Shown one piece after another: positions 1-64,000 of a DNA stretch of 64,000 nt. Origin of the DNA: a virus. The DNA lies in the IMG/VR virus record IMGVR_UViG_3300028840_003851; one strand, written 5' to 3'. Every line of letters begins with the position of its first letter. Within the stretch, counting starts at the first letter, position 1. Both the position numbers and the translations under genes were made by a program. The notes beneath the pieces were generated by a model. That model did no database searches. It was given only the letters and a program-made list of their open reading frames with translations, and had not been told where the DNA came from.

Positions 1-1
1 T

Positions 2-661
2 GTCAATGGCAGCAGAAGCGGTCTTACCCTTACCCTTCTTCTCCAACTTAGATGCTCCGTATGCCGTGCCTCCAGCTGCTAAGCCTGCACCTCCATAGGC
101 GCCAGCAGTCTCTGCTGCGCCAGCTAGGAGCTTCTTCTTCTCCCTGGCCAGAGGAGCGTAGTCAGAAGGCACCTTACCGGCCTTCATCCTCTTTATCTCT
201 CCAGCAGCCTCTCGGGCCTTCTTCCCTGTAGCCACATCCTTAATCTTGCCCGCCACACCCTTAAGCTTGCCAGCTGCTCCCGCGGCGTACTCACCCAGGT
301 TGGACAGATTCCCAGCAACCTTCTCAATCTCCTGTAGCTCTGCGTAGAAGGCGTGTGCAGCTTGCTGACCGAACGCCTCTGCTTGCTTCTGCATGTCGGT
401 TTGAGAGGCCACACCAGAGAACTCCTCATTGGCCTGAGCGTAGAGCTGCTGAAGCTGCTCATCACTGGCCTCAGCGGTCTTCTCCTCTTCACCCTCGAAG
501 GTGGCGTTCCACAGCTCTGCAATCTGCTCATCAGAGAGCTGACTGATGTCGATGCCGTTGTCTACGGCGAGCTTCACAAAGGCCTCTGCCTGTGCGGTCT
601 TCTCTAGGTTCTCATCGGCGCCGGGGGTGCCGTACATCTCTGCGAAAAACTGATTCATCAT
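2..661 (-). CDS. Virion/scaffold-like protein with repeated K-x-A motifs (partial, runs off left edge)
   Basis: Manual translation from ATG 661: MMNQFFAEMYGTPGADENLEKTAQAEAFVKLA...EEKTAE...MQKQAE...IEKVAG...GKTASAAID, open to the window edge; directly downstream of the protease gene. Not in the ORF track. Confidence 0.75.
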   Translation of the reverse strand, partial: MMNQFFAEMYGTPGADENLEKTAQAEAFVKLAVDNGIDISQLSDEQIAELWNATFEGEEEKTAEASDEQLQQLYAQANEEFSGVASQTDMQKQAEAFGQQAAHAFYAELQEIEKVAGNLSNLGEYAAGAAGKLKGVAGKIKDVATGKKAREAAGEIKRMKAGKVPSDYAPLAREKKKLLAGAAETAGAYGGAGLAAGGTAYGASKLEKKGKGKTASAAID

Positions 662-706
662 GATGATTTCTTGCTCCAAAAGATTAGTGGATGTTTCTCG
701 CGCTAT

Positions 707-3643
707 CTACGAGGGGCGTCCCCTCTCCACGCCGGCCACACGGCCTGTTGCCCCCGGCTGCCCTACCTCATCCCAGTAAGCGTGATGTATGTAGTGTACA
801 GCTAGTGGGGTAAATATTGAGTCTACGGGCGCACTAGCCTGCTTCTCTAGCTCTCCTAGGTTAGCTGTCAGACCTTGTGTTTGCGCCACTAGCTCCAGTG
901 CTCCACTACGGTAACCGTTGTATGCAGCTCCAATCTTATGCAGGAGCTCCGGTGTATGGGAAGAGCACGAAGCTTCTTTCTTCGGTGTAAAAGAGGATAG
1001 AACAACTACTCTTCTCTCTATCTCAGGCCCCAAAGCTGACCGATGGGCAAGGAGAGGGAGTAGTAGCCTAGCGAGGGAGGGCATGAACAGCTCAGGAGCC
1101 ATGTGAGGGCACACACGTTCAGCCATACGAGGAAACACAGTGCCTCTCCCCTCCAGCTCATCTGCCTCATCCCTTCTACCCATACGTGTTAAGAGTATAC
1201 GCTGAAACTCTCTAGGACGTAAAAGCACGCCCATGCCTGCTGTAGTAGATAGAGCGTTGCCCAGGGGTACATCGCTCAGCGCCTCAAGGACCTCTCTCGG
1301 GATATCCCCTTCCGCCTGCGTAAGCAGAGGTACAGCCTTACCCGCAAATTGACTTGGAACGACATCCTTCTTAATCTCAGCGCTCTTTGGCTTTGCCAGC
1401 TTGCCAAAAGCAGTCTTGAGTATGAGGTCATCTAGTGATGCTACCTTGTCCTTTATCGGCTTGTCCTTAGGCAACCACCCGTTCTTACGCCTGGTCTCGT
1501 ATCTGGTCTTCCAGCTCCAAGCATGTGGTGGCTTTCTCTCTGCGCTCTTCTCTAGCGTAGCATCCACCGGCTCCCCAACGACCATATCTCTCGGCTCATC
1601 CTCAGCAGGGACACCCATCCTAGAGATGTACATCATCACCTTGGCAATCTTATCTGCACCGATGAAGACGAAGGAGATGTCAAAGAAGCGAGGGAAGTCG
1701 TTGTAGACCCAAACCTTCCTGCCATCAGGAAGGATACGGTTCATCATCTTGCGTGCGTGCTCGCAGTAATCCGCTCGAGTGATAGACAGACCCCTGATGC
1801 CAACACCATCCTTGGCTTTCTTAGCCTTGTGGTAGATAAGAACAGCCTCACCAGGATGCTTGTGCTTCCCGTCCTTGTAGGTAAGCAGTGCCTTAGTGTA
1901 CTCGTCCCAGTCTAGACAGATTGCACAGGTGTCGTACGGAACTTTCGTGTTGTGCGTAGCAATGAGCTCTGAGACGTAGCTGTCGTCACCCTTTACAGAG
2001 ATATTGAACACATCATCTCTGTAATCCTCCTCTACAATCTCCAGTATCGGGGAAAGGATGTATTTGGTCCCTTCGTACTCGTAGAAGAACCGCTGACCCC
2101 TTACCTTCTTAGAGGCACGTACAGGCTTCCTGGTGTACGGACCGATAACAGGTGAGAAGTCTGTACCAACCCACACCTGGTACTCTACAGTTTCCTTCCG
2201 CACAACAGACCGTGCAGACGGTATGTGATTGATGGTGTTGATGGAGCTAATCATTCCGCACCTAGCTAACGCTACAAATAGCTGGTCTGCAAGCTGCTCA
2301 GACGATGTAGAGAAGTACGCGGAGCCTTTGTAAGTGCCCCCATCTCCATCCAAGTAAGCCCCAAGAAACGCCTTCTGCAGCTCTGTGCACATATACAGGG
2401 CCTCTCTAGACAGCTGCTTTGTCTTAGCGCCGGAGCCGCAGAAACGAAGGCATCTGTCTGCTAGCTCCTTGCTAACCACTGTTACGTAGCGACCCCCCCT
2501 GTCCTTGTCCTCGCTATGCCATGAGACAGTAGCTCCCAGCTTCCTCCCCAAAGACTCTATCTCCTCTGCTAGCTCCTTCTCCTCAAATCCAAGGCTGAAG
2601 GTGATTTGCTCCAAAGGATGGTCGTTGTAGCTGCCAACATGCCCTCCTGCTAGGTAGAATCCAAGAAACCTAGCCTCGTCCACGCTGCTTACGGTGGCAT
2701 CTACCGCAGAGGGGACCGGGAACGCTACGTAGTCCCCTACCTCTGCTTCGTCTGCGCGCACCCACTCAAAGCCGTATCTAGGAGTAGTCTCGCAGCCCAT
2801 ACACCCCTTACCTCTGGACTTGACCAGAGGAGTGCAGTGCCGCTGCTTGCGCCCCTTGTTGACTCCTGCCGTAGGCTTACATACCAGCTGCTCCCCCCGT
2901 ACCAACCACAACGGGTGGTTCTCTGTTAAGCAGAGCTCCCTAGGAAACCCGTACGCCTTAAATCTGTATAGGGTACCCTCGTACTGGTACCTAAGGGCCT
3001 CCTCGACACAGCACACCTTCCCCACGTGCGTGATTACCTGGTCCCCTTCCTGCATGCACTCCATCTGCTTAAAAGAGCCATCCGCAAGCATTACGCGAGT
3101 ACCCGCAGGAACGCATCCCATCGACACATCTGGATACTTACCGGATATCAGCTTGTCCCAGACCCCTATTCCCCCGAACTGCTGGCACCTCTCATGGTCT
3201 ACACGCACAATCAGCTCTACACGCTTCATGTGCTCGTTCCATGCTGCTAGCTCTACCCCACCGAACGCCCTCTTTGGGTCCTTATTTCTGTGGTGCGCGT
3301 ACGGATGCGCCAGATAAAAGGTGGGAAAACCATACGGCCAGGTTCTAGCACGAGCTCTATCCACAAGCGGGTTCCCCGTCCAGTCGCTGGGCTTGTGGAT
3401 GAGGGCGGCCTCTGGAAAGTGGTCCCCGTTGATATTCGAGCCGTAGTACTCCCCGGCGCCCATGGCGTTGACGAGCACGTACTGAGAGTCGTTTCTAGGC
3501 TGTAGCGTCGCAATATACTCGACCACCTCTGGTAAAAGGGTAGGGGCTGCCGTCTTCTCGAACTCTGAGTCGGCAGGTCCAAATAGAGGGATAGCCGTTG
3601 GGCCGGTCTCTGCGTCGCCTAAGAAGTGTGAGTACTTGAGCAT
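707..3643 (-). CDS. Putative prohead (capsid maturation) protease precursor containing an intein
   Basis: Extein motifs NINGDHF, HHRNKD and DVSMG resemble the His/Ser motifs of HK97-gp4/assemblin-fold head proteases; CxxC after the intein; head-gene context. Confidence 0.6.
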   Translation of the reverse strand: MLKYSHFLGDAETGPTAIPLFGPADSEFEKTAAPTLLPEVVEYIATLQPRNDSQYVLVNAMGAGEYYGSNINGDHFPEAALIHKPSDWTGNPLVDRARARTWPYGFPTFYLAHPYAHHRNKDPKRAFGGVELAAWNEHMKRVELIVRVDHERCQQFGGIGVWDKLISGKYPDVSMGCVPAGTRVMLADGSFKQMECMQEGDQVITHVGKVCCVEEALRYQYEGTLYRFKAYGFPRELCLTENHPLWLVRGEQLVCKPTAGVNKGRKQRHCTPLVKSRGKGCMGCETTPRYGFEWVRADEAEVGDYVAFPVPSAVDATVSSVDEARFLGFYLAGGHVGSYNDHPLEQITFSLGFEEKELAEEIESLGRKLGATVSWHSEDKDRGGRYVTVVSKELADRCLRFCGSGAKTKQLSREALYMCTELQKAFLGAYLDGDGGTYKGSAYFSTSSEQLADQLFVALARCGMISSINTINHIPSARSVVRKETVEYQVWVGTDFSPVIGPYTRKPVRASKKVRGQRFFYEYEGTKYILSPILEIVEEDYRDDVFNISVKGDDSYVSELIATHNTKVPYDTCAICLDWDEYTKALLTYKDGKHKHPGEAVLIYHKAKKAKDGVGIRGLSITRADYCEHARKMMNRILPDGRKVWVYNDFPRFFDISFVFIGADKIAKVMMYISRMGVPAEDEPRDMVVGEPVDATLEKSAERKPPHAWSWKTRYETRRKNGWLPKDKPIKDKVASLDDLILKTAFGKLAKPKSAEIKKDVVPSQFAGKAVPLLTQAEGDIPREVLEALSDVPLGNALSTTAGMGVLLRPREFQRILLTRMGRRDEADELEGRGTVFPRMAERVCPHMAPELFMPSLARLLLPLLAHRSALGPEIERRVVVLSSFTPKKEASCSSHTPELLHKIGAAYNGYRSGALELVAQTQGLTANLGELEKQASAPVDSIFTPLAVHYIHHAYWDEVGQPGATGRVAGVERGRPS
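1949..3115 (-). mobile_element. Intein (389 aa) with LAGLIDADG-type endonuclease domain in the protease
   Basis: Starts SMG|CVPAGTRVMLADG (block A) and ends FNISVKGDDSYVSELIATHN|T (blocks F/G, +1 Thr); endonuclease motifs FLGFYLAGG and FLGAYLDGDG. Confidence 0.93.
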
Positions 3644-3683
3644 GGGGTCTCTTCAAGTGTAAAAGTTAGATGCGAAAAAGGGA

Positions 3684-3696
3684 ATAAGAGCCCTGG
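3684..3696 (+). promoter_or_regulatory. Putative phage promoter ATAAGA-N4-TG-R
   Basis: ATAAGA GCCC TG G in the divergent intergenic gap upstream of ORF 3728. Confidence 0.65.
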
Positions 3697-3727
3697 TACC
3701 CCAGACACGAACAGTAAGGAGTAAAAG

Positions 3728-3997
3728 ATGACTGCAGACAAAGAGCAAGCAGAAGAGCGGTTGAGTGACGACACCCTAGCGGATGTCACCGTAAACGACA
3801 TCTACAAGAACAAGGCGCTTCTGATAGCGCGCCTGGAGGAGCTTAGAGAGAGAAAGCTGATGGCGGCTGAAAGGGAGGTAGATGAGCTGATAGATAAATG
3901 GATAGAGGAGGAGGCTAGGAGACGAATAGCGTCCCTGCAAATCCTTATAGAGGAGGTACAGTACGCTAAGAAAGTGAAGGAAGGAGCAAATAGATGA
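3728..3997 (+). CDS. Hypothetical protein (89 aa, coiled-coil-like)
   Basis: SD AAGGAG upstream; overlaps the next ORF's start (ATGA). Confidence 0.7.
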   Translation: MTADKEQAEERLSDDTLADVTVNDIYKNKALLIARLEELRERKLMAAEREVDELIDKWIEEEARRRIASLQILIEEVQYAKKVKEGANR

Positions 3998-4239
3998 GCA
4001 AGAAGAGAAAGGTTCCTGACCTCTGGCTTGCTGGGAAGGTTACGGCAGCTGAGCTGTACGATAGTCTGGAGGGGGATAGGGAGAACATTGTAACCCTGTT
4101 AGATGAGCTCCGAGAGCACATTAACTGGTTACACAGAGAGGATGCCGCTCTCGCAGCCAAGGTATTCACCAGAATGGCTGAAACTGCGTGGAGCAGGGCC
4201 GCCGCCAGAAGGGGTAAGCATGGCAACGATGAATACTGA
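3994..4239 (+). CDS. Hypothetical protein (81 aa)
   Basis: SD GGAG; start overlaps the previous stop. Confidence 0.65.
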   Translation: MSKKRKVPDLWLAGKVTAAELYDSLEGDRENIVTLLDELREHINWLHREDAALAAKVFTRMAETAWSRAAARRGKHGNDEY

Positions 4240-4459
4240 CGGTCTAGACGACTGTGAGATTGCGGAGAAGCTAGTGGATGAGTGGGCAGATGGAGAGCTA
4301 TACGTCAACGATATGTTCGACTGTTTAGCCCGCCACCCGTCCTGTGTGGAGAAAGTCAAGATGGAGGTGGCGAAGAGGATGGACATCCTACAGCTACTTC
4401 TAAACGAGATACGTGATGCGGAGAGAGATACGGAGAAGAAGGAGACCAACAATGAGTGA
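4220..4459 (+). CDS. Hypothetical protein
   Basis: In-frame ATG 4220 of track ORF 4103..4459; acidic helical sequence; overlaps neighbours. Confidence 0.6.
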   Translation: MATMNTDGLDDCEIAEKLVDEWADGELYVNDMFDCLARHPSCVEKVKMEVAKRMDILQLLLNEIRDAERDTEKKETNNE

Positions 4460-4661
4460 ATACAGTGAGACAGAGAAGAGTAGAGAGCGTGATGAGATTG
4501 AGCTTCTAAGAAATGAGCTTGAAGAGGCTCGTGCAGAGCTCGTCAAGCTAAAGGTAGAGATAGTCGGTCTCCAGAAGAGTGTAGAGACCGTAACGGAAAT
4601 GTACGTTCAGGAGGTGAGGCTTAACGCCGCCTCCGAGGCAAGGAGACAGACAGAGGAGTAG
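4452..4661 (+). CDS. Hypothetical coiled-coil protein
   Basis: SD AAGGAG before ATG 4452; heptad pattern. Confidence 0.65.
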   Translation: MSEYSETEKSRERDEIELLRNELEEARAELVKLKVEIVGLQKSVETVTEMYVQEVRLNAASEARRQTEE

Positions 4662-4670
4662 ATAATAATG

Positions 4671-4700
4671 AGAGGAGCGCATGCGCTCCTCTTCTTAGCT
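4671..4700 (+). terminator. Intrinsic terminator-like hairpin with TTAGCT tail
   Basis: Perfect 22-bp palindrome AGAGGAGCGCA|TGCGCTCCTCT followed by TCTTAGCT. Confidence 0.7.
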
Positions 4701-4727
4701 ACGTAAAATAAAGGCGTAAAAGAGAGC

Positions 4728-4740
4728 ATAAGATTAATGA
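4728..4740 (+). promoter_or_regulatory. Putative phage promoter ATAAGA-N4-TG-R
   Basis: ATAAGA TTAA TG A, ATG 2 nt later, no SD. Confidence 0.65.
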
Positions 4741-4741
4741 T

Positions 4742-4942
4742 ATGGAAGAGCTAAACGAAAGAATCAGAGAGAATGTCCGACAACAGAATACGGTCCACTC
4801 CGTAATGGAGTGGACCACATCAAGCTCCCTTTACAGGGAGCTAGCAGAGGAGATACAGAGACTGGAGGAGGAAGAGAGGAAGATGAAGAAGGAGAGGGAC
4901 ATGTTACTGGAGGATAGGGAGAGGGAGGAAGAGTATCTTTGA
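4742..4942 (+). CDS. Hypothetical protein (66 aa), near-leaderless
   Basis: Sole ORF between the promoter motif and the next hairpin. Confidence 0.7.
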   Translation: MEELNERIRENVRQQNTVHSVMEWTTSSSLYRELAEEIQRLEEEERKMKKERDMLLEDREREEEYL

Positions 4943-4947
4943 TAGTG

Positions 4948-4966
4948 GGGCCTCGGCCCTTTAGCT
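4948..4966 (+). terminator. Short terminator-like hairpin with TTAGCT tail
   Basis: GGGC-CTCG-GCCC then TTTAGCT. Confidence 0.45.
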
Positions 4967-4997
4967 ACGTAAAAGAAAGTACGGGGTAAAAGGCTGC

Positions 4998-5010
4998 ATA
5001 AGAATACTGA
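4998..5010 (+). promoter_or_regulatory. Putative phage promoter ATAAGA-N4-TG-A(TG)
   Basis: ATAAGA ATAC TG ATG; the 17-mer ATAAGAATACTGATGGA also occurs at 47793. Confidence 0.7.
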
Positions 5011-5156
5011 TGGAGAAGCTAAAGAGTTTATCTGATGCAGCCCTGCGGCGTATTAAGTACTACGCAGAGGGAATAAACGACCGACTAGATAAGATGATAA
5101 GGGAGGAGATGCAAAGAAGGGAGGATGAGCTACCTGATACAGTCAGGTACGCATAG
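5010..5156 (+). CDS. Leaderless small protein (48 aa)
   Basis: MEKLKSLSDAALRRIKYYAEGINDRLDKMIREEMQRREDELPDTVRYA*, bounded by the promoter motif and a terminator. Confidence 0.65.
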   Translation: MEKLKSLSDAALRRIKYYAEGINDRLDKMIREEMQRREDELPDTVRYA

Positions 5157-5164
5157 TCTACAGT

Positions 5165-5201
5165 GAAGGAGGGGTGAGCTACCCCCCTCCTCTTCTTAGC
5201 T
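5165..5201 (+). terminator. Intrinsic terminator with TTAGCT tail
   Basis: AGGAGGGG...CCCCTCCT stem then CTTCTTAGCT; sits between convergent genes. Confidence 0.7.
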
Positions 5202-5209
5202 CCGTAAAG

Positions 5210-5944
5210 CTACTCCCTCCAGCTCTTGGGCTGATTATGCGCCTTGTTCTGGGCAGCGAGCATCTTCTCCTTGGCCGTCTCTATATCGAAAGGCATCTTC
5301 TGCAGCTGACCCTTTTGGACCTCCAGCTGCCCAGGATGCAGCTCAGCCTTCTGACCCAGCTCGAGCATCTTGGCCCCATGCATCTGCTGCTCCCTCTCCG
5401 TCCTACCTGGCATGCCTGCAATCTCTGCCGTAAGCTTCTGCTCTTGGAGAGCGCGCATCTTCTCCATCGGGTCAGCCATGCCTAAGAGCTGCGTGGCCCT
5501 TGTCCCCGGCTGCTCTCTAGGTAGCCCACCTAGAGACTCTACGATGACCTTGCCCGCTACCTCAGGCTGTAAGCTCATCTGCCTCATGTACGTTCCGGCT
5601 ACCACAGGGTCTGACGCGAACTGAGGGTTGATGGCGCGCAGAGAGCTGTAGTGGGAGTTGAACTGCTTGACGTTGTCTCTCTGCAGCTGCTTTAGGTCGG
5701 GGTTCGTATCCATCATGGCGTTGAAGTCACGGTTCTTCGTAACTGCGTAGTACGCCTTCTCTGCTATACGCCCAGGTAGGTCTAGGCCCGTAGCGAGCAT
5801 GGTTGCCCCCGCAGTGATGCCGATGTTCTTGGGGGAGAGCATCTCGGAGAATCCCTTCCCTACATCCTTCATCCCTTTACCAACGCCAGACAGCCATCCA
5901 GCTTCCTTCTTAGCTGTGAAGTACTCATCAATTGGGTTGCTCAT
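5210..5944 (-). CDS. Putative virion protein (KEAG motif)
   Basis: 244-aa ORF in the minus-strand structural block; N-terminal KKEAGW followed by a Gly-rich amphipathic segment. Confidence 0.7.
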   Translation of the reverse strand: MSNPIDEYFTAKKEAGWLSGVGKGMKDVGKGFSEMLSPKNIGITAGATMLATGLDLPGRIAEKAYYAVTKNRDFNAMMDTNPDLKQLQRDNVKQFNSHYSSLRAINPQFASDPVVAGTYMRQMSLQPEVAGKVIVESLGGLPREQPGTRATQLLGMADPMEKMRALQEQKLTAEIAGMPGRTEREQQMHGAKMLELGQKAELHPGQLEVQKGQLQKMPFDIETAKEKMLAAQNKAHNQPKSWRE

Positions 5945-6221
5945 AGCTCTCCTCTAGCTCTTTCATCTTGTCAGACGTGCTCCTGCTTAAAGACATGGGT
6001 GGGCTCTGCCAGTGCCGCACCTCAATGCCTTCAAGCTCGATGAACCTTTTGAAGCCTAGGTGCTCTCCGCACTCTCTGCAGTACCTGAAAACTTTGGCAG
6101 TGCCGTCGGCAAATACACGGTCCACCCATCTCTCCTCGTCCACCCGGAGAAGATGCTTGAGCTCGTGCCACCAGCTAAGCTTCAGAACGGGGGCTCTTCC
6201 TGTCCTTCTGTATGGGCTCAT
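5928..6221 (-). CDS. Hypothetical protein (97 aa, one CxxC)
   Basis: Overlaps neighbours in operon style; CREC motif. Confidence 0.55.
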   Translation of the reverse strand: MSPYRRTGRAPVLKLSWWHELKHLLRVDEERWVDRVFADGTAKVFRYCRECGEHLGFKRFIELEGIEVRHWQSPPMSLSRSTSDKMKELEESYEQPN

Positions 6222-6360
6222 CCTTAATCCTGCACACGGGGTAGGTCCAGTCGCAAGAGACTTTTAGAACAGACCAGCGCGTCTTGCACTCCGGACAGGT
6301 GTACGCTCGTCCAAGGTTGTCGAGCTGCACAGGGGCATCACATGTCGGGCATCTGTCCAT
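6175..6360 (-). CDS. Small zinc-ribbon protein
   Basis: CPTC...CPEC pair. Confidence 0.6.
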   Translation of the reverse strand: MDRCPTCDAPVQLDNLGRAYTCPECKTRWSVLKVSCDWTYPVCRIKDEPIQKDRKSPRSEA

Positions 6361-6363
6361 GGC

Positions 6364-7647
6364 TTACTGTCCGCTCTGAATCCTGTACCGCCTTCGTAGA
6401 CCAGCCTCGGAGGTAGGCATTAAGGCACCAGTGAGGTACTCACCTGTTGCTCTGGCTGCTCTTGCTGGCATGCTTGGACTGTACTTGAGGTGCTCATGGA
6501 TGGCCTCACCACCAAGACCAAGTGCAGCTAGCTCAGCTGCTGCGGGAGTGAGTGCTAGTGCTCCGCCGGCCAACCTAGCGCCTCTTCCACCACCTAGAGC
6601 CTCTGTTAGCTGCTGACCTGCCTCTCTGAAACCAGCCTTAGCAGCACCACGAGCCCTGCGTGCTCCGTGTATCCCCTTACCTAGAACCTTACCAACCAAG
6701 GCTCCCTTTCCAGCCTCCTTAATCTGTCCTGCTTGGATGATAAAGGTGGTAATCCCATCAAGATGACTACGTACCTCTTCCTCTGTCGCTCTAACATGTG
6801 CTAGCTTTTTAAGCGTTGTACAGAAGGTGTCGTAGGTTTTAACAAGAGGATGCTCGATGTTGACCATCGCCGCAGTCTTGGTAAACCTGCTCAAAGAGGC
6901 CGCTACATCACCTCTTCCTTTATAGACATTTTCTCTTAGTAAAGTAGGTGTAATAAACCTAAACGCAACCTTCGCCATCTCTGGCTCATGTCCTGTTGCT
7001 GCCCAAGCTTGAAGTACATCACCTAGGTCTGTGCCTTTGAGCGCTGCCTCTTTTACCTGTCTGTACAGTAGCTCATGCTCCACCATGAGATTGGTCTCTA
7101 GGGAGGATAGCTGGGACATGAGGTCCCCGTGTGCCCCGGCGAGCTTGTGCCTTAAGCGGATGGAGTCTTGTAGGGGGTCAGCATATGGTGCCTCGGGCCT
7201 GCCACCTGTTTTGAACGCTTCATCTAGGTGGTCTGGGATGCCTAATCTGTGCCTCGCTGCATCCGCTTTCTTGGTGAGGTCCTCTGGGGGTAGGTCGTAG
7301 TCTGATGATAGGGGACGTGCTGGCTCCGGCGCTCCGCCGTCGTTTAGGTCTCGCAGAACATCACCAGGGTCTGCCGGTCCTCCTTGAAGCTCAACGTAGC
7401 GATGGCTTCCGCACTTCTCGAGCTCGTTGAGGTATGCCGCTGTGTTTGCGAACTCCACCACTCGGCGAACCTGCTCTGGTGATAGTGCAGATGTCTTGAT
7501 GGTCTCTATCAGGGCCTCCTGTACGGTGGCGTACTGCCCTTGGGTGTAGAGCTTGGCTGCGTGCTTGCCGAAGGTCTCCAGCTCCAAGCCGGAGATGGGA
7601 GTAGCCTTCTGCTGCTGTTGCTGTAGGAGCTGGGGTAGGTCACTCAT
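6364..7647 (-). CDS. Putative virion protein (427 aa, KTAA/KEAG motifs)
   Basis: Long ORF in the structural block; K-x-A motifs; Gly/Ala-rich C-terminus. Confidence 0.75.
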   Translation of the reverse strand: MSDLPQLLQQQQQKATPISGLELETFGKHAAKLYTQGQYATVQEALIETIKTSALSPEQVRRVVEFANTAAYLNELEKCGSHRYVELQGGPADPGDVLRDLNDGGAPEPARPLSSDYDLPPEDLTKKADAARHRLGIPDHLDEAFKTGGRPEAPYADPLQDSIRLRHKLAGAHGDLMSQLSSLETNLMVEHELLYRQVKEAALKGTDLGDVLQAWAATGHEPEMAKVAFRFITPTLLRENVYKGRGDVAASLSRFTKTAAMVNIEHPLVKTYDTFCTTLKKLAHVRATEEEVRSHLDGITTFIIQAGQIKEAGKGALVGKVLGKGIHGARRARGAAKAGFREAGQQLTEALGGGRGARLAGGALALTPAAAELAALGLGGEAIHEHLKYSPSMPARAARATGEYLTGALMPTSEAGLRRRYRIQSGQ

Positions 7648-7709
7648 GCTTAAAGGCTACAGCAGTGGCTAGATGTAAGGGAAGATGAAAGAATAGGCAG
7701 ATAACCTGT

Positions 7710-7722
7710 ATAAGACCCCTGA
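7710..7722 (+). promoter_or_regulatory. Putative phage promoter ATAAGA-N4-TG-A(TG)
   Basis: ATAAGA CCCC TG ATG in a divergent gap; no SD. Confidence 0.7.
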
Positions 7723-7997
7723 TGAGCAATCTAAAAACTAGCGAGGCTATTAACACGTTGGTTCATGCCGTAGGTGGTAGGTACCTAAGGCACAACAGAA
7801 GGAGGGCCACTTCGGCAGCCAAGTACCTACAGGGACTTGATGAGGATACGAGGGAGCTTGTCTCCCGCTCCCTCAAGGAGAAAGGTTACGAGCTAGACGA
7901 GGCCATCTGCGGGTGGGAGTACTACCGTACCCCCGCAGGCTCCGTATGCATCAACAACGACGGGGTGCGCTTCACCCCTTGGTGGCCTGGTAAGTAA
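7722..7997 (+). CDS. Leaderless hypothetical protein (91 aa)
   Basis: Starts at the promoter-motif purine. Confidence 0.7.
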   Translation: MSNLKTSEAINTLVHAVGGRYLRHNRRRATSAAKYLQGLDEDTRELVSRSLKEKGYELDEAICGWEYYRTPAGSVCINNDGVRFTPWWPGK

Positions 7998-8006
7998 GGA
8001 GTAAGC

Positions 8007-8111
8007 ATGAGTAAGTGTAAAAGGTGTAGAAGGCTGAAGAGATACAAGAACAGACTTAAGATAGCGTTGGCGCTCTTGAGCGCCAACGGGATAGAGATGC
8101 CCGAAGAGTGA
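8007..8111 (+). CDS. Small basic protein (34 aa)
   Basis: SD AAGGAG; MSKCKRCRRLKRYKNRLKIALALLSANGIEMPEE*. Confidence 0.5.
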   Translation: MSKCKRCRRLKRYKNRLKIALALLSANGIEMPEE

Positions 8112-8115
8112 TGAC

Positions 8116-8143
8116 AGGGGGGGCTCACCCCCCTTTTTTAGCT
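8116..8143 (+). terminator. Intrinsic terminator with TTAGCT tail
   Basis: GGGGGG-GCTCA-CCCCCC-TTTTTTAGCT. Confidence 0.75.
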
Positions 8144-8158
8144 ACCAGGAGTAAGCTG

Positions 8159-8491
8159 ATGAAGGTGACCGACGACATGCTGATGGAGATGAGCTGTAAG
8201 CTACTAGATGAGCTTAGAGGAGAATCCTCTAGAGTTGGGGTGTGTGCCCTGCTGCTCGTGTGCATATCCTGCATGAGTGGCGAATACGATGAGGAAGATG
8301 ATGATGCGGCTGATATGGCTAGAAGAATAGAGGAGTCCCTACGGCAGTTCGCTGAAGATGAGGGTCTGGATGACTTTGCACTCCTAGAGCTCTCTCTTCT
8401 TTCATGTGCAGGGACGGCACACGCCGCTATAGAAGCTATTTTGAAAGAGTTTAGAGCGGCAACCACCCTTCCTGATAAAGAGCTCAACTAG
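8159..8491 (+). CDS. Hypothetical helical protein, paralog family A
   Basis: SD AGGAG before ATG 8159; shares CALLLV...GLDDF..LEL...AI.AILK with 9183..9503. Confidence 0.7.
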   Translation: MKVTDDMLMEMSCKLLDELRGESSRVGVCALLLVCISCMSGEYDEEDDDAADMARRIEESLRQFAEDEGLDDFALLELSLLSCAGTAHAAIEAILKEFRAATTLPDKELN

Positions 8492-8493
8492 CC

Positions 8494-8919
8494 ATGTTTA
8501 AGGTAGGAGACAAGGTAGGAGACCTCACTGTACTAAGGGCTACAGATAGGAGGTACAAGGGGGGCATACTTTGGGAGTGCAGCTGTGTCTGTGGTTGTCC
8601 TCAAGAGAGAACAACCAACCAGCTTAACAACTCATTAAAGTACGGAAGAGCACCTAAGTGCCCTAGGTGCTTGTCGCTATACCGAAAAAGAAAGATAGCG
8701 TACCTACGGTTGTGGCAGTGCCACGGTACGCTGTACCCTACTTGGTGGTCAGAGATGACTCGAGCGGAGCTCATGGACGAGCTCATCGAGGATATTGCAC
8801 CACTACGAGCACTGAGCGTTCGGGAGATTAATGAGATGCCCCCTACCCCTATCTCTGCTCTTGATGATGTTTGGGATGGGACAGCTGGGGACATCGATTT
8901 AGAGAATGACTGGGAGTAA
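8494..8919 (+). CDS. Protein with the Cys-rich N-terminal module typical of phage HNH/AP2 endonucleases
   Basis: GDKVGDLTV...LWECSCVCG...APKCPRC pattern; no recognisable HNH catalytic motif follows. Confidence 0.5.
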   Translation: MFKVGDKVGDLTVLRATDRRYKGGILWECSCVCGCPQERTTNQLNNSLKYGRAPKCPRCLSLYRKRKIAYLRLWQCHGTLYPTWWSEMTRAELMDELIEDIAPLRALSVREINEMPPTPISALDDVWDGTAGDIDLENDWE

Positions 8920-8934
8920 AGCAATGGTAGTTGA

Positions 8935-9132
8935 GGAGCTAAGGGGGCGAAAGCCATTGCCACCTCTGATAGCCTACGTAATCTCACCACTCTTGACCTG
9001 TGGGGCAACTACCTAGGAGCCGCAGGAATGAAAGCGTTGCTTCATTCCACCTTCCTCACAGACTCTGTGAAAGAGAAGGCAGTGGCTAGGCCCCTACGAG
9101 CGCAACAAGGACAACGGGCCGCTGCTGACTAA
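8935..9132 (+). pseudogene. Leucine-rich-repeat gene fragment
   Basis: Frame reads GAKGAKAIATSDSLRNLTTLDLWGNYLGAAGMKALLHS, a RI-like LRR, but begins after TGA with no in-frame start. Confidence 0.65.
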
Positions 9133-9182
9133 GGACCACATCCTACCGGATGAGATGGTTGAACGCGTGATAGGAGACAACA

Positions 9183-9503
9183 ATGAGTAGGGTAACAGAT
9201 GAGATGAAGAAGGAGCTGGTAGCAGTGCTCTCCAAGGAGCTGGCTGACAGCGCGCTTAACGAGGGAGCTTGTGCACTCCTTCTGGTGAGCATGGCTTCAC
9301 TGTGCTCCTACACAGTGAGCGTAAAAATAAGAGACCTTGCTGCAACCCTCGAAGAGGCTATAACCAACTTCGCGAGTAGAAAGGGTCTAGATGACTTTGA
9401 GAGGGTAGAGCTAGCCCTCGCAGTGTGCAATAGGTCGTCTTATCTGGCGATAAACGCCATTCTTAAGAAGGTGTACGAAGAGAACCGTAGGGCACTGAAC
9501 TAG
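9183..9503 (+). CDS. Hypothetical helical protein, paralog family A
   Basis: SD AGGAG; similarity to 8159..8491. Confidence 0.7.
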   Translation: MSRVTDEMKKELVAVLSKELADSALNEGACALLLVSMASLCSYTVSVKIRDLAATLEEAITNFASRKGLDDFERVELALAVCNRSSYLAINAILKKVYEENRRALN

Positions 9504-9512
9504 GAGGAAGAG

Positions 9513-9827
9513 ATGCCGAGTAAGAACGCTATGAGGATGGCTACGCACGTAACCATCGAGAAGACCCTTCTAGAGGCCACCCCGCCACAGCGTATGGTAG
9601 TACTGTTAAAGGTGCTGCTAGGATTTGCTTGTGTGCATGAAGGGATGTCCGAGGGGGGAGGGGAGGTAGAGGACCTGTCCTTGGAGCTGCTGGGGGCTAT
9701 TGTGGAAATGGCCAAGGACCATGACCTAGGTGAGGACGAGCTTACCTGGGCTGCCTTTGACGGCTGCTCAAGAGCGCTGTCTGAGGCTCTTAAGTCGAAG
9801 GTAGAGCAGCTAGAGGAGAAGCTCTAG
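9513..9827 (+). CDS. Hypothetical protein (possible distant family A member)
   Basis: SD AGGAGG; similar length and hydrophobic-helix/acidic-loop layout. Confidence 0.6.
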   Translation: MPSKNAMRMATHVTIEKTLLEATPPQRMVVLLKVLLGFACVHEGMSEGGGEVEDLSLELLGAIVEMAKDHDLGEDELTWAAFDGCSRALSEALKSKVEQLEEKL

Positions 9828-9861
9828 CGGTACCCCATGAAAGGGCGTCTGTAAACTCTGT

Positions 9862-9874
9862 ATAAGAGCGCTGG
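9862..9874 (+). promoter_or_regulatory. Putative phage promoter ATAAGA-N4-TG-R
   Basis: ATAAGA GCGC TG G, followed by a short leader with SD AGGAGG. Confidence 0.65.
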
Positions 9875-9897
9875 TGGGACACACCTAGGAGGCTACG

Positions 9898-10203
9898 ATG
9901 AACGTAGATGATGTCCTTCAGCGCATGTCCGCTAATGGGCTCACAGAGGCAGACATGGTGGAGGTTTTACTCCAGGACCCATCGCTGGTCTTGGAGCTTT
10001 TGCACGCGTACAAGGCAGAGCGTGTTCTGACAAGAACGTACAAGGAGAGCTGGGAGGAGGTGAAGACTGTTCTCCGCTCCCAGCGCCTTGAGGTACATGC
10101 TTTGCGCCAACAGCTTAAGCTTAAGGAAGGAGCAATAGAAGCCTACTACGGGCAGCTAAATCAGATGCTCGAAGAGGACATGCCCTCGTCATCTGGCTTT
10201 TAA
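9898..10203 (+). CDS. Hypothetical coiled-coil protein (101 aa)
   Basis: Strong SD; bounded by promoter motif and terminator. Confidence 0.7.
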   Translation: MNVDDVLQRMSANGLTEADMVEVLLQDPSLVLELLHAYKAERVLTRTYKESWEEVKTVLRSQRLEVHALRQQLKLKEGAIEAYYGQLNQMLEEDMPSSSGF

Positions 10204-10209
10204 TCTTAC

Positions 10210-10234
10210 GGGGGGCGTGCCCCCTTTTTTAGCT
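10210..10234 (+). terminator. Intrinsic terminator with TTAGCT tail
   Basis: GGGG-CGTG-CCCC-TTTTTTTAGCT. Confidence 0.7.
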
Positions 10235-10266
10235 TGAGAAACCACAATCAAAGAGGAGGTAAGTAC

Positions 10267-11049
10267 ATGACTAAAAGAGACGACGAGAAGCTGCAAGATG
10301 CCCTATACGCTGTAATGGATGACAGGAGCAGCCGGGATAAGTGGGAGAAGCTAGCTACTTTACTCCTACATAAGGGAGATAGGAGAGGAGAGGTTATAAG
10401 CCTCGCATACATGATGAAGGACATAACTGCCATGCTCGTGGGGCTAGAAAAGTCTCTTAGTAGAGAGGTACCCAAGGGCGTAGACACTGCAGAAACCCTT
10501 CACGGGTTTGTTACCTCCGCTACTGTGCATGTATCCTCCACCACGTGGCTACGTAAGGTCCTAGAACACCGTAGCATGGCTCTAGTAGAGTCACTAAGCG
10601 TACACTACTCCCCTAATAAGAAGCAAAGGGCTAACCCGGACCATCTCATGGATGCTGTAAAAGCTCTCAATGCTAGTAGACCCACTGTACTCACACTCGT
10701 GGATTGGGGTATAGGCAATAAGGAGATTATACAGCTGGCAGCACAAGCATGTCTAAGTCGGGTAGAGCACCTAAACATCGGACCCGGTAAGGTGAGCAAG
10801 CCGGGCGTAGAGGCGCTAGTACGCTCCCAACATCTAAGGAAGCTAGAGCAGCTAGACATGAGAGGCAACCCTATATCTAACGCAGACGCTCGCAGCGTAC
10901 TAGAGGCTAAAGGGCTTCTTAGCCTAGCCAGACTTGTAGCGTCTGGCAGGGGATGCAGTACCTTCGTACTCCATAAAAGTAACTACACTGAGGCTATGCT
11001 GGGTGGTCTACCATCCGCAGCGGAGACGGAGGAGTACAACGTCATATAG
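10267..11049 (+). CDS. TIGR02996-like N-terminal domain plus leucine-rich repeats
   Basis: SD GAGGAGGT; ALYAVMDD...WEKLATLLLHKGDRRGEVISL resembles the TIGR02996 motif; LRRs LSRVEHLNIGPGKVSKPGVEALVRSQHLRKLEQLDMRGNPI. Confidence 0.6.
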   Translation: MTKRDDEKLQDALYAVMDDRSSRDKWEKLATLLLHKGDRRGEVISLAYMMKDITAMLVGLEKSLSREVPKGVDTAETLHGFVTSATVHVSSTTWLRKVLEHRSMALVESLSVHYSPNKKQRANPDHLMDAVKALNASRPTVLTLVDWGIGNKEIIQLAAQACLSRVEHLNIGPGKVSKPGVEALVRSQHLRKLEQLDMRGNPISNADARSVLEAKGLLSLARLVASGRGCSTFVLHKSNYTEAMLGGLPSAAETEEYNVI

Positions 11050-11118
11050 GTGGAAGACTAGTAGCAATTCTAGTAGAAGAGACGTGGTTAAGCACATGCG
11101 CCTAATAAGGAGAGAACA

Positions 11119-11379
11119 ATGAGTTTTAAGAAGCGAAGGCCAGACTTCGGTGCCTACCTCCCTATCTTTGATAGTGCGGGAGAGCAAAAGTGGTTAGAGT
11201 GCGGAGCAGCGTGGGAGTCTAAGGAGGGCAGTATCTCAGTGAAGCTGGACACGTTTCCGGTACAGTACCTTTCTAAACCACCACAAGATAGAGTGAGCAT
11301 CGTGCTGCACCCTAAACGATACAGGGGTGAGCTAAAGTGCACGCAGAGCGACGAAGTAGAGCAAGAGATACCGTTCTAG
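11119..11379 (+). CDS. Small protein with SSB-like C-terminal IPF tail
   Basis: W..CGAAW..KEGSISVKLD..P core; ends DEVEQEIPF. Confidence 0.6.
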   Translation: MSFKKRRPDFGAYLPIFDSAGEQKWLECGAAWESKEGSISVKLDTFPVQYLSKPPQDRVSIVLHPKRYRGELKCTQSDEVEQEIPF

Positions 11380-11388
11380 GAGGTAAAG

Positions 11389-11634
11389 ATGAAGAAGAGA
11401 GTAACCGTAACGATAAGTGGTACGCCCAAGTCTGGTAAGTCAACCATCGCGCAGATGGTTGCGTCTATGCTGGTGGCAGAAGGGATAGCTGTAACCTTCT
11501 TCGACGACCAGGAGCCGGCCGAGCCCTTACCGCCTCCGCCGTACAAGATTACGACGATGGCGAAGGAGGGGAGCGTAATTGTGAACACGGTGCAGGAGAG
11601 TAGAAGAGCCCAGAGAGGTAGCGGAGGAGAGTGA
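11389..11634 (+). CDS. Very short P-loop protein
   Basis: TVTISGTPKSGKSTIA Walker A in an 81-aa ORF; SD AGGAGGT. Confidence 0.55.
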   Translation: MKKRVTVTISGTPKSGKSTIAQMVASMLVAEGIAVTFFDDQEPAEPLPPPPYKITTMAKEGSVIVNTVQESRRAQRGSGGE

Positions 11635-12740
11635 TGAGCACGTTGAAGTATATGCTGGAGGAGGTTCTAAAGAATAAGCGCGGGAGGGCATCTGTAGCCT
11701 GTCTGCTATTCGCTAACGTGGTGGAGGGCGAGGACTCGTTCCCGCCAGACAGCAGGGGAGACTCCGCCCATAGGGATGCCCCTCTCAACGAGTGCGACCT
11801 CACAGTTAAGGTCGTGCTATCAGCTAGCGGAGAGGAGCAGGATAGGTTCCTGTGCTTCCGCAAAGCAAGGGGAGACGAGATTGACCCCCTCGAGGTAGAG
11901 GGGGAGACAATTGAGCTGAGCATGCCCGAGCTTAGAAAGCTTCTAACCTCAAACGACGACCTTAGCAGCGCCCTAACCCGCACCCAGATACGGTGTAACG
12001 AGCTCCTTGAAGAGACACGCGCGCAGCGCAGACAGCTTAAAGAAGCTAGCTTCTCCTCTATGTACGGTACCTGTACTCCGCCAAGAATAGCTGGGTGTAA
12101 CGTCGGAGAGGAACCTTGCGCACACAAAGCTGCGTTCATGAAACGCGTGCTGCCCTACACTGTGGCAGCTAAGGACAGAGAGCTCTCAGAGGAGCTAATG
12201 TCCGACTTCGCCAACATGCTCACCTCTAACAAGGAGATTGCCAAGTCCATTCAGGATGAAGGCGAGGTAGACACGCTCGTAAGGTTCGCCAGAAACCTAG
12301 TACACAAGAATGAGGAGCTTAACCAGCGTGTCGCGCAGATGGAGGAGGACGCTGAAAGGCTGGTTAAGATGACGGAGGCGAGAGAAAGGAGGGAGGAGGT
12401 CGAGCGGCTTACGAAGGAGCTTGATGAGTACCAGGAGAGAGAGAAGGATGGTCCTGCATGTGACCATTGCGGCGTCCACTCACCCTCCCATCGGCTAATC
12501 TGCTACCCCTGCGCGAATAAGAAAACAAGGGAGGTAGAGGACCAGCTTAAGGAGAAGGTAGATGCGCTGTCACGCCTAACAGCTGGAAAGCTGGCGGCAG
12601 ACCAACGGCACGGTAACGAGGTGATAAAGCTCAGAGAGCGTATCGAGACCTTAAAGCAGGGTTTGCAGAGGTATAAAGACCTTCTCAAGAGTCATAGGGA
12701 GCTTGAGACCATGTGGGACAAGCTGTACCAGGCAGACTAG
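11631..12740 (+). CDS. Hypothetical coiled-coil protein with a Zn finger (369 aa)
   Basis: Heptad repeats; CDHC...CYPC; overlaps the previous stop. Confidence 0.7.
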   Translation: MMSTLKYMLEEVLKNKRGRASVACLLFANVVEGEDSFPPDSRGDSAHRDAPLNECDLTVKVVLSASGEEQDRFLCFRKARGDEIDPLEVEGETIELSMPELRKLLTSNDDLSSALTRTQIRCNELLEETRAQRRQLKEASFSSMYGTCTPPRIAGCNVGEEPCAHKAAFMKRVLPYTVAAKDRELSEELMSDFANMLTSNKEIAKSIQDEGEVDTLVRFARNLVHKNEELNQRVAQMEEDAERLVKMTEARERREEVERLTKELDEYQEREKDGPACDHCGVHSPSHRLICYPCANKKTREVEDQLKEKVDALSRLTAGKLAADQRHGNEVIKLRERIETLKQGLQRYKDLLKSHRELETMWDKLYQAD

Positions 12741-12797
12741 TTGGCATCTAGGGGGGAGTAGGGATACTCTACTCCCCTGCCTTTAGGAGCTAAAAGA

Positions 12798-13121
12798 ATG
12801 AGACAAGCCGAGGATACCGTGCTTCCGTACTGGGTGTGGGAGCTTAGACACAGGGCCCACACTGTGGAGACTCAGGTAGACTACATGAAGGAGATAGTCC
12901 TGACTAAGTACACCGCGTACGAGGGTTCCATGCCCGATGACATCCTAGACATCGTGGTAGAGGAGCTAGAAGTACAAGATGGCTCCGGCAACGCCGTGGT
13001 TGCCCTCCAGCTTAAAGGGTACTGCGCTCTATTCGCTTGGAAATGTGTACGCATCGTACAGGCGTACCTAGCCGGAGAGCTCACGAAGCTGCAAGCTTCA
13101 ACAGTTATCAGTCAGCTGTAA
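12798..13121 (+). CDS. Hypothetical protein (107 aa)
   Basis: SD AGGAG; preceded by hairpin GGGGAGTAG/CTACTCCCC (about 12752-12778). Confidence 0.65.
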   Translation: MRQAEDTVLPYWVWELRHRAHTVETQVDYMKEIVLTKYTAYEGSMPDDILDIVVEELEVQDGSGNAVVALQLKGYCALFAWKCVRIVQAYLAGELTKLQASTVISQL

Positions 13122-13130
13122 GGAGAGAGC

Positions 13131-13298
13131 ATGGAGGAGACGACCCTAGAGAAGAAGGATGTTGAGAGCGGTAACAAGCTTCTCAAGCACATAGAGCGGC
13201 AGAAGGCTAAAGCCGCCGCACGTAGAAACAAGGTAGCTAAGCTACGAAAGGAGAGGAAGAGAAGAAGGAGGAGGATAAAGAGAAACAATGGGCGGTAG
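13131..13298 (+). CDS. Small very basic protein (55 aa)
   Basis: SD AAGGAG; C-terminus KLRKERKRRRRRIKR. Confidence 0.5.
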   Translation: MEETTLEKKDVESGNKLLKHIERQKAKAAARRNKVAKLRKERKRRRRRIKRNNGR

Positions 13299-13509
13299 AG
13301 AGCAGCTAACGAAGGAGATTATAATAGACATAGCTGTAAGACATCTGACGCCAGAGGAGCTAGAATGGGTGGGTAGGGTGTTCAAAAACAACCCAAAGAA
13401 GGTGTACGCTGCTGCTCACCTAAAAGAAGGCGTCATAGGTGACGAAGCAGCTGTGGCAGAGTGGTTAAAGGAGCTGGCACAGTCAGCCCTCATGGGAGGA
13501 GACGCCTAG
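13288..13509 (+). CDS. Hypothetical protein (73 aa)
   Basis: Tandem ORF in the island. Confidence 0.6.
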   Translation: MGGREQLTKEIIIDIAVRHLTPEELEWVGRVFKNNPKKVYAAAHLKEGVIGDEAAVAEWLKELAQSALMGGDA

Positions 13510-13512
13510 AAA

Positions 13513-13998
13513 GTGAACAACATGGGATGTGAGGTTGATAAAGCTCTCGAGAGAATTACTCGCGAGGGAATGGTAAGAGACCCCGTAGATGAGGTAGCGC
13601 TGGATGCGCTGGATGAGCTGGGGGACGTGCTCTTAAACGAGTACCCGTTCATACGCTATGTATACGAAGTGAAAGGAAAGGAGAAGGTTACCAGCCACGT
13701 TCTAATAGGTACGCTGGCGGGCTACACAGAGTCAGGAAAGAAGGTCATGTCTGATGGGACCATCGCAGAGATGGTCTTCAAGAAGAGACGGGATGCGAAG
13801 CTTCTTGTAGACAAACGAGACGGATGGAGCCTTCGCATGTACGTCGTCCCATTCTCCCCGAACATGCGCATTCGATTCTGGATACATGTGGAGGAGCCAG
13901 GGTTCTATGGAGACCTTCAGGGCTCCCGAAAGTTCCTTGTCTCAGATGACAAGGAGGTAAGAGAGGTAACGAAGGAGGAGTACGAGAGGAGACGGTAA
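13513..13998 (+). CDS. Hypothetical protein (161 aa)
   Basis: Tandem ORF ending at the convergence with the minus-strand region. Confidence 0.65.
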   Translation: MNNMGCEVDKALERITREGMVRDPVDEVALDALDELGDVLLNEYPFIRYVYEVKGKEKVTSHVLIGTLAGYTESGKKVMSDGTIAEMVFKKRRDAKLLVDKRDGWSLRMYVVPFSPNMRIRFWIHVEEPGFYGDLQGSRKFLVSDDKEVREVTKEEYERRR

Positions 13999-14012
13999 AC
14001 AGGTAAGACGAG

Positions 14013-14702
14013 CTAAGGAGGGAAGGCGAGGGAGAGCACCTTGTCGTGGGTGTCCTTTATGGGGAATACCTCTGCGGCCTTGTCTCTCCCAAAGCGCAGC
14101 CTAACGTAGAAGTAGGCTACGTTCCTGACATTGTTTCGGGCCATGCTGAGGTAGCCGTACGCTACCTCAGTCTCCTTTACCATGTAGCTGCTAAGGGCCT
14201 TTACGCTCATGCTTTCTGCTAGCTCCAAAAACAGCTTCCACGGCTCCTTGTACCCCAGTCTGTCCAGCTGCTCCAGATGCTCCTCTCCAAGAGCGTAGAA
14301 CACCTTAGACCACTGCAGCATCTCCGCTACTGATGGGTTGCCAGGCATGTCCAGCTGCTCCTTAGCCCGTCGGTATAGGTCCCTGGCGTCATCATCACTG
14401 AGTATCAACGCAGGGACGTTTACTCCTAGGACATCCATGAGCCGCTTCAAGGTCCTCTCTGCACTTCTGCTAGCTACATGAGCCTGAAGAGCTACAGCAG
14501 CCACTGCAGGCAGGTCCCAGCGCCGCCCCATGGCCTCCTTAAGCACGGCCACGTCCTCGGCACGTATGGCTAGCCTGGCCCTTCCACCGCTACCCTGCCT
14601 TGCGCTTAGGATGCCCTCCCTTAGGTACTTGTAGACCGTTACACGGTCCACTCCAAGCTCCTTAGCTGCCTCCTCGGGGGTTAGAGTATCCTCGTCGTCC
14701 AT
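14013..14702 (-). CDS. Excisionase/MerR-like HTH (HTH_17-type) DNA-binding protein
   Basis: N-terminal LTPEEAAKELGVDRVTVYKYLREGILSA. Confidence 0.8.
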   Translation of the reverse strand: MDDEDTLTPEEAAKELGVDRVTVYKYLREGILSARQGSGGRARLAIRAEDVAVLKEAMGRRWDLPAVAAVALQAHVASRSAERTLKRLMDVLGVNVPALILSDDDARDLYRRAKEQLDMPGNPSVAEMLQWSKVFYALGEEHLEQLDRLGYKEPWKLFLELAESMSVKALSSYMVKETEVAYGYLSMARNNVRNVAYFYVRLRFGRDKAAEVFPIKDTHDKVLSLAFPP

Positions 14703-14709
14703 TTTTATT

Positions 14710-14750
14710 AGCTAAGAAAAAAGGGACCCGGTGTGCAACTACCGAGTCCC
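14710..14750 (-). terminator. Intrinsic terminator with TTAGCT tail
   Basis: Minus strand GGGACTCGGT-loop-ACCGGGTCCC-TTTTTTCTTAGCT. Confidence 0.8.
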
Positions 14751-14882
14751 CTGGCCTTCCGCACCGTGAGAGAACACCTACCGATACTGATTGAGGAGGT
14801 GACTACCTGCCCTTCCTATTAACGCCGCTGGCCCTGAGGCGAGAAGCTCGGCTTGAGCAGGTCCACCCAATGCTCCTCTACC

Positions 14883-15104
14883 TTACGCTCCTGTCATCTG
14901 AACTGCAAGCTTGTTGTACGCCTTTGGGCGTACATGCTCGACAACCCAGCAGAAGTGCTCGGCACGTTGGTCCAAGGTCTCGCTTAAGGGCGAGTCTATC
15001 ACCTTCTCCAGCTCCTTCCATGAGTCCCAAAGGCGTGCAGCCTTCGAGCACGTGAACTGTAGCCCATCCGTTGTCTCCCAAATCTCTACCACCATTACGC
15101 CCAC
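14883..15104 (-). CDS. Hypothetical protein (73 aa)
   Basis: SD GAAGGAG before GTG. Confidence 0.5.
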   Translation of the reverse strand: MGVMVVEIWETTDGLQFTCSKAARLWDSWKELEKVIDSPLSETLDQRAEHFCWVVEHVRPKAYNKLAVQMTGA

Positions 15105-15277
15105 TCCTTCGGCTTGAATCCGCCTCTACACAACCACTCATCCAGAGCCTGGAACTGCTCCGCTATCTCCAACGCACGTAGCTCTGAGTCCTCTAGCGTA
15201 GGGTCACCTTCCTCGTCTCCCTCTAACACCTGAGCACAGAGCTCTCTTAGGTTCGCCAATGCTGCCTCGGGGTCCAT
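15095..15277 (-). CDS. Hypothetical protein (about 60 aa)
   Basis: SD AAGGAG; MDPEAALANLR...ALDEWLCRGGFKP. Confidence 0.65.
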   Translation of the reverse strand: MDPEAALANLRELCAQVLEGDEEGDPTLEDSELRALEIAEQFQALDEWLCRGGFKPKEWA

Positions 15278-15386
15278 CACTATTCTCCTTCTACCTGCTC
15301 AGTACGCACCACCTCATAGTGAGGGTTCTTGTACTTCAGAAAAATGCTCATCGTCTCAATCAGGTCTTTCATGACCTGTACTCCTT

Positions 15387-15416
15387 AAAGAAAAGGGCGT
15401 GCCATCTGGCACGCCC
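15387..15416 (-). terminator. Intrinsic terminator
   Basis: GGGCGTGCCA/TGGCACGCCC stem then TTTTCTTT, running into SD AAGGAG. Confidence 0.75.
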
Positions 15417-15439
15417 TGCAGCATCAACAGCTCTGCAGC

Positions 15440-17311
15440 TTACGTCTTGTGAAGCTTCAAAACCGTAGCCTCTCGTAACCTCCCCAGCCTTGGGTACTTA
15501 TTCTCGTACCTGTCTAGAAGGGCGTCTACAGCTACATCTACCCCCTCTAGGTCATCGTACGTAAGGTACTCAATGCCTATTAGAATCCTCTTAGCATCCT
15601 CTCTGTCTGGGTAAGGTGCGCCGAACTCTGTCCCGTTCTTAGTCACAAGCCGCTCTACTGGACACTTGGGACACCCAATCTCGCACCAGTCGACCATAGC
15701 CTGCTCTACACTTTCAAGGTCCTCCACGTCGAACAGAACCTGGTCTACCGTATCTTGGCCGTTGCGCCTTACAGCGATGTTAGGGTTGTTCACGGTGTAC
15801 GTTCTGCATCGCGCCAGGCGAGCAAACGTGCCAAACCTTGACTCCGGAAACTTTGGGTTGGTCCACTTCTCCTCCTCCGCAATAGACGCTTTAGTTCTAT
15901 AGTATGTACCGTCCTTCCGTTCTCTAGACCCCTCAACAACAGCTAGCTTTGCACGTTTCTCTGCCATAGCAGAGTAGGCTGGTCCTACCCTTCCTCCCTC
16001 CTTGCACTCCAGGTACCTACTTCCAAAAGACGCTGTGCAGTAGATTCGTCTAGAGGACACCCGTAGATAGCACCCTCTCCACTTATGGTTCTCATCCTGT
16101 ATCTTTACCAGGTCCGGGTCATCTGTAACGCACTCTCTTTTGTCCGTGCCTGATACTTTCTCTAGTAGCTTCTCCTGGAACTTGGTTTTGAGCAGCTCAG
16201 TCTCAGCATCAAACACTCTCTGCCTCTCTCTGAGAGTCTGCTGCTTAGCCAGCTCGAGCTCTTTCTCCTCCTTAATAGCGAGCAGCTTCCTGTGGTGCTC
16301 GAGCTCCCCTTGAAGCTCTCGGTTCTTCTCTTGCTGCCGCTTGAGCTCTGCATTCTGCTCCTCCTCTGAGAAGCGGGGGTTGGCGGCTACTCCCTTGGAG
16401 AAATACGTGCGCACAACGTACGTAATCTCAGCCTTGATGCGCGCGATGTTGCCCCTTATCTCCTCCTTGACCTTGTTTGGGTTGATAGAGTTCAGCCAGT
16501 TAGGGATGTCTATGATGTGGATGATGGCGGTTGCTCGAGATATTCCATCTCGAGGATGGCGCAGAGGGGTATCCCACCGCGCCATCCAGCCTTCTTCTCG
16601 GATCTTCTCCATCTGGGTCGGACGATCGATACCTAGAGCCTCACAGACCGACCGCACAGATACTGCGCCCTGCACCTCATCGGGCTCATCAGCGAAGGGC
16701 TTGACCTGCACAGCCATGACGGTGATGCCGAAGAGGGTGATGGGCCGCAGGGTTGGGCAGTCCTCAAGCAGCTCAAACGAAGGCTTACCACCGGAGCTCT
16801 CCGATGGCCTGGATTCAGGCTCTCGGTACCGCGTCTCCCGATGGGCTGGATCCAGCCCGTCGGAGGAGCTCTGTCTTTGGGGCTCTGCGCTACTCTTCTC
16901 CGCAATCTTGGACCCACGCTTACGCCCCCTTGATACCTTGCGCGACGGGCGCTCTCTCAGGGGACGTCCAAACTCGTCCGTTGGTAATCCTATGTCTAAG
17001 AGACATGCCCTAGGATGCGCCGTACAGGCTGCCCACACCTCACCTGGGTCAATCCACAAGCGTTCGCAATCCCCCAGGAACGATATCTCGTTGTACGCCC
17101 AGCTGGCCCTGGCTCCGTACACACTGTTGCCCTCCTTGAGTAGGGGCGTCATGGCGTACATATCGTCCAGCACCTTCCTTGGTATCTGTGTCGCCTCTTC
17201 AACGTCACCAAGCGTGTATACCTTTCCATTGCGTGCTACGAGGTGCTTCAACGCCTTATAGATAAAGTCACGGTACTTGCGTGTGCTCTTCGGTCGGTAG
17301 TGCTCACTCAT
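15440..17311 (-). CDS. Large antirepressor-like protein (P22 Ant N-terminal-like domain)
   Basis: VSVRSVCEALGID...WLNSINPNKVKEEIR...YFSKGVAANPR pattern; SD AGGAG before ATG 17311. Confidence 0.7.
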   Translation of the reverse strand: MSEHYRPKSTRKYRDFIYKALKHLVARNGKVYTLGDVEEATQIPRKVLDDMYAMTPLLKEGNSVYGARASWAYNEISFLGDCERLWIDPGEVWAACTAHPRACLLDIGLPTDEFGRPLRERPSRKVSRGRKRGSKIAEKSSAEPQRQSSSDGLDPAHRETRYREPESRPSESSGGKPSFELLEDCPTLRPITLFGITVMAVQVKPFADEPDEVQGAVSVRSVCEALGIDRPTQMEKIREEGWMARWDTPLRHPRDGISRATAIIHIIDIPNWLNSINPNKVKEEIRGNIARIKAEITYVVRTYFSKGVAANPRFSEEEQNAELKRQQEKNRELQGELEHHRKLLAIKEEKELELAKQQTLRERQRVFDAETELLKTKFQEKLLEKVSGTDKRECVTDDPDLVKIQDENHKWRGCYLRVSSRRIYCTASFGSRYLECKEGGRVGPAYSAMAEKRAKLAVVEGSRERKDGTYYRTKASIAEEEKWTNPKFPESRFGTFARLARCRTYTVNNPNIAVRRNGQDTVDQVLFDVEDLESVEQAMVDWCEIGCPKCPVERLVTKNGTEFGAPYPDREDAKRILIGIEYLTYDDLEGVDVAVDALLDRYENKYPRLGRLREATVLKLHKT

Positions 17312-17377
17312 TCTCTTCTCCTGTCCATGTGTATAGTACCACTGACCCCCCAATCAGTGGTAGTAGATTTATCCGTC

Positions 17378-34209: not shown

Positions 34210-35448
34210 TCAGACTTGGATTGTGGGGTTACCCGTCGACACTGAGGCGCTAAAGACCGCACCAGCAGAGATGATTCCCGGTGTTGTAGCGGGGGGAGCA
34301 CCAATGATGATGGGGATGGGTGCAACCGTGGTGAACAGCACCTGAGAGCCAACGGAGGCTACCGGCTTGGAGCCTCCGTTTATCTTCGTCACACCAGAGC
34401 TGATGTCCATTGCGTCACCGCCCTCAATACGCATGGTACCGCCAGCCTTGATGGTGATGTTCTTCTTGCTCTCTATGTAGATGTCGTCCTCTGCAACAAT
34501 CTTTATCTTCCCCTTAAATCCTAGGAAGACACTAGACCTAGAGCCTAGGTACACGCCACCAGCCTTGTCTATAAAGAAACGGAGCTTCGTGCTGTCTATT
34601 GCCGTGCTATTCGGCTCTCCTCCAGCAGCGTTGAACCCTTCGGGGGACACTGTGAGCTCGTACACCACTGGGTCGTCTGTACCTATCTCCAGCTCCTCTA
34701 GGTCCTCCTGCCACCCGTCACCAGGCTCCGCCATGGCGTCGAATGTTCCGGCACATACTCTGACGCTGGCCTCGCTCTGGTTAGCGAACAGCCTGAATGT
34801 ATGCTTGTAGCTGGTAGGCAGCGTGTCGTCCGGTGCTCCTTGGCGAACACCCCAGCTGATAGAGCCACCAGTGTTGTGATGCCTGTACGTCTGCGAGATG
34901 TCCTCAACCAGGTTCTGCAGCGGTATGTACAGCCTCTGCGCCAGCTCTGTGGAGCCTATCTGGAGAACTCCTCCTCTATGCAGAACAACGAAGTTGTTAT
35001 CCCTACCCCTCATCACGATGTCACCGGGCTTACTCCGAGACCTTCCTCCTGCAAACGTGTTTGAGCTCGTTTCGTCTGCTGCCTCATCACCCTCTGCAGG
35101 GACGTCTCGGTCCACCTGCTCTATCGGCATTATGAAGCACAGAACGAAAGGGGGAGGCCCATCACTAGGGATGCACACATAGCACTTAGCCCCTACCTCC
35201 GGGCATACGTACACTCCGTCTCCTCTATTAGAGTGGAGGTACGGTGAGGCCACCTGTATATCCATGAAGTGCAGCTGGTCGTACTTAGACACCACATCTA
35301 CAGTCCACGTCGCCATGTTAAGGCCAGTTACCACGCATTCTATTATGTGCGCTCCTACTCTGCCCTCTGGCTGTGTCCATGTTGTACGGAAGGTGGAGCG
35401 ATAAAGGGGGCTCTCGCTCTCATACGTTTTTACACCCTTGAGCGGCAT
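34210..35448 (-). CDS. Baseplate spike/Gp5-gpV-like protein
   Basis: OB-fold-like PEVGAKCYVCIPSDG; C-terminal beta-repeat IKIVAEDDIYIESKKNITIKAGGTMRIEGG and a GSKPVASVGS apex motif. Confidence 0.65.
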   Translation of the reverse strand: MPLKGVKTYESESPLYRSTFRTTWTQPEGRVGAHIIECVVTGLNMATWTVDVVSKYDQLHFMDIQVASPYLHSNRGDGVYVCPEVGAKCYVCIPSDGPPPFVLCFIMPIEQVDRDVPAEGDEAADETSSNTFAGGRSRSKPGDIVMRGRDNNFVVLHRGGVLQIGSTELAQRLYIPLQNLVEDISQTYRHHNTGGSISWGVRQGAPDDTLPTSYKHTFRLFANQSEASVRVCAGTFDAMAEPGDGWQEDLEELEIGTDDPVVYELTVSPEGFNAAGGEPNSTAIDSTKLRFFIDKAGGVYLGSRSSVFLGFKGKIKIVAEDDIYIESKKNITIKAGGTMRIEGGDAMDISSGVTKINGGSKPVASVGSQVLFTTVAPIPIIIGAPPATTPGIISAGAVFSASVSTGNPTIQV

Positions 35449-38400
35449 TAGTACGCGTGCTCCGGTACGTCTAGAAGTCTAGTAAGACCTGGGGTTCTCT
35501 TGGCATGCTCCTTCGTCACACCAAACTCAGCTCCGTATGCGATGCCAGGAACAGGGTGTACACCGTGTATGTGCGACACAGCTCCTGTAGCCGCCGAGTC
35601 CATGATGGTGCTTCTAAGCCTCTCGTGCTGCAGCTTAGCCATCCAGTCCTGCTGAGCTTGGAGTGGGGCGAAGTCCACCCCCTTCAGTATAGGTGAATGC
35701 ACTGTCGGCTTCTTGCCCGCCTTCACGAGCTTCATGTTCTGCTCTCTTATCACAGACGCAGGCATTATCTCTCCCTTCAGAAGATACGGAGCATCCCCTG
35801 GGTCACGTATCTTCGTCGTGTTCGTCATCCCCTTAACTACCGTCTCCACGTGCTGCCTTCTTACTCCTTCCTCAGCGTAAATCTTGTGCAGCTCGTCTAC
35901 AAGGTGGTTCTGCACCTTCTCGAAGTTGTTGGTAGCCTTGTAGAGGTCCTTAGGATTGACCACTGTTCTTGAGGGGTCAGACAAGGATGTTCCGGCCTCT
36001 ATCTTGTCCCCAACCTTAGGCGGCCTCCAAGGAGAGTCATCGTCTACTGAGAACAAAGAGCGTCCCTTCTTATCCTTGCCCACATGGTGGGCTTTACCCC
36101 CGACCCACACCTTGGTACCGGTCTTGTCCCTCTGTATCTTCTCAACCCTGCCCGATGTCATGGCTAAGGTGGCTGAGTTCGCTATCTTGTCCGGCATAGA
36201 GGTCAGCTGCTGAACTCTCGCAAACTGGTCTGCAACCGACGCCTTGGGCGTCCACACCCCTCCACTGTGGAACGCCTTCATAGGGAGCTGCACTGAGCGC
36301 TCTCCGAGAGACTGTGCGGCGAGGATACCCACGTTGGTACCTACGGGGTACCGGTTACCATCTGCGCCCAGCCCTGCGCACTTCTGGCAGAGCCCTTGTC
36401 CGTGCGTACATTTAAGGGCGCTGCGAACTACAAGCTGGGCATTCTTGTCTGCTCTACGCATCTTTCCCAAGATGTCCGGTGTCAGCACCGTCCCAGCAGG
36501 GACCTCGAGACCTTTGGCCTTGAACGACCTTGCAAGGGTCCTGTCGTACGCCCCCTCGTCACCGACAGACATCGATACACCCCGGTCCGTCTTGCAGTCA
36601 TCGCCAGTTACAACAAGGTTCACGGTGTTCTGCACCAGCTTCTTGGAGAAGTAGCCTGGCTCCGACACCTCTTGAACCTTTCGTACAGAGCCCCTGCGTG
36701 CACCAGTGGCAGCCGTCCAATACCCTCCAAAGTCCATGCCCTCCGCGTAGGACTTGTCGACCGGTACCGGAACTGGCGAGCCAGTAGAGTCGACCATCAT
36801 CACAGGAGCTAAGGCCAGCTGCTTGTACTGGTCCCACCCCGGCTTGTTGCCTGACGATAGCATGGTTGCCAGATTGTTCTTTGGGAGCTTGGACCTGTGC
36901 TCCTTGTCCATCTCTGCACTAGCCTTAGCCCATACAAGGGGTATCTGGCGCTCCTTCTCCGCCTCGGACATCTTACTGGCGCGTATCAAGTCTACTCTCT
37001 TCTTTGCCATCCCTAGATGCTTGTCTCTGGTAGCTTTGTCCGGCTCTAGGTCCTCAAGCCCTAAGGAGTGTGCCCCCATCGGGATGTACATCTTGGTCTT
37101 GTCTGGTCGCTCCGCGTCCTCTATTGCCTGTCTACCCTTCTGTGCTGGGTTAGGAACAGACACAAGCCCGTTAGCAGCTTCAAACCCAAACTTCATCAGC
37201 TTGTGCGCCGAGTCTCCGAAGTCACCCTTGTGGTTCTTCGCTAGCTCCGAGTAGAGCTTAGTGATTCCCTTCTTGTCTAACGTGGGAAGAGACTCTATGG
37301 CCTTCTCCTGCATACCATCTGGAAGGGCAGACGCTACAAGCATCCTTCCTGGAGTGGTCTTCTTGCCTCCTACCGTCGCCAGCTCCGTCATACCCAGCTC
37401 CCCTCGTTGAGCAGCTTGCAGCGCCTCTGTCGGGCTCTTGTAGCTCTTACGACTGACCTTATCTACCTTGGTCATCTTGTAGAGACCCATAGCGCTGTCT
37501 AGACTAGGCTGGTACGTGACCTTTCCTGACGCCTCGGCGTACAGGTTCTTTGACGGGAGCATGCCCTTCGCCTCCTCAACAGCCTCCCTTCCTACGGGGA
37601 CGTAGGCGCTCATTGTATCCCCGTCAAAATCGGCATTGAAGCCGCCCGTCACCAACGGGTGAATCTTTATCGCCTTACCTCCTACAAGCTTTGTTTTGAA
37701 CGCCTGTACGGAGTGCTTGTGCAGCACGGGGTCTCTCTTCAGGATTACAGGACGTTCATCAGCGACAAGCTCTATCGCCCTGAGCACTGATGGGTTCTTA
37801 GTAGCCTTCTTATCGGCGAGCATAGACCTCGCCTCTAGTGGGTTTCTAGCTGCACCCGTCTCTACTAGCTTTCTGGCAACGAACGGTCGCATCAGCTTAA
37901 GCGCGTAGTCCTTAGGCATCCCCACCTCATCTACCCCGAGAGAGGGCTCAGGGACGATGACAGAGCGCATAGAGAGGTCTTGCCTTCGGTTCATTAGGGT
38001 CTTCTGGAAGAACCCCTCCTTAGGGGAGCTACCATGAATCTGCTGCAAGATTCCTTTGTACTTATCGTCCTCTCCAAATGTACCGACACCCATCACAGCC
38101 TTGACGCCATCATATAGACTCTTTCTAGCCTTTCGCTTGGCCGTGTTCTTGTCGAGAATCTCCTTCATAGAGTCCTTCTTGAGAGAGTCGTTACCCTGCG
38201 CTAGAAGCTGGTACAGCCCGTTAATGTCCTCCCACTTAATGGAGCCATCCTTCATTACAGATGCTGGACGCATCTGCGGCGGGATTACAGGAAGGTTCTC
38301 TAGAACATACGCCTCCGACGGTTTAGCGCCAATCTGCTTAAGTGCACGCAGGTACTTTATCTTTTTGACGGTAGAGTCCATCTCCTGCGTTGGCGCTCCG

Positions 38401-41400
38401 TGAGCCATGCCTTTAGGGACGGGCATCTCTTTAAGCTTCTTCTGCTGCGTCGCTAGCTCCTTGTTTACGTCTATCTTGTCTAGAAGGCGCTTTATCCCCG
38501 GTCCCCCCGTTAGAGCTCCAGGAGTGTCTAGAGCCACTATGTTTCCCTTCTCGTCTACCGCCTGGTCACCGCCAACAATACCTGTGTAATCCTTCTCTTT
38601 CAGGCCGGTTAGCTTCTGAATCGCAGTCTCGAAGACAGGGTTGGGTACGGGCTCTGCTAGCTTGATGTGGTTCCACCTCTTACCGCCGTGACCGCCTGTT
38701 ATCTTGGGGTCGAAGAGACCCCCTCTCTTAGGGACGGGCTCTCCGTTCTTATCTAGCTTTGTGTAGACAAGCTCAGCGGGCTTAGGAATTGCCCCGCTGG
38801 ACATGTCCTTTATCTGCTTATTCGTAAGCGGCAGAAGCTGTATGTTGTGGCCCTTCTTCTCTACATTGACGCCGGCCGCCTTCAACATCGATGTGAACTT
38901 GTTGAAGGAGAACGTTGGGCGGGGGGTAGGTAGAGGGGTTCCAGACTGTATCGCAGACCACACCTCTCTGTGCTGGCCTGCCCAGCCAAAGGGTCTGGGG
39001 TCGTCTCCCTCGCTCTTGATGGTCTGCATCTCCCTGATATTTGCCTTGGCCCCGTGCGCCAACAGGGAGTAGATGCCCAGTGGGCTCATGCGCTGCCCGC
39101 CAGTCTTCTTCCCACCTATAGGTAGAAGGTTGTTGTCGTAGCTCTCTGGCTCGTTGTCGCCTTTTAAGGGCATGCCTGAGCGTACCGCTGTCTTCTTGTC
39201 TATCTGATGGGTCAGCTTTAGCATGTGCTGGGGGCCCACGAGAACCTTCCCCAGACTCTGCTTGGTGACGGGGTCTATGAGCTCCTCCTTGTCCTCGATG
39301 CCATGCTCCTTGAGAGCCTTCTTGACCATCGCAAGGTTGTCGGCACCGGGTGCGAAGTTCTCCACAATGAATGGCTTGCCAGTCTTCTCTGCTACCTTCC
39401 CTGCGGCCGTCTCTAGTATCTGAGACGGGTTCATTCTGCCGGGAACTCCTGCGGGGTTGAGGGCTACATCGATGGGCTTACCATCCCTCGTATGTGGCAT
39501 CTCCTTATCTGGGAGGACACAGTTACCAGACCACACTGGGATGCCCAAACGACGCACGTAGATGATGTGGTTAGGAACGTCGACGCAGTAGACCCTCCCC
39601 TTGTACTCTTCCCAGCGCTCGTTACAGTACCTCTTATCGTTGTTCGTCCACACCTCGTCTTTCAAGGACCACCGAACGACAAGCTCTCCAGGCTTAGGCT
39701 CCTTAATGTTTGCAGAGAACCCTAGCTTCAAAGCTAGCTCCTGATAGTCATCAGCTAGCCTAGGGGAGGAGGTAAACAGCTCATAGCGAGTGTGGTTGTC
39801 CTTCGCTCTATAGTAAACACCACCGTCCCCCATAAACAGCGCATCAGCCAAAATCCTAAGCTGTCTCTGCGAGAGTACGAGGAGCTCACGAGGTATGAAC
39901 TTATCCTTAGCCTTACCGAACTGCTTTAGCCATGCGTGAAGCTGGGGGTCGGAGAAGGTAATCCTAGTAGCCTCTTTATAGGTACTGTACCCGAGTCGCT
40001 CAATCACGGAGCATATTCGCTCATATTCCTCTGGGTGTACGCTGCGAGTCTGCGCGATGTGTATGTGGGAGCTACCTCCAATACACCCCTCTGTAAGCCA
40101 AAGCCCGAAGAGCTCCAAAAACAGGTCTGTGTCGTACTTCCTAGGGGCAGAGAGCTTCTTGTGCCTCTTGGGGGCGTCTGGTCTACCAGGGATAGTAATC
40201 TCCTCGAGCTCCTCCCCCTCCCATACCCCAGTGCGAAGGTGTAACCGAGGCATCCCAAAACACTCCTTCGCAGGCTGTAGGGAATAGCTGCCCCTACGAG
40301 TACGAACGTAATGACGATGCTCTGGTGTCACCAGTAGGTTGAGTCTACGACCGCTATACGAGTACATCTTCCCGTCATGTTGCTGGTCAACGTACCCAGT
40401 AGGAGCTTGGTACTCAATCTTCCTGGTCGCCGGGTTGAGCGTACAAATCAGCTCCGTCCGGTCTAGGTCCTTGAAGAACCTCCAGCCCTTATCGGTTAAC
40501 ACCTCGGAATCATTAGAGAAACATGTTACAATCCCTTTGTTTCCATGACGCCCAGTCAGCTTATCCCCCGCTTTCATAGGCTCCACGGTCTTTACGTGGA
40601 CCGTTACCTCCTTGCCCTTCTTGTGTACCCCTACCACCTCCCCAGGGTGGTCAGACTCCCAGCGCAGAGAGATGTCTGTGTGCTGTCCGGACAGGCTCTT
40701 GCCTATGGAGCCCAGGTCCATCCTGTCCTTCATCTTGTACGGACGCATGGCTAGGACCAGAGGGTCTCCCGGCCTTACTGTCTGCCCTACCTTCACGACC
40801 CCCTTCTCGTCTAGCTTACCGTGCTGCTCCTTACCGAATGCCTCAGGGTGCTGGTTCCTGAACTTCTTGGGATCTGTGACAACCTGGTCCTCAAGGGCTA
40901 TAGGGAGCTTCTGCATGTGCACTGAGGACAGCTTCTTTGCCGCGCTCTCACTAACTACAACGCCATCCTCGAAGTTGTACCCCTTGTAGGGTAGATAGGC
41001 CGCTCTAAGATTTGTACCTAAGGCCAGCTTACCGTCTTTGGTAAAGTTCGTGTCCGCTACAGACTGCCTTCTCTTCACACTGTCCCCCACCTTTACCAGG
41101 GGGGTGGAGGTGATGACGGCTTTAGGGTCGTTCAACGGGAAGTTGTTGTACAGCTGTACCTCGTGCTTCTTCCCAGACTTATCCTTAACGACGATGGCGT
41201 CGCCCTTAACGCTTACTACCTCTCCGTCGACGGGAGACATGTGCCCTGACGCTTTACCTAGTAGCTCCTCGAACGTCTGTAACCCCTCCTTCTTAGAGCC
41301 CGTACCTACCTGTACTAAGGGGGCCTCTCTATGCTCTAAGGAGATAGACTGCTCTATGTGCTGCCCAGCGTATGTAGCTCTGTTCCCGGAGCAGCTGCCG

Positions 41401-42878
41401 ATGAAGGGAACTAGATTCGTCGTAGTGTTTAGAGCCTGAGACGCGTGCCGCTGTATGTAGTCTACGTTGTCTAGACTCCCGGTTGTTAGCTTGTTCCCCT
41501 TTCCGGCAATCTTTATCTCCTTGCCTACAGGCTTGGGCTTACCCTTATCCCACGTAACCTGGTCTGCCAGTGCTACGTTGGCGTTTACAAACTTGCTTGG
41601 CGGGACATCCTCCATTTTACCCGTCTTAACGTTGTACATCGGTACAACGGGCTCATTACCCTTCTTGCGGACCCCCATAGGGAGCCGTAGCGTGATACCC
41701 GTCTTCTCCCCCTCAGGAGTGCGTAGCGGGTCTAGGTACCCAAGGTGCGATGGGTTTATAGCCTTGGCATCCTCGGTCACGCGCTGTACAGACTGTATAC
41801 CGCCAGGTCCCAGCGGAGTTGTCTGAGAGGCGGAGGAGATAATCTCTACAGGGTTAATCTGGTCCGCCATTCGCGCCATTGAGGTACGGAACACCTGGCG
41901 TACAGGCTCGTTAAAGGAATCAAAGTTTACTATCTTCCGAATATCCGCCTTCGGATTGTCTATCTGCCTTTTACCCCTGGTCTCTACAATCTTCTTTGTC
42001 TTCCAGTGAGTGAGCTTGTCGTACGCAAAGTCCTCTACGGAGCGAAGGTTCTTGTACTCTAAGCTATCTCTATCATCCTCAGGAGCACCGGAGTGAACAT
42101 CAAGTATTCTCTTCGTCGCCTTGCGAAGAACGTCTCCCGTTATGTGGTCAGACTCTACACCCAGGGTAGACTTGGCCACCTCAGGCTGCATCTTAGTCGC
42201 TGTCATAGCCTCCTTGAAGTAGGCAGCAGCCTCCTTCTTAGATGGTGCGGCAGACTTCTTATCAGCCTTGTAGAACGCCTCCAGCGCTCCCTCAACTGCT
42301 CTGGCGCTCTTGTTCGCCTCTAACATCTCCTTGCCCCAGCTTTTTTGGAGCTGCTCGTCTGTAACCCCCATCTCCCTCATCAAGGGGTACAGCGGTATGT
42401 TGGACTTCTTTCTACGAAGAGACAGCTGCTTGCTGGCCGGGTCTAGCTCTATCTTAAAGTCTCTACCATCAGGAGCGTTAAAGGCCGTGTGCACCTTACC
42501 CTTAACATCACGCCTCGTGTACGCCCCTGGCTTCAGCTGCCACTGGCTGTCTACCTGGTACTCTTTACCGTCTATGATGTGGCTGAAACGACTGGTTACA
42601 GTCGGTATAGACGCTATCCGGACTCTCTCTTTAGACGTCTCCCCTGTCTCCTTGTTCTCTAGCCTCAACGTAGCATACACAGGAGTAGCAAAGGTCTTAC
42701 CTTTTATCTTGTGGTCGTGCTGCTTCCTGATGTCGTCGGGGTCTGTCCCTATATCTGCCTCTAGCTTCTCAAGGTGGAGCTCACGCTTCTTTCCCTTGAT
42801 AGGGAAGTGCTCACCGATACCCTCAAGAACCTTAGCCTTCAGCGCCTCGTTTGCCTCTTTGTGACTAGCGTACGGCAT
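35448..42878 (-). CDS. Single-chain DNA-directed RNA polymerase (beta-beta' fusion) with intein
   Basis: Beta motifs GPGG, TPEG, GYNFEDG, GDKLTGRHGNKG, NPAGVPGRMN, GGQR; beta' motifs GLFDPKITG, LPVIPPQMRP, RQDLSMRSVI, catalytic NADFDGD, bridge helix GARRG...GYFSKKL, trigger loop AAQSLGE...AFHSGG; all in one frame. Confidence 0.97.
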   Translation of the reverse strand: MPYASHKEANEALKAKVLEGIGEHFPIKGKKRELHLEKLEADIGTDPDDIRKQHDHKIKGKTFATPVYATLRLENKETGETSKERVRIASIPTVTSRFSHIIDGKEYQVDSQWQLKPGAYTRRDVKGKVHTAFNAPDGRDFKIELDPASKQLSLRRKKSNIPLYPLMREMGVTDEQLQKSWGKEMLEANKSARAVEGALEAFYKADKKSAAPSKKEAAAYFKEAMTATKMQPEVAKSTLGVESDHITGDVLRKATKRILDVHSGAPEDDRDSLEYKNLRSVEDFAYDKLTHWKTKKIVETRGKRQIDNPKADIRKIVNFDSFNEPVRQVFRTSMARMADQINPVEIISSASQTTPLGPGGIQSVQRVTEDAKAINPSHLGYLDPLRTPEGEKTGITLRLPMGVRKKGNEPVVPMYNVKTGKMEDVPPSKFVNANVALADQVTWDKGKPKPVGKEIKIAGKGNKLTTGSLDNVDYIQRHASQALNTTTNLVPFIGSCSGNRATYAGQHIEQSISLEHREAPLVQVGTGSKKEGLQTFEELLGKASGHMSPVDGEVVSVKGDAIVVKDKSGKKHEVQLYNNFPLNDPKAVITSTPLVKVGDSVKRRQSVADTNFTKDGKLALGTNLRAAYLPYKGYNFEDGVVVSESAAKKLSSVHMQKLPIALEDQVVTDPKKFRNQHPEAFGKEQHGKLDEKGVVKVGQTVRPGDPLVLAMRPYKMKDRMDLGSIGKSLSGQHTDISLRWESDHPGEVVGVHKKGKEVTVHVKTVEPMKAGDKLTGRHGNKGIVTCFSNDSEVLTDKGWRFFKDLDRTELICTLNPATRKIEYQAPTGYVDQQHDGKMYSYSGRRLNLLVTPEHRHYVRTRRGSYSLQPAKECFGMPRLHLRTGVWEGEELEEITIPGRPDAPKRHKKLSAPRKYDTDLFLELFGLWLTEGCIGGSSHIHIAQTRSVHPEEYERICSVIERLGYSTYKEATRITFSDPQLHAWLKQFGKAKDKFIPRELLVLSQRQLRILADALFMGDGGVYYRAKDNHTRYELFTSSPRLADDYQELALKLGFSANIKEPKPGELVVRWSLKDEVWTNNDKRYCNERWEEYKGRVYCVDVPNHIIYVRRLGIPVWSGNCVLPDKEMPHTRDGKPIDVALNPAGVPGRMNPSQILETAAGKVAEKTGKPFIVENFAPGADNLAMVKKALKEHGIEDKEELIDPVTKQSLGKVLVGPQHMLKLTHQIDKKTAVRSGMPLKGDNEPESYDNNLLPIGGKKTGGQRMSPLGIYSLLAHGAKANIREMQTIKSEGDDPRPFGWAGQHREVWSAIQSGTPLPTPRPTFSFNKFTSMLKAAGVNVEKKGHNIQLLPLTNKQIKDMSSGAIPKPAELVYTKLDKNGEPVPKRGGLFDPKITGGHGGKRWNHIKLAEPVPNPVFETAIQKLTGLKEKDYTGIVGGDQAVDEKGNIVALDTPGALTGGPGIKRLLDKIDVNKELATQQKKLKEMPVPKGMAHGAPTQEMDSTVKKIKYLRALKQIGAKPSEAYVLENLPVIPPQMRPASVMKDGSIKWEDINGLYQLLAQGNDSLKKDSMKEILDKNTAKRKARKSLYDGVKAVMGVGTFGEDDKYKGILQQIHGSSPKEGFFQKTLMNRRQDLSMRSVIVPEPSLGVDEVGMPKDYALKLMRPFVARKLVETGAARNPLEARSMLADKKATKNPSVLRAIELVADERPVILKRDPVLHKHSVQAFKTKLVGGKAIKIHPLVTGGFNADFDGDTMSAYVPVGREAVEEAKGMLPSKNLYAEASGKVTYQPSLDSAMGLYKMTKVDKVSRKSYKSPTEALQAAQRGELGMTELATVGGKKTTPGRMLVASALPDGMQEKAIESLPTLDKKGITKLYSELAKNHKGDFGDSAHKLMKFGFEAANGLVSVPNPAQKGRQAIEDAERPDKTKMYIPMGAHSLGLEDLEPDKATRDKHLGMAKKRVDLIRASKMSEAEKERQIPLVWAKASAEMDKEHRSKLPKNNLATMLSSGNKPGWDQYKQLALAPVMMVDSTGSPVPVPVDKSYAEGMDFGGYWTAATGARRGSVRKVQEVSEPGYFSKKLVQNTVNLVVTGDDCKTDRGVSMSVGDEGAYDRTLARSFKAKGLEVPAGTVLTPDILGKMRRADKNAQLVVRSALKCTHGQGLCQKCAGLGADGNRYPVGTNVGILAAQSLGERSVQLPMKAFHSGGVWTPKASVADQFARVQQLTSMPDKIANSATLAMTSGRVEKIQRDKTGTKVWVGGKAHHVGKDKKGRSLFSVDDDSPWRPPKVGDKIEAGTSLSDPSRTVVNPKDLYKATNNFEKVQNHLVDELHKIYAEEGVRRQHVETVVKGMTNTTKIRDPGDAPYLLKGEIMPASVIREQNMKLVKAGKKPTVHSPILKGVDFAPLQAQQDWMAKLQHERLRSTIMDSAATGAVSHIHGVHPVPGIAYGAEFGVTKEHAKRTPGLTRLLDVPEHAY
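39522..40523 (-). mobile_element. Intein (334 aa) with LAGLIDADG endonuclease in the RNAP beta region
   Basis: GNKGIVT|CFSNDSEVLT...VYCVDVPNHIIYVRRLGIPVWSGN|CVLPDKEMP; motifs FGLWLTEG and LFMGDG. Confidence 0.93.
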
Positions 42879-42953
42879 GACCTATAGATTCTACCTCATC
42901 AATGACAGTAGTGCAGCGTTACCAGCACGTGCAAGCTTCTCCTGATTTCTAGC

Positions 42954-42966
42954 ATAAGAGTAGTGA
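42954..42966 (+). promoter_or_regulatory. Putative phage promoter ATAAGA-N4-TG-R
   Basis: ATAAGA GTAG TG A, divergent from the RNAP gene. Confidence 0.65.
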
Positions 42967-42992
42967 AGAGGACATCAACCTTAACAAAGGAG

Positions 42993-43145
42993 ATGACGAT
43001 GTCTTTCCCCGATGATGAGGGGCTTTTAAGCCCCGACCAGCAAGAGCAAGAGCAAGATGACTCCTACCCCGAGTCCGACGAGGACTCGGGTGCAGCGTGG
43101 TCGGCGATATCCAGCGCCGACTACCTGTACGAGGAGGAGGACTGA
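42993..43145 (+). CDS. Small highly acidic protein
   Basis: SD AAGGAG; about 50 aa, rich in D/E. Confidence 0.6.
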   Translation: MTMSFPDDEGLLSPDQQEQEQDDSYPESDEDSGAAWSAISSADYLYEEED

Positions 43146-43273
43146 TGTCCGCGCTCTTCTGGTCCTCCTTCGTTGTTGGGTTCCTATCTGGTCTAGGTTT
43201 CTGGGCTAGAGACGAGCTCGACAAGAGGGAGCGTAAGGATGGTAAGGATGCTTCGGCATCCCTCCAGCCTTAA
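43145..43273 (+). CDS. Small single-TM protein (42 aa)
   Basis: TGATG coupling; MSALFWSSFVVGFLSGLGFWARDELDKRERK... Confidence 0.5.
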   Translation: MSALFWSSFVVGFLSGLGFWARDELDKRERKDGKDASASLQP

Positions 43274-43898
43274 CGGGGCTAGAAGGGTTGCGGACGAGTG
43301 GGGGGTTACCGGTACTGTGCTTTGGCACCCCGGTAGCCCCCCACGTTCTTGGACTGTCCACAGCCTTTTTAGACCTGTAAACAGCGTAGGTCTGCGCGCA
43401 CGACTGGTAGATGACAAAGGTTTCATTACCTTCATAAATCAGATGGAGCTAGAGATGCTTCTCGGTACCGCATCTCAGGGCTCGTGGTGCTCGTGGGCAG
43501 GTAGACCCTACCCGGCCCCCGGTGGGCCTGAGTGGGAGGGTCTTTTAGCTACGGAGGGAGACCTTCTTGATGACCTGTACGACAGAGAGCAGTACATCAG
43601 GTACATGTTCCCCGACAAGATACCAGGAGGTGCTGAGATAAGAAGACGTGTGTACACAGGTGGGCGAAATGTAGAGCAACTTCTTGTCCTTTTATGGGAT
43701 AAGGACCCTGAGACAGGCATAGAGCCTGACAGTAGATACGAGACGTTAAGCCGCCGATGGGCAGCCGTTGAAGAGGAGGTACAAGAATGGACATGCTTGC
43801 CCTTAACAGACAGATTGGGGTGGGTTCCCTCGCTGTCAGTGGCCACAGATGCAGCTACTGCAACAGGGACATTCCCCTATCCGTACCGGGGGATGTAG
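43239..43898 (+). CDS. Hypothetical protein (219 aa)
   Basis: Long ORF in the island. Confidence 0.55.
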   Translation: MVRMLRHPSSLNGARRVADEWGVTGTVLWHPGSPPRSWTVHSLFRPVNSVGLRARLVDDKGFITFINQMELEMLLGTASQGSWCSWAGRPYPAPGGPEWEGLLATEGDLLDDLYDREQYIRYMFPDKIPGGAEIRRRVYTGGRNVEQLLVLLWDKDPETGIEPDSRYETLSRRWAAVEEEVQEWTCLPLTDRLGWVPSLSVATDAATATGTFPYPYRGM

Positions 43899-44395
43899 AG
43901 GATATCGTTCTTATGCAGGTTGTTTCGGGGGTGAGGGACGGTAGAAACGTCATCACTCGGATAGAGACCGCAGATGACGGCGACTACCTGTTCGCCCCCC
44001 ACTTCTTCTGCATGATGTGCTGGGAGGAGATGACAGACGCACTTACAGACGCGAGCAAGTCACACAGACTGCATAGAACCATCTACCACAGCGAGCATCT
44101 GGTTAGGTGCTTTGAGTGTAACTCCGCTGTGCTGGATGGAGAGATTTTCGCGACGGTGTGCTCCGGCGCACTACAACCATCCCCAAGAACACCATTTGGT
44201 GTACCGGAGGTAGATTTCAAAGGAACGGATAGGCTAGAGAGACCTGTAGTTCTGTGCATCGGCTGCATGAAGCTCTTAGACAGCTGTGTCAAAGAGCTGT
44301 GGAACGCTGATGTGTCTCAAGGCGATGAATGTGATGAGGGTACGTACAAACGGTGCTGGCGTCAGCTGAAGTGCACCGACTGCATTGTGAGGTAG
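43787..44395 (+). CDS. Cys-rich multi-Zn-finger protein
   Basis: SD GAGGAGGT; CSYC, CMMC, CFEC, CIGC, CTDC. Confidence 0.7.
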   Translation: MDMLALNRQIGVGSLAVSGHRCSYCNRDIPLSVPGDVEDIVLMQVVSGVRDGRNVITRIETADDGDYLFAPHFFCMMCWEEMTDALTDASKSHRLHRTIYHSEHLVRCFECNSAVLDGEIFATVCSGALQPSPRTPFGVPEVDFKGTDRLERPVVLCIGCMKLLDSCVKELWNADVSQGDECDEGTYKRCWRQLKCTDCIVR

Positions 44396-44397
44396 AT

Positions 44398-45648
44398 ATG
44401 AGAGAAAAGAAGGTAAAGGTAACATCGGACTTCTTCACGAAGATTCCGTATGAACGGTTCGAGGAGGTTCTGTACATCCTCCTCCAAACCCCTAGGGACC
44501 TAAACCCCTGGGATAAGGGTTGTAGGATGGGCATCCCCGCCATCTTCTGGGGGATGTCGGGTATCGGCAAGTCGGAGCGAATCGAGGCTGTGGTGGGGGG
44601 CTCTATGGGGATGACGCAGGAGCGCCTGCTCCCTGTGTCGTACCCTCCGGAGAACTTCGTAGGCGTCCCCGTGATTGTGGGAGACACCGTTAGGAGCGAG
44701 GTCCTCATAGGCCAGATTCGGCGCCTCATCCGAGGTGGCGTTAACGACGCTGTGCTCGTCATAGACGAGGCCAGCGACGCAGATAGGCTCACGCAGGGCG
44801 CCATGCAACCACTCATCCTGGACAGGGTGGCCGGGGATGACAAGCTACCCCCAGGGGTACGAGTTGTGCTGCTGGCCAATCCTCCTGAGTACTCAGCGGG
44901 GGGCTACGAGCTGGTGGCCGCCCTGGCCAATCGCATGGGGCACTTCATGGTGCCTGTGGAGGAATCGATGCTCGACTCGTTCTGCGAGCACATCATGGAC
45001 CCAACCCCGCCCAAGCTAATCCCGTTCAAGAACGGGATAGAGGCCATCAAGGACGGGTGGCAGGCAGCATGGTCTGGGGCGTCCGCGGAGATGGTATCCT
45101 TCCACCAGACCATGAGGAGCATCGAGCTCCTACACAACCAGCCTAAGGCTGGTAGCACAGAGGGAGGAGGGGCTTGGCCCTCGCCCCGGACGTGGAAGAC
45201 CGCCTTCCAGTGCATCGCTGCCCTTCGGTGCTTGGACATGGACCGAGGGCTCGAGCCCTACTTCCTTAGAGCGTTCATCGGGGAAGCAACCGCACGCCAG
45301 TACGAGAAGTGGAGCGTGTACCGCGACCTACCCACACCAAAGGACATCCTTACCAGGAAGGCGGGGTGGGACCTCACAGAGGACACCCGCCCAGACAAGG
45401 TGTCCATGATGTGCCGTGCTGTGGCGTCCTATGTGGTGGCAGCAGATAAGCAAGGTTGCGACAAGCTAGCTGCTGTTGCCTTTGAGTGGATTGGCCTGCT
45501 CTGCGACCTCCACTTCAGAGACGTTGTGGTGCCGCACTGCAATTGGCTCTCCCGTAAGGGAGTGGGGAGGAAGAGCAAGAGTGAGGAGGTTCGTAGAGCC
45601 GCCAAGGCGGTCGTACGAAAGCTAGGAGCTGACGGGGTGGTGGGATGA
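44398..45648 (+). CDS. MoxR-like AAA+ ATPase
   Basis: GMSGIGKS Walker A, VIDEA Walker B, ANPPE, LANRM, PSPRTW. Confidence 0.85.
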   Translation: MREKKVKVTSDFFTKIPYERFEEVLYILLQTPRDLNPWDKGCRMGIPAIFWGMSGIGKSERIEAVVGGSMGMTQERLLPVSYPPENFVGVPVIVGDTVRSEVLIGQIRRLIRGGVNDAVLVIDEASDADRLTQGAMQPLILDRVAGDDKLPPGVRVVLLANPPEYSAGGYELVAALANRMGHFMVPVEESMLDSFCEHIMDPTPPKLIPFKNGIEAIKDGWQAAWSGASAEMVSFHQTMRSIELLHNQPKAGSTEGGGAWPSPRTWKTAFQCIAALRCLDMDRGLEPYFLRAFIGEATARQYEKWSVYRDLPTPKDILTRKAGWDLTEDTRPDKVSMMCRAVASYVVAADKQGCDKLAAVAFEWIGLLCDLHFRDVVVPHCNWLSRKGVGRKSKSEEVRRAAKAVVRKLGADGVVG

Positions 45649-47009
45649 GCCCATCAGCCGAGCTCGAAGCTTGGCTGCGGCAGCATGGTCTCTACGGGGA
45701 CCGTGCTGCTTTGCTTCAAAAGGCCAAGGTACAGCTAGAGGTAGCCAGGGCGCGCTTCGAGAGAATCGTACCCTACTTCACCGTCCTTCTGCGCATGCAC
45801 TCCACCTACTGGGTGGACCACATGTTTGCGATTACCGGTAGCCCTATCGGGGTGACCGATAGGATGGTGATGCTCATAGACCCTGGGTGGGTAGTTCACA
45901 TCAACGACCCGATGATGCTGGCCGCAGTGCTGTGGCATGAGGTGGAGCACCCGAACCGAGGGATGTACCGCCTTAAGGCACTTCCAGACCAACGTCTCGC
46001 TAACCTGGCGGGGGACCTCGCCATCAATTGGAGGATACGGGATACGGGGCACAAGCTCCCCGAGTGGGTAGCCTACCCAGAGAGCTACGGCTTAGAGAAG
46101 GGTCTCACCCTGGAGGAGTACTACAAGGCCCTGGACAAGGGAGGAAAAGGAGAGGATGGGGAAGAGCAGGAGGGAGACCGCGGGCCGTCTAGGATGACAG
46201 AGGACTGGCAGCCCACAGGAGACAGCTTCGGTACAGGCAAGTGCGGCTCAGGTGCGGGCAATAGCCTAGGAGACATCGAGGAGGAGGCCAACGAGCGCAT
46301 GGGGTGCTCCGACGCCGAGAAGGAGCTAGCTAAGGAGGTTACGAAGGAGGCGATAAGCAAGCACGTAGCAGAGCACGGAAGAGGTACGATTCCGGCAGAC
46401 ATGATAGAGAGCTTAGACTACGAGCTGTCTGCCGGAGTAGTACCGTGGAGAAGAGAGCTTCGGTCTATTTTGCGCCATGCTTCAGGGAAGCTTAGAGCAG
46501 GTAGGACGGATAGGTCTTGGGCGCGCCCGTCGCTACACTCTCTTGTTAGAGGTGAGCCTAGACCCGGACCGTGCCGGAGAGAGCCAGAGGTTCTGATTGT
46601 TCGCGACACCTCAGGCTCTATGGGTGCGGAGCAGCTTAAAAGTGCCAACGATGAGGCGGTGGGTGTGCTGAAGCAGATGGGGCTACAGGAGGTGTGGTTC
46701 TTAGATGCAGACGCAAAAGCCTACAACCCCAGAAGAGTAAACCTTAGAGACATACCAAAGCTCGATGTAGAGGGTAGAGGAGGTACATCGTTTGTCCCTG
46801 CCTTTGTCGCGGCAGAGAGCCTGAAGCCTAGACCGCAGCTTCTCATCTACATGACAGACGGAGACGGAGATGCACCCGAGGAGCCCCCCAGGGGTATGGC
46901 GGTGGTATGGTGCATCGTGCCTACACCTTACGGAAGGAGACCAGCAGAGTGGGGACATCTAGTGATTGTGAGCGACGACCAGAAGCTGAGAGAGCCTTAC
47001 AGGAGGTAG
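45645..47009 (+). CDS. DUF2201-type metallopeptidase-like plus vWA domain protein
   Basis: LWHEVEH, NLAGDLAIN; MIDAS DTSGSMG, GRGGTSF, YMTDGDG. Confidence 0.85.
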   Translation: MSPSAELEAWLRQHGLYGDRAALLQKAKVQLEVARARFERIVPYFTVLLRMHSTYWVDHMFAITGSPIGVTDRMVMLIDPGWVVHINDPMMLAAVLWHEVEHPNRGMYRLKALPDQRLANLAGDLAINWRIRDTGHKLPEWVAYPESYGLEKGLTLEEYYKALDKGGKGEDGEEQEGDRGPSRMTEDWQPTGDSFGTGKCGSGAGNSLGDIEEEANERMGCSDAEKELAKEVTKEAISKHVAEHGRGTIPADMIESLDYELSAGVVPWRRELRSILRHASGKLRAGRTDRSWARPSLHSLVRGEPRPGPCRREPEVLIVRDTSGSMGAEQLKSANDEAVGVLKQMGLQEVWFLDADAKAYNPRRVNLRDIPKLDVEGRGGTSFVPAFVAAESLKPRPQLLIYMTDGDGDAPEEPPRGMAVVWCIVPTPYGRRPAEWGHLVIVSDDQKLREPYRR

Positions 47010-47258
47010 AGGAGGAGAGACAGAGAAAGGACGCGTATAACGCGATAAGTCGATACTACACACAGCTGAAGTACGACAAGGGAGGCCCTGAGGACAGAGA
47101 GGACCATTGGGCGTGCCCCCGCTGTAAGGACAAGGTGTCCCCGCTGGAAGGCTACTGGTGCCGGTGCGCGGAGGAGGACCTATACAGCATAGAGGATGAT
47201 TGGTCCGCATGGGACCAGACGTATATCGATGTGTACCCAGAAGACGAGGATTACTACA

Positions 47259-47768
47259 ATGAGTAAACTACGTGCGACAAAGGCCGAGCTCCTGCAGGTC
47301 ATTGACGAGCTGCAAGCTAGAGTGTGCGAGCAGCAGAGAAGGATAGAGCAGCTCATAGCTGACAATGATGCTTCTCGTGAAGCGCGCGACTCCTATGAGA
47401 AGGTAGCACTAGAGAAGGAAAGGGAGCTGACTGAGGTTAACAAGACCTTCAATCGGCGGTTCGAGGACTACAAGCATGGAATGAAGGCCATGCTCGAGGA
47501 GAAGGACTTTGCCATCAAGCTAGCTAAGGATGATGGTTTACACACGCGGGAGACATTAAGGAAACTAGTTGAGGAGGTAAAGAGGAAGAGCCATGAGAGG
47601 GCGGCTAAGCTCCAGAAGGAGGTGGACGAGATGCATAAGGTAATCGCCTCCCAGCGGGAGATGGTCACAGAGCTGCAGAAGGAGCTAAAGGAAGCAGAGG
47701 CTGCGAGGGACACTGCAGACAGGATAATTGCAGCGGTGCGCTGCACCGTATCCATCATGGAGAGGTAG
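47259..47768 (+). CDS. Coiled-coil protein
   Basis: In-frame ATG 47259 of track ORF 47196..47768; heptads. Confidence 0.65.
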   Translation: MSKLRATKAELLQVIDELQARVCEQQRRIEQLIADNDASREARDSYEKVALEKERELTEVNKTFNRRFEDYKHGMKAMLEEKDFAIKLAKDDGLHTRETLRKLVEEVKRKSHERAAKLQKEVDEMHKVIASQREMVTELQKELKEAEAARDTADRIIAAVRCTVSIMER

Positions 47769-47792
47769 TGAAAATAAAAGGGAAACCACAGT

Positions 47793-47805
47793 ATAAGAAT
47801 ACTGA
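47793..47805 (+). promoter_or_regulatory. Putative phage promoter ATAAGA-N4-TG-A(TG)
   Basis: ATAAGA ATAC TG ATG; no SD. Confidence 0.7.
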
Positions 47806-48020
47806 TGGAACAATTAATAGATGCAATCCACTCGGCCATCCTCGAAGAAAACCTTCAAAACAGAGAACACCTCTCACAGAGGGTGATTATTCGCCTTCTC
47901 GAAGAGAACCTGTTTCCGTACGAACTCCTCCCCTATTATGGGGAGGGGGAGTACCACCAAGAGGACCAGAAGGTGCTCTTGGAGGTACTCCAAGAGCTCG
48001 ATAAGGTCGAGTACACCTAA
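47805..48020 (+). CDS. Leaderless acidic protein (71 aa)
   Basis: Between the promoter motif and a terminator. Confidence 0.7.
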   Translation: MEQLIDAIHSAILEENLQNREHLSQRVIIRLLEENLFPYELLPYYGEGEYHQEDQKVLLEVLQELDKVEYT

Positions 48021-48023
48021 GGG

Positions 48024-48101
48024 ATTACTAGAAGCTCTCCCACACGAGCTTCTTTTAGCCCCCTAAATTATCTCTATAAAACGGGGATAAGAGTATTGAT
48101 G
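48024..48101 (+). repeat. Terminator+promoter cassette repeat, copy 1
   Basis: AGAAGCTC/GAGCTTCT hairpin, TTTAGCCCC, then ATAAGA GTAT TG ATG; about 68/79 identical to 48470..48548. Confidence 0.85.
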
Positions 48102-48464
48102 AAAAGCAGGTTCTACACGATAACGGAGTGGGACTCCACCACAGAGGTGGTGGAGGCCCGAGAGGGGCGTGATACTGTCCTCATAAAGTATGAGGATGGT
48201 ATCACTAACATGGTGACAGCAGCTTACTTTCGTGAGCTGCTGCCAACAGTAACTGTAGAGAGCATCACAGCTCGGTGCTCTAGGTTCTCGGGATGGAATC
48301 TTAAGTGGGAGGTCGAAGATGGCCTCCTACGCATGTATGACCCTAGTAACTACAGCAGATCGTCTCTGATCCTGAACAAGGACGGGGTCGAGGTACATGG
48401 GCGCCTCCGTCACTGGGGAGTGACGTTGGATGAGCTGAAAGTGCTGCTCGCAGCTATCCCGTAA
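48099..48464 (+). CDS. Leaderless hypothetical protein (121 aa)
   Basis: Flanked by the two cassette repeats. Confidence 0.7.
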   Translation: MKSRFYTITEWDSTTEVVEAREGRDTVLIKYEDGITNMVTAAYFRELLPTVTVESITARCSRFSGWNLKWEVEDGLLRMYDPSNYSRSSLILNKDGVEVHGRLRHWGVTLDELKVLLAAIP

Positions 48465-48469
48465 CAGGA

Positions 48470-48548
48470 ATTACCTAGAAGCTCTCCCATGTGAGCTTCT
48501 TTTAGCCCCTGAAATTACCTCTATAATACAGGTATAAGAGTAATGATG
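48470..48548 (+). repeat. Terminator+promoter cassette repeat, copy 2
   Basis: Same hairpin and ATAAGA GTAA TG ATG. Confidence 0.85.
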
Positions 48549-48842
48549 GAGAACGCCTTCCAGTCTCCTCTCTTGAGAGAGGCAGCTGAGGTTGTCCTCA
48601 CCAACCCGTACTACGACGGGTTGGTTCACCACGGGGAGCTGTCCTTCCGATACCGGGAGGACAGCGGTTGCCACCCACTGGTGGCTGACGTCGCAGCGAC
48701 TATCCAATCCGGCTATTGGCCGAACTGGATGGTCGACCTCGACGCGGCCACCACTCGGGAGCTCATGGACCACGTAAGCGGGGTCAATGAGCTACCGGCG
48801 TTTGGCACCACCCTCTTCGGAGGGTGGTACTACCCGTGGTAG
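48546..48842 (+). CDS. Leaderless hypothetical protein (98 aa)
   Basis: Starts at the promoter-motif purine. Confidence 0.7.
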   Translation: MENAFQSPLLREAAEVVLTNPYYDGLVHHGELSFRYREDSGCHPLVADVAATIQSGYWPNWMVDLDAATTRELMDHVSGVNELPAFGTTLFGGWYYPW

Positions 48843-48984
48843 AGGACAAGCCATCAACGAGCCAGGCGCAAACCTGGTAGGCCGTGCCAGGCTTGAGCGG
48901 GGACTGAGGATTAATGCCCTCAGCGAGACCGCAGGCATCTGGGGATGACCTCCCAGATTAGGAGGCCCATGGTCAAGGCAGTAG

Positions 48985-49008
48985 GAGAGCTCACGCTCTC
49001 TTTTAGCT
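48985..49008 (+). terminator. Terminator with TTAGCT tail at the convergence with portal
   Basis: GAGAGC-TCAC-GCTCTC-TTTTAGCT. Confidence 0.7.
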
Positions 49009-49009
49009 A

Positions 49010-50980
49010 CTAAATTGCGGGGGTCTCCCTACGTGGCGGTAGGACCTCTGGGTTGGGCCTCATATCTACTCCTGCAGGGGCTCCTTGAGGCGCACCCCCC
49101 TCCGCGCCTCCCATCTGAGAGAGCATCTGCTCTACCATCTGTGCGAGCTCAGGGGACTGTGCCGCAATGGTTTGCAATGCTGTCTGCTGCTGGTCAGGCG
49201 GCATCTGAGAGAGCTGCTGGGCCAGCTGCTGAGCCATGGCAACTATATCGACCCCTGTACCCTCGGGAGACTGCTCAGGCCCCATACGCTGCCCCATATC
49301 CAGAGGACTGCTCATCGCCATCTCAGCTCCAGGCGGAGCGCCCCCTACCTGCTGTCCTCCGGCAGTGCCCCCTCCAGCCTCAGGACCCCCAGGCTCACCT
49401 GGTGCTTGAGGCGCCGCCTGAGCCTCCATGGCAGCCTGCTGAGCCTTGACCTGCGCCTTGGACATGATGAGCTGGCTCTCTGCCTGTACCTCGGCCATGG
49501 CTAGCTGCTGCTTGCGGGTTGACTCTAGCCGCTTCTCCGTCTCCTGCACCATGAGCTCGTCCTCCTCCTGCTGACTTAGGTCAGAGTCCGACAGTAAGGT
49601 TGTGTCTGAGAGCTTCTGGGCCTGATTGTACTGGAATAGCAGGGCTTTCCTCTGCAGGTCGTCGGCCATCTTGAATGGCTTGAATCTAGCCTTCACCAAT
49701 GGCCAACGCATGTAGTTGCTGACCTCCCGGATTACCCAGCGAAGGAACTGCGTGTGCCGTGTAAGGTACCCAATGAAGGTGTTCTCCATGATGCGCAAGC
49801 TCACGTTAGAGCCGGAGTACGACAGCCCACCAAAGATGAGCTCCTTCGGTACTCCCATACCCCCTAGTATCTGCTCTGAGTGAATCTGCATCTCCTGCGT
49901 CATCAGAAGAGCTCTGCCATCCCCGCCAAGAGTCTGCTGACCTATAGGTAGAGGTAGGATGGGAATGTAGTTGGGGTCCATTCTCCATCTTGCTATCTCA
50001 GTCGCTATGTGGTCCTTCCACTTGCTGAGATTGATTGTCGTGTAGGGGTCACTTGTACCTGAGCCAGCCTGCGGGAACAGCACACGCAGAGGTACTATGT
50101 GCTCTAGCAGAATTGCCTCCTGCGCCTTCTTCATCACCTGAAGGTAGAACGTGTCCTTCAGCACAGGCATGAGCAGAGGCATGCCCCATCCTCTATCCCT
50201 TCCTCCCAGGGACGGGCGCTTAAAGAAGAAGAAGTTCTCCGAGAACTTGATTCCCTTGTTCTTCTGCAGAGCCTGCATGAACCGCTGAGGTGTCGTCTCT
50301 ACAACGTCCTTCTTACCGATGGAGATGTCGCTCTTAACGCTCTGAGGGATGGTGTAGTAGTACGTAGACTCCCCTGTAAGCTCGTTGTAACGAACATCCA
50401 GGTCCTCTATGTTCCAGCGCATAAGCTTTATGCCGGATGCGTCCCTGTAGTAGAAGTCGTGGGCATCCGCTTCCTCTGTACTACCGCACCTAGGGCACGA
50501 CAGAAGGAACTGAAAGTTGCGCATCCTGTAGTGCTCTCTAATCTTGTCTGCCCGCTCAGTGAACCCACAGGTCTTACAGACAAGGTACTTCTTGAATGGG
50601 TACGAGATGCTAACTGCGCACGCACCAAACGTGTGATAGTCAAGTCCGCACTCGACCTGGAATGGGCGTATGCGTAGATGGTCCTGTAGGTACTCCGTCC
50701 ATCTGCTAACCACCTCAGGTCTGTCATGGTCTATCACTATGTCAGTGATAGGGTACTCAGACAGCTTGAACACCGTGGCGTTGATTAGAGGGTTGGTGAA
50801 GAAGTAGTACCTACACCACCGAAACATCCTCTTTATAGAGGCCGGTAGCCAGGTGTGTGCGATATCAAAGAACGGGGACGGGTACGTAAGACCTCCGTCC
50901 TGTATACCTCCAGATATCCTCCCTCTAGTGCGTGCGTACCTATAGCTAGGTCCGCACGTCATGGCTCCTGTTACGCTCAT
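49010..50980 (-). CDS. Portal protein with Zn-finger insert and long Q/P/G-rich tail
   Basis: Portal-like segments NPLINATVFKLSEYP, GWGMPLLMPVLK, GGMGVPKELIFGG; structural context. Confidence 0.72.
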   Translation of the reverse strand: MSVTGAMTCGPSYRYARTRGRISGGIQDGGLTYPSPFFDIAHTWLPASIKRMFRWCRYYFFTNPLINATVFKLSEYPITDIVIDHDRPEVVSRWTEYLQDHLRIRPFQVECGLDYHTFGACAVSISYPFKKYLVCKTCGFTERADKIREHYRMRNFQFLLSCPRCGSTEEADAHDFYYRDASGIKLMRWNIEDLDVRYNELTGESTYYYTIPQSVKSDISIGKKDVVETTPQRFMQALQKNKGIKFSENFFFFKRPSLGGRDRGWGMPLLMPVLKDTFYLQVMKKAQEAILLEHIVPLRVLFPQAGSGTSDPYTTINLSKWKDHIATEIARWRMDPNYIPILPLPIGQQTLGGDGRALLMTQEMQIHSEQILGGMGVPKELIFGGLSYSGSNVSLRIMENTFIGYLTRHTQFLRWVIREVSNYMRWPLVKARFKPFKMADDLQRKALLFQYNQAQKLSDTTLLSDSDLSQQEEDELMVQETEKRLESTRKQQLAMAEVQAESQLIMSKAQVKAQQAAMEAQAAPQAPGEPGGPEAGGGTAGGQQVGGAPPGAEMAMSSPLDMGQRMGPEQSPEGTGVDIVAMAQQLAQQLSQMPPDQQQTALQTIAAQSPELAQMVEQMLSQMGGAEGGAPQGAPAGVDMRPNPEVLPPRRETPAI

Positions 50981-52071
50981 AGTCCATACTCCCTAGCTGT
51001 GCGCTTACCTGCATGAGCGAGAGCCCCACGACGCGCTATCTCTGCCTCAGGCGACGTTAGCAGCTTTCCCCTGGTGGTGACAGGGCCCGCCGGTACAGAC
51101 GTCTTTCCCTTATCCAGCACGGCCCCTAGACGTCTAGCTCCCCCCGTTACCGCCTCACCAAGAAGCGTCTGCGCCCCTATCGGAAGAGGTCCCATGCTGT
51201 AGGCCAGGGAGCCTAGGGTGCTCCCGATACGCTCTCCTGTGGAAGGACCCCCCTCCTCCTGACTTGGAGCCCTAATAGCGTCGGCAACAGACATCGCGGG
51301 GAACCCTACCATCATGGCCTTGCTAATCGGCCCACCCGCGTGCCACTGCTCCCCGAGACCGGCCTTTAGTGCCTCCACGGGGTTCTCCTTCATAGCGCGT
51401 GCGTACCCAGGAAGGCTCGTAAGGCCCATCTTCTCTGCCTTCTCAGCCGCCTCGGCGGAGCGCTTTGCAGCTGCTAGCTGCACCTCCCCAGCGCCCTTAC
51501 CCAGAACCTTTCCTTTGAGCTTGTGGTAAAGACCAGGAGCGACATCCCCCTTCTCCACGCGCTTGAGGTTCTCAACAGCATCAGTAGCCCCGGCACGCAT
51601 GGCTCGGATGCCCTCCTTATTGTGCCATCCCTTCGGTGTCCACCCTGTAAGACCATGCACCTGCCTCTGACCAAAGCGGGTGGCTGCGCCCACGCCACCG
51701 CCCATCTCCGCAAGGCGCTTTACGTGCTCAGGCTTAAGGACCTTGGCCGCTCCAGCAGCACCGCCTAAAGCAGTGCCGGCTCCGGCTCCTATTACGGCCC
51801 CCTTCAGCCCGGTCTCCGTGCCCCTAAGGAGGCCGCTCATCAGAGCCCCGGCAGTTCCCGTCCCTTGCTCCTTCGCCTCCTGGTACCCTTGATAGCCTCC
51901 GGAGGCAAGTCCTCCGAGACCGCCAATGGCACCTCCAAGACCCATACCAGCTCCGGCTCCCCCTCCTGCTCTCTGCAAGGCTCCCTTGATGGCCTTCCAG
52001 GTGCCAGGGCTAACAGCAAGCTTGTCCATCTCTGCATTGAAGGCCCTTAGGCGTATCTCAGTGTCATGCAT
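50977..52071 (-). CDS. Gly/Ala-rich putative virion protein (MDKLA motif)
   Basis: K-x-A motif followed by Gly-rich hydrophobic segments. Confidence 0.7.
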   Translation of the reverse strand: MHDTEIRLRAFNAEMDKLAVSPGTWKAIKGALQRAGGGAGAGMGLGGAIGGLGGLASGGYQGYQEAKEQGTGTAGALMSGLLRGTETGLKGAVIGAGAGTALGGAAGAAKVLKPEHVKRLAEMGGGVGAATRFGQRQVHGLTGWTPKGWHNKEGIRAMRAGATDAVENLKRVEKGDVAPGLYHKLKGKVLGKGAGEVQLAAAKRSAEAAEKAEKMGLTSLPGYARAMKENPVEALKAGLGEQWHAGGPISKAMMVGFPAMSVADAIRAPSQEEGGPSTGERIGSTLGSLAYSMGPLPIGAQTLLGEAVTGGARRLGAVLDKGKTSVPAGPVTTRGKLLTSPEAEIARRGALAHAGKRTAREYGL

Positions 52072-52825
52072 GTTTCACCAATGGGAGCTGGTCCTTGAAA
52101 CGGTCCCTGCTCTCCTCTAGATGCTCTGTAGCACGGAGCATGCGTCTAAGCTGCTCCCCCTCTACGGTATCCTCCGTAGGTGCTACACGAGATTTGCTTA
52201 CCTCTGGCCACCTTTTAAGGATGGCCTCTTGGTCTACAAGGTCTGGTACGTCTATCTCTATCTCCTCTAGAGGCCACACAGGACAGAAGATGCCATCATG
52301 TCGGTACACCACTCCCAGGTAATCCCGGAGCTCCTGTGACCACTCGTGGTTGAGATGCACACTGTCTGCAATCTCTGTAGAGACAAGACACTGAGCTAAC
52401 GTTGGGACCTGCATCACGACAAAGTCTGGGTAGAGGTCATTAAGAGGCATCGTGAGCCAGAGGAACACCTCCCATCTAGTCCAGAAGTTGGCGTTGACGT
52501 GTAGTGTGCGCATCGCCTCTATCTTGTGCATGGCTAGGTCTCCAACATCAGGGGTGTTGAAGTCCTGAGGTATGCGCCACTCTATTGTCTCTCCCTCCCA
52601 GCCAAGCCAGTCACGTCCGTACCTCTTAAAGAGGAGCATGTCCAGAATAGCAGGGTGAGCATCTGGGTGCTGGAAGACGTTTATTGAGGTAGGCGGGGGC
52701 TCGTAGGATGCCTCCTCCTCTACCCCCTCTGTAGTCTCCAGCTGACCGTCTATCTCCTCTGCTGGTCCCTGCATACTCTCCAGCGCTCTCTCAAAGCGCC
52801 TTCGTAGCTCCTCTGTCGTTGGCAC
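52064..52825 (-). CDS. Putative virion protein (253 aa)
   Basis: SD AGGAGG; structural block. Confidence 0.7.
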   Translation of the reverse strand: MPTTEELRRRFERALESMQGPAEEIDGQLETTEGVEEEASYEPPPTSINVFQHPDAHPAILDMLLFKRYGRDWLGWEGETIEWRIPQDFNTPDVGDLAMHKIEAMRTLHVNANFWTRWEVFLWLTMPLNDLYPDFVVMQVPTLAQCLVSTEIADSVHLNHEWSQELRDYLGVVYRHDGIFCPVWPLEEIEIDVPDLVDQEAILKRWPEVSKSRVAPTEDTVEGEQLRRMLRATEHLEESRDRFKDQLPLVKHA

Positions 52826-52833
52826 GCTTCCTC

Positions 52834-53703
52834 CTATACTGAGCCCGTAAGGTCTGGGTTCGGTGCGTTGTCCGTCACCATCCTCATAATCATCTTCTTC
52901 TGGTCTCTAGGCAAGGAGCTAAAGATGCCCATGGGGTCTTTTCTAAACTCCGACGCGAAGTCATCACCAAATGTAGAGGAGATGCTCTTCATGTGGGTCT
53001 TTGCCGCCTTCATGATGTCACTCTTAGAAGCGGACACATTGTCTACTAGAATGAGCTCGTCCTTAGGCGCCGCTGTCTTGGAGCCGTACGTGGAGAGATA
53101 CGGGTCAGGGATGAACCTGTCCCACGCAGAGCTCAGGCCAGAGGCTTCGTCTAGCTCTCTAAGAGCTTCACAGAAAACGTCTGGCGGTAGAAGAGGACGA
53201 GCCTCTGCTAGCTTGTCCAGAACAGGGATAAAGGGCTCCCTCTCCTCCGACGTCATTAGGTTTCTGCGCCCTTCAAGCATTGCGTCGACGTCACAGCTGT
53301 ACTCATCGGACCCGTACCTTCCTGCGAGCTCACCGACATCTACCCCAATCTGAGACGCGCGCTTGACGAGGTTGTTGGCGAACTCTCGTCGATGGGTAGC
53401 CCCGAACGCTCTCCAGTGCTCCTCAAAGTAAGCGGCGGCTTGCTTTACCTCCCAGTAGCTATCGAGCGGGTACCTTTCCAATCCTGGTAGAGCGTACCTG
53501 TCTGCTGATGGCTTAGCAGATGAATCATCCACCTCGCACCCAGACACGTCTACGTACGGAGCCATAGCGGTCTTGCTGACTGTCGCCTTCTGCTTGCCCA
53601 CCTTCTTGTCCGATGGCGGCTGGTTGGGCATGATAGGAGTCCCTGTTGTCTCCGCCTCTTTGGTCCAGAATCTTTGCTGCTTAGTTAGTCTCGTGACGCT
53701 CAT
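52834..53703 (-). CDS. Putative virion protein (289 aa, five K-x-A motifs)
   Basis: KEAE, KTAM, KQAA, KRAS, KTAA. Confidence 0.7.
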   Translation of the reverse strand: MSVTRLTKQQRFWTKEAETTGTPIMPNQPPSDKKVGKQKATVSKTAMAPYVDVSGCEVDDSSAKPSADRYALPGLERYPLDSYWEVKQAAAYFEEHWRAFGATHRREFANNLVKRASQIGVDVGELAGRYGSDEYSCDVDAMLEGRRNLMTSEEREPFIPVLDKLAEARPLLPPDVFCEALRELDEASGLSSAWDRFIPDPYLSTYGSKTAAPKDELILVDNVSASKSDIMKAAKTHMKSISSTFGDDFASEFRKDPMGIFSSLPRDQKKMIMRMVTDNAPNPDLTGSV

Positions 53704-53711
53704 TGCGACTC

Positions 53712-54221
53712 CTATCCTGGGAATCCAGCTCTTTGTAGGTTAGCTATCCGCTGCTTGGGCGGAATTACTACAGGCCCCTTGTTGTGCTTCAAATTCGCCG
53801 CTGTCTCTTTTACCGCTCCTGGAAGAGTAGTAGCTGCCTCGATGGCCGTCATGAGACCTATGGCCATCTTTCTTAGCTCCTCCGGAGGGTCTATCCCGTA
53901 CCACCCGCAAGCGGTCTCTAGGTTCTTAGCAGCTACCTTCTGAGCCTCTACTGGTAGCTTGTGCGCTGTCTTCAGGAAGTACTCTACTGCTAGGGCGGTG
54001 TTTCCCTCATCGACACAAGCATACTTACGCAAGACGTCACCATTGTTGATGAGAACCAACGCAAACACATCATCAGGAAGACGGTCCCTCTCCTCTGGAG
54101 ATATGCAGTGAGCTCTCTTAACCATCTCTTGAGCTTGACCGTTGCTGTGTACTAGCTGCTTGTACACCTCTCCGTCTACGTCGTCATATATGTCTAGCAC
54201 GAGCCCGCATATCTTCTTCAT
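53712..54221 (-). CDS. Putative virion protein (169 aa)
   Basis: First gene of the minus-strand block; KRAH, KTAH, KMAI. Confidence 0.7.
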   Translation of the reverse strand: MKKICGLVLDIYDDVDGEVYKQLVHSNGQAQEMVKRAHCISPEERDRLPDDVFALVLINNGDVLRKYACVDEGNTALAVEYFLKTAHKLPVEAQKVAAKNLETACGWYGIDPPEELRKMAIGLMTAIEAATTLPGAVKETAANLKHNKGPVVIPPKQRIANLQRAGFPG

Positions 54222-54274
54222 TTACCTTCTCCAGCAGAGTAAATCCTACCTGCAAGAGTAAGGCAAAGCCTGGG

Positions 54275-54287
54275 ATAAGGGAACTGG
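54275..54287 (+). promoter_or_regulatory. Putative phage promoter variant ATAAGG-N4-TG-R heading the replication module
   Basis: ATAAGG GAAC TG G in a divergent gap. Confidence 0.55.
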
Positions 54288-54314
54288 AAGTAAGGCTTAC
54301 CAAGGAGGTAGTAC

Positions 54315-54863
54315 ATGGAGCCTGACATGAGGTGCTTCAGAGACGGTCTGTGGGACCCAGGAAACGCCAAGTGCGCCGGAGGGCTAGACCCGACGGCTAT
54401 CGACACCAGAACAGGAGGAAGGAAGGTGATGCCTCAGTGCAGGTTCTTCGAGACCTGCAGGGATAAGAAGATAGGGTCGTCCAGTATGACAAGAGCGAAC
54501 CCTACTCCACCATCAATATCTGTTCCGGGGATACCGCAAAGGCCCCCGGCGCCGTATAAGCAACCACAGCATCCCACGGCGCAGTACGCGCAGCAGGGGC
54601 AGATGGTTCCTACAAACGCTGGGGAGGTGATGATGATGCCCCCCTGGCAAGCATACTATGGGGCGCCCATGGTGCCCGTGCAGCAGGCTGCTCCTAGCCC
54701 AGTGCCGAGCGCTCTGGCACAGCCAGAGCCTATTGTAGCCGGGGTCAGCACCGGCAAAAGGTTGGCCACCGAGATGGCCAGAGCAGGCATCGGAACGATG
54801 CTGCAGCAGGCAGCTTATGCCATGCTGAACTGGCCATGGAGCAAACCAGAGCCTAGAGAGTAA
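54315..54863 (+). CDS. Pro/Gln-rich protein with N-terminal Cys motif
   Basis: SD AGGAGGT. Confidence 0.7.
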   Translation: MEPDMRCFRDGLWDPGNAKCAGGLDPTAIDTRTGGRKVMPQCRFFETCRDKKIGSSSMTRANPTPPSISVPGIPQRPPAPYKQPQHPTAQYAQQGQMVPTNAGEVMMMPPWQAYYGAPMVPVQQAAPSPVPSALAQPEPIVAGVSTGKRLATEMARAGIGTMLQQAAYAMLNWPWSKPEPRE

Positions 54864-54866
54864 TAG

Positions 54867-56624
54867 ATGAGGCTTGTCAGAAGAGATAAGAGCAAGGCGT
54901 ACTTGGGCGCATGGATGGCCGTGCCCAAGGACTACATCAACCTTGAAGGCACCAAGCAGGCTCTGACCGTATCAGAGAAGAGCAAGTACTCTGAGTACCC
55001 AGAGACGATACGCTTGTGGCGGGAGACAGAGCATCATCTCTGGTTCCCTAGAACATTCTGGCAAGCCTCCTCCCTTCCTTTCGATGTCGTGGACTGCAGA
55101 CCCAGGGAGCTAAAAAGGACCTCTATAGCTAGCCTCATAAAGCTAGACCACATAAGAGGGCCAAATGGGCTACACCCGACAGGAGAAAGAGTACAGGAGG
55201 AGGCGGTTCAAGCAATGCTAGATGCGGAAGGAGGTGTTCTTCAGCTGGCGTGCGGAAAGGGTAAAACGGTTGTAGCTCTGGAGGTAGTAGCGAGAAGTCG
55301 TGTCCCCGCTATCATCATCGTAGACAACACACATCTACTAGAGCAGTGGAGGAAGGAGATAGACAGGCATCTTGATGTACCTGGGGGAGTAGGGCTCATA
55401 CAAGGGTCTAAGGAGGACTGGGACAAGGACATTGTATTGTCCACGTACCAGACCTTGGCATCTAGAGCAGACTCTATTCCGTTCGAGGTATGCGCGCACT
55501 TCGGTGTAGCCATCTGGGATGAGGGACACCACCTCGCCGCTAAGATGTTCGCCAAGAGTGCAGACCTGTTCTACGGTAAGCGGTACGTACTATCTGCAAC
55601 AGCAGAACGGGAGGATGGTCTCTCCGTTGTGTATAAGCTGCATGTCGGTCCCGTGCTCTACAAGGACCTATCTCAGGTCTTAGTTCCTAGCATCTACTTC
55701 AGATGGACGGGGATGACTGTAGACGAGTCAGACCCTACGGCTAAGATAAAGGACTGCAACGGTGAGCTTCACTACAAGATGATGGCCGGTCATCTAGGAA
55801 GTATGCGGGACAGGCTGCGTTTCTTGATGAAGGACATCCAGCTCGCGTTAGATAACGACAGAAAGGTTCTTCTCTTGTCGGAGTCTAAAGCGGAGGTTCT
55901 TAACCTGTGGGCTATGTGGAACCTGGGAGAGGGGGCTGACCTCTACTCAGACATTCCAGTCCCTACAGAGCTGGATGTCGGAGAGACGATAAAACCAAAG
56001 GAGCTAACACCCAAAGAGAGAAAGGAGATAGAAGCGCAGATAGCTAAGATGGAACGGGTTCTATCGTCTAAGAAGGCTACAGAGGGCAAGAAGAGCCTAG
56101 CCAAAGGCAGGCTGGTAGACCTGAACCTGATGATGAAGAGACACCAGATACATCAAAAGATTGAGGCAGAGCACAAGCGTAGAAGAAAGAGGTGGATAGC
56201 TCACGTGCTAGAGCAAACGGAGAGCAGAAACCTACCGGCTGGCGTCATGGTCCATGACATCAAGCCGAAGAAAAGAGCGGAGCTTCTCGCGTACAAGAGG
56301 GTGACGTTCGCAATAGCCAAGTACGGCAAGGAGGGATTGGACTGCCAAGAGCTAGACACTCTCATGGTATCTGTGCCCTTCTCTAGCAGAAACTCTATGC
56401 AGCAGCTGATGGGCAGGGTGCTGCGTGTGCTAAAAGGCAAGAAGAGACCCGTGATGGTCGTATATGAGGACTCTATAAGCATGTTCCAGGCGATGTGCGG
56501 TAAGCTGCGAAGCCTCCTAAGGTCGTGGCCCTCCGATGAGGGAGGACCGTACAAGTACCACTACGTAGAGCATGTGTTTGGAGGAGCAAATCAATGTCAG
56601 ATAACGGATGCACTTGGGCAGTAG
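54867..56624 (+). CDS. Superfamily 2 helicase (UvsW/XPB-like)
   Basis: LACGKGKT, IWDEGHH, LSAT, KEGLDCQELD, QQLMGRVLR. Confidence 0.9.
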   Translation: MRLVRRDKSKAYLGAWMAVPKDYINLEGTKQALTVSEKSKYSEYPETIRLWRETEHHLWFPRTFWQASSLPFDVVDCRPRELKRTSIASLIKLDHIRGPNGLHPTGERVQEEAVQAMLDAEGGVLQLACGKGKTVVALEVVARSRVPAIIIVDNTHLLEQWRKEIDRHLDVPGGVGLIQGSKEDWDKDIVLSTYQTLASRADSIPFEVCAHFGVAIWDEGHHLAAKMFAKSADLFYGKRYVLSATAEREDGLSVVYKLHVGPVLYKDLSQVLVPSIYFRWTGMTVDESDPTAKIKDCNGELHYKMMAGHLGSMRDRLRFLMKDIQLALDNDRKVLLLSESKAEVLNLWAMWNLGEGADLYSDIPVPTELDVGETIKPKELTPKERKEIEAQIAKMERVLSSKKATEGKKSLAKGRLVDLNLMMKRHQIHQKIEAEHKRRRKRWIAHVLEQTESRNLPAGVMVHDIKPKKRAELLAYKRVTFAIAKYGKEGLDCQELDTLMVSVPFSSRNSMQQLMGRVLRVLKGKKRPVMVVYEDSISMFQAMCGKLRSLLRSWPSDEGGPYKYHYVEHVFGGANQCQITDALGQ

Positions 56625-56980
56625 TACAAACAGCCGCGGACACCTTCGTAGGTAAGATAAAGGAGGTCGGAGAGCACCGGGTAATACTGGAGGAGGCATA
56701 CATTATAAAAACATACACGACTCCTGTGCAGACACCTAAGGGAACAATGATGCAGGTGCACGATGTAATCCGCTCGTTTGGTCCCTGTTTAGAATCATTC
56801 TGCGTAACAGTGGTTCCCTCCGCAGTCATCTACTTCGATGACATGGATGGTAAGGACAAGCAGACCATGTTCGAGCTGCTAGAGACCGGTAAGAAGATGC
56901 TGCAAGCTGAGCGTCTACAACGGGCAGGGATGGTAACCGCGGATGCCGGACTATTACAGAAGCTTAACAGCCCTTCATGA
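56594..56980 (+). CDS. Hypothetical protein (128 aa)
   Basis: SD GGAGGAG; replication operon. Confidence 0.65.
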   Translation: MSDNGCTWAVVQTAADTFVGKIKEVGEHRVILEEAYIIKTYTTPVQTPKGTMMQVHDVIRSFGPCLESFCVTVVPSAVIYFDDMDGKDKQTMFELLETGKKMLQAERLQRAGMVTADAGLLQKLNSPS

Positions 56981-57710
56981 GGCATGGGAGGGATGCACCA
57001 GGTGCGCTCTAAGCGAGCGTAGAGAGTCGTTCCCGTTCTGCCATATGGTGCACGGGAGCGGCCCTACCGGGGGCGTCATGGTCATCGGTGAGGGACCCGG
57101 TAAGACAGAGGAGGAGGAAGGGTCCCCATTCGTCGGCAAGTCAGGCCAGCTTCTCCGGATACAGCTGGAGAACTTCGGTCTGCTAGACGACTGCTACATG
57201 ACCAACATAGTACTGTGCCGGTCCTGTAAACCTCTAGAGATTAACGGCGAGGTGGTGAAGCTCCGAGGAGAGATTACCATGGAGGATACACCGCCTAGGT
57301 ACCCCCACATAGAGGCTTGCCGCCCACGATTGATGAACGAGATTTATCTCGTAGACCCCATCATCATACTTGCCGTAGGCCGTTCTGCTGCCGAGGCTCT
57401 AGCGGGAGGCAACGTAAAGATAGTGAAAGAGACCGGCTCTATTCGCACAGTAGGTGTTCCCGGTGTAACGAAGGAGGCCTGCTTAACGGAGAAGAGAAGA
57501 GTGTGGAGGAGAAAGGTCAAAGGGAAGATGGTGGCACCAGTAAGACCGTACATGGTCAGGTATCCTCTAATGCCAATAGTTCATCCTTCGTTCGTTCTGA
57601 GGGACCTAGAGAACACAGCGCTTAACTCTCCCATGCACCGCTTTACGGACGCCATCAACACCCTTAAACGGATACTAGACATGAGGAAAGAGCTGTATGG
57701 AGAAAGATGA
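56943..57710 (+). CDS. udg: Uracil-DNA glycosylase, family 4 (Fe-S type)
   Basis: CTRC.L, VIGEGPG..E, FVGKSG, TNIVLCR, CRPRL..EI, VHPS. Confidence 0.9.
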   Translation: MPDYYRSLTALHEAWEGCTRCALSERRESFPFCHMVHGSGPTGGVMVIGEGPGKTEEEEGSPFVGKSGQLLRIQLENFGLLDDCYMTNIVLCRSCKPLEINGEVVKLRGEITMEDTPPRYPHIEACRPRLMNEIYLVDPIIILAVGRSAAEALAGGNVKIVKETGSIRTVGVPGVTKEACLTEKRRVWRRKVKGKMVAPVRPYMVRYPLMPIVHPSFVLRDLENTALNSPMHRFTDAINTLKRILDMRKELYGER

Positions 57711-58089
57711 GCTAGACGTCGATGAGATTCCGGAGGTAGCCGCTTTAGTCGCATTCGACGAGAGACACAAGGAGGAGCTAGAGCGTATGAGAGAGCTGCT
57801 GGAGGAGAGAGACATTCTTCTTCAAGCTGCCAGTAAAGCGGTTAGAGCATTGGGCGTGTCGTGCGGCCCGTTCAGAAAGATGTCGGAGTCGTACAAGATT
57901 AACTGGGAGGAGGCGCATGAGCTGTTGGGTGAGATAGCGTTTACCCATGTTGGAGGAACAGTAGAGAGAGTAGCAAAGTACAAAGGAGACAAGAACATGT
58001 ACATGGCAGCATGGGTACGTCGTGAGGTACCTGAGCAGGTTGACTCTCAGGTACGGACACTAGTTAGAAGGTACAAGGTGGAAGAATGA
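57697..58089 (+). CDS. Hypothetical protein (130 aa)
   Basis: Overlap-coupled in the replication operon. Confidence 0.65.
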   Translation: MEKDELDVDEIPEVAALVAFDERHKEELERMRELLEERDILLQAASKAVRALGVSCGPFRKMSESYKINWEEAHELLGEIAFTHVGGTVERVAKYKGDKNMYMAAWVRREVPEQVDSQVRTLVRRYKVEE

Positions 58090-58415
58090 TAAAGGGAACA
58101 CCTAAGATAGACGCTATGGAGCTCACCGCCTTCAAGGTGGAGCTGCCGGGTATGCGGATACTTACCAGGGTTGACCTGGTGGAGAGTGCAAACGGCCTCA
58201 TCCACGCAACCGTGAGGAGCGAGGAGGCCCACCAACCAGGAACCTGGTCGGAGGAGACCGTGGAGGCGGTTAAACGCCTGGCCGAGCTAATCGAGGCAGA
58301 CCTAGCCAATATTCACCTGGCCGGAATGGGGCCCACGGAGGACAGAAAAGGTCTGCAATTACCTGAGAGTGGACTAGGCGAGAACCTCAGCGGGTCCGAC
58401 GCCCCGTCTGTGTAG
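58086..58415 (+). CDS. Hypothetical protein (109 aa)
   Basis: ATGA overlap with the previous gene. Confidence 0.6.
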   Translation: MIKGTPKIDAMELTAFKVELPGMRILTRVDLVESANGLIHATVRSEEAHQPGTWSEETVEAVKRLAELIEADLANIHLAGMGPTEDRKGLQLPESGLGENLSGSDAPSV

Positions 58416-58486
58416 AGTTGACAGGCAGCTTACCGCCCCGCCATGCTGGGCGGTGCTGCGTTGAGGGAGACGCAGGAAGGAGGCGT

Positions 58487-59935
58487 ATGCCGTCAATCGA
58501 GGCTCAGCTCATATCTCACATCGTATCCACAGGTGACCTAGCAGGGGTCAAGAAGTGGGGCATCACATCGGACGACTTCCTTATAGAGGCGCACAAGCAG
58601 CAGTTCCTGAAGCTGGAGTCGCACTCTCAGATTAAGGGAGCCGACGGTAAGCCGATGGGTGTTAACGCTTTCCTGGAGGCTACCCCGGACTTCGAGATAT
58701 GCCATGACAAGAACACCGCTGTTGAGTACCTGTGCGAGCAGGTACGTTACAACAGAGTAGCCGTACAAGCAGAGGAGGTATCAGCAGACATCGCTAGGGC
58801 TCTGCAGAGAGACCCGATTAAAGCGATATCGATGGGAGAAGAAAGATACGCTAAGCTGCGTATGCTCTTAGCTAGAAAAGATGTAGACGTTACGTGGGTA
58901 GACTCTTACGCGAGAGCAATAGAGAACTACAAGCTAAGAGAGAGCGGCGTAATGACGGGAGTGTGCACGTATCCGTGGCACCCTCTTAACGATGTTACCC
59001 CCGGAGTAGAGAGAGGAGATTACATCGTCTTCTACGGTAGACCTAAGAGCTACAAGAGCTGGGTGCTCGCGTGGTTCTTGGTTCACGCGTACTTTCAAGG
59101 TCTGCGTGTGCTTGTCTACACAAAGGAGATGACACCAGACAACATCTTTGAACGCATGAGCGCCATCTTGGCGCAGGTAGACTACCACAACTACAAGACG
59201 TGCAGCCTGACAGAGGAGGAGAGGAGCTCCTTCTTTAACGGCATTGACTACATTAGGAACGCCCAGAAGGCGGATGGAAGATGCATCATCGCACTAAAGG
59301 GCAATGAGGTAGGAGAAGGGAGAGACACAGTTAGCTGGCTCAGCGGTAAGGTAGACGAGCACAAGCCCCATATTGTGGGCATCGACGGTATGTACCTAAT
59401 GAGCGCAGACATCAAGACAAAGCAAGACCACGAGCGAGTACGGTGTATCTCTAGGTCTATCAGAGCTATGATTCTAGCTAAAGGAGTCCCTGTTGTGGCT
59501 ACGCTACAGGCCAACAGGCAAGACTCAGACGAGCTACGAGACATGGCTCACAGTGATGCTCTAGGGCAAGACCCTACAGGCATCTACCGATGTGTGAACG
59601 ACAAGGACAGCCCTACGATATCCGTGATAGCTACAGGAGCTAGGGAGTACCGAATGAACGGCTTTCGTATCTGGGCAAAGCCTGCTGTCAGCTTCGGATT
59701 CCACAGCCTTCTTACGGCAGACCAGGTGGAGAAAGCAAAGGAGGGAGACACGGGAGAGGCGGAGGCAGACCCAGCCTCACACGCCAAGAGTAGAAAGAAG
59801 AAAGGAAAGGCGATGGCCACCAACCGTATAATGAGGAGCATCCAGGCGGCTGCCGAGGATATGAGCGAGGCGGTGCAAGTTGGATATAGAACAGGAGGTC
59901 CTGGCACTAGCCAGGAAGCACCTGAGACGGGTTAG
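58487..59935 (+). CDS. DnaB-like replicative helicase
   Basis: SD AGGAGG before ATG 58487; GRPKSYKS Walker A variant, TKEM, IVGIDGMYL, ATLQANR, HSDALGQD. Confidence 0.85.
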   Translation: MPSIEAQLISHIVSTGDLAGVKKWGITSDDFLIEAHKQQFLKLESHSQIKGADGKPMGVNAFLEATPDFEICHDKNTAVEYLCEQVRYNRVAVQAEEVSADIARALQRDPIKAISMGEERYAKLRMLLARKDVDVTWVDSYARAIENYKLRESGVMTGVCTYPWHPLNDVTPGVERGDYIVFYGRPKSYKSWVLAWFLVHAYFQGLRVLVYTKEMTPDNIFERMSAILAQVDYHNYKTCSLTEEERSSFFNGIDYIRNAQKADGRCIIALKGNEVGEGRDTVSWLSGKVDEHKPHIVGIDGMYLMSADIKTKQDHERVRCISRSIRAMILAKGVPVVATLQANRQDSDELRDMAHSDALGQDPTGIYRCVNDKDSPTISVIATGAREYRMNGFRIWAKPAVSFGFHSLLTADQVEKAKEGDTGEAEADPASHAKSRKKKGKAMATNRIMRSIQAAAEDMSEAVQVGYRTGGPGTSQEAPETG

Positions 59936-60875
59936 CCACTCAGGGCCTTACGATGTGATGGCGCTGTGCCCCTTCCATCGTAAGGCTGATGGGTCTATGG
60001 AGCGCACTCCATCTTTCGCTCTGTCTCTCTCGAAAGGCGTGTACTTCTGCCACGCCTGTGAAGAGTCAGGCAACCTGTATACGCTCCTGAGGCACCTGGG
60101 GCATACGAGAGACGACATCGAGTACGACTACCGTCGGCTCATTGATGCCGCCTCTCGCAACATACCCCCAGACCCCGACCCGCTAAGGCCGGGTATTGTG
60201 TCTACGGAGCCCATACCGGAGAAGCTCCTAGGATTGTTCGACTACTGCCCTGTCTCCCTAGAGGAGGCAGGATTTACAGAGGAGACACTAAGGAGGTTTG
60301 ATGTCGGGTTCGACAAGGAGCACATGCGCATCACCTTCCCCCTACGAGACATAAGAGGAAATCTCGTAGGGATAAGCGGTAGAAGCGTACTGAGCTCCTC
60401 ATCTCGGTACAAGATTTACTCATCGGAGTACGCTACGTGGGACATGCCACCCAGAAAAGGATGGGATAAGAGAACAGTACTGTATAACGCCCATGCAGTC
60501 ATGCCGGCCGTCTACTACTTTACAGGCACTGTAGAGGTGTTTGTGGTAGAAGGCTTCAAGGCGTGCATGTGGCTGGTGCAGCACGGGATGACCAACACTG
60601 TTGCTCTGATGGGTAGCTACCTTTCTTGGGAGCAGAAATGGATACTTGAAGCCATGGGTGCCGTAGTGTACCTTTTCTTGGATAACGACAGCTCAGGACA
60701 TAAAGGAACAGAGCAGGCTGCACAGACGCTTCAGCGAAGCATAAAGGTGCGGATAGCCACATATCCACAACGTCTGAAGAACATCAAAGCGCAACCAGAT
60801 GACCTGACAGCCGAGGAGCTACAAAGGGTCAAAGACAACGCTATAACGTTTGCGGAGTACATAAATCATGGGTGA
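59880..60875 (+). CDS. DnaG-like primase
   Basis: CPFH...CHAC Zn motif; RITFPLRD, GISGR; TOPRIM VVEG and FLDND. Confidence 0.9.
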   Translation: MDIEQEVLALARKHLRRVSHSGPYDVMALCPFHRKADGSMERTPSFALSLSKGVYFCHACEESGNLYTLLRHLGHTRDDIEYDYRRLIDAASRNIPPDPDPLRPGIVSTEPIPEKLLGLFDYCPVSLEEAGFTEETLRRFDVGFDKEHMRITFPLRDIRGNLVGISGRSVLSSSSRYKIYSSEYATWDMPPRKGWDKRTVLYNAHAVMPAVYYFTGTVEVFVVEGFKACMWLVQHGMTNTVALMGSYLSWEQKWILEAMGAVVYLFLDNDSSGHKGTEQAAQTLQRSIKVRIATYPQRLKNIKAQPDDLTAEELQRVKDNAITFAEYINHG

Positions 60876-62031
60876 GTACGGTAAGGACGACAAGGTTCTA
60901 GAGAGCATTCCTACACAGAACGCCAGCCTACGACAGAAGGCGAGGTTCTCTGAGACCACTGGGAGAAACGACAACGGGCCGAGCCGAAAGGCATATTGGG
61001 CCGAGAAGTTTAAGCTACCACTAGGGGCGCAGAACGCAGCCGCCGTTCGGATAGTCCCTGGTGAGTACCTACTTGTCGAGTCAGACAGGGAAGGCAACCT
61101 GTCTAAGATGGTAACCCCTTGGAAGAAGGTATTTGAGCACAGCTCCGGTAGCGGTACCGCCATCTGCAGCGGAGGACCGTTCAGGCTGATGGAGTCCCAC
61201 AGGGACATGGCGGATGAGTGCCTAGGCTGCGAGGCGTACTGGCAAGAAAGGTGGGATAGAAGAAACAGAGGGCAGGATGAGTGGAAGGACATGAAGAACA
61301 GGATAAGCCCCTTGTTCGGGTTCACCGTAGCGGTGCTGGGTGTCGTACATAAGGTACCCGCTAGATACGTTCAAGGGCCTAAGGCGGGAAGCGTTAAGGT
61401 AGACGGTAGAGGAGAGCCCGTGATGGAGTGGGTCACCTGCTCTAGGCAAGGGTGCGAAGGATGCCGCACGGGAGCTGAGACCCAGGATGGCATCAAGCTG
61501 CCCTGGGCCATGCGCAAAACACACTTCCAAACGCTCATAGGGTGGGAGACAACCGTCGGCATGGACTGCACGGCCTGCGGCGGTGACAGAACCATCCTCA
61601 CAGAGAAATGGGTGTGCCGTGGGTGCGGCAACGTCATCATCGACATGTCGTCTACGTACCTTAGCTCTGATGAGATAGAGCAGGTAGCCTTCAACCTTTA
61701 CAGCTGCCCGGAGTGCAGCACGCAGGCGTTCCCGAATGAGACACTATCTTGCACGCAGTGCGATACACCTGTCAGAGCAAACCTCTGGAACGTTGATATC
61801 TGCGTGTACGGAGAACGACCCCAAGGGAGCAACATCATTAGCTTACAGAACAGCTCTATATCAAAGCCGAAGCCCATAGACCGGAAGTACGCACATCTCG
61901 TCTTGGAGCCACTAGACCTAGATTCTTTGTTTGCCCCTGCGGACCTTGAGTACCAGCAGCGGCTGTGGAGCTCTAACAAGAGCATGAAGGAGCAGGCCAA
62001 CCGTATGGCCAGGGAATACGGTCGCGCATAA
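60868..62031 (+). CDS. Putative ssDNA-binding protein (gp32-like) with multiple Zn ribbons
   Basis: Position between primase and polymerase; VRIVPG, C...CLGC core; extra CxxC pairs. Confidence 0.55.
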   Translation: MGEYGKDDKVLESIPTQNASLRQKARFSETTGRNDNGPSRKAYWAEKFKLPLGAQNAAAVRIVPGEYLLVESDREGNLSKMVTPWKKVFEHSSGSGTAICSGGPFRLMESHRDMADECLGCEAYWQERWDRRNRGQDEWKDMKNRISPLFGFTVAVLGVVHKVPARYVQGPKAGSVKVDGRGEPVMEWVTCSRQGCEGCRTGAETQDGIKLPWAMRKTHFQTLIGWETTVGMDCTACGGDRTILTEKWVCRGCGNVIIDMSSTYLSSDEIEQVAFNLYSCPECSTQAFPNETLSCTQCDTPVRANLWNVDICVYGERPQGSNIISLQNSSISKPKPIDRKYAHLVLEPLDLDSLFAPADLEYQQRLWSSNKSMKEQANRMAREYGRA

Positions 62032-62047
62032 CCCGTAAACAGGAGAC

Positions 62048-62078
62048 GGGGGAGGGTGAGAGCCCTCCCCCTTTTTTT
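62048..62078 (+). terminator. Terminator-like hairpin abutting the polymerase start codon
   Basis: GGGGGAGGG-TGAGAG-CCCTCCCCC-TTTTTTT-ATG. Confidence 0.75.
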
Positions 62079-63584
62079 ATGGCACGCTGGAACATTGACG
62101 TACCCGTCTCTAAGTATGTCCAAGGTGTAGGGCCCGCAGCGCCGGATACCGTAGAGACGGCAAGCATAGAGAGCGTCGTACGCGCTCTCGAGGACCAGAA
62201 GATGATAGCTATAGACACAGAGACCACAGGTCTTAGCAACGTGTCTGACTATCCTCTGTACTGGTCTGTATCGTGGGGTAAGGAGCGTGTAGCGCTGCAC
62301 GCCTCGACACTCCCGCACTTCAAGCACGTCCTAGCGGACACCAGCAAGACATGGCTGTTGGCAAACGCCAAATTCGACATGCACATGCTGGCTAACTACG
62401 GCACACCTATCCAGGGAAAGGTTCACTGCATACAGGTCATGCATGCTCTTCTGTTCGCGGAGGAGAGCCACAAGCTAAAGGACATGGCCAATGATCTGCT
62501 TGGCAACAAGTGGACAGACTTTCAGAACACCTTCGGTAAGATATCAAAGAAGAAAGGAGTAACTGCCGAGGACGTAATACGCCGCGCAGAGGTGCAGGAC
62601 ATGCCTCTTCTTGTTGAGTACGCTTGTCTGGATGCGTGGGGCACCATGGAGCTGTACTACATCCTAAAGAAGATGCTGGAGAAAGAGCTGACGTACAGCC
62701 TGTATCCAGACACGTGGCCGTACATAGTCACTCTTTGGGACTACTTCGCTAGAGTAGAGGCCGTCTACACCAGGGTTCTGTGGGACCAGGAGAGAGTCGG
62801 TATCAAAATTGACATGGAGCGTGTCAACGACATCTCTCCCACCATAAAGAAGGGACTTGATAACGCAGAGAGGGAGGTGTGGAGGTTAGCGGGAAGGAAG
62901 CTGTCTACAGACAGTCCTGACCAGCTTCGGGAGAAGTTCTTTGGACCTAAGGAGCGGGGCAACTTCGGCCTTAAACCTCTGAAGAAGACTAAAGGAGGCA
63001 AGAAGGGAGAGCCCAAAGCCTCGACCGACGCCGAGGTTCTTCAGCGCATCGCTGAGGGTAACTACCCGCGAGAGGCTAGGGAGCTGGCGGGGGCTATCCT
63101 CGACTACCGAGACTTTGCGAAGATGTACAAAACGTACATCGTCGGCATTGGCAGGTACGTTGATGCTAGAGACCGCATACACACCACCTATAATCAGGAC
63201 ATAGCGAGGACCGGCAGGTTGTCCTCAAAAGAGCCAAACCTTCAAAATATCCCAAACCCAGAGAAGGACACCCGATGGAGAATACGAAGTGTGTTCATCG
63301 CCAGAGAGGGCTACACCTTAATAGTTGTCGACTACAAGCAGCTAGAGATGCGCCTTCTGGCATGTGCCGCTAACGACCCAGACATGCAGGGTGTCTTTCA
63401 TAGGAACTGGGACATCCACATGGGCAATGCGTCTCTCATGTACGGGGTCCCGTACGATGATATCGTCCTGGCAAAGAAGACAAGAAAGGCGGTCGATGCG
63501 AAGGAGCTAGAGGAGAGCGCGCTAACCGAGTACATGGTTGAGTGCTTAGGGTATAGAAACGATGTTAAGAATATCGGCTTCGGT
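62079..63584 (+). CDS. polA: Family A DNA polymerase, exon 1 (3'-5' exonuclease through the start of motif B)
   Basis: DTETT, NAKFD, YACLD exonuclease motifs; RTGRLSSKEPNLQNIP; motif A DYKQLEMR; ends RNDVKNIGFG. Confidence 0.93.

Positions 63585-64000: not shown

What the first reader, a model, noticed from the sequence alone, without database searches (positions are those of the whole stretch)
35448..42878. Single-polypeptide beta-beta' RNA polymerase with bacterial-type motifs, inside the virion gene block
Seen: all beta and beta' catalytic motifs lie in one frame of 2476 aa (about 2140 aa after splicing), much shorter than host beta+beta'. The beta' N-terminal Cys4 Zn finger is missing (GLFDPKITGGHGGKRWNHIKL), while the later Zn site (DCKT...C...C..C) remains. 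No alpha, omega or sigma gene is visible in the window. Established: fused rpoBC occurs in Helicobacter/Wolbachia; phage two-barrel RNAPs are split (phiKZ, AR9) or very divergent single chains (crAss-like, YonO). Inference: a compact, possibly virion-packaged enzyme that recognises ATAAGA-N4-TG itself or with a small unknown factor.
Basis: partly seen in the sequence, partly recalled or inferred. Interest (0 to 1): 0.7.

Follow-up and report, generated by a model that had tools for sequence, protein, structure and literature searches.

The report
Single-chain bacterial-type phage RNA polymerase
One 2476-codon gene of an uncultured ~178-kb phage encodes both large subunits of a bacterial-type RNA polymerase as a single slimmed chain interrupted by a self-splicing intein, a layout shared by many uncultured phages that I found described in no paper.

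Summary
Window 35448-42878 (-) is one uninterrupted 2476-aa frame. It reads beta, then beta', with a 334-aa LAGLIDADG intein inside the beta GRHGNKG motif; the spliced protein would be 2142 aa.

It is not an assembly artefact. About 50 of roughly 70 related IMG/VR loci, and nearly all of the 150 best cluster representatives, carry the same single-ORF fusion. Cultured relatives (Salmonella phage Arash, Vibrio phage D69, ~31% identity) belong to one nested clade that split the gene again.

- **Lost relative to E. coli:** the lineage-specific inserts and the beta' N-terminal zinc ribbon.
- **Kept:** catalytic motifs, the second zinc site, clamp helices and flap tip.
- **Partners:** relatives have one polymerase locus per genome and no alpha-NTD or omega. 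A sigma70-family factor (Arash gp10 type) is present in 17 of 20 records.

I could not check a sigma in this phage's own genome.

The gene lies between portal, a spike-like gene and terminase. Arash proteomics found the polymerase and sigma in virion preparations, so packaging is plausible but unproven.

This scan met the same family before on another genome. I found no publication on it.

The parts
35448..42878 (-). Whole 2476-aa beta-beta' precursor ORF. The stop codon is at 35448-35450.
40524..42878 (-). N-extein, residues 1-785: beta N-terminal and central part, up to GRHGNKGIVT.
41799..41894 (-). Counterpart of rifampicin cluster I (residues 329-360). It carries Q513R, F514M, H526S, R529Q and S531T in E. 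coli numbering.
40533..40553 (-). Beta catalytic motif GRHGNKG, three residues before the intein.
39522..40523 (-). Class-1 intein with a LAGLIDADG homing endonuclease, residues 786-1119. It has Cys1, a TPEH block B, two LAGLIDADG motifs and ends SGN followed by Cys+1.
38847..39521 (-). C-extein part 1, residues 1120-1344: the beta C-terminal part.
38817..38876 (-). Beta/beta' junction (…GVNVEKKGH|NIQLLPL…). There is no linker. It is modelled as an ordered beta-hairpin with pLDDT above 90.
35451..38846 (-). Beta' module, residues 1345-2476.
38649..38723 (-). Segment that replaces the beta' N-terminal Cys4 zinc ribbon (GGHGG loop).
37617..37637 (-). NADFDGD magnesium-binding motif.
36378..36596 (-). 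Second zinc site, Cys2095/2157/2164/2167.
34210..35448 (-). 412-aa gene that overlaps the polymerase stop (TAATG). Candidate baseplate hub or spike (gpV/gp5/VgrG-like). It is conserved directly downstream in 36 loci.
49010..50980 (-). Portal protein, homologous to Arash gp204. It flanks the polymerase in relatives.
28068..29852 (-). Large terminase (GpA type). It ends the conserved block.
42954..42965 (+). ATAAGAGTAGTG promoter-like motif. It faces away from the polymerase gene in the divergent intergenic region.

Best explanation
The gene encodes the complete catalytic core of a bacterial-type two-barrel RNA polymerase as one chain.

1. After translation, the LAGLIDADG intein must splice out of the beta GRHGNKG motif. 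This gives a 2142-aa (~240 kDa) beta-beta' protein. The beta C-terminus runs straight into beta' residue ~30.
2. Because the two large subunits are covalently joined, the enzyme needs no alpha dimer as an assembly platform and no omega.
3. It keeps the sigma docking surfaces (beta' clamp helices and beta flap tip). It most likely initiates with a phage-encoded sigma70-family factor of the Arash gp10 type, at phage promoters. The ATAAGA class is a candidate.
4. Its rifampicin pocket is heavily substituted, so it probably makes phage transcription independent of, and differently inhibited from, the host enzyme.
5. The gene belongs to the portal-spike-terminase block. The protein is plausibly packaged and delivered with the DNA to start early transcription.

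**Shown:** the frame, motifs, intein anatomy, fusion conservation, absence of alpha-NTD and omega homologues in relatives, sigma co-occurrence, and synteny.

**Inferred:** splicing, activity, the sigma partnership, rifampicin insensitivity and virion packaging.
For: - **Domains and closest structures:** domain order and motifs. The closest solved relatives are bacterial beta' (Thermus, 1e-101) and beta (6e-72). AR9 scores only 9e-15.
- **Comparison with E. coli:** 2035 positions align at 27.7% identity. The deletions fall at SI1, SI2, SI3 and the zinc ribbon. The flap tip, clamp helices, NADFDGD and the second zinc site are retained.
- **Structure model:** the model of residues 1121-1720 has an ordered junction hairpin and a clamp coiled-coil. 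It matches bacterial beta' (Foldseek 1e-17).
- **Fusion is conserved:**
- **One polymerase locus per genome:**
- **No alpha-NTD or omega in relatives:** PF01193 and PF01192 hit 0 of 20 records while the controls hit 14 of 14.
- **Sigma:** Arash gp10-like sigma is present in 17 of 20 records. It is absent from both records with a separate beta/beta' layout that group with the published mReC contigs. It also lies on contigs of the same lengths as polymerase contigs.
- **Virion proteomics in a relative:** in Arash, the polymerase pieces and sigma are among the most detected virion proteins (PMC10585845).
- **Gene context:** synteny with portal, spike-like gene and terminase, and a TAATG overlap with the next gene.
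- **Promoters:** sigma70-consensus promoters are depleted in the block, 2 found against 7.7 expected. ATAAGA-N4-TG is enriched 11 against 1.5. An ATG lies 6-8 nt after the hexamer at 6 of 9 intergenic copies, as expected of a -10-like element.
Against: - No sigma gene lies in the window. I could not read the rest of this phage's genome, so its own sigma is known only from an unchecked first-stage note.
- Sigma co-occurrence does not show which polymerase the sigma serves. Phages without a polymerase also carry sigmas for the host enzyme (PMC13282480).
- Virion evidence comes from a relative at ~31% identity. Its authors themselves allow carry-over of abundant proteins.
- The intein's penultimate residue is Gly, not the usual His.
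- Activity, splicing and drug insensitivity are untested.
Confidence: 0.6

Rival explanations
1. Non-virion polymerase. The host enzyme transcribes the first genes. The single-chain enzyme is made during infection and, with the phage sigma, takes over middle and late transcription. This resembles the T7 polymerase or the phiKZ non-virion enzyme. It is not packaged.
For: - There is only one polymerase locus per genome, whereas phiKZ-type phages and one of the two mReC-like records keep two sets.
- The Arash authors note that abundant infection-phase enzymes may contaminate virion preparations.
- Injecting a 240-kDa protein is demanding.
Against: - The gene lies inside the portal-spike-terminase block and overlaps the spike-like gene.
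- The polymerase is the most detected protein in Arash virions, together with sigma.
- Host-type sigma70 promoters are depleted around it.
Confidence: 0.25
2. Hybrid enzyme. The phage beta-beta' chain recruits host alpha2, omega and possibly host sigma, replacing only the host catalytic subunits.
For: - The sequence is bacterial-type, with flap tip and clamp helices retained.
- No phage alpha-NTD or omega was found.
- This particular phage encodes two alpha-CTD-domain proteins.
Against: - The lineage keeps its own sigma.
- phiKZ and AR9 enzymes work without alpha and omega and do not bind them (PMC7598289, PMC13282480).
- Covalent fusion removes the main need for alpha.
- The beta' C-terminal region is shortened. 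From my own knowledge, that region holds omega in E. coli.
- The alpha-CTD genes are absent from five complete relatives.
Confidence: 0.1
3. Artefact or dead gene. Either a frameshift or misassembly joined two genes, or the intein insertion inactivated the polymerase.
For: None found. The only oddity is the Gly before the intein's terminal Asn.
Against: - The exact protein is on 7 contigs.
- The fused layout is present in about 50 independent loci, and an intein-free 75%-identical homologue exists.
- All other intein splicing blocks are intact.
Confidence: 0.02

Closest known systems
RNA polymerase of Salmonella phage Arash (gp206 + gp216, with sigma gp10; OQ632216, PMC10585845) and of Vibrio phages D69/D148/D181
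   Same: - Same lineage in my tree.
- Beta fused to beta'.
- Beta' zinc ribbon missing.
- gp10-type sigma present.
- Polymerase gene next to the portal gene.
- Genome of ~180-190 kb.

   Different: - There the chain is cut again at extein position ~1500, giving beta-beta'N (~1525 aa) and beta'C (~606 aa). Other genes lie in between.
- This split marks one nested clade.
- Identity to the window protein is only ~31%.
- Arash has AADYDGD instead of NADFDGD.
- In those records the genes are annotated as polymerase subunits or hypothetical proteins, and the enzyme has not been studied.
Fused rpoBC of Helicobacter and Wolbachia (cellular; from my own knowledge, not tested here)
   Same: Beta followed by beta' in one polypeptide. 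This shows that the two termini are adjacent in the folded enzyme.
   Different: Those are full-size cellular subunits that work with alpha2, omega and host sigmas. The phage chain is trimmed, lacks the zinc ribbon and has no alpha-NTD or omega gene in its relatives.
mReC phages (Weinheimer & Aylward 2020, PMC7481178)
   Same: Uncultured tailed phages with a bacterial-like, deep-branching beta/beta'. One locus with their layout is the sister branch in my tree.
   Different: - mReC have separate beta and beta' genes, often in two sets per genome.
- They have a T4-type capsid and a PF03237 terminase.
- One contig of theirs (L080) shows 23% identity to the window protein.
- The two records with that layout, L080 among them, have no gp10-type sigma.
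- The terminase here is GpA type, PF05876.
phiKZ / AR9 non-canonical multisubunit polymerases
   Same: Phage-encoded two-barrel enzymes without alpha or omega. One of their two sets is a virion enzyme (PMC7598289).
   Different: - Their beta and beta' are each split into several polypeptides.
- They have two enzymes per genome.
- They are very divergent (AR9 9e-15 against 1e-101 for Thermus).
- Their specificity subunits have no sequence similarity to sigma.
crAss-like gp66, YonO and P23-45 tape-measure-fused polymerase (single-chain two-barrel enzymes)
   Same: Both barrels lie in one chain. The crAss-like and P23-45 enzymes are virion-delivered.
   Different: Those retain little beyond the barrels and are not recognisable with bacterial beta/beta' profiles. 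This protein aligns with E. coli over 2035 positions.

Membership tests
Bacterial-type multisubunit RNA polymerase core (beta/beta') | Beta barrel region with the GxHGNKG motif, and Rpb2_6/Rpb2_3 domains | tested here: met
Bacterial-type multisubunit RNA polymerase core (beta/beta') | Beta' NADFDGD magnesium loop, and Rpb1_2 and Rpb1_5 domains (bridge helix and trigger loop region) | tested here: met
Bacterial-type multisubunit RNA polymerase core (beta/beta') | Beta' N-terminal Cys4 zinc ribbon | tested here: not met
   It is deleted and replaced by a GGHGG loop. It is also missing in Arash and D69.
Bacterial-type multisubunit RNA polymerase core (beta/beta') | Second beta' zinc site (Cys4) | tested here: met
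   C2095/2157/2164/2167 are invariant.
Bacterial-type multisubunit RNA polymerase core (beta/beta') | Alpha dimer and omega subunits encoded alongside | tested here: not met
   No alpha-NTD in the window. PF01193 and PF01192 hit 0 of 20 related records while the controls hit 14 of 14. Use of host subunits is not excluded.
Bacterial-type multisubunit RNA polymerase core (beta/beta') | Sigma70-family initiation factor | tested here: inconclusive
   Present in 17 of 20 related records. Not in the window. The rest of this genome was not readable.
Arash/D69-type phage polymerase | Two genes: beta-beta'N (~1525 aa) plus beta'C (~606 aa) | tested here: not met
   Single ORF here. The split is confined to one nested clade.
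Arash/D69-type phage polymerase | Detected in purified virions | not testable with these tools
   Known only for Arash (PMC10585845).
mReC (Weinheimer & Aylward 2020) | Separate beta and beta' genes, PF03237 terminase, T4-type capsid | tested here: not met
   Fused gene, PF05876 terminase, 23-26% identity to loci with the mReC layout. The capsid was not examined.
phiKZ/AR9-type polymerases | Beta and beta' each split, and two enzyme sets per genome | tested here: not met
Class-1 intein with LAGLIDADG endonuclease | Cys1, block B TxxH, two LAGLIDADG motifs, terminal Asn followed by Cys+1 | tested here: met
   The penultimate residue is Gly instead of His.

The most novel reading that the evidence does not exclude
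A self-sufficient, virion-delivered holoenzyme made of only two proteins: one 240-kDa beta-beta' chain and a phage sigma. It would start infection by transcribing leaderless early mRNAs from ATAAGA promoters, with no need for host polymerase, alpha or omega. That would be the simplest natural bacterial-type holoenzyme, and ancestral to a large, unstudied phage radiation.
Probability: 0.35. Interest if true: 0.8.

Novelty: new variant of a known kind. Interest (0 to 1): 0.62.

Why it matters
All characterised bacterial-type polymerases need an alpha dimer to assemble beta and beta'. The known phage versions are either shattered into many pieces (phiKZ, AR9) or diverged almost beyond recognition (crAss-like, YonO).

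A natural, compact single chain that still aligns with E. coli over about 2000 positions, and travels with a recognisable sigma, offers several things:

- A minimal model for assembly and initiation of the bacterial enzyme.
- A test of what alpha, omega and the beta' zinc ribbon are really needed for.
- A possible two-component, rifampicin-insensitive transcription tool.
- A marker gene for a large radiation of ~160-220-kb uncultured phages, whose only cultured members (Arash and the Vibrio D-phages) carry a derived, re-split form.

Tried and rejected
- **IMG/VR scan with the single protein:** nothing found, because the peptide patterns were too specific. The alignment-based scan worked.
- **Genome-contig scan:** returned only archaeal polymerase genes, so no host lead.
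- **Whole genome:** not held for this window, and the Logan record behind the gene cannot be searched.
- **Sigma in this phage's own genome:** two protein searches for it and one contig look-up found only other phages' sigmas. The own sigma stays unverified.
- **Alpha-CTD proteins as conserved partners:** rejected. PF03118 is absent from five complete relatives. There are no homologues in flanks of related loci, and none in cultured phages other than bacterial contamination.
- **Membership in mReC:** rejected.
- **Downstream genes:** tblastn of them against Arash and D69 matched only the portal. The Atlas gave nothing usable for the conserved 671-aa neighbour.
- **Foldseek on the junction model:** only re-identified bacterial beta'.
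- **Literature:** searches for a fused bacterial-type phage polymerase found none.
- **Phylogeny:** I did not attempt a broad tree with many bacterial phyla. My tree has a single cellular outgroup.
- **Complex prediction:** not run. A sigma-beta' pair would pass by likeness to solved holoenzymes and would not tell phage from host partner.


Full report
**What is there.** Window 35448-42878 on the minus strand is a single 2476-codon frame with an ATG start. Pfam places, in order, Rpb2_3, Rpb2_6 (two stretches), LAGLIDADG_3, Rpb1_1, Rpb1_2 and Rpb1_5 in that one frame. HMMER against solved structures gives bacterial beta' (Thermus, 1e-101) and bacterial beta (a cyanobacterial chain, 6e-72) as best matches. 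The AR9 phage enzyme scores only 9e-15. The protein is therefore bacterial-type and not of the phiKZ/AR9 kind.

**The intein.** The beta match stops at …GRHGNKGIVT (residue 785) and resumes at residue 1121. Between them lies a 334-aa element. It begins with Cys, has a TPEH block B and two LAGLIDADG motifs, and ends …SGN before Cys1120. This is a class-1 intein with a homing endonuclease, inserted three residues after a catalytic beta motif, so splicing is obligatory for activity. The only oddity is Gly instead of His before the terminal Asn. The spliced product is 2142 aa. A 75%-identical homologue of 2117 aa lacks the intein.

**Is the fusion real?** Yes, on four lines of evidence.
- The exact protein is carried by seven contigs.
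- A word-based search of 5.8 billion proteins lists 120 full-length relatives of ~2120-2170 aa, or 2440-2980 aa with inteins, on contigs up to 200 kb.
- An exhaustive HMMER search with the beta' module returns 150 cluster representatives at E <= 1e-167. In nearly all of them the beta' match starts near residue 950 of a 2000-4700-aa protein.
- In 74 loci analysed, about 50 encode the polymerase in a single stop-free frame.

A query-anchored FastTree (1661 columns, rooted on E. coli) puts the window in a crown group of fully fused genes. The re-split form (beta-beta'N plus beta'C, cut near extein position 1500) is confined to one nested clade. That clade contains the only cultured members, Salmonella phage Arash and Vibrio phage D69. 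The single chain therefore looks ancestral and the Arash layout derived. The caveats are a single cellular outgroup and a quick method.

**What was trimmed.** Aligned with E. coli beta plus beta', 2035 positions match at 27.7% identity. The long deletions fall where the E. coli lineage-specific inserts lie:
- beta 215-355 and beta 937-1048;
- beta' ~947-1100;
- the first ~30 residues of each subunit;
- beta' residues 64-99, which form the Cys4 zinc ribbon.

A GGHGG loop replaces the zinc ribbon. It is invariant in 12 homologues and is also seen in Arash and D69. The beta C-terminus (…GVNVEKKGH) continues without a linker into beta' (NIQLLPL…). An AlphaFold model of residues 1121-1720 gives this junction as an ordered hairpin with pLDDT above 90. 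It also shows a clamp coiled-coil, and the model matches bacterial beta'.

Retained features are the flap-tip segment, clamp helices, a shortened rudder, NADFDGD and the second zinc site. The rifampicin cluster I is heavily substituted: Q513R, F514M, H526S, R529Q and S531T in E. coli numbering. From my own knowledge, changes at these positions confer resistance in E. coli. I therefore infer, without test, an enzyme insensitive to rifampicin.

**Partners.** In the window, 73 ORFs scanned against Pfam gave no sigma, alpha-NTD or omega hit better than about 1e-4. phmmer with E. coli alpha-NTD found nothing. The scan did reveal two adjacent genes with a bacterial alpha C-terminal domain:
- 23898-24476, 192 aa, E = 1.2e-15;
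- 22922-23722, 266 aa, E = 3.5e-6.

However, PF03118 is absent from five complete relatives, so these genes are accessories of this phage and not core subunits.

I then searched 18 IMG/VR records (14 of them at least 90% complete by CheckV) plus the Arash and D69 genomes. Sixteen of the IMG/VR records carry this polymerase lineage and two have the separate-gene mReC layout:
- Each genome of this lineage has a single polymerase locus; one of the two mReC-like records has two.
- There is no alpha-NTD (PF01193, 0 of 20) and no omega (PF01192, 0 of 20). The same searches ring in 14 of 14 control genomes.
- A ~250-aa sigma70-family protein homologous to Arash gp10 is present in 17 of 20 records. 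It is missing from one divergent fused-polymerase genome and from both mReC-like records.
- That sigma family has 214 members in the protein collection. Several lie on contigs whose lengths equal those carrying the polymerase (188,773; 180,683; 121,428; 200,070 bp).

Co-occurrence of the sigma with retained sigma-docking surfaces is the basis for proposing a beta-beta' plus sigma holoenzyme. I could not verify a sigma in this phage itself. The genome is not held and three look-ups found only other phages' copies. A first-stage note places an 897-nt sigma about 60 kb beyond the window, and this is unchecked.

**Context and packaging.** The 656-aa protein at 49010-50980 is the portal (tblastn to Arash gp204, 2e-81). 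The terminase is at 28068-29852. The 412-aa gene at 34210-35448 overlaps the polymerase stop (TAATG). It resembles baseplate hub or spike proteins (gpV, gp5 OB, VgrG) at lead level only: Atlas feature score 0.94-0.96, TM 0.44-0.49, and PHROG baseplate E = 2e-4.

The order portal … polymerase, 412 aa, 218 aa, 671 aa, 314 aa, 150 aa, terminase is conserved in 10-49 related loci, depending on the gene. In Arash and D69 the portal directly precedes the polymerase. In Arash, mass spectrometry of virion preparations detected gp206 most often of all proteins (3516 spectra), together with gp216 and sigma gp10. The authors also allow carry-over of abundant proteins (PMC10585845). Packaging is thus plausible, at roughly even odds, but not shown.

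**The promoter motif.** ATAAGA-N4-TG occurs 11 times against 1.5 expected, and none of 100 shuffles reaches that count. Nine copies are on the plus strand, at heads of small rightward genes. One copy (42954) sits in the divergent region upstream of the polymerase gene but faces away from it.
- At six of nine intergenic copies, an ORF of 48-122 aa starts with ATG 6-8 nt after the hexamer, with no Shine-Dalgarno.
- The other three copies have 30-45-nt leaders with strong AGGAG sites.

That spacing is what a -10-like element producing leaderless mRNAs would give. It supports a promoter role but does not say which polymerase reads it. Sigma70-consensus promoters are depleted across 27.5-44.5 kb, 2 against 7.7 expected.

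**Comparison with the literature.** Weinheimer and Aylward (PMC7481178) described metagenomic 'mReC' phages with bacterial-like polymerases. Their tables list separate beta and beta' proteins, often in two sets, with T4-type capsids and PF03237 terminases. No ~2150-aa entry appears in them. One of their contigs (L080) is only 23% identical to this protein, and a locus with the same gene layout is the sister branch in my tree. Reviews of jumbo-phage polymerases (PMC7598289; PMC13282480, 2026) describe phage multisubunit enzymes as lacking sigma homologues and do not mention a single-chain bacterial-type form. Seven full-text searches found no paper on this family. The library lacks most subscription journals, so this absence is not proof.

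This scan had already met the family on another genome, a 185-kb wetland phage with a 2128-aa protein. My analysis reaches the same reading independently. It adds the derived status of the Arash-type split, the intein anatomy, the feature map against E. coli, and the leaderless-promoter spacing.

**Verdict.** This is a new variant of a known kind: a bacterial-type polymerase core condensed into one chain, free of alpha and omega, probably paired with a phage sigma and possibly carried in the virion.

Noticed in passing
window 22922-24476 (-): Two adjacent genes (266 and 192 aa) carry a bacterial RNA polymerase alpha C-terminal domain (PF03118, E = 3.5e-6 and 1.2e-15). By eye, each is preceded by an HTH-like segment. 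The DNA-contact residues of E. coli alpha-CTD look conserved in the 192-aa protein. The domain is absent from five complete relatives and from cultured phages.
   Followed up: partly
window 4728, 4998, 7710, 47793, 48087, 48534 (+): At six ATAAGA promoter-like copies, the gene's ATG starts 6-8 nt after the hexamer with no Shine-Dalgarno. This implies leaderless mRNAs. Three other copies have normal leaders.
   Followed up: partly
window 707-3643 (-): A second intein-bearing gene in the window: a 978-aa ORF with LAGLIDADG_3 (1.8e-11) and a weak intein-splicing hit. The host protein was not identified.
   Followed up: no
relatives of the polymerase (proteins P0120, P0125, P0128, P0130, P0132 and others): Many family members are 2400-4700 aa. 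Their match breaks at beta'-module position 463/464, inside NADFDGD, and at about 610-648 and 916. Recurrent inteins in the most conserved catalytic loops are the likely cause.
   Followed up: no
window 44353-47009 (+): A rightward ATPase plus DUF2201 (metallopeptidase/VWA) pair sits between portal and polymerase on the opposite strand. It is conserved at that place in 13 related loci.
   Followed up: no
protein P0373: A 46%-identical homologue of the phage sigma is annotated in the 13.6-Mb genome of Pendulispora rubella (Myxococcota). This is a possible prophage remnant or host lead.
   Followed up: no
G001 (locus L015 genome): L087, L092, L097: One relative carries two further small sigma-like ORFs (194 aa with regions 2 and 4; 232 aa with region 4) besides the gp10-type sigma. 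This hints at a sigma cascade.
   Followed up: no
window 27500-44500: Sigma70-consensus promoter matches are depleted: 2 found against 7.7 +/- 2.4 in shuffles.
   Followed up: no
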